Position numbers and translations under genes: made by a program. Below the pieces are notes generated by a model. The model was not told the DNA's origin. It made no database searches and worked only from the letters and a program-made list of their open reading frames with translations. Source: Geosiphon pyriformis uo1 (Eukaryota > Fungi > Glomeromycota). From it: a stretch of DNA of 64,000 nucleotides. The DNA lies in contig JAAOMT010000617.1 in the NCBI GenBank assembly GCA_016748015.1, positions 628,635-692,634 on the forward strand, written 5' to 3'. Position 1 is the stretch's first letter, and each line of letters begins with the position of its first letter. Below, one piece after another: positions 1 to 64,000 of this stretch.

Positions 1-1593
1 CCAAAAAAAGCTTAAGAAAAAAAAAACCTATAAAACACTTTCTTTAAGTATTGGTAACTTGATATTAGAATACCATTCAGACAGAAACAATATCTATAAT
101 AATAAATTCTTTAGTCAGTGGAAAGAACTCTTTATAGTCAACAAAGTTTTGAACAATGATTCTTATATTCTTTAAAATCAATCTGGAACAATCTTTAAAG
201 ATTGTCCTGTTCATGATACATGACTCAAAAAATATTATAAACAACCTGATTGGCTGCTTGTTGTGGTAATACCAACTCAATTGATTAGCAAAAATCAAGT
301 ATAAATAAATGCACCATTCCCAAAACAGAGGTATCTTCAATTGACATGAACAATTATTTTCTGGATTAAAACATTCAAAATGCTTTCTATACTTTTCATA
401 AATATTGGATCAAAAACTATCCAAATGCTACTCTAATCATTAGAAAACAAACCACCATAATTGATAACAGTGGAACACATACTGTTATTAGACCAAAGAA
501 AACTACTACCAGAAAAGAAAAAATTGGTAGTAAAATAGATAAATATCTGTTGGAAAGTATAACAACAGCTATACTCCTACCTTCCAATACAATTGAAAAA
601 ACACTCCAAGAAATCTTACCCATAGACAAAAACTTGTCATATGGAAAGCAATTAGAACTCTATGATTGCTTTGGTGAAATTATAGAGAATAAGAAACTCA
701 TAAAGAAAACAACTTTAGAGATACAGGCAGAAATTTTGGGCATTATATGATTAGATGTCCCAAAAGTTTTAACTATTGCTAAAAGAGCCAAAACTCTAAT
801 ACAAAGATTTGGTCTCTTGAATACAAAACTCATTTTGCCTCAAGTATTATATATCTTATCTACAAAAAACTTTAATAAACTAGTTAGCTTTAAGTTAGAT
901 AAAACCCTTCAAATAGATTACACTATAAATATGATTTTGCCAGAGCTCAATCTCTTTGGAGAGGATAATATTATGGTTGAAACTTATACTTCTTATTAAT
1001 TATCATATGTATTAGCCACTAATGTCATATAAATTAGCCACTCTATTTTTAGAAAGTGATCATTGACCTGATTATTAATCTAGTTGTTGATCTGATTATT
1101 GACCACTTTTGATAGCTATATAAGTGATAAATCTCTTAGCTGTAGAAAAGCATGTAGAAATAAAAAAAATAAAATAACAACTTTCATCTCAATTATTTTT
1201 TTATTGCTAATTTCTCTTTCCCTACCTTTAAGTATTCAAACATTTTAAGATAAAAAATTACTTGTTGGTTATTTCTTACCCTTTTCTTGAATAAAACATG
1301 ACTGAAGAGTACATCTGATACTTGCTATTAAATTCTAAAAGTGCTAATGTGAGGCATAGAATTATACCAAGTGTAATTATTTGTTAACAGTACAGACTAT
1401 CTCTCTACTTTCAGATTCCCTGGTTATTTTTGAAAAGTACAGCAACTAAGATATTTTATGAGACTGATCTTACACATTGAATCTATACTTATTCAATTTG
1501 CTCTTTGAAGTTGAATTCTCTTTGATTCTTTTTATTACCCTATAATTCTGTTTTCTCTTGCTATTCATTAGCTTGTTACTTCAATCTGTAACA
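1..1593 (+). mobile_element. Ty3/Gypsy family A element A1, 3' part (integrase tail, ORF3, PPT, 3' LTR 969-1593)
   Basis: Colinear with the reverse complement of 24495-26200 and 55588-57200. Integrase GPY/F tail ends at TAA 302-304; PPT GGAGAGGATAA at ~958-968; LTR runs TATTATGG...TGTAACA. Confidence 0.9.
346..999 (+). pseudogene. Family A ORF3 (env-position accessory protein, ~217 aa, 2 internal stops), reads through the PPT into the LTR
   Basis: ATG 346 is in frame with ORF-track fragments 550-750 and 817-999; homologous to 25206-25862 and 56194-56850. Confidence 0.8.
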
Positions 1594-3876
1594 ATATTTT
1601 CTTATTTTTTTGTTTTAATTTTTTTTATATTATTAAGTAATTTATATTTAAAATTTTTTTAAAAAAATTAACTTTTACAGCAAAGTAAGTACATATTATT
1701 TTAAAGAACTTATAAACAAGATTTTTTTATAAAAAAGTTTGATTTTTACTATAAAATAATTATATAAATAATTAATGTAAAATTGGTTATTCTATTATAA
1801 ATTTAATAATATATACAATCTAAAGTATAAAAAATACTTTAAAAAAAGAATTAGTTTACAGTAAAATTAATAACAAAATAGCATTAATAATATTAAGAAA
1901 AAGATAAAAATTTTTTTGGTAATAATATTCATATTTTAATAACTTTTAAATATATTTTTTTAAAGATAATAATTGCTTTATATACTTGATTTAAAAAATT
2001 TTTATCATTCCAATATTTATTAAAGTTTGTATTCAATACTATAATTATTTGTGTTTTTTTTTATTATTTTTTAACTATTTAATCTTTTTTGTTAAAAATT
2101 ATTAATATATAAGTTTGTACTTATATATATTTTTTAATAATTTTTTACTATATAGTATTATAAGTAAACTTGGTAAGATATTGTGATAACATTTAGTATT
2201 CTAAATTTTAATATAAAAAGCTTAAAAATCTCTATTCTAAGTACTTGAAATAATTATTGATATTAATCTTTGAAGATTTTTTTGTTAGTTTTATTCATAG
2301 AATTCTTTGGTTATAAAGCACAAAAAAGTATTTAGCTGTTTGCAGCTTAAGTATATAAGCTATCTTTTTTGAGCTAATCAAGCACAATTACTAAAGTCTG
2401 ACAGTATTTTTTTGTCTTTTTAATAAGCTACCAAAATAATGTTAATATTTAAATCTAAAGAGAGCTTTTCACTTTTACCAATCTATTACAAAGTTTATTT
2501 TCAGATAGTTAATTTTACAATGTTGCTGCTTTACAAAAGAAAAATAAAATAAAATAAAATAAAAGAGAAAAATAAAAATAAAAATAAAAAAAATAAAAAG
2601 AGAATTTAAAAAAATATAGTTTTGTTAATTGTTATAATTAAGAGTAATTGGTCCAAGTTATTATTATTCAAGGCAGTTTTATGTTAAAATTATCTGGCCA
2701 GAAACAAAGATAAAAAAATGATTTAATTTAGGTTAAACACAAAATTCATGAATTATATATAAATAAGTTTAGGGTTTTAAATATTTTTTTTATTTGAAAT
2801 AATATAGATATATAAATAAAATGAATCTAATAGGTATGAATAGAAGAATATATTTTTTATCTGTCTGTTAATTTGTTTGTTTTTTCTGCTAAAACTACTC
2901 ATTTTTATACATATTTTTAGTTTTATAAAATTGTTTTTAATTGTTTATTATCATTAGTTATTGTTTGCTATTTTTGTTGTTGCTTTGTTTTTTTATACTA
3001 TAACTAGTTATCTTATGTTATAGCTTATTATTTCATGTTATTGTATGTTATTTTATATTATCTTGAATTATAACATGTTATTTTGTATTATTTTACATTA
3101 TTATATTTTTCTAAATTATCATGTTTTTTAATTACATTCTTTTTCAATATATTTTGGATTTGTTTTTTCTACTTAGGTAACAATAATTTTTAAAAAGTAC
3201 ATATTTTATTATAAACATAAAATATTAATTTATTATAAATTACCAAAATATGTAGTTTTTAATCTAAATACAAATTAAACAGTATTTTTATTTTATTTTT
3301 TATCAAGTTATTTGAACATTAATAATTTTAACTTAAAAACTTGTTTTAAAAATTTATTTTAATATGTAATTATATTAAAATGCTTATAATTATTAATATA
3401 ATTTTTTTTAATATTGTTTGTACATAAAACCAAAATAATATATTTATTATTATATTGTTTAAATATTAATTATTTGTAATATGTTAAATTTAAGATTAAA
3501 AAAGATTTTTTTTTCAAGATATTGTTTTACTAAATAAAAATTTACTTTAAATTTTGTTGATCTAAAATAAGTTATTATATATATAAATATAGTTTTATCA
3601 TAAAACAGAAATTTAAATATGTGTTTTACTTGAAAATATTGAAATAATATTTTATATAATAAAATTATTGATTATTATCTTTTGTTTTTTTATAAATAAT
3701 TGTAATTGTTTTATTAAAATTTTATTATTTTTTAAAAGATATAAATATTAAATAATAGATTAATATTATATTAATTTAATTTTTTTTGGTTTTTTGTTAT
3801 TTATTAATTTATTAATTTTTTTAATAGTGTTTTTAATATTTCTTTTCAATTATTTTTATTTTTATTATTTTTGGTA

Positions 3877-3908
<32 letters not shown>

Positions 3909-5312
3909 TCATTAATATGTTTTTTAAAACTGTTTATATAAATAAATAGTTGTTTTTGATTTATTATTTGTTTAAATTTAGTATTAACAATTTTTGTTTC
4001 TAATTTATTTATTAATACTTTTTTTAAAATTTTATTATTACTAATATTAGTATTATTTTCAATGTTTTTAATGTTTTTTATATTATTTAGCTTGATCATA
4101 ACTTGTGTTAATAAGTTTATTTATATGAATTGTCAATATTAAAAGCACTTTTTTGTAATTAAAATACATATTTGTTTTTTTATAGCATTTTAAAAATCCA
4201 AATAAATTAAAAAATATATTTTAATTATAAAATACATAATTAATTATTATGTAAATTAATATTTAATTAATCAGAATTATTTTATTTGTCTGGCTAAATT
4301 GAAATAAACTTATAAAAAAAAGACAATTTTAAATTATTAAAACTTTTAAATAATTATTTTCAAAAATTATTCTAATCAAATTATATCTATATTAAAAAAA
4401 ACATTTTGATTAAACTATTTTTTTTGTTTAATAAAAATTAAATAATTAGTAGTAATTTTAAAAAAATTATTTTTAATATTAAATTATATTATTTTATATT
4501 GTATAATAAATTTTTGTTTATAAACAAAATTGTTTTTTCAAATATATTGAAAAATAATAATATAATTACAATTATATATTTATTTTATTATTGGTTTTTT
4601 TTCTAATAATGGTTTTTTTTGACTTAATAATAATATGTATTTTATTGTTATTAGTTATAATAATCTGTTTTTTAATAGTTAAAATATATTTAAATAATTT
4701 TTGATCTAATACTTATAAAGAATATAAAAAACATTTTAAATATTTTGATTTAAGAAATAATTGTTTATGTTAATTGAAAATATTTCTGTTGTAAAAATAA
4801 TACATTTATTTATAACTAATTTTTAATCTTTTAAGTTAACAAATAACCAATTAGTTTGCTTGTAATATTTTTTGAGTTGTGTATTATAAACAATTAATTA
4901 TTAAAGATTGTTCTAAATTAATCTTATAAAATATAAAAATTATTGTTTAAAACTTTGTTAATTATAAAATTTTTTTTTTCATTGGCTAAAAAACTTATCT
5001 TTATAAACATTATTTTTGTTTAAAAAAAGTATTTTGTATGTTTTATTTTTTTTAAGCTTTTTTTGGAATTGTTTTATTTTTTTAAAGGCAATTATTCATG
5101 TTTTTAATAAGAAATTAAGAATTGTATCAAGTGTTTTTTGCAAAATATCTTTGTACTTTTTTTCTGTGGTTTTTTCAAAAGATATTGTTTCAATATTAGT
5201 TTTTTACAAATTCAATTTGCTTCTTTAATTAATTTTTTTCTTTAATTATTTCCATTACTCTTAATAGTTTTTTCTTTTGCTATCTGTTAGCTTGTTACTT
5301 AAACCCGTAACA
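1594..5312. mobile_element. Extremely AT-rich, heavily decayed TE relics, including a minus-strand family A ORF3/integrase remnant (~4440-5200) and a plus-strand family A LTR end (~5205-5312)
   Basis: 4580-5200 aligns by eye to 25680-26340 with G/C replaced by A/T; 5205-5312 matches the A LTR terminus (TTAGCTTGTTACT...CCGTAACA). Confidence 0.7.
2156..3182. mobile_element. Candidate decayed solo LTR of a fourth family
   Basis: Termini TATTATA...GGTAACA; flanks ATAG (2152-2155) and ATAA (3183-3186) resemble a mutated 4-bp TSD; ~1 kb long with a poly-A/T tract and ~10-bp ATGTTAT repeats at 3010-3125. Confidence 0.35.
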
Positions 5313-6084
5313 TTAAAATAACCATGCAAAAAATAATAGCAATTCTTAATATTGTTTATTATTAACATGTTACAATCCATCTTTAAACTTTAATCTTTGA
5401 TGATAAATACTTTACAAACTGGAATAATTTTCTTCATCCAGCCAAACTTTTAAATGTTGACTGGTTTAGATGAAATGTGCTTTTATCTGAAAATATAACT
5501 GGACTTCATTTTGATTTTTTTGCATTTTTTTTGTGTATGCCTGTAAACGTAAAGATTTGGAAAATTTAACTATGAACGTTCTTGAATAATGTGCACACTA
5601 ATATTAATCTTCGTTTTTTCATTTCTCGTGGCGGTTAGATTAATTTGTTTTGGGATTGTAATTCGATTTCGGCCAGATTTTGGTTGGTCATTTAGGGTCT
5701 TTTGTTTCCTCCCACCAATAAAATGCAAGTCCAAGTTTTGGGCCTTTGGGATGTTTATTTAAAAACCATTTTTGTATCGCTTATGTATTGAGAGGCATCC
5801 ATCAATCTATAAAAAGTATGAATGATCAGCGTTTATATTCTTTGTCTTCGGGCTCCACAGAGTTATTGGGGGTCGGATACTTTTGCGGTGCAAGCTGCTC
5901 GAGCAATATCAGAAAGGAGAAAGACAGTGAACAGATACTTTAAATATATATAAAAATTCTATTAATTTATCCAATAGCTTAAGATTTTTTTTGAGCGAGT
6001 ATAATGGTGAAAATCTATAAAATAGGGAAATATAAAATTTTCATAGTGAAGTTTGTGTTCAGAATACAATAAAGTTTTCGGTGC

Positions 6085-8874
6085 TCAAGGGAAAACCCTC
6101 CCGCTTTCCTTTAAAGAACTTGAATTATCAGTAACTTTTATCGCGACCATTTTGCTGAAGTCAATCGACAGATCCCCATTTTCGAGTACCGTTTTATTTA
6201 TAGGCGGCGTAGCTTCATTATTCGCCTTCAAACTTGCACCCTCGGTATCTTTTAAATAAACCTCGGGACTCGTACATGTACCCAATACTCGTCTCATGTG
6301 ATTTGTAAGATAACTAAGACCCAGTTGATACGATGCATTCATCCAGCCAAATCCTTCTCGCGGTACGAATTTAAAATCAGTGCCAACGTTACCATATTCA
6401 ACGTTGAGTAAATGGCTAAGTGAAACAACATCATATTTTTCGGGAACAACGCCATTAAAATCAACAAAAGATTTAGTGATGGTGTAAAGCCATCGATAAG
6501 CCAAGCGGCGGGCTTCATTAATATATCCGTAAATCTCTAAGCCACGCCATGCCATCATTTGATGAGGGGCCCAACCAAGAGGATAATCCCATTGTCGATT
6601 AGGACGATCAAGTGTTATCGTACCACGAGATTCTTCTGTGCCACTTACAAGTCCACCGAAAACTTCGAACTTGGGGAGTGAATTGCGGCTACATATAGAA
6701 TTTTTCAAATTTGAAATATTAAAATAAGAATTGAATTAATTGTTGATAAATCGAAAGAAATAATGATTTACACTAGTTTTTCGGCCTGGTGTTTGCTGGC
6801 ACAACCGGCCCAAAGAGCCCAAAAGGCAGTGACTGATTCGTACTCTGACTGTTTTTCCTTCACTGTATCATAGTCATAATACAGGCTTTTCTCCTCATTC
6901 CAACAGTATCGATCTATTCTTTCTTTACGCAACATTGCCCGTTCGAACCATACAGCACTTGTTTCAACGTTTCCATCTTCAAGTACGAAATGGTCGTCAT
7001 ATTTATCACGTATTAATTCACCTAAATCGATTTCATACTTGTAAAGTAGAGCGTTAAGATCAATTGTGGTCAGATTTGCACATCGCTTTTCGAAACGGTA
7101 TGTGGTGTCATGCCCAGATTCACGAACAGCGCGATCATGTAAAAAGTATTCATCCAATTCGGGCTCATGAATTTCCATATTATGGTATTTAGCGGCATAT
7201 TCTGGGATGCTAAGACCCAATCGGGCTGCATAAGGTAAAATCAGATGATCAAAATGGCTAGCCTCGGTTTCAGGTGGAATACCAAGACCGATAGGGTAGT
7301 ATTTACTCAAGCCAGTCTTTAAATCAAAGCGTGGAGCACACATCCATACAGTATGATATTCTTTAATGGCCGCAGTGATAGCAGTAGCGAGCCACTGTTT
7401 TTTTTCTGCTTCAGTTTCAGTTAAATTTTCATATACTCTGATCGCCATGTCAGTAAGGAAGGGTGGTTGAGATCTGGTCAAATAATAACTTCGATTGGCA
7501 TTAAGTATTTTGCCATAATGTTTAATCTCATATGTAAAATTGTCAACCATTCCTCTCGCTACTTCAATCTTCCCATCTAGCGCCAAACCTAGAGTTTCGA
7601 AATAAGAATCCCATCCATACATTTCGTTGAAACGGCCACCGGGAACAACGAAAGGAACACCGCGCAGTGTGGTGTTTCCTTGATCGTCAACATATTTGCG
7701 CATTGCTAAAGAGAGAATCCCAGGTCTATCATTGATGCTCTTCACGTATTCAGGGGATATATCTTGTGGCAACATTTCTACTTGGAGGTTCAAATGGGTT
7801 CGAGTTTCAGCGACATGCTTGTAGTATTCAAAAACTTCCGTTTCACCGTAGGGAATATAAATACGAGCATTATGATTTGCGGTTCGATTTTTGGGGTCCG
7901 CGCATATAACCTCTAATCCTTCAGCATCAATCCGCCTGGTAAGTCCATCCCAAAAATGACACTTTATCATTCGAGACAGCCTATCCACGGGATTTTCATT
8001 TAATCGTGCTTCATCTAAGACAATATATTTGCGCCCATTGTCAAGAGCCAAAGCTAGTTCTTGAAGCAAAGTGGAGAGCATATAGGTTCCACGGACCTCG
8101 AATTTGGAATAGCCACCAGAACCTAGAGTGCCTAAGGTAACAGATTTCGGTCCAGCGTCGTTTATGGTGATTTGACAATCACCATCTGTATCTTCTTGTT
8201 CTAAGATTAAACGTCGGGTTTCAAGCACGTCTATTAAGAATTTACGGGGTATAGCCGCCTTTTCGTCTAGTTATCGGTTTGGGAGGTGGAGTAGAGGAGT
8301 TGTTTCAGTCAATGAAAACGAGGTGTGAATTGATGGAATGTTCATTTCCTAGATCGTGTGCTGATGAGATTGGTGTTGGTATTGAGATCATTATGATTAA
8401 CCGATCGATTTTTGATTGATTTAGGCCGCCGACGACAAGGAGTTGAAAGAAAAGAACTCTATCAAAATGGCCTTCATCAATCTCCAGATTGTTCCCAGAC
8501 ACCATGTTTGATACAAAACACTATCTATAAAAATAAATAATATTTTATAATAATTACCGTGTGATGCTCTACGTTTTCTCAGCGCTCGTAGACCATCCTG
8601 TGGAGTGGGAGGCCTAGAGGGTACTTGACCATGTGATGTCTAAATAAACAAAAAAGGGATAAATAGCGGTAAACAACCAAAATCAAAAATTTTGACGGTT
8701 CTCAGGCCTCAATAGAGGAGTTAAAGCAAATTGAAAGTATAAAACTAGTCCCGTTTTTAAGCTTACAGCAAATCTCCTTACGCGATCAACATTGGAGCTT
8801 GTAAAGCTATTATTTCCTGAATTATAATAAACCGCAGCAGGTGCGTAAGGAATGTTGTCCTCCGAATCGTTCAT
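6085..8874 (-). CDS. NTH1: Neutral trehalase (GH37), 4 exons: 8874-8767, 8639-8558, 8266-6772, 6688-6085; ~762 aa
   Basis: RRASHD PKA site, Ca-binding [49 protein letters not shown] and EGFGWMN motifs; GT-AG introns give a continuous frame (2289 nt). Confidence 0.95.
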
Positions 8875-9400
8875 AGTAAACGATGAGTGTTTAGATTTGG
8901 TTAAAAGAAGTGATAAAGTAAATTGAGGTTGAGGCAAGTAATCAAAGGATAAAAACTTTGAGGTATTTTATATCCTTTTAGATGAAAATTGAGATCAGTG
9001 ATCTTTTAGCAATCAGTTAGGTGATCAATGACGAAAGTGGATTAATTGGGTAAAACTGGAAGTAGTATGACATTATGAGCAAAAATGAACTGGTCGGGAA
9101 CAGGTCGCAGATTCAAACATAGAATGCGGCGTTCGAATCACTATATCAATTATAGATAAGCGGTTTCAAATTCTTTAGTGTTAGCCGTTAAAAGTAATAA
9201 TAAAATTTCAAACTTCCCATATAGTTCAAGGTTTCAAAAATTCTAATTATTGATTTTAATCATCTGATGCATATTGTTACTATTTTCCATCAAGATATTC
9301 GATTTCGATGGTGTAACAAAGAGAATGATATCATAAGCAAAATAAATTTCATAAATTCGACCTTATGAGCAGGAACTTTGAATGACATTCGATTAAATTT

Positions 9401-10992
9401 TTATTTTTGTCTGTCAGAATATCCCCAATCACAGGTTCCATCCTCACGAAGGACACCAATACGATGATAATAGGTTCGTGCCCTAACATATGGATCTAAT
9501 TCCAATGTTGCACGCCTTAATTTTATCTTTGTCTCATCTCTCTCTTTTTTCAATTCTTTATTAAACTTTTCATCGATCCATCTCCTCGTTAGTTCTTCGA
9601 AATTTCTTACCAACTGTTCTCGCACTTTTAATTTTTCTTCCTTTGTTGCCACATCATTCATCCTTTCATTTTCTTCTTCAGTTGAGGGTATATATTTATA
9701 TTCCCATGGATCTTGACCACCAAAATTGGACATTAAATGGTCAGGTTCAATGAATTCTAGTAAATCTTTGTCATCACGTGTAAAATGAATTTTGGATGCA
9801 ACCACTGGATCGAGTAGTGTAGAAATAATTCTCCAAACACTTTGAAATACCCAAGGGGCTTTATGAACAATGCAAATGCCTAGACTTTCCGGGTAATATG
9901 CTTCAAAACATTGGATCATAAATTTCACGCCTTGCAAATCCTAAAAGTTGAAAAAAACAATGAACAAAATACTTTACTATGACAACTTTGAAAATAGAAA
10001 ACTTGTGAAATATGTGAATGCAAACCATATTTTGCAAACCGGAGCCTGCCATATTGAAAACAAGACATGCGGTTTCCACTGGAGGTTCAATCATCAAACG
10101 CACTGTTTCCATCACCCATATAGTAAACCGTTGCGTGACTTCTAAACTCTGATCATCCTTCTTGTGAAATCGGACATTAATAAAACTTGAACATTCATAA
10201 TCATTCCCAGGTCGAGATTAAGGAAAATAAATGTTAATACGTGACGAAATTCATTGCTACCGATACTGGAACGAAAGATTGCACTTACCATATCGGTCTC
10301 CCTTCTCTATCTGTGCCTCGACAATAATTCTTACCTAATTCCAATTGTGCACGAAACCCAGGGAGATTCTTTTGGGCAAAATAATTTTCTAAGCCAGGTT
10401 CACCTAGCGCCAAGATACTTGAAACGCCAATTTGTAAGCTCCATTTCAAAGTAGAAACCAGCATCGCCAACGCCTTATGCACATCCCACTTTCGCGCGCG
10501 TAGAAACCTCAAAAATATTAAATCGGGATCATCAGCACCACTGAGTCGCCAAGCTGCGGTACGAAGTTCTCCTGGTGTATATAATTCTAGGGCAGCATTG
10601 AGCTCGCCCGATTCGTTATATTTATCATCTTTGATCTCTTTTTTGGAACTTGGCCGGGAAGTTGGTTTTGGTTGATAGCTAGTTGTACCGTTGGTATCAC
10701 CACTGATACCACCTTCAGAATTCAATGATTTTTTGGAACTCCCACCATTTAAAAATGTCCCCACCTTTGACGATTTGCTGCTTGAGGTACTGTTGGGCTT
10801 TAATTTTGTAGACTCAAATTTCAAGGCATCTCCATTACTGTATGTCAAGTTTTCGTCGTTTTCAGGAGACAGCAAATTTAAGAAAAGAGTCCAGAATTTA
10901 CGTAAGAGTTCCTCTTGTTCAATTGTTAAAGTGTCCACGTGTCCCGAGTTAGGGTCCTTTTGCTGTTGTTGTAAGGCGATGGTGGTCGACAT
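9401..10992 (-). CDS. CRAL-TRIO (Sec14-family, Csr1/Sfh2-like) phosphatidylinositol transfer protein, 3 exons
   Basis: DPDLIFLRFLRARKWDV (CRAL-TRIO N), GTDREGRPIC, FEAYYPESLG, HKAPWVF and LDPVVASKIHF; canonical introns at ~10288-10186 and ~10026-9941. Confidence 0.9.
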
Positions 10993-11356
10993 TTCGAGTT
11001 GCTGTCTCTTTAAAAAAAGAATCTTGGCTATCTTTTTGATGTTAATATAAAAGTTAAGCAGTCGGCGTTTTTATATGGATGGTGACAAAAATTACACAAC
11101 TAATTGCGTGGGAAACTAAAGTTGAATGATTGTGTTAAAAATTCAAAGTTAATAAAGTTAATGATTCTTATTTACGATAAATTTTCCCCGATCAAAGATC
11201 TTCCTTTTATATATACCTCAGATAAGCTCTTGATTAAGTCATTGTGCATCATAAGTGTACGTATCGCAATACCCAGTGTGGGCGTTGGTAGTTATTTTAA
11301 GTTGTGGCTGAGGGGAACCCGCGTTTGACTACTTTCTTCTGAATAGACAGAGCAAT

Positions 11357-12575
11357 ATGGAATCCTTATTATCCCCCAATACTCTAAATTCCTTGGCGGC
11401 TATGATGGCAACCAACACAACGTCAACGGAAAGTATTTCTCTGGAGTCTAATTCTTCAGTAGCAAATATTGCCTCTACTGTGAACATAATTCCTTACGAA
11501 ATCACAGATTTCGCTGCCAATCTTGGAATTGTACCTGGTGTTAACAATGCAGGTGTTTCCACCGTATCAAGCGATAATCAATTGTTTGGTACATTTCCCC
11601 CGCTTCAGGTGGAACCCATCTTAGACGAACAAACTATCCAAAACGAGGATGATGTGTTTCCAAGTTCTGAATTTAAATTTCTTCCAAAAATCTTTGACAT
11701 ATTGGAGACCTTAGAAGCTAATCAAGACACTAAGCAAAAAACCAATCAAGATACTAGGCAAAAAACCAATAAGCTGGTAGGTCGAGTTCAATCTTACTGC
11801 CATACAAGAAAAGTAATCAATGTCTTGATTGGTCATTATTATTAATGTGGCAAGATGGAAAATTTGAGAGAACAATTTGAACGTGGGCGCAATATCCTTG
11901 AAAATCTTCCTGGATCTGATTTAACCAGGGAAGAGCAAGATCGGCTCATAAAAGAACGAAAAGGGTTTCTCGCAAAACGAAGGTATCCACCCCTTCTGAT
12001 TTCAAATCAAATTCAGCGATAATCTATAAATCTTGAATAAAAATAATTTCAGAACAGAAAGGGAAAAATATTTAAAAACATCCATTATGCAACAAAACGA
12101 CCCTCGTTCCAATAGTGGGATAGAATTATCGAGTGGACCAACCACTTTCTTATCAGATATTTCTCTGAGCGGGAGGACATCGTTCTTACGTGCCCCTAAT
12201 ATGAACGCACAAACTTTTTTACCCAATCCTAATACGAGTATGCAGAACACATTCTTGTCTCAACACAATATTAGCGGGGAGACCTTTTTATCGGACCCTA
12301 ATATCAGTGATCAGGCCACTTTTTTGGTAGACCCTACCATGAGTGGTCAGTCAACTTTTTTACCAGATCCCAATAATATCCTCGAAACTCCTATTTCTCA
12401 AGATCCCAACGCAATACTCAACACTGCTGAAATGCTTTCGAGTGAAAATTCTTTGGACACTTCTAATTTTAACGATTTTGTGACCAGCACAAGCTTATTC
12501 AACGTTGATTTGTTTGATCAAGATCTTTCAACTAATGATTTATCTGGTGATTCAATAAATCCGGAGGATATATAG
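11357..12575 (+). CDS. Mediator subunit Med9-like protein with long low-complexity extensions; exons ~11357-11776, 11854-11982, 12053-12575
   Basis: Spliced core FLPKIFDILETLE...LREQFERGRNILENLPGSDLTREEQDRLIKERKGFLAKRRTEREKY matches the Med9 pattern (FLP..I...LPG.D...EEQ...KY). Confidence 0.7.
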
Positions 12576-13314
12576 CAGCCAACTTTGTTAAGTTGCATAC
12601 AATGGGAACTTATGGCTTGTTGCCTTGCTGTAAAAATCTATTTTATGATAATATTAAAGAAATTATTTTCGCGCAAGATAGCAACGCTATCACGCTGACA
12701 TATTATCACCTTGGATATTTGGCTTCATCAAAGAAAAAGATTTGACGATCAAAATTCCGAACACCACTCAAGTCCCTTATATTGATATTTTCGAAGTAGC
12801 TTCGTTTGAATTTGATTAGAATGCCAAAGTTACCTGGGTAATATAAAGAGGAGTGGTTGGTTAATAAGGTTAAATTCATATTAAAAACAATCATTAAATG
12901 AGCAAACACTCAGAGGTGTCCTAATGGTCTTCATAGGAAATGTGTGAATTTCAGAAAGTGAAGAAATTCTTTTTTTTTACATCATTGTGTTCGGATAAGC
13001 TCCCAAAAGCATTATTACTTACCATGAATCAAAGGTTCAATTATAATAGAAAAGGATGGTCTCTCAACAATTAACCTTGGTAATAGTTGGGAGGGAATAA
13101 AAATTGATAAGAATGTGTGCACAAAACTTTATTTTAGATTAACTTCTCTCTAACTTGGCAAAATGTTATACTTGGTGCCTCAAGGTTGAATTTACACAAA
13201 GAAAATAAACAAGAAAGGATAGAGTGCAGTGGAATAGATAATTACGGTGGGTTCAAAGATAAGTTTTACCCGTTTTAATAGAGGATATCAAATAATAGTT
13301 TTTTGGTAGAACAA

Positions 13315-14076
<762 letters not shown>

Positions 14077-14252
14077 GTTTATAAAATTCTTTGAACGTTA
14101 TTAAAGTTAGAATGCCTAGATGCGAAGGGAAAGGGTTCAATAAAAATAACCATCCAAATAAAGGATCGTCGAATCGGGCCATGTGACAATGTATAACTGA
14201 CATCAGAAACCTGATCTTCAGGTATCAGTATACCTTTGATTTTAACAAAAAA

Positions 14253-15306
14253 ATGTCAATAAACTCCAACGAAATAACAATCACCCATGAAACATTTAAA
14301 CTTTCTTCGAAGGAATCACAAGAAAGTGGATTAGAAAATGTTGAATTTGAAAGTGAAAAAAATTTTATGGTGGATCGTGACCTATCACGATTTCCAACTC
14401 CAACTTATGATCTTACCAAATATATAGATCTTGCCCACAAACTTAACAAGAATCCGTCATCCTATCTAGAAAGATATTTTGAAAAATCCTATTTTCTTGA
14501 TCCTGGTATTATATATTAATCGAGATTTTTGGATTCTAAGTCCTTTGGAGAAATCAAAGCTCTAATTATTTACTTTCATTCATGAACCACAAGATGATTT
14601 GAAGCGAGAGGATTATTACATGTATAGTCCCCCGAATGGGTAATTAAGCTCATAATTGATCGATTGTGATAAGTCTTGATAATAAACATAATATGATCTC
14701 TTGTAGGCTCATTGTTTTTGGCTTGGCACCTTCACATCCGATTTTGAAAGATCACATAGACCCTTTGGGATCCTTCTTTCCGTTCTCACTTAAGTCCGAT
14801 TCAACTCTCACTGAACCAATCATCATATTTAACGAAGACGTAATAAATAGATTTCGCCAAAAGAAGGTTAAATTCTCAATAAAAGATGAGCTTTGTAAAA
14901 TTAGAATTGAAAAAACCTCATCAAGTCTAGAGACAATAGAAATTGGTGAGCTAACTGAAAACGAAAGATTTCTCGAAGGAATTGGCGACAAAAAAAAGGA
15001 AAAGGAATTCCAAGAATATAGCATTAAATTCCCTCTTAAAGGTGCTTTGATGAATTGGAATCAAAGGCTCAGAGGTGAGCCAGATATCTTATTTCGTAAG
15101 GTAATTAATCACACTAAAAATATCTTTCTATTACCCATCTTATTGTCCGTTCATTGATCGCATATGTCCCATTTGATCTATTTTAGCCCTTTACGGAAGG
15201 TTATCTAGGGATAATTGCCCCTGATAAGAAGAAGCTACCAGATCAAAAAAATTGGAGAGTTGAGGCTGAATACAAATTTGCAAGATTTGGCATCCCCCCA
15301 CCGTAA
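14253..15306 (+). CDS. ABITRAM/FAM206A (Simiate)-like protein, glycine cleavage H-like fold, 4 exons
   Basis: PSSYLERYF...DYYMYSPPNG/LIVFGLAPSHPIL...FPLKGALMNWNQRLRGEPDILFRK/PFTEGYLGII pattern; stop TAA 15304-15306. Confidence 0.75.
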
Positions 15307-16077
15307 AAACCACAATGGAAAAAGCAAAAAAAATTACTTGAGATATGCAAAAATTAAACCTAATTATAATCAACAAAGCTTAACCAGCTCCCAACAGTTC
15401 GACATATCAATTTCATCTCTAAATAGTCAAGATTTTAGAATATTTCTATAAGTGAGTGAGTCACCATTCAGATTTGCTTAGTTATTATATTAAATATGGA
15501 AATTTTTTTTATTGAAACAATTTTTTTTGAATTGTTTAAATACAATTGATTATTAAATGGTTTAAATAAATAAAAATATTACAATTATATTAAATTATTT
15601 ATAAAAACTTCGAAATATTTTAACTAATTAATAAATATTGCAAATATGAAAAATAATCTTATATAAATTTTAATTAATTATAATTATATATTTAAATTTG
15701 TAATTATGTAAAAATCAACTTTTTTTTTATAATTAATAGAATTACTATTTTAGTTAAAATTTTAGTTATAAATACACTCTAATATTAAGCTTTTATTAAA
15801 AATAATTAGCTTTTTAAAGCCAATACAAATTTAAATTAAAAAACCTAAAAGTTAAAAATATTATATTAAGAACAATATATTAAATATTTGTTATTTGTGA
15901 TATTTTTAACAAATATTTTAAAAAAACTTTACTTTTTAAATTTAAAAAAAAAACAATAATTAAAATTTATATAATATTTAACTTATAGTTTAATTAAGTT
16001 AAAAAAACAGAACAAAAAATTTTTAATAATTTAAAACCACAATTCAAAACTTTTTAATCTAAGTTATTAAACTATTA

Positions 16078-16138
16078 TATTATAGTTAAAAACCATAGTT
16101 TTATTAATTATTACATGTAATAGTTATTAATATTATAT
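16078..16138 (+). mobile_element. Decayed 5' end of an older family A LTR, interrupted by element A0
   Basis: TATTATAGTTAAAAACCATAGTTTTATTAATTATTACATGTAATAG matches the A LTR start TGTTATGGTTGAAACTCATAGTTTTTATTAGTTATCACATGT; ends in ATAT before the next LTR. Confidence 0.55.
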
Positions 16139-17243
16139 TATTATAGATTAGAGTAACAAGCTAACAAATAGTAAAAGAAAACAAAATTTGTAAAATAATA
16201 ATAATAAAATTACAATAAGAAAGCAAATTAAATAAGTAAGAATTTAATGTACATAATCAGTTTTATAAAAATCATAGTTGTGAATTTTTTCTGGAAATTT
16301 AAAGATAAAAAAATATTTCATAATTGTTAACAAGATAATATTATTACTATTATTTTATGTTATTACAGGTGCTTATTTGGAGTCTCAAATCAAATAACAA
16401 ACTCATAATGTAGTGCTTAATAACTGATCTCATTAATAATATCTGAAGGTTGTTTGTATTTGAAGGTTTTGGTTGAGTCTTTTGTATAATAGACAGAAAT
16501 TCACTTATTGTTTATTTATAGCTTCCTAAAATTGCAATTTTATCAAATTTCTTTCTTAGCATAATGGCCAGTAATCCTTCTGGTAAGTTATCTTCAATTA
16601 AGTGTTCTATCCTTATTTCTGGGTCTTTTACCAGTTACTTATATCTTGACATCAGTATCTTTGCATATTAATCCTTTTAATCAAGTTAGTAACTCAAATA
16701 AACAAAGACAGAAAATCAAATAAAGAAAAATAAAAAGAGAAAATAAAAAAAAGAAAGAAATAAGCCAAGGCAATAAATGTTAATATCTCATCAATAGCCA
16801 TAATCAAGAGCTATTGTTCTAGTGTAGTTAAGTATTTACTATTATTAACATAAAGTGTTAATAGCAGAAAATAAATTAAGATAGTAAATAATTATTTATT
16901 GATATTTTTGAATAGAAAAATTGCTTAGATTAAATATAAACTGAGAAATCTGTTTTTTCTACTTCTAATACTATCACTATATATACATAATTGAAATTTC
17001 TCAATTCTTCAATTCTTCACACCAAAAATCTTGGAATTTTTGGAATCCTACAATTTCTTTAAAAGAAATTCTGGAATTTTAGAATCCTGCAATTCCTTAT
17101 ATAAGAATTCTGAAATTTCTGGAATCTTACAATTCTTCTAAAAGGAATCCTGGAATTCCACATTTACTACATTTACCTCTGATTGGCTAATTTATATATT
17201 AATATTCTTCCTATATTCTATGAGTAACATTATTTCCTCCTTT

Positions 17244-17894
17244 TTAATATTGAGCTCCATTGTGATCTCTTAACTCGAATTTTCCATTTTTGAGTATTTT
17301 TTGAACTTTTTTCTCGAAAATTACTTGTGTTATCTTGTTCTGTAATTCTTCAAATTGGGCATTGATTATTTTTCCCATTTGGTTAATAATAATGGAGTCC
17401 ATTGCTAAATTGAATAAGATTTCTGGTCGGTCTTGAAATCTGATTTGTAATTAATAAATAGCTTGTATTTGTGTAGTTAGATTGTTTTTTCTTACAAATT
17501 GTTCAAGTTGTTGTAATATTTTTGGGTCAAATAATTGCTTTGTCTTATCTGTATATAAGTTCTAAATATTCAAGTGTTATTCCAAGTGAAAATAACAAAA
17601 GTTTCTTGGAGGTTGTTGTGTCTACTAATTCCATGTTTCTATTATTAACTCTGGATATTGGGTGACTTTTGGCTGTGTTTTTATTGCCAATTTTACCTTT
17701 GTGATTATTTTTTTGATAGTGTTTTCTGTTTTCCTCTGTATTTTATCTCGTGATCTTTTTCTAGTGTTTTTGTATCTGATGGTTTGTTGATTAATTGTAA
17801 TTTTCATCTCCTGTTGTTGAATTAGTTGAAAAAGTTGTTGTGCTAGTGAATAAATGTTGTTGGTAATTTTTATTTTTCTGTTATCTTTTATCAT
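17244..17894 (-). pseudogene. Family B ORF3 (env-position accessory protein)
   Basis: One frame with transition-derived stops: ...FCYFHL...QAIY.LQIRFQDRPEIL...MGKIINAQFEEL...GAQY*; homologous to 53972-54600. Confidence 0.75.
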
Positions 17895-17925
17895 GTCTAT
17901 TATGTCTTTATATTCTTTTAGTTGT

Positions 17926-19308
17926 TCAATTTGATGTGTTAATATCAATGATAATAATTGGTTTTAGATCTCATGAAATCTCATCTGGTTGGATTAATAT
18001 TTTTTGTATTTTTAATTGTGGAATATTATTGATAAATGATAATACTATATGGTGATATAATTTTAGTCGATCATCATGTGCTGCTTTGGTTAAGATTTTG
18101 TTGTTTAACCTTAATTTATAAGCTCTATTTTTAAGAATTTTTTTTATGTAAAATGATCTGTTCCATTTGGAGTCAAATTTTCTATTTTATTGTTTTTCCG
18201 TTTTAGTACAATATAAAAGTACTTTGTTTTCAATCTTGAATTCAACTGGTTTATCTGGTAGTTGGTTATTATGTTTTTTTTTTTGTTTTTTTTGTAACTT
18301 TTGGATGTTATCAGCTGCTTTTTATCATTTGTTTTCTAGAGTTTCTATCAAGTTATATGTTCTTCTTAGCAACATTTTCTGAAAATTGTCTTCAATTATT
18401 GGTTCTGTTGAATATGTGTTGATTTCTATTTCAACTGGTAATGTTGCTGTTCTATTATATACTAATTCAAATGGTGTTGCTTGTATAGTGTCTTGCTTTA
18501 TTATCTGATAAGCAAATAATATTAATGATATAAACAAATTCCATTTATCTTGGTTTTCTTGACTGATCTTGACTATTGCTTTACACAATATTCTGTTGAA
18601 TCTTTCAATTAATCTATTTGTTTGTGGATAGTATAGTAATAATAATGGTCTTTTGATTCCAAATCTTTGACTTAATTCTGCTAATGTTCTATTCACAAAG
18701 TGAGTTCTTTGATCAGATAAAAATTCTTTTGAACATCTGTGTTGGCAGATTAAATCTTGATGAATGAATTTGGCAACAGATTTTGCATCTGCTTTTTGAA
18801 TGGCTTTTGCTTCTGGTCATTTAGTAAGATAATCCATGACTACTGCAATATATCTGTTGCCTTTGCTGGTAATTGTTAATAGTCTGACTAAGTCAATTCC
18901 AATGTAATTAAATAGTTGTTCTACTTTGATTGGTCTTAACAGTTCATTAGGTTATGTTCCTCTTTTTCTCTAACAAACATTACAATTTTGCATATATTGG
19001 ATAATGTTTGGATACATAGATAGCCAATAGTATCTTTTTCTGATTCTTTTCATGGTTGCTTCTTTGTGAAAATGTCCTGCTGTTGGCTTTGAGTGCATGT
19101 TAAATAATATTGTCTCTTTTTTTGGTTCTGTAATTACTCTGGTTGGTTAATCTGGATTTCTTTTGTTCTTCTGATAAAGTATATTTTGATGGTTAATAAA
19201 ATATTTTGATTGTTGTTTTATGTTGTTTTGTTTCTTTTAAGATAATTTTTTCTTGAACTGTTGCATATTTATATAGTGCTAGAATTGTTGATATTTTTGT
19301 ACATTCAT
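17926..19308 (-). pseudogene. B1 integrase, stand-alone ORF
   Basis: Own ATG (MNVQKY), H-H-C-C zinc finger, IGIDLV, SDQRTHF, YPQTN.L.ERFN, C-terminal LKPIIII; upstream ORF1 stop at 19371-19373. Confidence 0.85.
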
Positions 19309-21199
19309 TTTTTGTTATATTTTTGTTTTTAACTGTTTAAATTTTGTTATATTTTTGGATTAAAATGTTCTTAAATTTGTTTCATTCTTAACAAACTGTC
19401 AGCATTTCTATTTTTTTTTCTTTTTTTGTAATATATTGTATAATTAAATAGTGAAAGTTCTATTTTTTATCTGACATAGTGATTATCTCCAAATTCTTGT
19501 TTCTGAATTGAAGTCAATTCATTGTAATTAGTGTACACATCAAATTTTTGGCTTAAATATTCTTTCTATTTCATGACTGCCTAATAGATTGCTAAGTGTT
19601 CTAATACTGGTGTTCTATAGTTCTTTTTAGCTGGACTTAAGCTGCAACTAGTATATATTACTGGATGTTCTTTTCCATCTGGTCTTTTCTGAGATAGTAC
19701 TGTTTCTAATGCTTGATCTGATGCATCAGTTGTGATTATGAATGGCTTGCTATGATCTGAATAGATTAGTACTAAAGCTTTAATAAGCTTTCTTCTTAAT
19801 GTATCAAAAACTTCTTGCTGAGTTTCTGTCTATTTATATTTGGTGTTCTTTGTTTAAAGCTGGTATAATGGCTGAGCCAGTTTGAAAAAATCTTTGATGA
19901 AGCAGCAGTAGTAATTTGCAAATCCCAAGAATGTTTGTAATTTGGTCAAGTTAATGGATATTGAAAAGTTCTTAACTATCTTGATTTTGTCTGAATCCAT
20001 TTTGATTTCATTTTTGCTCACAACATGTCCCAAAAACTTGAGTTCAGTTTTCCCAAAAAAACACTTGGTTGTATTTAATTTAATCCAGCTCTTTTCAGTC
20101 TTTCAAATACTTGTTGAAGATGATGTAAATAATCATCAAATGTTTTAGAGAACACATTGGTGTCATCTAAATATATGATTACTGATTTCTATAACAGTCC
20201 AGTATAAACAATTTCTATAAGTTATTGGAATGTTGCTGGAGCATTCATCAAGCCAAATGGCATTACTTCAAACTCAAAATTTTTTTTTCAGATTGTAAAA
20301 GCCATTTTCTCCTTATTTTCCAGTTTTATGGCTACTTACCAGTAATCACTATTTAAGTCTAAAGTCAAGAACCATTTTTTTCTTCCAAAAGCATTGAAAA
20401 GTTCTTGGATCTTTGAAATTGGGTAGCTATCTTCCTTGGTTATTTCATTAAGTTTTCAGTAATCCACACAAAAATGGATTTTTCTATTCTTTTTACAAAC
20501 TAATATCACTAGTAATGATCATGAACTTATTAATAATTGAATTAATCTATTGTCTAATATTCAATTAATTTCTTAACAAATGATTTTATGGCTGGCTGGT
20601 AGTACTTGATATGCTTTTTGTTTGATTGGTATTGTATCTCTAGTCTTGATTTGATGCTAAATTATGTCAGTTCTGCCAAATTTGTTTTCACTTGCAAAAA
20701 TGTTCGTAAAGTTGTTGAGTAACATTTTGAGTTGTATATGCTAAAGTGGGTTTAAATTTTTTAGATTTATTTGTTTTAATTGTTTTGGTTAAGCAAATAA
20801 CATTCATTCTGTTTATAGATTGTTTGTAATGTTATGTTGACATATCTACACAGTTGTAAAAAGTCTAGAATGGGGTTTGGTGATTGGTTTTCAATTTCAG
20901 TGGTTAAATATCCAATGGTGATTTCTTCTAATATCTTAATGATGTTTTCCATGTTGTTGTAAATAGGAATTTTGATGTAATTATGGTTTTTGGCTGGTAT
21001 ATATAAATTGACTAGTCCAATCTTTTTTGATTCACAAAATGTGGCTTCTGCTTTAAAAATCTGAACCTGATCTTTTACTTTTCTCTCTATGGCTAACATG
21101 TACTAGTCATATGATGGAATAAAAATTGAATAACAAATGAAGATAATTTTTCCCTTGTCAATAATTTTTTCCTTTGCCATATTAACTAGTACATCTATT

Positions 21200-21620
21200 T
21201 TACTCATTGATCCAAATCTCTGTATCCCTCTAACTGTAATCCCTAATTTTTCCCTGTTTTTTACTAATACTAATTAAGCTATTTTAATCAGAGGCAGAAA
21301 TATTACTTGTGCTATCTTTTCATTTGGTTCTATAATATAGGTCTTTTCTGAATTATTTTGTAGCATTGCAATGATATTTTCTACATATCTTGCATCAATT
21401 ATTCCTCTTCTGATGTTGATTTTTTTTTCACTAAGCTACTCCTAGATGTTAATTGAACTATTGTTGTTGCTGGAATTTCTAGTACTACTTTGAGATCAAT
21501 GCAGATGCATGAATGTGGTTTCACTTTGATGGCATCTTTTCTTGGATATCTTAGATCAAACTTTGTATTAATATCATATGTATGTTTAGGCATAATGCTT
21601 TTATTATTATCACTAAACCA
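21200..21620 (-). pseudogene. dUTPase domain of B1 pol
   Basis: FDLRYP...IPATTIVQLTSRSSL...IIDA.Y...KIAQVIFLPL...FGSM: trimeric dUTPase motifs 1-5. Confidence 0.8.
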
Positions 21621-24600
21621 TTTAAGTTCCTGTTCTTTGGTGAGGTCAGAAAGCACAATATATTGTTCTGAATTTGAATCAGAGTTTGAATCATTATTAT
21701 TTTCATTGCCATTTTAAATGAAACTAGAATTGTTGTTTTCATTGTTGTCATTGTCAAAGTTTGAATTGGGATTGAAATTTAATTCTAATTCTAATATGCA
21801 GCTGCTGATTGATTCTTTTTTTTTAGAGATCATGTAGATTATGTGTGGTAATAGATTGTAAATAAGGTCACACTCATTACAATATTCAAAGTCACATAGA
21901 ATCAAACAGTGGTCACATAGTCATGTGTTTATTTCTTCCAAACATTGCATTTGTTCTTCCCAAGTGGGTGCCAAATTCTGATAATGTTCATGGAATTCTT
22001 TTGGACCAGCTTCAATGTCAAGGAAAGCATCTAAATTGGAAATAAGAAAAATTTCGACTAGTTCTGATGAGTTATTCTTAATTTCTAAGATTTCACTAAG
22101 TGAAGTGCCTTTGACTTTGGTACTTGCTATTCTCTAAATCTTGTCTTTGTCATACAGATAGCTGTCCAGGCATACCAAAACACAGTTCTATGTGGTGTTA
22201 AAAGGTATTCCATAACTGACCCAGTTGCTAATAAGGATTGTGTATTGGCACAAGATATTGTATATTCTTCTTTGACCAAAAATATTATTTTATATTCCTT
22301 TGTCAAGTAACTGTTCTTTACAAGTGAGACATGGCTTATTGTTCCACTTGCCTTGTCATTTGGGGTACCTATAGCATTCCCTGTAATATAGTTTGCAGTA
22401 ATAATATGTGTGTGTTTAATAGTCTTTATTAGGTGCAATTCATGCTCTCATGGAAGAAAGTTTCTTGTTACAATCTTGGCATTTGAGTAGAATATATAGT
22501 GGTTGCTTTAGTGGTTCATGGGTATAAAATCTTTTCCAGCCACTAGTTATTTCTTTTATGGTAGTGTCTTCTTCTGATGTGTCTTTTTTTTTTCTTTTTC
22601 CTTTGTCATTTCAAAAAAGTACCAATAGTAACTTATTGTGTTTAGTATTGGTCCAGAAAACTTGGTAGGCTTCTCAGGTAGGTTTTTTTTCTTTATCATT
22701 GAACTTAATGAGTGGTGTTGTGGTGTGGGTGGTCTTAAAGTGACCATATGTGACTGGTACACATGTGTGTTGTCTATTCTAGCTGAGTTGCAATTCTTGA
22801 GTGGTCCAGTTAAGCACAGCATTGGTTTTAGACAACCAATCATTGTCAACAAGTACTTGGTATTGAGTTGCTTTTATTACCAAGACTTTAATAAATATAC
22901 TAATACCATTGATCTCAAAAGGGAAGTTATCAATTTTGCCAATAGGAGTTTTAATTACTTTATCAGCTGTAATAATTCTGGTATTGGCAGCTTAATCAAT
23001 TCAATGACCTAATTGGTTCATAAGTTGTTACATAATAATGTTGCTTACTGAACTATTGTTTAAGATCAATTTAATTGGCTGACCATCAACTTTGGCATTG
23101 GTATATATTGCCATAATGGATTTTTTATTGAGTGTGACTTCACTAAAGAATGGCATTTCTACTTGGTTTTTTAATTTGAATGGAAAGATGGCTGCTAAAA
23201 AGTCATTATTGATAATGATTGCTAATAATATGTTGTTGATAAATGGTTGCTTTTGATTGGATTTTGGTTTGTTGGGTGTAATATCTTTTGGAATAACCAG
23301 GAAACTTAAATAGTTCTGAAAATTTGGGTTTTGAGAGTACCCAGTTTTTAAACTCTGCTGGTGTGATCCTGATTGCTGGTTAGAAGAACTGGGGATTAGT
23401 TGATGGACTACTATTGCTGATCTCCAGTTTTGTTGAGTTATTCTTGGCCTTTGGTTTCTAAGTAATATTGGAGCTAAATTTTGAGATGGTATTTGAATCA
23501 GTTAGAGCTAATAGATTACTTGTGACTGTGGTGGTTGATAAATTATTGAAATAGTTGACTGATAACTTAGAGATACATATATTGGCTGCTGCATTATTTG
23601 AATGTAATTAAGTTGATATTGATCTTAATTTGGGTAATAGTTCAGAGTTTGGAATCTGTGATCGGGGTTTTTGTATTGATTTTCTGATCATGGATTATTA
23701 TAAAATCAGCAGTCAGCTCTCAAGTGACCTTGTTTATCACAGTTGTGGCAGATATGTATTTCTTGCTGTTATGGTTAATTGTATGATAAGGATGAATACA
23801 ACTGATTTTGAAAATAATTTGCATTTTTCTGATTATTTTATTATTGTAAAGGTTGATAGATAGCTTGATTGTTAGCTAAATATCCCTCTAATTTCTGATT
23901 AATTGAGTCACTGAATTGCTTTAGCTTGAAATCCAAGTCAGATGATCCATTCATTACTAGATTTATGGCTTGGATATGATTGGCTTCTAATTCAGCTAAT
24001 TCTAAATCTTTGGTGTGGTTAATGACATTCTGAAGAATAGTTGGACATAGTAAACATATGCATTGTAATAAGCTGCTGCACAATCCATGAATAAACTGAT
24101 TTAAAAGCTGGGATATCATAAAGTAGTTTGCATTAATGACCTGAATTTGACACAGATTTTGGTGGAAGTATCCCAAGTAAATTGTGACTACTTTAGTATT
24201 TTCTTGTTTAATAGTAGTGAAATTAGTTGCTAAGTGATTAATACTGTTATGATCACTAAAATATTACAGAAATGTGACTTTAAATGCATTGAAATCTTGA
24301 AGTTTGTTTACAAGATTTTGGTATCAAGAATTGGTAATGTCTTATAAAAAATATGAAATGGCTTGTATTGCTCTAGCATTGTCTCAATTGTTGGCAGTTA
24401 TTGCTTTGGCTATGTTGTTGAGCCAAACTTAAGTATTATCTTTTTTGCCAGTGAATTTTTCTAGCTTGGCAATTGGTGCATAGGCCATTAGTATTGTTAT
24501 GGGTTAGAGTAACAAGCTAACAGATAGCAAGAAAGAACAGGATTGTAGGGTGATAAAAGAAATCAAAGGGAATTCAACTTCAAAGAGTGAATTGAATGAG

Positions 24601-25205
24601 TATGGATTCAATGTGTGAGATCAGTCTTATAAAATATTTCAGTCACTATACTTTTCAAAGATAACTGGAGAATCTGAAAGTAGAGGGATAGTTCATATTG
24701 TCAACAAATGATCACGCCTAGTACAATTCTATGCCTCATGTCGGCGCTCTTAAAATTCTATATCAGGTATTAGATGTACTCTTCAGTCACGTTTTATTTA
24801 ATAATCTTTAAATGCTACAATTACACATTTCAGAAAAAAGGTAAAGAATAACCAACAAGTAATCTTTTATCTTTAAAATGTTTAGATACTTGAAAGTAGG
24901 GAAAGGGAAATTAACAATAAGAGAGAAATTGAGATGAAAGTTGTTATTTTATTTATTTGATTTCCTTGATTTCTTTATTGATATTTTTCTACAGCTAAGA
25001 GACTCATTACTTATATATCTATTGAAAATGGTCAACAACCAGATTAATGATCAGGTTAATAATCAAGCCAATGATCAGGTCAATGATTAGATCATTGATC
25101 AGGTCAATAATCAGGTCAATAGTCAGGTCATTAATTAGGTCAATAATCACTATTTAAGAATAGGATGGCTAATTATATGACATCAGTGACTAATACATGT
25201 GATAA

Positions 25206-25862
25206 CTAATAAAAACTATGAATTTCAACCATAACATCATCCTCTCCAAAGAGATTGAGCTTTGGCAAAATCAAACTATTTAGGGGATACTCTATTTGAA
25301 GAGTTTTATCTAACTCAAAACTAACTAGTTTGTTGAAGTTTTTTGTGGATAAGATATATAAAACTTGAGGCAAAATGAGCTTTGTGTCCAAGAGACCAAA
25401 TCTTTGTATAAGAGTTTTGGCTCTTCTTGCAATAGTCAAAACTCTTGGGATATCTAATCATACAATGTCCAAAATTTCCACTTGTATCTCAGAAGTTGTT
25501 TTCTTTATAAGCTTTATGTCTTCTATGATTTCACCAAGACGACTATAGAGTTCTAGTTGTCTTCCATATGACAAGTTTTTGTCTATGGGCAAGCTTTCTT
25601 TAATTGTTTTTCCAATTGTGATGGAAGATGCAAGTATTACTGCTGTTATACTTTTCAGCAAATACTTATCCATTTTGCTACCAATTCTTTTTCTTCTGAT
25701 AGTTGTTTTCTTTGGTCTGATAACAGTATGTGTTTTACTGTTGTCAGTTATTGTAGTTTGTTTTCCAATAGTCAGAGTAGCATTTGGATAGTTTTTAATT
25801 CAATACTCATGAAGAGTATAGAAAGTGGTTTGAATGTTTTGATCCAGAAAATAATTGTTCAT
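25206..25862 (-). pseudogene. Family A ORF3 (A2 copy)
   Basis: ATG 25862 in frame with fragments 25458-25673 and 25206-25439. Confidence 0.8.
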
Positions 25863-25903
25863 GTCAATTGAAGATACCTCTGTTTTGGGAGTGATGCATT
25901 TAT

Positions 25904-27212
25904 TTATATCTGATTTTTGCTGATAATTTGGATCAGTATTATCACAACAAGTAACCAATCAGATCATTTGTGATATTTCTTAAGTCACATACCATAAATA
26001 GAACAATTATTAAAGATTGTTCCAGATTGATCTTGAACTATTGTTCAGAACTTTGTTGACTATAAAGGGTCTTTTCCATCAGCTAGAGAATTTATTACCA
26101 TAGACATTGTCTTTATTTGAACAGTATTCCAAAACCAAGTTACCAATGCTTAAGGAAAGTGTTTTATAGGTTTTCTTTTTCTTAAGCTTCTCTTGAAACT
26201 GTTTTATCTTTTCAAAGGCAATTATCCATGCCTTTACCAATGAGTCAAGAATGGTACCAAGTCTTCTTTGCAAAATGTCTTTGTAATTCCCTATTGTGAT
26301 TTCTTCAAAGGATATTGTCTCAATATTAGTTTCTATTGGTAATGTTGCCATTCGTCTATAGAGCAGGTAAAAGGGTTTATAACTTGTTATGTTATGATTT
26401 ACAGTTCTATAAGCAAACAAAGCTAAAGGCAGTACTTTGTCCCATAAGTTTGTTTCTTCACTTGTTTTGGCTAAGGCTTCACATAGTGTTTTATTAAAAT
26501 GTTCTACTAGGCTATTTGTTTGGGAGTGATAAAGGGAGGAAAGTTTGTAACATATTCTCATTTTTCTACAAAGTTCTTCAACCAGTGTACTGAGAAAAGC
26601 TTTTCCTCTATTAGATAAAAGTTCTTTGGGACAGCCATAGTGACAAATGATATCTTCATAAATGAAATTAGCAATGGAAACTGCTGTTTGATCTGGGGTG
26701 GTTCTTGCTTTTACTCACTTTGTAAGATAGTCAGTAGCTGTGATAATATATCTGTTGCTATTAGGAGTTATTATTAATGATCCAACAACATCTATACCAA
26801 TTCTGTCAAAGAGTTGGCCAACAGAGATTGGATGGATGTTTTCTTTGTGATTGGGTTTTCCTTTTCTTTGGCAGGTATCACAGGTTTTGATGTACTCAAC
26901 AATGTCTTTTTCCAAGGTAGGCCAATAATAGTGAACTAGAGTTTTCTGAATTGTTTTTGTTTTTCCAAAGTATCCAGCTAATGGATCAGTGTGAATGTTG
27001 TAGATCACAATTTTTTTTTCTTCAAATCTTATAATTCTCTGGAAGTAGTCAGGATCTTTTCTATTTCTTTTGTATAATTGGTTCTGGCAGATCAAATAAA
27101 AATTTGATTGTTTGCACAAAAGTTCTTTTTGCTGTCGAGTGTATTCTGGTGGATATTGTCCTTTACTCAAAAATTCCATTAAGGCAGAATAGTTGTCCAA
27201 GTCTATTATCAT
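25904..27212 (-). pseudogene. A2 integrase, stand-alone ORF
   Basis: Zinc finger H..G.FG...CDTC, RIGIDVVG, TDYLTK, YHSQTN.LVEHFN; separated from the RNase H stop (27271-27273) by a spacer. Confidence 0.85.
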
Positions 27213-27270
27213 GTTTGGTTGTAAGAAAATTACTAATAATTAGGTTGGTTTGGTTTGGAAGATTGTACTG

Positions 27271-30200
27271 TTACTTGGTGGTAAGTCTGAAGAGAGCATT
27301 GGCATTTTGATGATTAGCTTCTTTATGGTATTGAATATCATAGTCGAATTCTTCCAAGTGGAGTATCCAGTGGGTTATCCATTTATGTTCTAGTCTTTTC
27401 TTGTTGCACAGCCAAACCAAAGCTTGGTGATCTGTTACTACCAAAAACTTTACATCAAGGAGATACTTATCTCAGTAGCTGGTAATCCAAACTACTGCTA
27501 AGCATTCCTGCTCAGTAACTAAATAGTTTTTTTCTGCTGGTGTAAGGGTTCTACTGGCATAGGCTATTGCATGTTTCCTGTCATCTTTATCTTTTTGTAA
27601 GAGAACAGCACCAAGTCTATAACCAGATACATCAGTATGAAGGATGAAAAGTTGATCCAGATCAGGTTGCTTGAGAATAGGTTCTGTAACCAATTTTTCT
27701 TTGAGGGTTTCAAATGCTTTCTGCTGATGTGTGCCCCAATGGTAGTTGACATTTTTTCTGAATAGCTGATTGAGTGAAGAGGCAATTTTGGAGAAATCCT
27801 TAACAAATTTGCGATAATAGGAGGCCAAACCAAGGAAAGACGTAATTCATGAACATTCATTGATTGTTTTATGTTCTGAACTTTTTCCACTTTGGCTGGA
27901 TCAGAGAAGATTCTATTTTTTGTAATAAAATGGCCAAAAAATTGGGTGGATTGTCTTCCAAAAAAAGATTTGATTGGGTTGATCTTGAGACCTGCATTTC
28001 TGAAAAGATCAAAAACCTTTTGCAAATGTTCAAGGTGTTTATCCCAGGTTTTTGAGTATACCATTATATCGTCCAGATAGACCAGAACAAAGTTTTCTTT
28101 CACTGATTCAAATACTTTATCCATTAAGCATTAAAAGGTGAGAGAGGCATTGGTGAGACCAAAAGACATGACTATGAATTTATAGGTGCCATATTTGGTG
28201 ATGAAGGTGGTTTTCTTCTGGCTTTCTAAATCCATCTCTACTTGCCAAAATCCAACAGTTAGATTAATGGTTGAAAAAAAAGCAGCATCTTTGAATTGGT
28301 TCAGCATTGCATTAATCTTGGGAAGTGAGTACATATCTCTTTCAGTGATGGTATTTAATTGGTGGTAGTTAACACAAAAGTGTAGGGTTCTACTTTTCTT
28401 GGATACCACTACAACTGGAAAAGCCCATTCACTCTTGGTTTTTTGTATAAATCCAAGTTTTTTTATGCAGTTTATCTCTTTCTTGATAAACTTATCATTG
28501 TGACAATTGGACTGATAAGGCTTCAAATGGATAGGGCAAGTTTCTCTGGTGGTGATAGTGTGTTATATCACATGGGTTTGTTCAGAGATATCACCTTCTT
28601 TTGAGATAATTGAGCTATTTCTATCCAACATATTTTCAATGTCTATCTTTCTTTCTTCTGGGGAGGGTTCTTTTTGTTCTACAACTAATGATTGGATTTC
28701 AGGTGGTTCACTTTTAAATGACTTCTGTACTTCTTTCAATTCTTCTCTGGATATCAAACTGATTGGTTCCCAATCTTTGTAATAGATCAGGCATGATTTG
28801 CATTCATTACTTGGAGAATACAAGAGTTGATTGCACCAGTACTGGGCACAAAGACCATGCCACCAATAATGGTACTTGGCTTTCTTGCCAGGCTTTTGGT
28901 CAAAAATTCTTCTTAGAATATCATAATAGGGCCAGTAAATCAACTTGCCATTCACAATGATTTTCTCTCTATCAGCTTTAATATTGTCTAGTGGCTTGCC
29001 ATTACTGATGAAAGTGGTATAGGCGAGTTTAGCAGTTTCTTCTTGTTTTTTTTGTTCATCTTCTTCATCACTCTCTTCATTATCTGATTCCTCTGATTGC
29101 TCATCTTCTTGATTTTGTTTGGTTGAAGGAGTTGTCCAATGACAACATTTAACCACAATGAGTTTTTCACCACATTTTATGGTTAGCTTACAAAGTTCAT
29201 AGTCGAGTAAGGCTTTTGCTTTCTTGAGCCACTCATTGCCAACAATAATGATGTATTTTTTAGCTTCAGAAACTTCCATGTCAGTTTCAATACTGATGCC
29301 ATTGATGCAGACAGGAATAGCTTTGGCAATGCCCAGACTTTTCTTCTTGTCACCATGTACATTGGTCATTGGTTGGGTGGAAGGCTCATTAATTTTTCTG
29401 CCAATTGCTTTAAGGAAGTGTTTGACAATTACATTAACAGATGATCCACTATCTAGGATCAAGTCAATGAAGTAACTAGCCACTTGTGCTTTGCAAATTA
29501 GAGGAGTAATATTGCTGTTGTCAGCAAGTCCAGCTTGACAAGGGCATTTATTGGTCTTTGGTGTTTTCTTCTTGGAGATTAAAAATTTGCAGAGATTTTT
29601 TCTGAACTGTGGATGGGTCATTAACTGGCCAAAGATAATGTGTACTGGGGTTTTCATGAGATCTTTGACAACAAAATAGGGTCCAGATTTTTGTACAATT
29701 TCTGGGGGTTCTAACTTTGGAAAGTTCTTAAAAACTTTGGCTTTTGGTGGCTTATTGTTATCAGTAGTGAAAGTTGAGGCTTTGTTGAGATTTAGAACGA
29801 AATTAACCTTGGCTTTCTTCTTTTTTCTGGTTGATTCAGAAGTGTTGATTGCTAATTCATTCATGTCATGGTCATCATCAGTTAAGTTAAAAGCAAAAAA
29901 GGGGTTTTCTTCTGGTTGGCTTGTACTCTCACTTTTTGGAGATGCGCCTACCAGTTTAAAGACTGATAGACTGTGGCTTCAACTAGAGAATCCTCTCCAA
30001 AGAAATTGATGTTGGCATGGTTGGATCTTTGATTGGAAGCATTATTGTTGATGAGTCTATTGTTTTGATTGTCATTATTTCTGGGGACTGGAGGAGGTAA
30101 AGAAGGATTGTTGCAATCTCTTGAGAAATGTCCAGTTAATCCACATCTATAATATACAGGAGGACTATGATTTTGCTGTCCTTGATAAGGAAATTGCTGG

Positions 30201-31501
30201 AGCTGATTAAAACATGGTTCATATCTGGGTCTTTGTGGTTGTTGGTTATCTCTAACTGCTTGTGCCAAAGGTTCTAATAACTGGGCAAGATTGGCTATGA
30301 GTCTATCAATTAATTGTTTATTTGGATCTTGAGTTTGGACAGCAAAAAAGGCAACAGCCATTTGAGAGGCAAGAGCCATGACAAAAGCAGAAGCAAAAAC
30401 TGGAAGTGTAGATTCCAAATGTATTCTTTGGTTGTCTTCAATTTATTGGGCAAGTTCAATGGCTATGTCCATTGTAAGATTGTCTTTCAGGGCCAAGAGA
30501 GACCAAAAAGCATAAGATAAATTGGTTCTCAATCTTTTTGTGAAGAAATAAATCTTTTGCTCTTCTGTCCAATTTTTTCCAGAGTCTACACACTTGATTA
30601 ACTTTCTGATTGCTTTAGCATATTCAGTTACAATTTCACCAGGGCCTTGAGTTCTTTTTTCTAATTCCATGCACCACTTGGATATCAAGATTGGGATTCT
30701 GAATTTGTTTTCAAACCAGGTTGTGAAAGAAATGTTGTTTTCTCTGGCATTTGCTGGCATTCATCTAATGATTCTTTGATAGGCATTAGCATCAGTTTCC
30801 TGTAAGAACCAGGTAGCAGAAGAGCCTTGGAGGTAGCCACCAACAATTTGAAACTTGTACTCATCATTGTATTGGTTGGCTGTAGCAGCTCTTTCAAAGT
30901 CATCCAACCATTTAATTGGATCTTGTGCATCACCTCTGAATAATGGTAGTGAGGTGTTGTTTCTTCGTCCCAAAGCAGTTTGTATGCCTTGAAGAGTGGC
31001 CAGGATGTTTGCTTGCATTGGATCTTGGGCCATTGGTTTAGGAGTTACTGTTTGTATGGAGTGCTCTAATTTACTTAAGAAGAGATCAAAAATAGGGGCT
31101 GTTTGGTAGCTTTCTTCTTCTGTTTTAAGAAGAGTTACTGTTGATTGATGGATAGCAATCCAAATGTGGATTTGATGATTCAGATATTCGAAATCAGGGG
31201 GCTGTTGTTCAAAGATTGCAGAATATAAGAGCTAATTAATACTGTTGTTTTTTTCTTCAAAGTCATCTTCAAAATAAGCTTGATTAAAGTAATAGGTTGT
31301 ATAAGTTGTGTAGGTTTCAGCTGAATGCTCATTCAGGAACCAGTTCCAAAAGTCTTGGAATTGTCTGCTGGATTGTTTTTCAATGGGGAAGCAGATCAAG
31401 CAGGAGGGCAGAGGATTAAGTTCAATAAAATCTAGGTCATTTCTGTTGTGTACTGCAAAGTGTTTTTTTGATTGCTGTGACAGATATAAATAATCATCCA
31501 T
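27271..31501 (-). pseudogene. A2 ORF1 Gag-PR-RT-RNase H polyprotein (no dUTPase)
   Basis: FRGDAQDP..WL..F gag, CGLTGHFSRDC knuckle, LILDSGSS, RT (YLDDI), RH (HTDVSG.LGAVL, ECLAVVW). Confidence 0.9.
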
Positions 31502-31531
31502 ACAATGAAAAAATAAGTGAATTTTGACAAA

Positions 31532-31547
31532 CTCACAGGGAGCACCA
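31532..31547 (-). promoter_or_regulatory. Primer-binding site TGGTGCTCCCTGTGAG of A2
   Basis: 6 nt downstream of the 5' LTR; complementary to a tRNA 3' end CUCACAGGGAGCACCA; same sequence in B2. Confidence 0.85.
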
Positions 31548-32245
31548 CTTTTATATTATGGGTTGAAGTAACAAGCTAACAGATAACAAGAGAGAACAGG
31601 ATTGTAGGGTAATAAAAGGAATCAAAGGGAATTCAATTTCAAAGAGCAAATTGAATGAGTATGGATTCAATGTGCAAGATCAGTCTCATAAAATATCTCA
31701 GTTACTATACTTTTCAAGAATAACTGGAGAATCTAAAGGTAGAGAGATAGTTTGTACTGTCAACAAATGATCATGCTTGGTACAATTTTATGCTTCACAT
31801 CAGCACTCTTAAAATTCTATATCAGGTATCAGATGTACTCTTCAGTCATATTTTATTCAATAATCTTCAAATGTTACAATTACACATTTCAGGAAAAGAT
31901 TAAAGAATAACCAACAAGTAATCTTTTATTTTTAAGATGTTCAGATACTTAAAAGTAGGGAAAGAGAAATTAGCAATAAGAGAGAGATTGAGATGAAAGT
32001 TGTTATTTTATTTATTTAATTTCTTTGATTTCTTCATTAATATTTTTCTACAGCTAAGAAACTCATCACTTATATATCTATTGAAAGTAGTCAATAACCA
32101 AGTCAATGATCAGGTCAATGGTCAGGTCATTAATTAGATTAATAATCACTATTTAAAAATAGGGTGGCTAATTATATAACATTAGTGGCTAATACATGTG
32201 ATAACTAATAAAAACTATGAGTTTCAACCATAACAGTATGATTAG

Positions 32246-32320
32246 CAGTTATTGAAGTGGTTATTGAAGTGGTTATTGAAGTGGTTATTATTGAGGTGGT
32301 ATTTGTGGTTATTGAATTGG
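32246..32320 (-). repeat. 12-bp tandem repeat (CAATAACCACTT) in the B1 gag Q/P-rich linker
   Basis: GTGGTTATTGAA x3-5 on the + strand; reads Q*PL, ancestral QQPL. Confidence 0.8.
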
Positions 32321-35049
32321 TTTGACAATTGGTTTAATTGATGGCTAATTAATTATGTTTATCAGGGGTAAGTGTTTTTGATTAATTATGTTGGAGTTGG
32401 AATTGTTCTGATTTTCTTAAGTTTGAATATTTGGGGTTTGATTTTTTAGGGTTTTTGTGATTGGATTTTGTTTATTAATTTCTTGATTACTGTCTTCTTC
32501 TTCCTCAGAGTTGGTTATTTTTCAGAGACTAGTGGTTCTAAAATCTGGTTGTGGTAGTGATAATCAAATTTCTGATGGCATTGAAGATTGCAATTTAAAT
32601 CTCTCAAAATAATTGCTGTATGTTTCTAATAACTCTGCTTTTTTTTGTTTACTTTGAAACAGAATTCTGTTCAGTGGCATTGTCATACTTGCTATAGCCA
32701 CACTTATTATATTGATAGTACTTTTGGGTATGTGGTGATATGATGGATTAGCAAATAAATCAAATCTTTGTTTCTTCCAAGTGGATAGTTGGATTTGCTT
32801 TGGTGTTTTGGCTGGTGTTTGTAACCTTCCTTTTTCTTTGTCAACAAAAGTGATAAAAAATCTCTGTTTGGTGTATTTTTCAATTTTCCTGTTTATTTTT
32901 GTAATTAAGAGTGCAAATAAGTAGTTTTGTAAAAGGGTGGTACTTTGGAATAGTTCATTAAAGAAATTGTTGAAGGTGAATTCTGGATTTTCTTGGCCTC
33001 TCAAATAATATACTATTCTCTCATTAACATAACAGTTGAAAGCTGATTTTGTTGGCCAACTATTATTTGTTAATCCAAGATAAATATAATAATGTTAGAA
33101 TAAGAATTTTGCAAATTCCAAATGGTTTGTTCTTGTTTTTTCGGATTCTGTTACTGTTTTGGATAAGTGTTATTGGTGCTGGTTCTCTGTTAGATTATAC
33201 TTTACAGAGAACACCAAATGTTACAGGTGCTTATTTGGGATCTCAAATCAAATAACAAACCTGTAATATGGTGCTCAATAACTGATTTCATTGATAATAT
33301 CTGAAGATTGTTTATATCTGAAGGTTTTGGTTGAGTCTTTTGTATAATAGACAAAGATTCACTTATTGTTTTATCCATAACTTTTCAGAACCACAATTCT
33401 ATCAAATTTTTTTCTCAGCATGATGACTGGTAATTCTTCTGGTAAGCTATCTTTAATTGGGTATTCTACCCTTATTTTTGGGTCTTTTACCAGTTACTTA
33501 TATCCTAATGTTAGTACTTTTGGGTGTTAATTTTTTTAATCAAGTTAGTAACCCAAATAAACAAAAACAGAAAATCAAATAAAGAAAAATAAAAAAAGAA
33601 AATAAAAGGAAAGAAAGAAATAAGCCAAGACAATGAATGTTAGTATCTCATCAATAGTCATAATCAAAAGCTATTGTTCTAGCATGATTAAGTATTTACT
33701 ACTATTAACATAAAATGTTAATAACAGAGAATAAACTAAAATAGTGAATAATTATTTATTGATATTTTTGAATGGAAAGATTGCTTAGATTAAATATAAA
33801 CTAAGAAGTCTGTCTTTTTTACTTCTAATATTATTGCTATATATACATAATTAAGATTTCTCAATTTTTTAATTCTTTATACCAGGAATCTTGAAATTCC
33901 TGGAATTTTGCAATTTCTTTGAAAAAAATCCTGGAATTCTGGAATTCTGCAATTTCTCATATAAAAATTCTGAAATTTCTGGAATTCTGCAATTCCTCTA
34001 GAAGAAATTCTGGAATTTCATATTTATTATATCTACCTCTGATTGGCTAATTTATATACTAATATTTTTTCTATATTCTATAAATAACAATGTCTTAATT
34101 TGGCAATTTTTAAAATCAATAATAAATATTATTGTGCTTTTCAATTGTTTTTTTATTTAATAAATTATAAGAACAAATAATTATTTCTTAGACTAATTTT
34201 AACAATACAAATCAAGAAAAAAAAATAAGGTATATAAATACCAACAAATAATCTTTTATTTTAAGATGTTCAAATACTTAAAAATAGAAAAAGATAAATA
34301 AGTGATATAAAAAAAAGTAATTAATAATAGATTTTATTTTATTACTTTAATTATGTTTTTTTATAATTAAAAAACTTATTACTTATATAGCTATTAAAAG
34401 TGGTTAATAATCAGGTTAGCAACTAGATTAATAATTAGATTATTGATTAGATTAATAATTAAATCAATAATTAGATTAATAATTAGGTTAATAATCAAAT
34501 TATTAATTAAGTTAATAATTATTATTTAAAAATAAAATAATTAATTATATAAAATCAATAGCTAATATATATAATAACTAATAAAAACTATGAGTTTTAA
34601 TTATAATATTATTTTTTCTAAAGAGATTAAGCTCCAGTAAAATCAAGATATTTTATTTGAAAGTTTTTATTTAACTTGAAACTAACTAATTTAGTGAAAT
34701 TTTTTATAGATAAAATATATAATACTTAGAATTTTTATCTGTATTTTAGAAGTTGTTTTTTTATGAATTTTATATTTTCTATGATTTTACCAAATTGACT
34801 ATAGAGTTTTAATTGTTTTTTATATAACAAATTTTTGTTTATAAACAAGATTTTTTTAATTTTATTTTAAGTATATTAGAAAGTAATAATATTGTTACAG
34901 GTTGGAGTAACAAGCTAATAGATAGCAAGGGAGAACAGGATTGTAGGATAATAAAAATAATCAAAAAGAATTCAACTTCAAAGAGTAAATTAAATAAGTA
35001 TGGTGTTACTCATAGAATATAGGAAACATAGTATTATTAGTCAGTAAAT

Positions 35050-35265
35050 ATTAGCCAATCAGATGTAAATGTAGTAAATGTGGAATTCCAAGATTCCCCT
35101 CAGAGAAATTGCAAGATTCCAGGAATTTCAGGATTCTCCAATAAGGAATTGCAGGATTCCAAAATTCCAGGATTCCTCTCATCAGGAATTACAGGATTCC
35201 AGAAATTCCAGAATTCCTGTCACAAGGAATTGAAGAATTGAGAAATCTCAAATATGTATATATAG
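35050..35265 (+). promoter_or_regulatory. B-family LTR U3 promoter: CCAAT box, GGAATT/GGATTCC repeat array, TATA-like TATATATAG
   Basis: AGCCAATCAG at ~35053, ~37-bp units GGAATTGCAGGATTCCAGGAATTCCAGGATTCC x3-4, TATATATAG at ~35257; present in all four B LTRs. Confidence 0.6.
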
Positions 35266-35541
35266 CAGTAGCATTAGAAGCAAAAAAGAGAGAATCAACA
35301 CCAAGAATTCTTAGCTTAGTTATTACAATTCTCAAATAAATAATTATTCATTATATCAAATTTATTCTCCACTATCAACACTTCATGTTGATGATAACTG
35401 ATACTTAACCATACTGGAACAATAGCTCTTGATTATGGCTATTGACAGGATACTAACTTACAAATTGCCTTGGCTTATTTCTTATTTTCTCTTTTATCTT
35501 TCTTTATTTTCTTTGTTGTCTACTAACTTGATTAAAGAATT

Positions 35542-35700
35542 TACTCTTGGAGAACTTATGGAGAAATAAAGCTTACTAAAAATACTTACTCTTGGAGAAC
35601 TTACAAAGGAATAAAACTTACTAAAAATACTTACTCTTGGAGGACTTATGGAGGAATAAACTTGCTTAAACAACACTTACTTTTGGAGAACTTATGGAGG
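35542..35700 (+). repeat. 39-bp tandem repeat in the B2 LTR (also 55150-55310)
   Basis: TACTCTTGGAGAACTTATGGAGGAATAAAGCTTACTAAAAA-like unit x4; absent from the B1 LTRs. Confidence 0.85.
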
Positions 35701-35975
35701 AACTGACATTAGGAAACCACACTGGTATACACTTATGGAGGATATTGTACCAGGAAAATCATCAACTATCAAGCTGAGCAAGCAATTGGCAAAACTATGG
35801 TGCCAGGAAACTACTAATAAATTGTTATCATTGAATCTCTGTCCATTATACAAAAAACTCAATTGGAAAACCTTTAGATAAAATACCTTCAGATTATCAT
35901 CATCATTGATCGCCTTGAGCACTAAGTTATGGGTTTGTTATTCACTCGACACCCCAAAGAATCACCTGTAACATT

Positions 35976-35992
35976 TGGTGCTCCCTGTGAGG
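35976..35992 (+). promoter_or_regulatory. Primer-binding site TGGTGCTCCCTGTGAGG of B2
   Basis: 2 nt after the LTR end TGTAACA. Confidence 0.85.
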
Positions 35993-36032
35993 TATAATCT
36001 TACAGAGAACCAGCACCAACAACTAATCAACA

Positions 36033-39000
36033 GTGGCAGAATCAGAAAATATAGGAGCAAACCATTTAGGATTCACGAAATCCTTGTTTCAACAATACAG
36101 TCAACAATTAGGATTAAACAGTAATCATTACCCAGCCGAATCAGTCTTCAACTATTACATCAATGATAAAATCACAGACTGTTTAGAAGAAATAGTTAAT
36201 ATCAAGTCAGCAAGAAAAAATTTCTATATGGAATTATTTCAACACACCAGCTTACCAAGAAATCACAGTTTTGTCCCAATCATCAGGGAAATTAATCAAA
36301 CCATTGAAAGATACATGCAACAACAATTTCCCATTACCTACGCAGACAAAGATAAAGGAAGAATACAAGCACCAGCAGCAACACCAAAAGGAATACAGTT
36401 ACCTAGTTGGAAAAAACACAGAGTAGAATCACCAACTGCTCCATCATATCACTACATACCGAGAAGCACCATCCACATTTCATCAGCAGACGTGTTTATC
36501 TCAAATGCGACATCAACATTTAGAAGATTTCAGTTCCAAAGCAAACAATAGAAAGAAGACTTACTAGGACCATACAGAGTGTATTTTGAAGGATTTAAAT
36601 CATGATCTCCAATACCATCAGGAATTCGATTACCAATATCCCAACCAGATTTTGGAGCTGCTACTCCATAGAAATTATCAGAGGAAGAAAAGGAAGAAAG
36701 TGAGGATCAAAGATTCATCTACCAAAACCTGATCTCAGAAAACTCGGAATTTGAAACCCTGAATTTTCAAACCCCAATAAACCCAAATTTAGAAAATCTG
36801 GAAAATGCAACTCTGAATATTCAAACACCACAAAACCCCAAACAAATTAATCAGAATAACTTACTTTCGAATATCATCATCAATCAACCATCAATTGATC
36901 CAATAGCCAAACTTATACACCAACTCATCCAACAGCCGTATCAACCAAATCAACTGCCCTTTCAGCAATCTGCTCAACAGCTGTTTTTACTACCACCACA
37001 ACAACTTCAACAACCTGTGTAGCAACAAATGGCATATGCATCTATAGCCAAACTTGAAAAATTCACTGGCAATGAAGACAATACACAAACATGGATAAAC
37101 GATGTCGCCAAAGCAATCGTCGCCAATAATTGGGACAATGCTAGAGCCCTTTAAGCGATCCCCTATTTTCTTCAGGATATTGCAGATGCATGGTATCAGA
37201 GTTTAGTCACCCCACCACAGACATTTCAGCAGTTCAAAACCGAGTTTCTAAGATATTTCAGCAATAATAATAGCATCAACAAATTAGCCAACATCTTCAA
37301 TATCATCAAACAAGGAGACACTGAAGCAGTCACTACTTACTTGGGACGCTTCCATAAAAATCTGCATTAGATTCAGGCCATTGAAGCTAACTACTTCACA
37401 GCACCACAAATTTTAAATCAGTTTATTAGAGAATTACACAGCAGTATCCTCCAATGAGTACACCCAATGCACCCAGCTAACCTACCAACTGCAGTTACAC
37501 ACACTAGAGATTTTGAAGCCGCAGAACTTGAGACTAACCACGTCCAAGCCATCAACCTAGTGATAAATGGATCATCTGAATTGGATTCCAAATTGAAACA
37601 ATTCAGTGATTCAATTAATCAGAAATTGGAAGGATACTTAGCTGACAATTGTGCAATTTATTAACCACTTCAATGACACAGCAATCCAGGAAACTACAAT
37701 CATTTTCAAAATCAAGCATGTCTCTCAACATCGGCCAATCAGCAGTGGCAGCCAGAGATGCGTGTCTGTCACAACTGTGGTAAACAAGGGCACATTAAAG
37801 CAAACTGCAACACTTATAACCATCCATAATCGGGAAATCAATATAGAAACCCCAATCATTAATTTCAAACTCCGAGATATCAACAAAATCAGGAACAATA
37901 TCAACCCGCTTACCTGCCAGTGATGCAGCCAATGTATCAAACACCTACACCAGTATATCAAACCCCAATTTATCAACCGCAGCCGCAAGTAATATATCAG
38001 CCGCAGCCACAAATCATCTATCAATCCCAACCAATTCAAACACTGCCCCAGAACCCAGCTCAAATAACATTAGGCAACCCTCAATCCAGAGTTACTCAAA
38101 ACTGGAGATTGGTGATGGTTGTTTACCAACTGGTCCCCAATTTATTAAACCCACAATCAGGATCATGCCCACAGAATTTGGATACTGGTCATGCCCAAAA
38201 CCCAAATTCCCAACACTATTTAAGTCTCCTGGTTACTCCAGAAGATGCCACATCCAACAAACTGAAATCCAATCAGCAATTACTTACCAACACAATTCCA
38301 CCAACAACCATCTCCAATGACAAATTTCTAGCAGCTATCTTTTCTTTTGAACTCAAAGAAACCACACCAATACTATTATTTAGTAGAGCCACCTTTGAAG
38401 AAAAACCCATCACAGTGATATACACAGATGCCAGAGTTGATGGTTATCCCATCAAACTCATCTTAGATAGTGGATCAGCTGGCAGCATTATCACAAGACA
38501 GCTCATGGATCAATTAGGTTGCCAAGTTGATCAAGCTGCCAGCGCCAGAATCATCACAGCCGATGGAGCAACCAAAACTCCAATCAGCAAAATCAATGAC
38601 ATCATGACTCCCATTAAAGTTTTAGTGATAGAAGCCACTCAATACCAAACTCTTATTAGTAATGACTGGCTATTCAAAGTCAATGCGATGTTAGACTGGA
38701 ACACCCAGGAACTCCAGCTAACATATCAGAGCCAATACATACATGTACCAGCCATGTGTGGCCACTTTAAGACTCTTCCAAGAGAGAAACTATTGATCAA
38801 ACTGGAGAAGGCAAAAGAGAAACCTACTTGGGAAGCTTACCAAGTCTCTCGGGCCAATGCTAACCACAATGAACTACCACCCATACTATCATGGGACGAC
38901 AAAGAGAAGAAGAACTTACTTGAAGAACAAATCAGGAATCTTGGAATGATGACAGCCAAAGCAAACCAACCACAGAATGGACTTGGAAAGAGAAAGAAAA

Positions 39001-42000
39001 AGGGAAAAAACAAGAAGAAAAGCCAGCACAATCTACTACCCCTACATATGTCCTATATTCTACACAACTTCAGGCCACCTACTGTTGACTTAAACTCAAA
39101 TGCGTCACTTGCGGCAAGAAATTGTCAACAATGGGCACATGTTGTGGCAATAACAAAAACTGGTAGACAGCAACACAATATTATTGTCACCCATGTGTCA
39201 TTGAATGTGATGGCTGACCACTAAAAATAAAAAAATGGGACAATACATCATGTCTAGCATGCAAAGAAATGCTTTTGGACGAAAGAATGTAAAATGACAT
39301 TCTAGAGCGAGAAGGAACATGCGATGAAACATGCCAGTACACAATCCTAATAAACAATTGGATACAAAAAGAGACCTCAATTGACAACACATGGAAATGA
39401 GCCTTAAGACATTTGGAAGGCTACTCACATGATGAACATAAGATCTGAAGAATGGCATATGCAATGGCAGAAGGAACTACAGCCAGCGAGTTGCGAGAAA
39501 TTAAAACCAATTTGTTATCTCTCCCAAAGCCAGAATATGTTGCAACGTTCGACGTTTTTGGCAACATTGAGGATGATCCCAAGAAATTTCACAAACACTA
39601 CTAACAACTAGCACTCACAAAAGAAGAACAAAAAGAGCAGTTAATACAGCTAAACACTCGATTATGTGATCACTGTTTGATCTCATGTGACTTTCAATAT
39701 TGTAATGAGTGTGATTTTATTTACAATCCACCAATCTGCATGATCTACATGATCCCAGAGGAAGAGGAACCAATTAGCAGCTGCGCATTGGAATCAGGAT
39801 TGTTGTTCGATCCCGATTCAAACTCCAACAATGATGACAACAAAAACACCAGTTCCAGCTCCATTTAATATGGCAACAACAACGATACTGATTCCAACTC
39901 AGATTCAAACTCCAATACAAAATACGAACAATATATTGCAATCTCTGACCTCACCAGGGAATTAGAACTAAAATGGTTTAGTAATAATGATAAGAGTATC
40001 ATACCTGAACGTGTGCATGATACTGATGCCAGGTTTGATCTAAGGTATCCAGGAAAAAAGGCCATCAAATTGGAACCACATTCACACACCTGCATTGATC
40101 TGAAAGTAGCACTAGAAATTCTGGCAACAACAATGGTTCAATTAGCATTTAGGAGTAGTTTAGCAAAAAGAGAGATTAATATAAGAGGAGGAATAATTGA
40201 CACAGGATATGTAGAAAATATCATCACTATGCTACAAAATGACTCAAAAAAGGCCTATATAATAGAGCCCAACAAAAAAGATAGCACAAGCAATATTCTT
40301 GTCTCTGGTTAGAATAGCTCAGTTAGTATCAGTGGGAAAAAGGGAGGAATTAGGAATAACAGCAAGAGGAATACAGGGATTTGGATCAACAGGTAGAATA
40401 GATGTGCCAGTCAATATAGCAGAAGAAAAAATTGTTGGCCAAGGAGAAATTATCTCAACCGGTCAAGCAATTTCTATTCCACCATATGACCAGTACATAA
40501 TAGGGATAAAATAAAAAGTAAAAGAACAGAATCAGATTTTTGAAGTAGAACCAACCCTTTGTGAATTAGGAGAGATTGGACTCATCAATCTCCACATACC
40601 AGCCAAAGATTACAGTCACATCAAAATTCCCATCTACAATAACACAGAAAATGTTATAGTAATACCAGTCAAAACCACCATTGGATACTTAAACACTGAA
40701 ATAGCAGATCAACTACCAAGCACCATTTCAGACTTTCCACAGCTTTGTAGATATATTGATATCACATCACAAACAATATATAGATGAAACAAATGTTATT
40801 TGCTCCAACCAGAACAATTGGAACAAATGAACATAGGAAACTTAGATCCACTCCAATGTATGCAGCTCAAGATGTTGCTCAACAATTTCAATGACATCTT
40901 TGCCAGTGAAAATGAATTTGGCCAAACTGACATCATCCAGCATCAGATCAAGACTGGAGATGCAATACCAATTAAACAAAGAGCATACAGAGTGCCACCA
41001 GCCAGCCATGAGATTATTCATCAAGAGATAAACCAAATGCTTGACAATGGGCTAATTCAGCCATCAATGAGCCCATGGTCATCACCAATGATACTCATCC
41101 ATAAGAAAAATAGAAAGATCCGATTTTGTGTGGACTACAGGAAACTCAATAGTGTAACTCATGGAGACAGCTATCTAACTCCATAGATACAGGAATTATT
41201 CAATGCTTTTGGTGAGAACAAATGATTTTCAACATTAGGCTTGAACAGTGGTTACTGGCAAGTAGCCATGGATTCAGCTGACAAAGAGAAGACAGCATTC
41301 ACCACAAGAGAAGAGAATTTCAAATTTGAAGTAATACCATTTGGCTTAACCAATACTCCAGCCATTTTCCAATGGCTAATGGAAATTGTTTATACTGGCT
41401 TACTGTAGAAATCAATAATTGTATACTTGGATAACACTAATGTATTCTCAAAAACATTTGATGATCATCTTCATTATCTTCAACAAGTGTTCGAAAGACT
41501 AAGAAAAGCAGGACTAAAGTTAAACGCAACAAAATGTTTTTTTGGCAAGACAGAACTAAAATTCTTGAGACATATAGTTAGCAAAGATGGCATCAAAATG
41601 AATCCAGAGAAAATAGAGATAGTAAAGAACTTTCCAGTACTGACCAATATGACAGAACTGAAATCATTCTTGAGATTTGCCAGCTACTATTGACGTTTTA
41701 TCAAGAACTTTTCCAAGATAGCGCAGCCACTCAACCAACTGCAAACCAAGAATACAAAATATAAATGGACAGAAAGTCAACAAGAAGCTTTTGATATTTT
41801 GAAAAGAAAGCTTATTTAAGCTCCAGTACTGATTTATCCAGATTACAGCAAATCATTTATTATCACCACTGATGCATCCAGCCAAGCATTGGGAGCAGTA
41901 CTATCTTAGAGAAGACCAGACAATAGAGAACATCCAGTAGCATATGCCAGCAGAGATTTAACACCAGCTGAAAAGAACTATGGAACACCAGAACAAGAAC

Positions 42001-42227
42001 ACTTAGCAATATACTGGGCAGTCATGAAATGGAAAGAATACTTAAGCCAGAAGTTTGAAATATACACAGATCACAAAGAACTAACATTACTTCAAAAACA
42101 AAAATTTGGAGATGAAAGACAGTCAAGATGGAAAATGGCACTTGCACTATATAATTATACTATACATTATAAAAAGAGAAAAGACAACAGAAATGCTGAC
42201 AGTTTGTCGTGAATAAAACAAATTTAA
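36033..42227 (+). pseudogene. B2 ORF1 Gag-PR-Cys-rich domain-dUTPase-RT-RNase H
   Basis: MAYASIAKLEKFTG gag, CHNCGKQGHIKANC, LILDSGSAGS, dUTPase 40010-40400, RT RFCVDYRKLN/YLDN, RH TDAS; ends SRIKQI*. Confidence 0.9.
40010..40400 (+). pseudogene. dUTPase domain of B2 pol
   Basis: HDTDARFDLRYP, RSSLAKR, GGIIDTGY, KIAQAIFL, RGIQGFGSTG. Confidence 0.9.
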
Positions 42228-44059
42228 GAATATTTCAACCCAAAAATATAACAAAACCAGAACAATACCAACGAAAAATATAACAAAAGATGAACATACA
42301 AAAATATCAACAACTGCAACATTATATAAACACTCAATAGTTCAAGGAGAATTTATCTCAAACAGAATGAAAGAGTATCAAACAACAATCAAAATATTTT
42401 ATCACTCACCAAAATATACTTTATCAGAAAAATAGAAGAGATCTAGAGCAACCAACCAGAGTAATTACAGAGCCAGAAAAAGAGACAATATTATTCAACA
42501 TGCACTCAAATCCAACAGCAGGACACTTTCACAAAGAAGCAACCATGGAAAGAATCAGAAAAAGATACTATTGGCCATCAATGTATTCAGACATCATCCA
42601 ATATGTTCAAAATTGTGATGCTTGTCAGTAAAAAGGAGATATGAAACCCAGTGAACCATTAAAACCAATCAAAGTGAGACAACCATTCAATTGTATTGGA
42701 ATTGATTTAGTTGGACCATTAACAATCACTGGTGAAAGAAACAGGTACATAGCAGTAGCCATGGACTATCTCACTAAATGGCCAGAGGCAAAAGCAATTC
42801 AAAGAACAGATGCAGAATCCATTGCCAAATTCATTTATCAAGATTTAATTTGTTGACATGGATGTCCAAAAGAATTATTATCAGACCAAGGAACTCATTT
42901 TGTGAACAGAACATTAACAGAATTAAGCCAAAGATTCAGAATTAAGAGACCACTATTATCACCATATTATCTACAAACCAACAGATTAGTTAAAAGATTC
43001 AACAGAACATTGTGTGAAGCAATAGCTAAACTCAGCCAAAAAAACCAAAATGATTGGAATTTGTTGATACCATCAGTACTATTTGCTTATCGGACAATGA
43101 AGCAAGATACTACACAAGCAACACCATTTAAATTAGTATATGATAGAACAGCAACACAACCAGTGGAAATAAAAGTCAGCACATACCCAACCAAACCAAT
43201 AACAGAAGAAAATTTCAAAAACACATTGTTGAAAAGAACATATGACCTAATGGAAACATTAGAAAACAAACAACAAAGAGCAGCTGATAACATACAAAAG
43301 TTACAAAAGAAACAAAAAGAAAGACATTGTTACTGGAGGTTTTTGGTCTCTTTTCTGTAATGTTGTTAATACCTGTTTGCTATGAATTCACGTTTTCTGG
43401 ATGTGATTGAACCTCCAGTAACTGAATTTTCTCTTCAAATTATCTTCTATAATTTGAACTGCTGGGTTTATAAGTGGAATGGCCAATTCCTTGCCAGTTA
43501 CTTTATGTAGTTACATTGTAGTAAATGTCAACTCTTTCCCAGGAATTGCTTGTCTAGAAGCTCACTAAAAATGTGTAGTTACTTTGCTGTGAAAGTCAAC
43601 TCTTCTACAGGAATCTTGTCTGTAGACTACCCTAATAATTGTAATAAGAAAAGAAAAGAAAAATAAAAGAAATGTAAAAGAAATAAGATTTTATCAAGGG
43701 AAACGTTTTCTATTCAGGCCTGGAGTCCCTAACAGTTTACTAAAATTGGTAGCTAATCAATTTCAAAATGTTAGTTGGGTTTTGGGGATTTTTCAAGTGC
43801 AATAATTAAAGAATTTGGTTTTTTGAATTATTTGATATTTATTTCTTTCTGTGTGTGTAAGAATGATTCTAAATAATAAATCTAAAGTAAGATACATTTT
43901 TTTGAAGAGAAAAGCTCTTCTTTTATACAACTTGTTGTAGTACTAGTCTATAAACTTGCACTTTTTCTTTTTGCTCAAATTTTAGTGAACTAAAGATACA
44001 TTTTGATGAACTACAAGTTATTTCACTGAACTATTGATTAATTTGGGTGAACTATTTAT

Positions 44060-44116
44060 AATTTCGGCGAATTTCTTATAAATTTCGGCGAATTTCTGTA
44101 AATTTCGGCGAATTTT
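44060..44116. repeat. ~20-bp LTR tandem repeat AATTTCGGCGAATTTCTGTA (x3 here, x2 at 53330-53366)
   Basis: Seen directly; degenerate copies lie adjacent. Confidence 0.85.
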
Positions 44117-44300
44117 TGAATATTACAAAGTTCAGGATATTGTGTAATTTGATCATCCTACTTTCTGTTATACTAATTAGATTATTTTAATTGAATCATG
44201 ATATGTGATAATTGATTAAATAATAAATAATAATTTGAAATAATATTAATATACTAATTAATTATAGGAATTATAAGGGTAATTTCATGCTAATTAATAG

Positions 44301-45008
44301 CTAAAATTCTACTGGTAACATAATCTCCTCCTCAAGACTGAGTTCCATCAAAGTCCAAGCACTATCCATAATATTGAGATAGTGATCCAAAATAATTGAA
44401 GTAATCTGATCTGAAAATTGTTGAAATTTCAGTTCTGTGAGTTTGCCAATGTATTGAACTTTCATTGGTTGTAGTATTGGATTTTGTAGAATATTTTCAC
44501 AAGTGTTAAACAAATCATAGAGTCTAAAAGCTGCTCTAAGTTTGTAGCAAATGTTTGTTGGTCCAGCTGCTGTTTTAAATTCATTGTGGATTTGTTTTTG
44601 TATAGCTTCAGGAGTGAGATTTGTTGCTTCAAGTTTCAATTTTCATTCATAAAGTGTCTTTCCAATGTGAAAGTATTTATAGATAGGGGTGTGTTCATTG
44701 TTCTGTTCATTGAGAAGTAGTAGAAGTTTTTGTTGTATTGTAGCATTTGGTGGAATGTCAATAGGGGCAATTAAAAGATTTTCTTCTAGTGCTTGCTTCA
44801 AAAGTCTTGATAACTTATTTTCAGAGTGACTTCTTGTTTTTCTTTTATAGGGATGATAGTTCTGTGAATGATTTGCTACTGGGGCTGTGGTTTTTTTCTG
44901 AATGTAATTAATTTGACTTCTATTAATTGTTATGAATAAGTCAGGAAGTGTTTTTAAGGCTAACATTAACTTTTGGGATATTTGTTGAATATTTCGGAGA
45001 ATAATCAT
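44301..45008 (-). pseudogene. Family C ORF3 (~235 aa, one internal stop), reads into the LTR
   Basis: ORFs 44643-45008 and 44301-44639 are in one frame; YKYFHIGK, AAFRLYDLF, IGKLTELKFQQF. Confidence 0.8.
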
Positions 45009-45154
45009 GATAAAATTGACTAATTATGAAAAAAGAAAATAAGAAAAATTATTTTTGGAATATGGGGTTTTTATTTGTTTTTGGGTTTGGGTGTTTTTTG
45101 TAATTTATTTACTATTTTTGTCTTTGTGTTTTTATTGGAGAATTATTGTAAAAT

Positions 45155-46540
45155 TTAAGTGTTCAAGTTTGGTTGTTGTTTTATTATAATTATTGGTTCT
45201 AAATTTCGAGGAATATCTTCAGGATTAATTAAAGGGGAATGTGTACCAATTTGTGGAATTAATGGTTCAGGATTGTTTCTGGAATAATAGTGTTTTAATC
45301 TGTCTTCATGTGCAACTTTTGCTAGTATTTTGTTATCAAGTCTTAACTTGTATGATCCATTGCCTAAAATTTCGTGAATATAAAATGGTTCATCCCATTT
45401 GTTTTCAAATTTCCCACTTCATTGTTTTTCAGTCTTAGTTCTGTGTAAGAGAACTTTATTTCTAACTTTAAATTCATTGGTAATAAGTGGTAATTTGTTG
45501 TTATGTCTTTCTTTTTGTTGAGCTTGGGAATGTTTAATATGAGTTGCTGCTATTCTTTTTTTTCCTTCCAGTGTACTAAGAAGAGTGTAGGCTCTTTTTT
45601 GGAGTGTTTCTTGAAAGTTTTCTTCATTGATTGGTTGCACTGGGTATGTTTCTACTGTAAAATTAATTGGTAATGTTGCTGTCCTTCCATAAGTAAGATC
45701 AAATGGTGTGTGTTTTATAGTATCTTGTTTTAGTGTTCTGTATGCTAGTAACACTGATGGAATAAAGATATCTCATTTCTGCTCAAAGTCTGTTGAGACT
45801 TTGGCTAGAGATTTACACAATGTTTTGTTGAAACGTTCTACAAGTCCATTTGTTTGAGGGTAATAAGATGATAATAGAGATCTTTTGACATTAAACCATT
45901 CACAAATTTCTTGTATCAAGTTGTTCACAAAATGTGTTCCTTAATCAGATAAAAGTTCAATTGGGCATTTATGTCTACAGATAATGTCTTCATAGATGAA
46001 ATTTGCTACTGATTTTGCATCTGCTCTTTGGATGGCTCTAGCTTCAAGCCATTTGGTAAAATAATCTACTGCAACTGCAATATAACAATTTTCTTGGGTT
46101 GTGATAGATAATGGTCTGACTAAATCAATTCCAACTCTATTAAAAGGTTGTCCAACTTTGATTGGATTTAAAGGTTCTGTGGGGCGAGTTCCTCTTCTTC
46201 TTTGACAACTATCACAAGATTCTACATATTGTCAAATGTCTTTTTGCATGTGAGGCCAAAAATAATGTTCAAAAGTTCTTTGAATTGTTTCATCTCTTCC
46301 CAAGTGTGCTGAAGAAAGATCTGTGTGCATGTTGTATAAAATTGTTTCTTTTTTATTTTCCTGTACTAATCTGAGTGGTTGGTCTGGATTTTTACAATTT
46401 TTGTAATATATTTTGTTATGGTGTATAAAATATTGTTTGGATTGATGTTGTAATCAATTTTTTTTACTTGGAGACCAATTTTCCGGTATAGTGAGAGTCT
46501 TCAAATAGTTTTTGATGTTGTTGTAGTTTTCTGGATCCAT
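45155..46540 (-). pseudogene. C1 integrase, stand-alone ORF
   Basis: ATG 46540 (MDPENY), CDSC, VGIDLV, DYFTKW, YPQTNGLVERFN, C-terminal RNLEPIIII. Confidence 0.88.
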
Positions 46541-46608
46541 TGTTGGTGATTTTGTTGTTTTGTTCTGCTGTTAAGTTTGTTGGTATTTTGTTGGTATTGA
46601 TGTTGGTA

Positions 46609-49600
46609 TTAATATTGTCTCATTCTTGAGAGGCTATTAACATTGGTGTGTAGTTTTCCTGGTTTGTAATGTACAATGTATCTGTAGTCTGCTAGGAAAT
46701 CATTCCATTGAGACTGTTTGGCACTTTGTTTAGTTTTCTTTTTATTAAGCCATTTGAGGCCAATATTGTCAGTTATTATGTCAAATTCTTTTCTATTCTT
46801 CAGGTATTGTTGAAAGTGTTTGAGAGTCCAGATGACTGCAGTGGCTTTCAGTTCAGTTGAGCCATATTTGAGTTCTGTTGACTTGAGTGTTTTGCTGGCA
46901 TAGGCAATAACTTGTTCCTGGCCATTTTCATCCAATTGTGATAAAATGGCACCAAATGCTATGTGTGAAGCATCAGTGGCTAATTGAAATTGTTTGTTAA
47001 AGTCTGGGTAAGCAAGAACTGGAGCTATTGTTAATTTTCTTTTGAGAGTTTCAAAAGCTTTTTGTTGTTTTTCAGTTCATTTGTATGGTACGTTTTTGTT
47101 GGTAAGATAATTGAGTGGTTTAGCAATTTCTGAGAATTCTTTTATGAATTTTCGATAGTAAGAGGCTAATCCTACAAATCCTTTTAGTTCTGTAGTATTT
47201 TTGGGAGTTTGAAAGTTTTTGACAGCACTGATTGTTTCTGGATTTGGTTTGACTCCATCTTTACTAACTATGTGTCCAAGAAAGATCAAGCTTGTTTTTC
47301 CAAAGTGACATTTCTCAATGTTTAACTTTAATCCTGCTTTCCATAATCGTTGAAAAACTTCTTGCAGGTGAATAAAATGAGTCTCAAAGCTTGGCAAGTA
47401 TACATTAGTGTTATCAAAATAGACAACTACTGATTGCCACAAAAGTCCTTCATATACAACATTCATGAGTCACTGGAATGTTGCTAATACATTGCAGAGT
47501 CCAAAAGGCATAACATTAAACTCATAGTTTCCTCTCTGGGTAGTAAATGCTGTTTTGGGTCGGTTTTTTGGGTCCATTTAGACTTGCCAGTATTCACTTT
47601 TCAAGTTTAAAGTTGAGAAGAACTTGGCTTTTCCTAGAGCATCTAGCATGTCATCAATTCTTGGAAGAGGGTAGGCATTTCCAATTATAACACTATTCAG
47701 TTGTTTATAATCAACACAGAATCTGATTTTCCCATTTTTCTTTTTAACTAAAACTACTGATGAGGCCCAAGAACTTCTTGATGGTTGAATCAATCCGTTA
47801 TTGAGCATTTTTTGGACCTCTTCTCTGATGAATTGGTGGCTGGCAGGTGGCACTCGATAAGCTTGTTGATGTTTTGGTGAAGCATCTCCTATATGGATCT
47901 GATGTTGAACAATATCCATTTTTCCCAAGTCATTGTTGTCTTTTGCAAATATATCTGCAAATTCAGCTATCAATTGTTTCAATTGTCTTTGTTGTTGAGG
48001 TTTTAAGAGACCCATGTTGATTTGAGAGAGTTTTTTTTCTAAAAAGTGGTAGTTTTCAGTAGTAGAAATGATATTTGGATTTGGAAGTAGAGTATATCTT
48101 ACAATTTCGATGAAATTAGAGACAATTTGAGAGTTTTCATCTTGAAAAATATTGCTGTGTATGATTCCAATCTCTAGTTTGTTTAATAAGACAATAGGGT
48201 AATTATTGGGATTGTAGAATGTAACTCAAATTTTTTTCATTCCTTTGAGAATATAAACGTTTGGAATTGAGATTTTATGCTTCAAACAGATTTGTTTATT
48301 GGATTCAAAGATTTATTGTGTAGTGGTGGGTTTTGAGCAAGTGTAAATTTCGTGATATTCTCCAAAAAGTGAAATGGTAATTGGCTGGGGAAGTTGAAGA
48401 ATCTGGTGAGATTCATTTTGTGTATTAAGAGCTATGTTTACTGAAACTGTAAATTGTCCAGTTGAACCAAAACCTTGAATTCTTCTTTCACTTTTTTCCA
48501 ATTGTTCTCTGTTGTTTACTGATTGTAAACCCGAAATGTTGATTAAGGATAAGTAGATTGCTTGAGCAATTTTTTTAGCATGTTTAATTTTGAATGGTTT
48601 GTCTGTCTCATTCTGCAACATGATGATAATATCTCCAGTGTATCCTGCATCTATAACTTCTCCTCTAATATTGATTTTTTTGCTTACCAATGATGATTTG
48701 GAGGCAATTTGAACCATTACTCCTGGTGGAATTTCAAGAGCAATTTTGAGATTGATTTTTGTCAAAGACTTTGGTTGGAGAACCAAAGTATCTTTTCCTG
48801 GGTATCTTAAGTCATATTCAGCATCAATTTCGTGTGCTTTTTTTGGTCTGATTCTTTGGCCATGGTTGTCAAAATATTTAAGTTGTAGAGGTGGTTGCTT
48901 TTTAAGAAGATAGATGGGGGTGGTTGGTAGTTCTTCTCTTAGTTTAGCTACTCCAAATTCGATTTCATTTTCATCATTCTTATCTGGTAGAGGAATGCTA
49001 AGAGCATAACATTCTAAACACCATTGGTCATCACAAGACATAATACATTCTTCACATAATTAAATGTTTATTTGTTCTAATCGTTGAATTTGAGCTTCTT
49101 TGGTCAGATATGTGTGGCTTGCAATTTGGTGGTAGGTTTTTACTTCATCTTCATAATCAAATCCAGCTAATTCCATGGTATACTCAATATATTCAGCTTC
49201 TTTCATTTGGCGGACATCTTCTTGGGTGGCTCTATTGATCAATGCCATTGCTAGATCAAAAATCATTTTAGCATCATGAGAGTAGTGGTAAAGTTTATTG
49301 AAAGCACTGTTGTATGCTGCATCAAATGGTGTTCCTCTTCTGACTTTTTCTGAAATTGATAGAGCATATTGACAGGTTTGATCACATACTCCTCCTCTCA
49401 TTGCTANNNNNNNNNNNNNNNNNNNNATATGTGTGGCTTGCAATTTGGTGGTAGGTTTTTACTTCATCTTCATAATCAAATCCAGCTAATTCCATGGTAT
49501 ACTCAATATATTCAGCTTCTTTCATTTGGCGGACATCTTCTTGGGTGGCTCTATTGATCAATGCCATTGCTAGATCAAAAATCATTTTAGCATCATGAGA

Positions 49601-52552
49601 GTAGTGGTAAAGTTTATTGAAAGCACTGTTGTATGCTGCATCAAATGGTGTTCCTCTTCTGACTTTTTCTGAAATTGATAGAGCATATTGACAGGTTTGA
49701 TCACATACTCCTCCTCTCATTGCTACATCAATTCAATTGCATTCTTCTGGTAGCATTTTTCCACATGTAAGGCAAGGAGTTTTGTCTCATTTTCCACTTC
49801 TCTTTGGAGATCCAAATCATTCTCTATGGCACACTTTGCAAAAGTAACAAGTACAAGTTTCGTATTTCTCTTCTGGGGAAATACAGGCTCCTATAGATGA
49901 AAGCTTTTTTTTGCAATCTTTGCATTTTAGTGGAATGTATGGTGGTTTTTTTCATGGTTCTGGTGTGGAATATCTAACTTTCTTCTATCCTCTTGATTCT
50001 TCAAAAATCTCTTGTTCTGTTTCCTCAGCCCAATTGGATGGTGATCCAAAAGCCATGTAGGTTTCAGTGAGTGGTATTTCTTTTTCTTCTTCAAATTTAA
50101 ATACTGGAGCTTTTTCTGATTGTTTGTTAAAGATACCACAGGTTGCAGGTACAATGATATATTGTCCTTGGTATGAGATTTTAAGTTTTTAAGTTTCCCA
50201 GTTCAGGTTTGCATTGGCCTTGAGAAGCCAATCATTTCCAATTAGAGCTTGATATTGGAGTGCATCCATAACAAAAACTTTAACTGGAATGGTGATTTCA
50301 TTAATTGTAAAGGGGAAATCATCAATTTCTTCCACTGAAGTCTTCTTCATACCATCAGCTGTAACAATAACTGTTTGAACTGGTCTATCTATGTTTCGTT
50401 TAAGTTGTTGTATCAGCTGGTAAGTGATGATACTTCCAGCCAATCCACTATCTAAGATTAAGCAAATGGGTTTTCCTTCCACTATAGCTTCTGTATACAT
50501 AGCAGTAATTGCTTTCTGTTCATTAATTGCTGTATTACTAAGCAGAAATGGTGATTCATTTGCTTCAAATTCAAATGGAAATATATCTGACAGATTGGCA
50601 TTTTGGGTAATTTGAGCTGGTGGAATGGTGTGGTTGGAAGGGTTTAATCTTGGTGCCACAACTTTACCTTCAGAAAGTGCAGTTTGTTGAAAATCCGATT
50701 CCTCTGGTATTGTAAGATAACTGGGTTGATTGTGATAGTGATTGGGTCTTTGCTGACCAGAATTTCGGGGAACCAACTGGTTATTTAGATTGATTCTGTT
50801 GTGGTTACTCTGCAATTGATTTTGGAGTGTGAATTGGTTATGTTGAACCAATCTTCTTGCTGGTACTTGATATTGTTGAGTGGGTGGTATTTGATATGGC
50901 TGAATTAGTAAAGGTTGCTGATATTGTTGCTGCATTGGTTGTGGAGCTGGTGAATAGTAACTGTTTTGATTTTGTGGTCTTGGTGAATAATAAGTTGGTG
51001 GTAAAGATTGGTAATAGGATTGTTGTGGTGAAGAGTAACGTTGATTACTCCTGTTTTGTTGGTCTCTTTGTAATTTTCTACAATCTCATTTCCAGTGTCC
51101 TGGAATTCCACAATAATGACAATTTTGAGGTTGGTTGTTGGATGGTGATCCAAAATTGTTTTAGTTGTGGCATTGTGGGGGTTGATATCTTTGTGGTTGT
51201 TGTTGCTGTTGTTGTTGGTTTGTGAAGTAGCTTTCAATTTTTTTTGTGAGTTGGTCTATTTTCTCTTCAGCTGCTGAGCTGGTTTCTCCAATTGCAAGGT
51301 TTACAAGCTTGGTGTGATTTGCTTCTTCCATTGCCATTTCATAGCTTTTTACATGTCTAATAGCAGTTGCTAAATCTGTTGGAACATGTGGATGGACTTT
51401 CTTAATCAGTTTGTCTTTTAACCCTGCTATAAACTGATCCAGAATTTGAGCATCAGAATAGTAGTCATTGGTTTCCAATTGTCAGATTCGTCTGAGAAGT
51501 TTGTTATATCTTTTAAGATAGATTATAACAGTTTCAGATGTTTCTTGTTTGATATTGTGAAAGTGGTTTCTGAGAGTGATAGAGATATTGTTGTTAGTGA
51601 ATTGTTGTAGAAAAGCATCTTTGAATGCTTGCCAGTTTTCAAATGGTTCTTCTAAATTTTCAAACCATTCTTCTGCTGTTCCTTGGAGAAAGTAGGAAAT
51701 TGCTTTAAGCATTCTTGCTGCAATCCAACTATTTGTATCTTCTGCTTTTTGAACTTTGTTAAGCTATTCTTGAGGACTGGTATCATTGTCTTCACCAGTG
51801 AATTCTGGGATTTTTGCAATGTAAGCAGTTGCCATTTTTTCTTTGTTTTCTGTAATTTCTTCTGATTCTGATTCAGTTTCTTTACTTTTCAAGCTTTCTG
51901 AATGATTACTTTTGTTTTTCTGTAAGTAATCAATGATATTGGCACTTGTTGATATTGGTTCTTGCTGTTAAGTAGGGTTTCTAGGTGACTGAAAATCTTC
52001 TGGTCTGGAGAAACAGTTGAGTGGTAAATTTGGTGTTTGTGGTTGAACAAGTGAAATTGGAAATGGTGTAATAGAAATTGGTAATTTGACACTGGTTCCT
52101 TGTTCAGGTGTTCACAAGTGTTTGGCAGTTGTCTTTTGTAGTGTTGGAGTGTTTGGAGTGGTTTTTGAGTATTGCTTCAATCTTTGTTTGCCTTTGTTGC
52201 TTGTTTTTGTCTCTGATTCAAAGTCAAAAGAGTATTTAGACTGTACTGAGTATTTTTCTTCACAATATTCAATAATGTTAAAATTAAGTTCTTGGAAGTA
52301 GATAGCAAATGTTTTACTGTTTAGATCTTCTGTTCCCAATTGTGAATAGTGCACTAAATTATTGTAGAGGTTGCTTCTAACTTCTGAAATGTTGTAGTTT
52401 TCAAAAAGATAATTGTTGATGCAGTTTTCAATGTATTGGTATACTAATTTCTTTACAACTTCAATTCCATCTGGAATGTTGAATCTTTGCTTGCAGTGGG
52501 TGTAAATTGACTGGTAATACTCTAGAGTTGCTGTGTCTGGTGTGGTCACCAC
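46609..52552 (-). pseudogene. C1 ORF1 Gag-PR-Cys-rich domain-dUTPase-RT-RNase H, one reading frame
   Basis: All ORF-track fragments share one frame after removing the 319-nt gap artefact; dUTPase ~48460-48850 (YDLRYP, GEVIDAGYTG, KIAQAI, GFGSTG). Confidence 0.9.
49108..49725. other. Scaffold gap (20 N, 49407-49426) flanked by an identical 299-bp duplication
   Basis: 49108-49406 equals 49427-49725. Confidence 0.9.
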
Positions 52553-53971
52553 TTTGAATTTGTTGTTGCTGTGTTATTTCCATGGGAGAGCACCAAATGT
52601 TACTAGAAGTTTTTGGTCTCTTTTCTGTAATGTTGTTGATATCTGTTTGCTGTGAATTCATGTTTTCTGGATGTGGTTGAACCTCCAGTAACTGAATTTT
52701 TTCTTCAAATTATCTCCTATAATTTGAACTGCTGGGCTTATAAGTGGAATGGCCAATTCCTTGCCAATTACTTTATGTAGTTACGTTGTAGTAAACGTCA
52801 ACTCTTTCCCAGGAATTGCTCATCTGAAAGCTCACTAAAAATGTGTAGTTATTTTGCTGTGAAAGTCAACTCTTCTACAAGAATCTTGTCTGTAGACTAC
52901 CCTAATAATTGTAATAAGAAAAGAAAAGAAAAATAAAAGAAATGTAAAAGAAATAAGGTTTTATCAAGAGAAACATTTTCTATCCAGGCCTGGAGTTCCT
53001 AACAGTTTACTGAAATTGGTAGCTAATCAATTTCGAAATGTTAGTTGGGTTTTGGGGATTTTCCAAGTACAATAATTAAAGAATTTGGTTTTTTAAATTA
53101 TTTGATATTTATTTCTTTCTGTGTGTGTAGGAATGGTTCTAAGTAATAAATCTAAAGTAAGATATATTTTCTTGAAGAGAAAAGCTCTTCTTTTATACAA
53201 TTTGTTGTAGTACTAGTCTATAAACTTGCACTTTTTCTTTTTGCTCAAATTTCAGCAAATTAAAGATACATTTTGATGAACTACAAGTTATTTTGCTGAA
53301 CTATTGATTAATTTGGGTAAAGTATTCATAATTTCGGCGAATTTCTGTAAATTTCGGCGAATTTTTGAATGTTACAAAGTTCAGGATATTGTGTAATTTG
53401 ATCATCCTACTTTCTGTTATACTAATTAGATTATTTTAATTGAATTGTGATATGTAATAATTGATTAAATAATAAATAATAATTTGAAATGATATTAATA
53501 TACTAATTAATTATAGGAATTATAAGGGTAATTTTATGCTAATTAATAGCTAAAATTCTACTGGTAACAACATGATAACCAACTACCAGATAAACCAGTT
53601 GAATTCAAGATTGGAGACAAAGTACTACTACATTGTACCAAAGCAGAAAAACAATAGAATGGAAAATTTGACCCCAAATAGGACAGACCATTTCACATAG
53701 AAAAAAATTTAGGAAATAAAGCTTACAAATTAAGATTGAATAACAAAATCTTGACCAAAGCAGCATATAGAGATCGACTGAAACTATACCACCATATAGC
53801 ATTATCATCCACCAGTAATATTCCACAATTAGGAGTACAGAGAATACTAGTCCAACCAGATGAGATTCCATGAAATCTAGAACCAATCATTATCATTGAC
53901 AACAACACGTCCAATTGATTGACAAAAGAATATATAAGAACATAATCAACGCAACAAAAGAGATCAGAAAG

Positions 53972-54600
53972 ATGGAAATTATGGACAATATCCATTCACT
54001 AGCCCAACAAATTTTTCAATTAATCCAACACCAGGAGATGGAAATTACAATCAATTAACAAATCATTTGTTACAAAAATATGACAAAAATACCACAAAAC
54101 AAAGCACAGAAAAGACTTGAAAATGTCATTGACAAAATCATTACAAAAGTAAAATTGGCAATAAAAAAATTGACAAAAGAGTCAATATACCAAGAATTAA
54201 CAAAAGAAACTTGGAATTGGTGGATACAACAATTTCCAAAAAACTATTGTTATTTTTACTTGGAACAACATGTGAATATTCAGACTTATATACGGATAAA
54301 ACAAAGCAGTTATTTAACACAACAATACTACAACAACTAGAACATTTTGTGGGGAAAAACAACTTATCCACACAAGCTCAAGCTATATACCAAATACACA
54401 CAGCATTTCAGGATCAACCAAAAATCCTACTCAACAAAGCAATGGAAATGGTTACCAGTAATTAATTGAGAAAAATCACCAATGCTCAATTTGAAAAATT
54501 ACAGACTCAAATAACACAAGTAGTTCTCGAAAACAAAATTCAGGAAATACTTTAAGAGGGAGAATTAAAGGAATTAAATTTCGATAGAGCTCAATATTAA
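53972..54600 (+). pseudogene. Family B ORF3 (B2 copy, one frameshift)
   Basis: MEIMDNIHSLAQQIFQLI...YCYFYL...QAIYQIHTAFQDQP...LRKITNAQFEKL...FDRAQY*; stop lies directly before the PPT. Confidence 0.78.
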
Positions 54601-56193
54601 AAGGAGGGAATAATGTTACTCATAGAATATAGGAAACATAGTATTATTAGTCAGTAGATATTAGCCAATCAGATGTAGACATAGTAAATATGAAATTCCA
54701 AGATTCCTCTCAGAGGAATTGCAGGATTCCAGGAATTTCAGGATTCTCCAATAAGGAATTGCAGGATTCCAAAATTCCAGGATTCCTCTCATCAGGAATC
54801 GCAGGATTCCAGGAATTTTGGAATTTCTGTTACAAGGAATTGAAAAATTGAGGAATCTTAAATATGTATATATAGCAGTAGCATTAGAAGCAGAAAAGAG
54901 AGAATCAACACCAAGAATTCTTAGCTTAGTTACCACAATCCTCAAATAAATAATTATTCACTATATCAAATTCATTCTCCACTATCAACATTTCATGTTA
55001 ATGATAACTAATACTTAACCATACTGAAACAATAGCTCTTGATCATAGCTATTGACAGGATACTAACTTGCAAATTGCCTTGGCTTATTTCTTATTTTTT
55101 CTTTTATCTTTCTTTATTTTCTTTGTTGTCCACTAACTTGATTAAAAGATTTACTCTTGGAGAACTTATAAAGAAATAAAACTTACTAAAAATACTTACT
55201 CTTGGAAAACTTATAGAGGAATAAAGCTTACTAAAAATATTTACTCTTGGAGGACTTATGGAGGAATAAACTTGCTTAAACAACACTTACTCTTAGAGAA
55301 CTTATGGAGGAACTGACATCAGGAAACCACACTGGTATACACTTACAGAAGATATCATACCAAGAGAATCATCAACCATCAAGCTGAGCAAGCAATTGGC
55401 GAAACTACAGTGCCAGAAAACTACTAATAAACTGTTACTATTGAATCTTTGTCCATTATACAAAAAACTCAATTGGAAAACCTTCAGATAAAATACCTTC
55501 AGATTATCATCATCACCGATTGTCTTGAGCACCAAGTTACGGGTTTGTTATTCACTCAACACCCCAAAGAATCACCTGTAATAATGGATTCAATATGTAA
55601 GATTAGTCTCATAAAATATCTCAGTCACTATACTTTTCAAAAATAACCAGAGAATTTGAAGGTAGAAGAATAGTCCGTACTGTCAACAAATGATCACACA
55701 CTGGTATAATTCTATGCCTTACATTGGTGCTCTTAGAATTCAATATCAGGTATCAAATATACTTTCAATCACATTTTATTCAATAGTCTTCAAATGCTGC
55801 AATTACATGTTTCAGAAAAAAGATAAGAAAACCAACAAGTAATCTTTTATCCCAAGATGTTTAGATACTTGAAGATAGAGAAAGAAAAATTAGTGATAAG
55901 AGAATAATTGAAATGAAAGTTGTTATTTTATTTATTTGATTTCCTTGATTTCTACATGTTTTTCTACAACTAAGAGATTCATTACTTATATAGCTATCAA
56001 AAGTGGTCAATAATTAGGTTAATGACTAAGTCAATAATCAGATCAATAATCAGGTCAATGATCAAGTTATTGATCAAGTCAATGATCAGGTCAATAATTA
56101 AGTCAATGGTTAGATCATAGATCAAGTTAATGATTACTTTCTAAAAATAGAGTGGCTAATTTATATGACATCAATGGCTAATACATGTGATAA

Positions 56194-56850
56194 TTAATAA
56201 GAAGTATAAGTTTCAAGCATAACATTATCCTCTCCAAAGAAATTGAGCTCCAGCAAAATCAACTTATTTATAATATAATCTATTTGAAGGGTTTTATCTA
56301 ACTCAAAGCTAACTAGTTTGTTGAAGTCTTTTGTAAATAAAGTATATAACACTTGAGACAAAATAAGTTTTGTATTCAAAAGATCAAATCTTTGTATTAG
56401 AGTTTTGGCTTTTCTAGTAATAGTTAAAACTCTTAAGACATTTAACCATATAATGTCCAAAATTTCTGCCTGTATCTTTGAAGTTGTTTTTTTTATAAGT
56501 TTCATATCTTTTATGATTTCATTAAGGTGACCATAGAGTTTTAATTGCCTTCCATATGACAAGTTTTTGTCTATAAGTAAGATTTCTTAGAGTGTTTTTC
56601 CAATTGTGTTGGAAGGTAGGAGTATAGCTGCTGTTATACTTTCTAATAGATATTTATCTATTTTACTACCAATTTTTTCTCTTCTAATAGTAGTTTTCTT
56701 TGGTCTAATAACAGTATGTGTTCTATTGTTATCAGTTATGGTGGTTTGTTTTCCAATGGTCAAAGTAGCATTTAGATAGTTTTTGATCCAATACTTATGG
56801 AGAGTATAGAAAGTGTTTTGAATGTTTTGATCCAAAAAATAATTGTTCAT
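56194..56850 (-). pseudogene. Family A ORF3 (A3 copy)
   Basis: Fragments 56587-56850 and 56194-56562 are in one frame. Confidence 0.8.
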
Positions 56851-56891
56851 GTCAATTGAAGATACCTCTGTTTTGGGAATGGTACATTTAT

Positions 56892-58205
56892 TTATACTTG
56901 ATTTTTGCTGATTAATTAAGTTGGTATTACCACATCAGGCAGCCAATCATGTTGTTTATAATATTTTTTGAATTGTGTATTATGAACAGAATGATCATTG
57001 AAGATTGTTCCAGATTGATTTTGAAGAATATAAGAACCATTGTTCAAAACTTTGTTGACTATAAAGGGTTCTTTCTACTGGTTAGAGAATTTATCACCAT
57101 AGATATTGTTTCTGTCTAAATAGTATTCTAGTATCAAGTCATCAACACTTAAAAAAAGTGTTTTATATGTTTTCTTTTTCTTAAGCTTTTCTTAGAACTG
57201 TTTTATTTTTTCAAAAGCAATTATTTGTGCTTCTATCAAGGAGTTAAAAATGATATCAAGTCTTCTTTGCAAAATGTTTTTGTAATTTTCTATTGTAATC
57301 TCTTTAAAGAGTATTGTTTCAATATCAGTTTCTATTGGTAGTGTTGCTATGTATCCATAGAGCAGATAAAAAGGTTTATAACTTGTTATGTCATAATTTA
57401 CAGTTCTATAAGCAAACAAAGCTGAAAACAGTACTTTGTTTTATAAGTTTGTTTCTTTACTGGTTTTGGCTAGGGTTTTACATAGTGTTTTATTGAAATG
57501 TTCTACTAAGCCATTTGTTTGGGAGTGATAAGAAGAGAAAAGTTTATGATATATTCTCATTTTTCTACAAAGTTCTTCAACCAGTGTATTGAGAAAAGCT
57601 CTTTCTCTATCAGATAAAAGTCCTTTGGGGCAGCCATGACAACAAATAATATCTTCATAAATGAAATTGGCTATTGAGACTGCTGTTTGGTCTGGGATGG
57701 CTCTTGCTTCTACCTATTTTATAAGATAGTTGGTAGCTGTGATAATATATCTGTTGCTATCAGGAGTGATTGTTAAAAGTCCAATAATATTTATACCAAT
57801 TCTGTCAAATGATTGACCAACAGAGATTGGATGAATATCTTCTTTGCAATTGGGTTTGTCTCTTCTTTGGCAGATGTCACAGGTTTTGATGTATTCAGCA
57901 ATGTTTTTTTCCAAGATAGGCTAATAATAGCAGACTAAAGTTTTTTGAATTGTTTTTGTTTTTTCAAAGTGTCCAACTAATGGGTCAGTGTGCATGTTGT
58001 ATATTACAATTTCTCTTTCTTCAAATCTGATGACTCTTTAAGGGCAGTTAAGATCTTTTCTATTTCTTTTATATAGCTAGTTCTGGCAAATTAAATAGAA
58101 ATTTGATTGTTTATGCAAATGTTCTCTTTGCTGTTGAATGTATTCTGGTGGGTATTGTTCTTTACCCAAAAATTCCATTAAGGCAGAGTAGTTGTTCAAG
58201 TCCAT
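56892..58205 (-). pseudogene. A3 integrase, stand-alone ORF
   Basis: ATG 58205 (MDLNNY) lies 64 nt after the ORF1 stop at 58270-58272; ends WLPDVVI. Confidence 0.85.
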
Positions 58206-58269
58206 TATCGTGTTTGTTTGTGAAAGAGTTACTAATAATTAAGTTGATTTGGTTTGAGAAGTTGTACTA

Positions 58270-61200
58270 TCACAGGATGATAAGTCTAAAGAGAGTGTCT
58301 GCATTTTGATGATTTGCTCCTTTGTGGTGTTGAATATTATAGTTGAATTCATCCAAGTGGAGTATCCAGCAAGTTATTTGTTTGTGTTCCAGCTTCTTTT
58401 TATTGTGCAGCCAAACCAAGACTTGATGATCTGTTACTACTAAGAATTTTGTACCAAGAAAATATTGATTCCAGTAGCTAGTAGCCCAAACTACTGCTAA
58501 ACATTTTTGTTCTGTAACTGAATAGTTCTTTTCTGCTGATATGAGAGATCTACTGGCATATGCTATGACATGTTCTTTGCTATTTTCATTTTTTTGTGAA
58601 AGAACAGCACCAAGTCTATAGCCAGATGTATTAGTGTAGAGGATGAAAGATTGGTCCAGATCAGGTTGCTTGAGAATTGGTTCAATAACAAGTTTTTCCT
58701 TCAGAATTTCAAAAGCATTTTGTTGATGAGTGTCCCAATAATAATTGACATTTTTTTTGAGTAGTTAATTGAGAAGAAAGGCAATTTTGGAGAAATCCTT
58801 GATAAATTTGCAATAGTAAGAGACCAAACCAAGAAAAAAGCAAAGTTTAGAAACATTCATTGATTGTCTAATGTTTTGAACTTTTTCAACTTTAGCTGGA
58901 TTAAAGAAGATTCCATCTTTTGTAATAAGATGACCAAAGAACTGGGTGAATTGGCATCCAAAAAAAGATTTGATTGAGTTGATCTTAAGGCCAGCATTTC
59001 TGAGCAGGTCAAAAACCTTTTGTAAATGTTTAAGGTGTTCATCTCAGGTTTTTGAATATATCATTATGTCATTCAAGTAAACCAGAACAAAGTTTTCTTT
59101 TACTGATTCAAACACTTTATCCATTAGGCATTAAAAAGTAAGAGGAGCATTGGTGAGACCAAAAGGCATGACTGTAAATTCATAAATGCCATACTTGGTG
59201 ATGAAGGCAGTTTTTTTTCTGCTTTCTGGATCTATTTCTACTTGCCAGAATTCAGCAGTTAAGTCAATGGTTAAGAAGAAAGCAGCACCATTGAATTTAT
59301 CTAATATTGCATTAATTTTGGAAAGTGGATACATGTCTCTTATAGTGATGACATTTAGTTGGCAGTAGTCAACACAGAAGCATAGGGTTCCATTTTTCTT
59401 GGATACCACTACAACTGGGAAAGCCCATTCACTCTTGGTTTCTTGTATGAATCCAAGATCTTTCATCTGGTTTATTTTTTTCTTAATAAACTCATCATTG
59501 TGTTGATTGGATTGATAAGGCTTTAAATGGATGGGATGAGTTTTTTTTGTAGTGATAATATGTTGTATTACATGGGTTCATCCAGGAATGTTACCTTCTT
59601 TTGAAATAACTGGGCTATTTCTAGCCAACAGATTTTCAATGTCTATTTTTCTTTCTTTAGGAGAAGGTTCTTTTTGTTCTACAACTAGTAATTGGATTTT
59701 AGATGATTTATTCTCAAAGGACTTTTGTACTTCTCTAAGTTCTTCTTGAAGTATCAAGCTAATTAGTTTCCAATCTTTGTAATAGATCAGGCAGGATTTG
59801 CATTCATCATTTGGTAAATACAAAGGTTTATTACACCAACATTATACACAAAGGCCATGTTATCAATAACTGTATTTGGCTTTCTTGCCAGGTTTTTTGT
59901 TAAAAGCTTTTCTGAGAATATCATAGTAGGGCCAACAGATTAACTTGCCATTTACCATGATTCTTTCTTTGTTAGCTTTAACATTGTCCAGTAGCTTGCT
60001 ATTGCTGGTAAAGATGGTATAATCTTCATCATTGCTCTTATCATCATCTGATTTATCTGATTGTTTTTCTTCTTGGTTCTGTTTAGTTGTTGGAGGAGTT
60101 GTTCAATGACAGCATTTAACCACAATGGGTTTTTCACCACATCTGATGGTTAGCTCACACAGTTTATAGTCAAGTAGTGCTTTGGCTTTCTTAAGCCACT
60201 TGTTACCAATAATAATAATATACTCTTTTGCTTCAGATACTTCTATATCTGTTTTAATGCTAATACAATTAATGCGAACAGGAATGGCTTTGGCTATACC
60301 TAAACTTTTCTCTTTGTCACCATGTACATTAGTTATAGGCCGAATAAAAGATTCATTAATTTTTCTTTCAATGGCTTCCAGAAAGTGTTTGGCAATTACA
60401 CTAACAGATAATCCACTGTTTAGGATTAAATCAATGAAATAGCCAGCCATTTGGACTTTACAAATCAGAGGAATAACATTGCTGTTGTTAGCAAATTCAG
60501 CTTGACAAGAGTGTTTGTTGGTTTTTGGTATCTTTTTCTTTAGTATTAAGAATTTGTGAAGATCTTTTCTGAACTGTGAATGGGTCATTAGTTGGCCAAA
60601 TGTAATGTGTGCTAAGGTTTCCATGAGATCTTTAACAACAAAATAGGGTCCAAATTTTTGTACAATTTCTGGGAGTTCCAATTTTGAAGAATTTTTAAAA
60701 ACTTTAGCTTTTGGTGGCTCATTGTTGTCAGCAGCAAAAGTTGAAACTTTGTTGAGATTTAGAATGAAATCAACTTTGGTTTTCTTCTTCTTTTTTGTTA
60801 AGTCAGAGGTGTTGATTGCTAATTCATCCATATTATAATCATCATCAGTTAGGTTAAAAGCATAAAAAAGGTTTTCTTCTGGTTGGCTTGCATTCTCACC
60901 CTTTGGAGATGTGCCTACCAATTTAAAGGCTGATAAACAGTAGCTTTAACTAAAAGATTCTCTCCAAAAAAATTGATGTTGACATGATTGGGTTTTTAAT
61001 TAGGAACATTATTATTGTTGGATCTGTTATTCTGGATATTATTATTTCTAGTGTCCATTTAGTCTACAGCAATAGCACACAGATGAGCCACAATTTTGTT
61101 GTCTTTGATATAATGGTTGTTGAGAGTGATTGAAGTGGGATTCAAATCTGGGTCTTTGAAGTTACTGGTTGTCTCTGACTGCTTGGGCTAATGATTCTAA

Positions 61201-62414
61201 TAGCTGAGTAAGGTTAGCAGTAAGTCTGTCTATTAATTGTTTATTGGGGTCTTGAGTATGAGTGGCAAAAGAGATAGCAGCCATTTGTGGAGCTGGAACC
61301 ATAGCAGAAGCAAAAGCAAAAACTGAAAGAGTAGATCCTAAGTGCATTTTTTGGTTGTCTTCTATTCTCTGGACAAGTTCAATGGTCATATCTATTGTGA
61401 GATTATCTTTCAGGACCAGAAGGGGCCAAATAGCATATGAGAAATCAGTTCTCAATTTTTTTGTGAAGGAATGAATTTTTTGCTCTTTTGTCTAATTTTT
61501 ACCAAAGTCTATATGCTTAATTAGTTTTCTAATGACTTTAGTGTATTCAGTTACTATTTCTCCTAAGTCTTCAGTTCTTTTTTTTAATTCCATGTGCCAT
61601 TTGGATATTAAGATAGGAGTTCTAAATTTTGTTTCAAACTGGGTAGTAAAAGAGATATTATCTTCTTTAGTATTTGCTGGTGTCCATCTAATAATTCTTT
61701 GCTGAGCATTGGCATTGATTTCTTATAAGAACCAAGTAACAGGAAAGCCTTGAAGGTAGCCACCAACAATTTGAAACTTGTATTCATTATTATATTGGTT
61801 TGCTATGGCAGCTCTCTTAAAATCATCCAGCCATTCAATTGAATCTTGGATATTATCTCTGAATAATGGTAATGGGGTGTTGTTTCTTCATCCTAAAGCA
61901 GTTTGTATACCTTGGAGAGTGATCAGAATGTTTTGTTGCAGAGGGTCTTGAGCCATTGGTTCAGTTGTAACTGTTTGTATGGAGTGTTCTGATTTACTTG
62001 AAAAAAGATCAAAAATGGGAATGGTTTGATAGCTTTCTTCTTCTGTTTCAAAGAGAGTTTCAGTTGCTTGATGGGCAGCAATCCAAATGTAGATTTAATG
62101 ATTCAATATTCGAAATCAGGGGGCTGTTGTTCAAAAGTTGTAGAATATAAAAGCTGATTGATACTGTTGTTTCTTTCTTCAAAGTTGTCTTCAAAATAAG
62201 CTTGGTCAAAGTAATAGGTTGTATAAGCTGTATAGGTTTCAGCTAAATGCTTGTTCAGGAACCAGTTCCAAAAGTCTTGAAATTGTCTGCTGGATTGTTC
62301 TTTAATGGGGAAGCAAATCAAGCAGAAGGGCAAAGGATTGAGTTCAATAAAGTCTAGATCATTTTTGTTGTGTGCTTCTTCTAATTGTTATAGCAGATAT
62401 GAATAATTACCCAT
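58270..62414 (-). pseudogene. A3 ORF1 Gag-PR-RT-RNase H
   Basis: Colinear with A2 ORF1, with small deletions. Confidence 0.88.
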
Positions 62415-62996
62415 ACAATAGGAAACAAAGTAGAATTTGACAATCTTACAGAAAGCACCACTTTTATGTTATAAGTTGGAGTAATAAGCTAATGAATAGC
62501 AAAGGAAAACAGAATTGTAAGGTAATGAAAATAATCAAAGGGAATTCAACTTCAAAGAGCAAATTAAATGAGTATGGATTCAATATATAAGATCAGTCTC
62601 ATAAAATATCTCAGTTGCTATACTTTTCAAAGCTAACCAGGAAATTTGAAGATAGAAGGATAGTTCATATTGTCAACAAATAATCACATACTAGTATAAT
62701 TCTATGCTTCACATTAGCACTCTTAGAATTCAATATCAGATATTAGATATACTCTTCAGTTATGTTTTATTCAATAGTCTTCAAATGCTACAATTACATG
62801 TTTCAGAAAAAGTGTAAGAAATAACCAACAAGTAATTTTTTATCCCAAGATGTTCAGATACTTGAAGATAGAGAAAGAGAAATTAGTAATAAGAAAATGA
62901 TTAAGATGAAAGTGTTATTTTATTTATTTGATTTTCTTGATTTCTATATGCTTTTCTACAATTAAGAGATTCATCGCTTATATAGCTATCAAAAGT

Positions 62997-63127
62997 GGTC
63001 AATAATCAGGTCAACAACTAGGTCAATGATCAGGTCAATAATCAGGTTAATAATCAGGTCATTGATTAGGTCAATGATCAGGTCAATGATCAGATCAATG
63101 ATCAGGTCATTGATCAAGTCAATGATT
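62997..63127. repeat. 12-bp A-family LTR tandem array (TGATCAGGTCAA)n; also at ~1055-1105, 25030-25150, 32090-32150, 34405-34520 (decayed) and 56007-56135
   Basis: Seen directly; copy number varies (~4-11); lies immediately upstream of a TATATAAG box on the element sense strand. Confidence 0.9.
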
Positions 63128-64000
63128 ACTTTCTAAAAATAGAGTGGCTAATTTATATGACATCAGTGGCTAATACATGTGATAATTAATAAGAAGTATA
63201 AGTTTTAACTATAACAATATATTTGTTGTTATGCTTTTAAGTTTATATTTATTTATCTTACTACCAATTTTTTTTTCTGGTAGTGGTTTTTTTGATCTAA
63301 TAATAATATGTGTTCTACTGTTATTAGTTATAGTAGTTTGTTTTTTAATAGTTAAAGTAATATTTAAATAATTTTTAGTTTAATATTCATAGAAAGTATA
63401 AAAAGTGGTTTAAATATTTTGATTCAGGAAATAATTGTTTATGTTAATTAAAAATATCTTTGTTTTAAAAATAATGTATTTATTTATATTTGATTTTTGT
63501 TAATTGTTTGGGTTGGTATTATTACAACAAATAACCAATCAGACTATTTGTAATATTTTTTAAGTTACATGCTATAAACAAGATAATCATTAAAAATTGT
63601 TTTATATTAATCTTGTAGAATATAAAAATCATTAATCAAAACTTTGTTGATTATAAAAAGTTTTTTTTACTAGTTAGAAAATTTATTACTATAGATATTA
63701 TCTCTGTTTAAACAATATTTTAATATTAAGTTACTAATACTTAAAGAAAGTATTTTATAGCTTTTTTTAAAACTGTTTTATTTTTTCAAAAACAATTATT
63801 TGTATTTTTACTAATAAATTAAGAATATATTAAGTTTTCTTTATAAAATGTTTTTGTAATTTTCTATTGTGATTTTTTCAAAAAGTATTATTTTAATGTC
63901 TGTTTTTATTGGTAAAATTGTTATTTGTCTATAAAGCAGATAAAAAATTCATAACTTGTTATATTATAATTCAGCAAACAAAGCTAAAAATAGCACTTTG

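Follow-up and report, generated by a model that had tools for sequence, protein, structure and literature searches.

Integrase is encoded as a separate gene in a lineage of Gypsy-type LTR retrotransposons

Introduction

In Ty3/Gypsy elements and retroviruses, the Gag-Pol fusion both doses and packages integrase. A lineage without this fusion must make and load its integrase in some other way. The fungal pol gene is described as encoding one polyprotein with integrase last (accessible sections of PMC3248453).

Junctions between consecutive ORFs on one RNA are known from several other systems. SART1 has a UAAUG junction. LINE-1 has a 63-nt inter-ORF spacer, across which reinitiation has been proposed, and influenza B restarts translation 63 nt downstream (accessible sections of PMC5972666). 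Both the LINE-1 and the SART1 junction types occur in the lineage described here; their break separates ORF1 from a whole enzyme ORF, whereas ours falls inside pol, between RNase H and integrase. Coupled termination-reinitiation is used by the hypovirus CHV1 (UAAUG), the victorivirus HvV190S (AUGA plus a pseudoknot) and the caliciviruses (TURBS). Relatives of our elements share with these viruses the UAAUG, AUGA and AUGnnUGA junctions and a low-abundance enzyme downstream, but the elements at our own locus have spacers of 62-68 nt and no overlaps, and the host of the junction is a retrotransposon. Caulimoviruses are not known to encode an integrase. Like our elements they are reverse-transcribing, with tightly spaced long ORFs and a last ORF of their own, and they employ TAV-driven reinitiation (accessible sections of PMC5972666).

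A stand-alone Gypsy-type integrase is also what Ginger1/GIN1 has in common with the present elements. Ginger1 was placed near Athila/Tat without a supported sister (accessible sections of PMC2836005). The lineage with a split integrase offers a concrete, testable route by which Ginger1 could have come from Gypsy integrases. No LTR retrotransposon whose integrase forms a separate cistron was found in the titles and abstract openings that we searched, a scope that left Repbase, GyDB and most subscription journals outside; integrase is not mentioned in the accessible sections of PMC11952901.

Results

Five nested elements of Gypsy type

The window, by which we mean the whole 64,000-nucleotide stretch of DNA that was analysed, holds five LTR elements of three families (A2 and A3; B1 and B2; C1). 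Their parts are as follows.

35004..35973, forward strand: 5' LTR of B2 (TGTTA...TAACA), followed by the primer-binding site TGGTGCTCCC
37025..42227, forward strand: decayed ORF1 of B2 (Gag, protease, dUTPase, RT, RNase H), 5' limit approximate
39986-40406, forward strand: dUTPase of B2, between protease and RT
42290..43327, forward strand: 5' part of the B2 integrase ORF, with its own ATG, broken at 43328 by C1
53570..53918, forward strand: 3' part of the B2 integrase ORF, beyond the C1 insertion, stop read by eye
54614..55583, forward strand: 3' LTR of B2, polypurine tract directly upstream
43328..53569, reverse strand: C1, whole element; LTRs 52598-53569 and 43328-44320, 92.9% alike; ACAT target duplication
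48864-48445, reverse strand: dUTPase of C1, between protease and RT
16361..34089, reverse strand: B1; LTRs 33221-34089 and 16361-17229, 85.8% alike; ATGT target duplication
21608-21190, reverse strand: dUTPase of B1, between protease and RT
24495..32239, reverse strand: A2, inserted in B1
55584..63220, reverse strand: A3; 3' LTR split by B2, second piece at about 34887-35003

Each of the five elements is bounded by paired LTRs with TG...CA ends and carries a primer-binding site of the form TGGTG(C/T)T(C/T)(C/T)C behind the 5' LTR and a purine run ahead of the 3' LTR. Target duplications of 4 bp were readable for C1, B1 and B2 (ATGG in B2, whose LTRs are 92.6% alike). Protease, RT and RNase H were matched by domain search in the window itself, and the Gag and integrase families were matched on relatives (loci L045 and L055) and on integrase homologs; the matched families (Ty3-capsid, RVT_1, RT_RNaseH, Integrase_H2C2 and rve) give the order Gag-protease-RT-RNase H-integrase. 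The LTR ends, the 4-bp duplication, the primer-binding site, the polypurine tract and the domain order are those of Ty3/Gypsy elements (Metaviridae). The differences are that integrase lies outside pol and that a third conserved ORF stands behind it. Since integrase is not within the pol polyprotein, we file these elements as a Gypsy-type variant and not as canonical members. No chromodomain match was found in the L055 integrase, the one scanned, and the dUTPase seen in C1, B2 and B1 had no match in family A.

The preliminary description of this locus had called the five elements complete. In fact all of the copies are decayed and nested and none is intact: C1 sits in the integrase of B2, B2 sits in the 3' LTR of A3, and B1 is interrupted by A2. 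All five are dead. A Gag-to-RNase H frame without a frameshift, reported earlier, does exist in C1, but in family A a -1 slippery site separates gag from pol (TTTAAAC near 29960 in A2 and a TTTAAAC-type site at 60927 in A3, both on the reverse strand). Transitions and transversions between paired LTRs number 49 and 1 in C1, 73 and 0 in B2 and 120 and 1 in B1, a RIP-like or deaminase-like pattern in what is likely a Glomeromycotina genome. The changes in these three pairs lie mostly at CpA and CpT, not at CpG. Within C1, an exact 299-nt duplication flanking a gap of 20 N (49108-49725) is an assembly artefact. At about 5000-15000 on the reverse strand lie intron-bearing genes that we take to be host genes, resembling an RBX1 RING protein, a CRAL-TRIO lipid-binding protein and a trehalase.

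The junction between RNase H and integrase

In all five elements, ORF1 stops five codons past the RNase H end motif, and integrase follows in an ORF of its own. The junctions lie at the following positions.

27206..27273, reverse strand: A2 junction; TAA 27273-27271, spacer 64 nt, start decayed to ATA at 27206
58205..58272, reverse strand: A3 junction; TGA 58272-58270, spacer 64 nt, ATG 58205
19308..19373, reverse strand: B1 junction; TAA 19373-19371, spacer 62 nt, ATG 19308
42228..42289, forward strand: B2 spacer, 62 nt; stop TAA 42225-42227, ATG 42290
46540..46611, reverse strand: C1 junction; TAA 46611-46609, spacer 68 nt, ATG 46540

The ORF1 stop, the spacer length and the aligned integrase start are in every element where the preliminary description had put them, and two further claims hold as well, namely an integrase-frame TAA inside each of the five spacers and the decay of the A2 start to ATA. 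An in-frame ATG lies two codons upstream of that ATA; its equivalent in A3 is ACG. The spacers consist of 67-87% A+C with two to four G each. That of C1 (87% A+C) is free of ATG, as is that of B2 (79% A+C), in which the integrase-frame TAA is at 42281-42283 and AAAAG abuts the ATG. Judged from their composition, the window spacers look unstructured and A/C-rich. Integrase identity between the families is 35-42% for A and B, 41-42% for A and C and 53-54% for B and C. Three families so far apart in sequence could not credibly share one chance lesion.

The split persists in other copies of the family

One could suppose that mutations broke up a pol gene that was once continuous, because the copies are full of C-to-T and G-to-A changes, which create stops. 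To examine the B2 junction, 1364 contig pieces of a DNA run were aligned to it at 80% likeness, and differences were counted from 8% of depth upward. The run possibly comes from the same source as the window, in which case it samples further copies of the family and not another organism. Neither the B2 stop, nor the integrase-frame TAA, nor the first two letters of the ATG had an alternative letter at 8% of depth or more, and no indel was found at the junction among the 1364 family B pieces. An earlier TGA at 42210 does vary, with C at 42210 in about 32% of depth in other copies: this TGA is decay, and the true ORF1 stop is the TAA at 42225-42227. Moreover, relatives with an open ORF1 of 860-1600 aa and an integrase of 410-440 aa are equally split. 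The comparison of stop, spacer and ATG over many copies and relatives that had been suggested earlier thus found the stop kept in the family B copies and the split in 56 of 56 related loci. On these grounds decay was rejected, and we regard it as extremely improbable. Joints in DNA run X1 occurred in single contigs only and were read as deletions in other copies.

Split and fused forms among relatives

A protein search with the B2 integrase returned 695 proteins of 190-606 aa, and among the 120 stand-alone homologs listed most have the same Met start. Those close homologs that carry a name come from Rhizophagus and Cetraspora, and the lineage, a large one, is likely of Glomeromycotina fungi. 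Rhizophagus irregularis has annotated, intact close relatives (P0035, P0083, P0090). A search for stand-alone proteins is blind to fused forms, and therefore locus DNA was fetched for 81 loci, namely the best 80 of 503 metagenome matches and one viral contig. A profile of stand-alone integrases preferentially retrieves split forms, and related loci do not count as independent samples; with this bias, all 56 loci in which an RNase H end and an integrase ATG are both present are split and none is fused. Fifteen loci had no RNase H end on the contig and were excluded, as were ten in which the integrase 5' end was not resolved, one of which, the distant viral contig L081 (31%), is fused. With a split in five of five window elements and 56 of 56 relatives, and with a conserved Met, integrase is a separate gene that needs its own initiation, as had been proposed, and the relatives' loci bear out a tricistronic order of ORF1, integrase and ORF3. 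We conclude that the split integrase is a real, lineage-wide architecture, a variant of Gypsy-type elements.

Upstream of the junction, a TTTAAAC-type slippery site for a -1 frameshift to pol is seen in L003, L005, L021, L059 and L066 as well as in family A, and other subfamilies have one continuous Gag-to-RNase H frame. ORF1 runs about 190-360 residues beyond RNase H in L031, L034, L041, L043, L045, L047, L067 and L073; this extension had no Pfam match in L045, and a PWW motif lies near its end in several of the eight loci. The contigs L041, L058, L067, L073 and L079 carry integrase, ORF3, a non-coding stretch and then Gag, and are likely repeat copies collapsed through the LTR.

It is also conceivable that an intron spanning the stop, a frameshift or read-through re-creates a conventional fusion of Pol and integrase. 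A search for longer proteins gave 1009 matches, and six of the 120 listed reached at least 44% identity. Five of the six are long Rhizophagus or Cetraspora gene models (44-66% identity), four of which join RT to integrase. In two of the five, P0121 and P0122, the RNase H end motif is passed over, in P0122 by a jump from 5648 to 5714 on L055. Such a join would delete a conserved RNase H residue, so these models look like gene-finder joins; gene finders appear to bridge the junction with false introns in fungal annotations. The sixth, the metagenome protein P0125, has RT, RNase H, integrase and ORF3 in a single frame, and its integrase is nested in the split clade, but its RT-RNase H falls outside the split group, which points to a recombinant or chimera.

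The distances between stop and start also bear on a restored fusion. They range from -11 to +102 nt in 51 of the 56 loci, and the five longer ones (147-827 nt) look damaged. All three frames are used, by 15, 19 and 22 loci, and since 15 of the 56 spacers are multiples of three, the earlier statement that the spacer never is holds within the window and not among relatives. An integrase-frame stop within the spacer blocks any one-step fusion in 38 of the 56. One frameshift would join four loci and one read-through three, and eleven junctions overlap. Given the use of all frames and the second stops, no single frameshift or read-through rule fits, and a conserved mechanism of either kind was rejected. 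A restored fusion would not conserve the integrase Met and its context either. Taken together, we consider it very unlikely.

A third ORF behind integrase

A full integrase is present in 51 loci. In 29 of them it is followed by an ORF of at least 90 aa, and 22 of these ORFs form one family, which we call ORF3. The window candidates are as follows, those of the remaining copies having been assigned by eye.

44391..44705, reverse strand: C1 ORF3, profile-matched part, iE about 1e-3
25559-25311, reverse strand: A2 ORF3 candidate, weak profile match
53972..54600, forward strand: B2 ORF3 candidate, decayed; by eye, limits approximate, profile iE only 2.5

The B2 candidate starts 53 nt past the integrase stop and extends to the polypurine tract. 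A predicted ORF3 model is a confident all-helical bundle (pLDDT 94.8). Five members had no Pfam family. Foldseek matched the model to nothing at E 0.001 in either PDB or BFVD, a wide search gave a best Z of 4.6, Atlas gave no usable match, and no similarity to TAV or any fold was found. These results do not establish a new fold or a function. The fusion of ORF3 to integrase in P0125 suggests that ORF3 may work with the enzyme complex. In L029 (1945-2886) and L038, the third ORF is a NUDIX hydrolase and not a member of the helical family.

Start of integrase translation

Eleven of the 56 junctions have no spacer at all and overlap, by -1 (UAAUG, one locus), -4 (AUGA, five), -8 (three) or -11 (two). 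Together with the tight offsets +2, +2 and +6, this places 14 of the 56 within -11 to +6, spread over at least four branches of the integrase tree; 38 further junctions lie at 24-102 nt. The junction between integrase and ORF3 is similarly tight (-8 to +3) in 7 of 29 loci.

ATG was seen twice across 34 spacers of 20-110 nt (37 minus near-duplicate or damaged loci), compared with 22.7 +/- 3.7 in dinucleotide shuffles, of which none in 300 was as low. CTG, GTG and TTG were not depleted. From 60 to 360 nt upstream of the stop, ATG is plentiful, at about 1.1-2.5 per 60 nt, and in the final 60 nt ahead of the stop it is somewhat lower, at 0.4-1.2 per locus. As ATG is poor in the spacer yet plentiful upstream, any scanning starts near the stop. 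The integrase start has A at -3 in 53 of 71 cases and G at +4 in 60 of 71. Initiation at the integrase AUG by a subunit that searches from near the ORF1 stop is thus a reading well supported by these sequence patterns.

How the subunit gets there is less certain. We favour termination-reinitiation on the full-length RNA, with a probability of roughly 0.5, because overlaps recur at both junctions and acceptor signals are not enriched. A ribosome finishing ORF1 would leave its small subunit on the RNA. In relatives, this subunit could restart on the overlapping AUG; in the window elements, it would slide along an unstructured, A/C-rich stretch of about 60 bases until it meets the first AUG. Reinitiation may give a few percent of integrase per ORF1 product. 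The free integrase would then be packaged in trans, entering the particle via RT, Gag or RNA binding and not within a polyprotein, and ORF3 would likely be produced by the same restart route. UAAUG, AUGA and AUGnnUGA are listed as proven coupled-translation junctions (accessible sections of PMC2699510 and PMC6631646), and the window spacers match that of LINE-1 in length (accessible sections of PMC5972666). Overlaps, short and long spacers and a folded leader ahead of one gene form a natural series in which to study how eukaryotic ribosomes restart after a very long ORF.

Several observations argue against reinitiation. In the subfamilies that reach pol by a -1 frameshift, including family A and the five loci named above, only frameshifted ribosomes would arrive at the stop, and the product of two low rates may leave integrase in short supply. 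For CHV1, moving the start 31 nt further from the stop by an insertion is called detrimental (accessible sections of PMC2699510), and the window spacers are twice as long. No TURBS-like element or pseudoknot was identified. Scanning from the stop would also require the subunit to melt the stable RNA structure that one sub-clade has between stop and AUG. Finally, a spacer poor in AUG would be expected equally of a landing pad or of a short leader on a subgenomic RNA.

The first of these alternatives is that integrase is translated by ordinary scanning on a subgenomic mRNA that begins, or has its splice acceptor, at the ORF1 stop or just past it; such an RNA would be made by an internal start or by splicing from a donor near the 5' LTR. 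This alternative would account for the spacer-limited avoidance of AUG and the strong start context, and frees the integrase supply from the gag-pol frameshift. AAAG abuts the ATG in family B, its G having no other letter at 8% of depth, which leaves splicing conceivable in this family; AAAG also precedes the B2 ORF3 candidate, and two introns of a window host gene end in AAAG (by eye). The preliminary description had named branch and acceptor-like signals in the spacers, and left spliced subgenomic mRNA and reinitiation side by side. As a feature of the lineage these signals are not supported, and reinitiation is the better supported of the two: a YTRAY with a YAG behind it was present in 11 of 59 leaders, where shuffles gave 7.9 +/- 2.5 (30 of 200 as high), AG is absent from the 60 nt before the ATG in 15 of 59 leaders and from the last 40 nt in 22 of 42 spacers, and the three examples given earlier place the putative branch A only 3-7 nt from the AG. 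With patterns at shuffle level and AG often missing, a conserved acceptor in the spacer was rejected. In addition, an AG near the ATG has become GG in L058 with a compensating change on the opposite strand, in the structured sub-clade, and the repeated AUGA and UAAUG overlaps at both junctions would be left unexplained. We therefore rate a subgenomic mRNA as unlikely.

The second alternative is an IRES on the full-length RNA, with the spacer acting as an A-rich landing pad in the five window elements and as a folded element in one sub-clade, which would again uncouple integrase from the frameshift. A candidate for such an element is a motif of about 37 nt that ends 4-14 nt upstream of the integrase ATG in 18 of 81 loci (e.g. 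L047:2596-2632). Fifteen aligned copies (three near-duplicates left out) fit a three-way model of 12 pairs with 180 of 180 cells paired. Five of the 12 pairs changed on both sides, and none of 500 shuffles had a pairing and covariation score as high; since the model was built from the related sequences on which it was scored, such shuffle counts are not probabilities. Sliding the partner drops pairing to 23-51%. RNAalifold prefers a long hairpin with a purine-rich bulge, which has ten pairs in common with the three-way model. The motif is confined to one branch, that with about 190-360 extra ORF1 residues after RNase H. Rfam gave no match at the gathering score for nine loci, with only chance matches on the L047 leader, the model had no match in the window at E up to 5, and the pattern was not found in viral contigs. 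In another sub-clade (the L001-L021 group), the last 45 nt before the ATG hold two or three GAY-W-AC repeats about 13 nt apart (by eye); they show no evident pairing and might be a protein- or ribosome-binding leader, and such repeated words would also suit internal entry. Nevertheless, the folded structure is missing from the window and from most loci, it could equally serve reinitiation or protein binding, and overlapping junctions leave no space for a separate element. Internal entry is accordingly a doubtful reading, and termination-reinitiation is the one we retain.

Trees and the relation to Ginger1/GIN1

Trees were made with FastTree (191 rows) and with quick IQ-TREE runs (LG+G4, SH-aLRT only) on subsets of 73, 45 and 56 rows. 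In the integrase trees, P0125 and the five window copies join the split elements in a single branch (FastTree 0.99 with 191 rows; SH-aLRT 96 with 73 rows), and a tree that keeps P0125 out of this branch comes close to rejection (AU p 0.056). The RT-RNase H of this protein lies outside the split group in the RT tree. From these placements P0125, a single record, is best read as a re-fusion or chimera, possibly with a captured integrase-ORF3 module. The RT tree does not separate the split elements from seven fused relatives (branch support 85). It places the RT among Gypsy-type proteins, in a set of rows without Copia, BEL, retrovirus or caulimovirus.

In the best integrase tree, the sister of the split clade consists of eight fused elements (support 90, and 78 in a smaller tree). 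GIN-like proteins, represented by only five rows that were labelled by source name and domain content, are the next branch, and share a branch with the split clade and the eight fused elements (SH-aLRT 97). Constraining them to group with the split clade costs 1.74 log units and is not rejected (AU p 0.433), a result that does not show such a clade. Ginger1 differs in having terminal inverted repeats, no RT and a Ulp1/OTU tail, whereas the split elements have direct LTRs, RT and Gag; a protease tail had no match on the L055 integrase. A Gmr1 order, with integrase before RT, was rejected, as integrase here follows RNase H and inverted-order proteins lie far off in the tree. One may speculate, although we find it improbable as a whole, that this is a tricistronic LTR lineage in which integrase became an interchangeable module that brings along its start codon and RNA control elements (among them the covarying leader of one branch), with ORF3 as an element-encoded helper, and that it represents the missing step from Gypsy to Ginger1/GIN1. 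Three of the GIN-like proteins begin at the Met register of the split integrases (MD....Y..I..Y....YP).

Follow-up and report, generated by a model that had tools for sequence, protein, structure and literature searches.

ORF3, an accessory gene between pol and the 3′ LTR of Ty3/Gypsy elements in Geosiphon pyriformis, and a CpG footprint in the LTR array of one family

In this work, we report that ORF3, an additional open reading frame that lies sense-oriented between pol and the 3′ LTR in most copies of Ty3/Gypsy elements of Geosiphon pyriformis, is a real gene kept by purifying selection, which holds it more loosely than pol. In one family, B, the distal units of the tandem array in U3 have retained CpGs that decayed elsewhere in the LTRs, and this shielding is a new observation. 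We tentatively propose, with a probability of a little under two in five, that this selected accessory gene may encode a nuclear DNA-binding regulator that acts in trans on the LTR array of its own family.

The window, that is, the whole 64-kb stretch of DNA analysed, is a nest of decayed Ty3/Gypsy elements with a few host genes, and its self-comparison gave LTR pairs for three families, A, B and C.

ORF3 and the element that carries it

The family B copy lies on the minus strand, and its parts are as follows.

43328..44320, minus strand: 3′ LTR, 92.9% identical to the 5′ LTR
44301..45008, minus strand: ORF3, 235 codons from an ATG start with one in-frame TGA, its last 20 nt inside the 3′ LTR
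44324..44333, minus strand: polypurine tract (PPT), overlapped by the ORF3 codons EEEI
45009..45154, minus strand: 146-nt spacer from the pol stop to the ORF3 ATG, with a pyrimidine tract
45155..52597, minus strand: decayed gag-pol, from Gag with its zinc knuckle through integrase
52598..53569, minus strand: 5′ LTR with six array units, both distal ones with all four CpGs intact

An LTR pair, a PBS at the 5′ LTR edge, a PPT, a target duplication and the order protease, RT, RNase H and integrase are all present and place B in Ty3/Gypsy. The gag-pol runs in the order Gag zinc knuckle, protease, Cys-rich region, dUTPase, second protease-like domain, RT, RNase H and integrase, of which Pfam recovered the protease, the dUTPase, the second protease-like domain, RT and RNase H, and tblastn located the integrase at 45212-46543. 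The two protease-like domains of the polyprotein (47581-51085, minus strand) enclose the Cys-rich region and the dUTPase, with Pfam matches to Asp_protease_2 (E 2e-7), dUTPase (E 1e-17) and Spuma_A9PTase (E 3e-6). A perfect 319-bp tandem duplication at 49108-49725, on either side of a 20-N gap (49407-49426), is likely an assembly artefact. The element lies inserted within a family A copy, in its integrase, and is flanked by a 4-bp target duplication, ACAT (43324-43327 and 53570-53573), which could be a decayed ACGT.

The frame of the family B ORF3 is interrupted only by the TGA at codon 122 (44643-44645), whereas each of the other five frames of the same interval holds 14-23 stops, and a count as low as one was reached by 0 of 2000 shuffles (mean 16.9 stops). 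At this codon, the homologues listed, at least 120, carry R (60), Q (51) or W (9), the pattern of CpG decay, and therefore the stop arose by decay after insertion. Upstream of the ATG, an AG at a distance of 11 nt may be a splice acceptor, judging from the sequence, and none is evident upstream of ORF3 in L001, a different element with the layout RT, RNase H, integrase, 316-nt gap, intact 230-aa ORF3, PPT and LTR. The ORF3 of L001 thus has the same position as that of B; the nearest PDB match of the L001 RT-RNase H is Ty3 (E 6e-47), and in the pol tree (six rows, no outgroup) L001 falls together with B, their ORF3s being close as well. The reading frame overlaps the PPT and the LTR start in B, C and L001. 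Directly before the PPT, a GAGCTCAA-like DNA motif is conserved in all families (44324-44345 in B, with matching sites in A, C and L001); it is read in different frames between families, and it is likely a cis element for plus-strand priming.

Relatives, divergence and selection

The remaining readable copies in the window are as follows.

346..999, plus strand: ORF3 of family C, 218 codons, two stops
17244..17894, minus strand: ORF3 of family A, copy 2, 216 codons, five stops, homologous to that of B
25206..25862, minus strand: ORF3 of family C, 218 codons, two stops, in the same position as in A and B
53972..54600, plus strand: ORF3 of family A, copy 1, one frameshift and three stops
56194..56850, minus strand: ORF3 of family C, 218 codons, one stop

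The initial annotation had described six readable copies with a sense ORF between integrase and the PPT. Both the number (one of B, two of A and three of C) and the positions were found as described, but none of the six is intact, as B has one stop, the A copies five stops or a frameshift plus three stops, and the C copies one or two stops. The internal TGA of the B frame is absent from that annotation. Of the A and C frames that it had run into the LTR, only that of C does so, by 31 nt, while that of A ends about 15 nt before the LTR and that of B overlaps it too.

A search with the family B ORF3 gave 208 matches among 554 candidates, and all 120 listed are hypothetical proteins of Geosiphon pyriformis with 62-92% identity. 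Its profile matched 34 of 1.84 billion representatives; seven were looked up, comprising five from Geosiphon and two metagenomic proteins (E 1.3e-15 and 6.4e-12). A second search returned 51 matches among 7483 candidates, 50 from Geosiphon and one metagenomic, and added two further Geosiphon families, D and E, which bridge A and B. No listed match is named from another mycorrhizal fungus. Identity between families is 18-36%, and profiles of B with the metagenomic proteins scored z 18-46 against shuffles when compared with those of A, D and E. By these profile comparisons, the ORF3 of B is homologous to that of A, to those of the two additional families and to the two metagenomic proteins, and one of these homologues is the intact ORF3 of L001.

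The family C ORF3 has 128 matches of its own among 652 candidates, and its homology to A and B is unproven. When the PPT-overlapping tail was removed, the hhalign scores of C against A/B were reached by 66 of 128 and 7 of 128 shuffles, and a second scorer gave at best z 3.5, against B and the metagenomic proteins, with no match against A, D and E. The pol of C is likewise the most distant of those compared (35-45%). Accordingly, the three motifs that had been aligned across families align significantly among A, B and their relatives but not with C once the tail is removed, and the description of the gene as ancestral extends to A, B and their relatives.

Its description as fast-evolving was borne out, since ORF3 identity is 20-30% against 48-57% for the element enzymes, in line with the available text of PMC13547354, in which accessory transposable-element proteins outpace core ones. 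Selection was measured as pN/pS from transversions, which mostly predate insertion. For ORF3, the value was 0.49 in the pair of A copies (p=0.023), while two of the C pairs gave 0.27 (p=0.009) and 0.30 and the third had too few transversions; pol gave 0.02-0.11 and wrong frames 0.75-1.17. Between the B ORF3 and one contig, 24 of the 34 differences listed (37 in all) fall at third positions (p=1e-5).

The protein, the U3 arrays and the CpG footprint

The earlier reading of ORF3 as a non-Env protein with a basic patch and no TM segment agrees with all 11 proteins compared, in which the maximum 19-residue hydropathy is 0.44-1.46, the N-terminal peak in B being only about 1.0, and a basic 20-mer of net charge +5 to +8 lies in the N-terminal half. 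The proteins have 216-245 aa and 0-3 cysteines, and the two metagenomic relatives are acidic overall (pI 5.4-5.9). In the AlphaFold prediction, the protein has a helix and hairpin at its N-terminus, a flexible basic linker and a confident helical core. The fold search with the model gave no significant match, with Spo0J ranking 28th, inside the noise. A ParB/YhcG-type helix-turn-helix in the core is a weak lead: the helix order resembles that of DUF1016_N (the YhcG N-terminus) and of the ParB/Spo0J central domain, and a Y-x-I-G-x-x-L motif is followed at similar spacing by a helix-turn-helix-like segment, but every score is under accepted thresholds and amounts to no assignment. By hhalign, the comparison with YhcG-N, picked following a Pfam match and with 16 pairs scored, was null, its score being reached by 7 of 40 shuffles, and comparisons with ParB and DUF3102 were null as well. 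Scans of Pfam, PHROGs and PDB sequences gave no VANC-like family among the Pfam matches (E up to 1, 35 members).

LTRs commonly have arrays ahead of the TATA box. Here, an array directly upstream of the TATA box was found in every family, with units of 40 bp in A, 20-21 bp in B and 12 bp in C; its motifs are essentially U3-only and confined to the LTRs of their own family (two loose matches inside C), in agreement with the different array per family noted before. In B, the array numbers seven units in the 3′ LTR against six in the 5′ LTR, rather than three, and those of the 3′ LTR are as follows.

43976..44055, minus strand: the other four units, spaced 20-21 bp apart and located upstream of the TATA box
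44056..44115, minus strand: three distal units with the core TTCGCCGAA, holding in 60 bp six of the eight CpGs of the 3′ LTR

Several other features of the LTRs were observed. Downstream of the TATA box, one A subfamily has a second array, made up of some four units of 45 bp (35541-35723 and 55144-55333), which was not seen in the LTRs of the other A copy. A perfect CCAAT box (AGCCAATCAG) ahead of the array in all four A LTRs (35056 and its matches) points to input from a host factor. L002:31-769 looks like a full-length LTR of the L001 family and has a TTCTTAAT array of low complexity; of its seven CpGs, three fall within AATT(T)CG, which is similar to half of a B unit.

The severe mutation directed against elements in this genome, which had been assumed, is plain in the five LTR pairs, with 375 transitions against 8 transversions. 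The ratio of observed to expected CpG is 0.06-0.24 for the elements, compared with 0.89-1.10 for host genes. Two host genes at 6085-8270 and 9401-11070 (minus strand), which we take to be a neutral trehalase and a CRAL-TRIO lipid-binding protein, are not CpG-depleted. C-to-T changes occur in every context (per remaining site, CA 0.17, CC 0.17, CT 0.13 and CG 0.37), so the spectrum is wider than CpG deamination alone; RIP, unlike it, is focused on CpA.

Against this background, the 44 sites of the five LTR pairs that were CpG at insertion divide sharply. All four in the distal B units are intact in both LTRs, these being two neighbouring units and so not four independent events, whereas none of the other 40 is. 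The most proximal B unit decayed differently in the two LTRs, and therefore its loss came after insertion. The pattern is family-wide in run X1, which may be the window's own sample and in which contig depth shares are approximate: 10 of 12 distal CpG bases change in less than 8% of depth and the other two in 12% and 28%, while the two proximal units keep C in 15-42%, their CpGs being gone in most copies. Arginine CGN codons in the B proteins listed are kept at 12-72%. One proximal B unit is unshielded although its inferred core is that of the distal units, and no shielding was found in the A and C arrays where checkable (one of four copies kept in A, none of two in C). The simplest reading of this CpG survival suggests that the distal units were shielded by a bound protein, and a host factor explains the footprint equally well as ORF3.

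Possible functions of ORF3

For the regulator that we propose, the course would be that intact ORF3 copies make a protein that enters nuclei, that its core, which may be a ParB/YhcG-type helix-turn-helix, settles on the near-palindromic U3 units, that the bound units stay locally unmethylated, and that transcription from the LTR would thereby stay possible in this genome, where elements are methylated and deaminated. The CpG shielding of the distal B units is a new, indirect point in its favour and the possible helix-turn-helix a weak one. No result connects ORF3 with an array, which counts against this reading, as do the unshielded A and C arrays and proximal B unit, the non-significant fold leads, the CCAAT box of the A LTRs and the acidity of the metagenomic proteins. 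Its stronger form is doubtful, namely an independently evolved VANC- or Tas-like system of Ty3/Gypsy elements, in which a sequence-specific anti-silencing factor with a bacterial-type ParB/YhcG helix-turn-helix on the cognate LTR array would leave a family-wide unmethylated, mutation-free CpG footprint.

The closest functional analogy is VANC, although, going by the Pfam scans, ORF3 is not a member of the VANC family. As described in the available text of PMC5735166, VANC21 binds to motifs in tandem and lowers CG methylation locally, and VANC proteins resemble ORF3 in evolving fast and in belonging to elements with family-specific tandem non-coding motifs; hypomethylation at bound sites resembles the B footprint, the latter being read from CpG survival. 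VANDAL is, however, a plant DNA transposon, ORF3 has no VANC similarity in Pfam scans, and in the ORF3 elements the motifs are located in U3, while decay has not spared the remainder of the element. Tas of foamy viruses and Tax of HTLV are likewise encoded 3′ of pol and act on U3, and the foamy virus genes overlap the 3′ LTR, but these are vertebrate retroviruses with env, and Pfam, PDB and viral fold searches gave no similarity of ORF3 to either.

Rather unlikely, in our view, is that ORF3 instead binds the element RNA and, in the manner of Rev or CERV, helps unspliced genomic RNA to be exported, translated or packaged, with the U3 arrays serving as host-bound enhancers. A small, helical protein with a short basic patch would suit this role, the possible acceptor before the B ATG implies spliced and unspliced RNAs, and CpG shielding is limited to one family's array, but L001 has no evident acceptor and RNA export by itself leaves the B footprint unexplained. 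The precedent is CERV of the C. elegans element Cer1, also a non-Env protein of a Ty3/Gypsy-type LTR retrotransposon, which according to PMC10309623, in its available text, exports RNA and comes from a spliced mRNA; it is likened to ORF3 by description. A part in the particle or pre-integration complex, as integrase chaperone, in entry into the nuclei of the coenocytic hypha or in target choice, is distinctly unlikely: ORF3 is inherited with pol, and the basic patch could be a nuclear localisation signal, yet ORF3 is a gene of its own whose evolution far outpaces that of the enzymes, and to our knowledge related Ty3/Gypsy elements manage without such a gene. Such roles are known for retroviral accessory proteins (available text of PMC7264820).

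It is improbable that ORF3 works through protein contact, lacking sequence specificity, against a component of host defence such as an RNAi protein, a methyltransferase or a chromatin factor. Its fast divergence on a conserved hydrophobic frame and the strong host pressure seen in LTR decay would fit, and in the related Rhizophagus CG methylation and small RNAs target transposable elements (10.1101/2021.03.30.436303, as far as its available text goes), but all three families are heavily decayed, and thus their elements show no sign of being generally relieved of silencing. A degenerate Env or fusogen matches only in position and orientation and is largely ruled out by the absence of a TM anchor, the few cysteines, the small size and the predicted soluble helical fold.

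Extra ORFs after pol are common and form a known class, mostly of no known function, and the sense examples in the available text of PMC7264820 resemble ORF3 in position, strand, conservation and presence in most copies, but they are env-like genes of plants and insects, some with TM segments, whereas ORF3 is fungal and predicted soluble. LTR elements of bdelloid rotifers combine a non-Env ORF3 with a dUTPase, as does the B element, and there, in the part of PMC5408684 available, the ORF3s are a GDSL esterase and a DEDDy nuclease; no such domain or catalytic motif was found in the Geosiphon ORF3. The literature searched, in the texts available, holds no description of this ORF3 family, with nothing on fungi in that of PMC9040795, and so, within that literature, this fungal, soluble ORF3 family was not previously described.

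LTR elements make up 41.2% of the G. pyriformis genome (available text of PMC11952901), and a self-protection factor, if ORF3 is one, could help explain this expansion. The footprint makes the link between ORF3 and array directly testable, namely whether a retrotransposon shields its own promoter, and for this purpose ORF3 offers natural variants in their hundreds, an intact relative in another element, a core modelled with confidence and a candidate target of 60 bp. More generally, mutation-free CpG patches across dead copies offer a route to protein footprints that needs no methylome. As a further observation, at least 240 listed clusters annotated as 'hypothetical protein' of Geosiphon pyriformis are transposon ORF3s or ORF3 chimeras.
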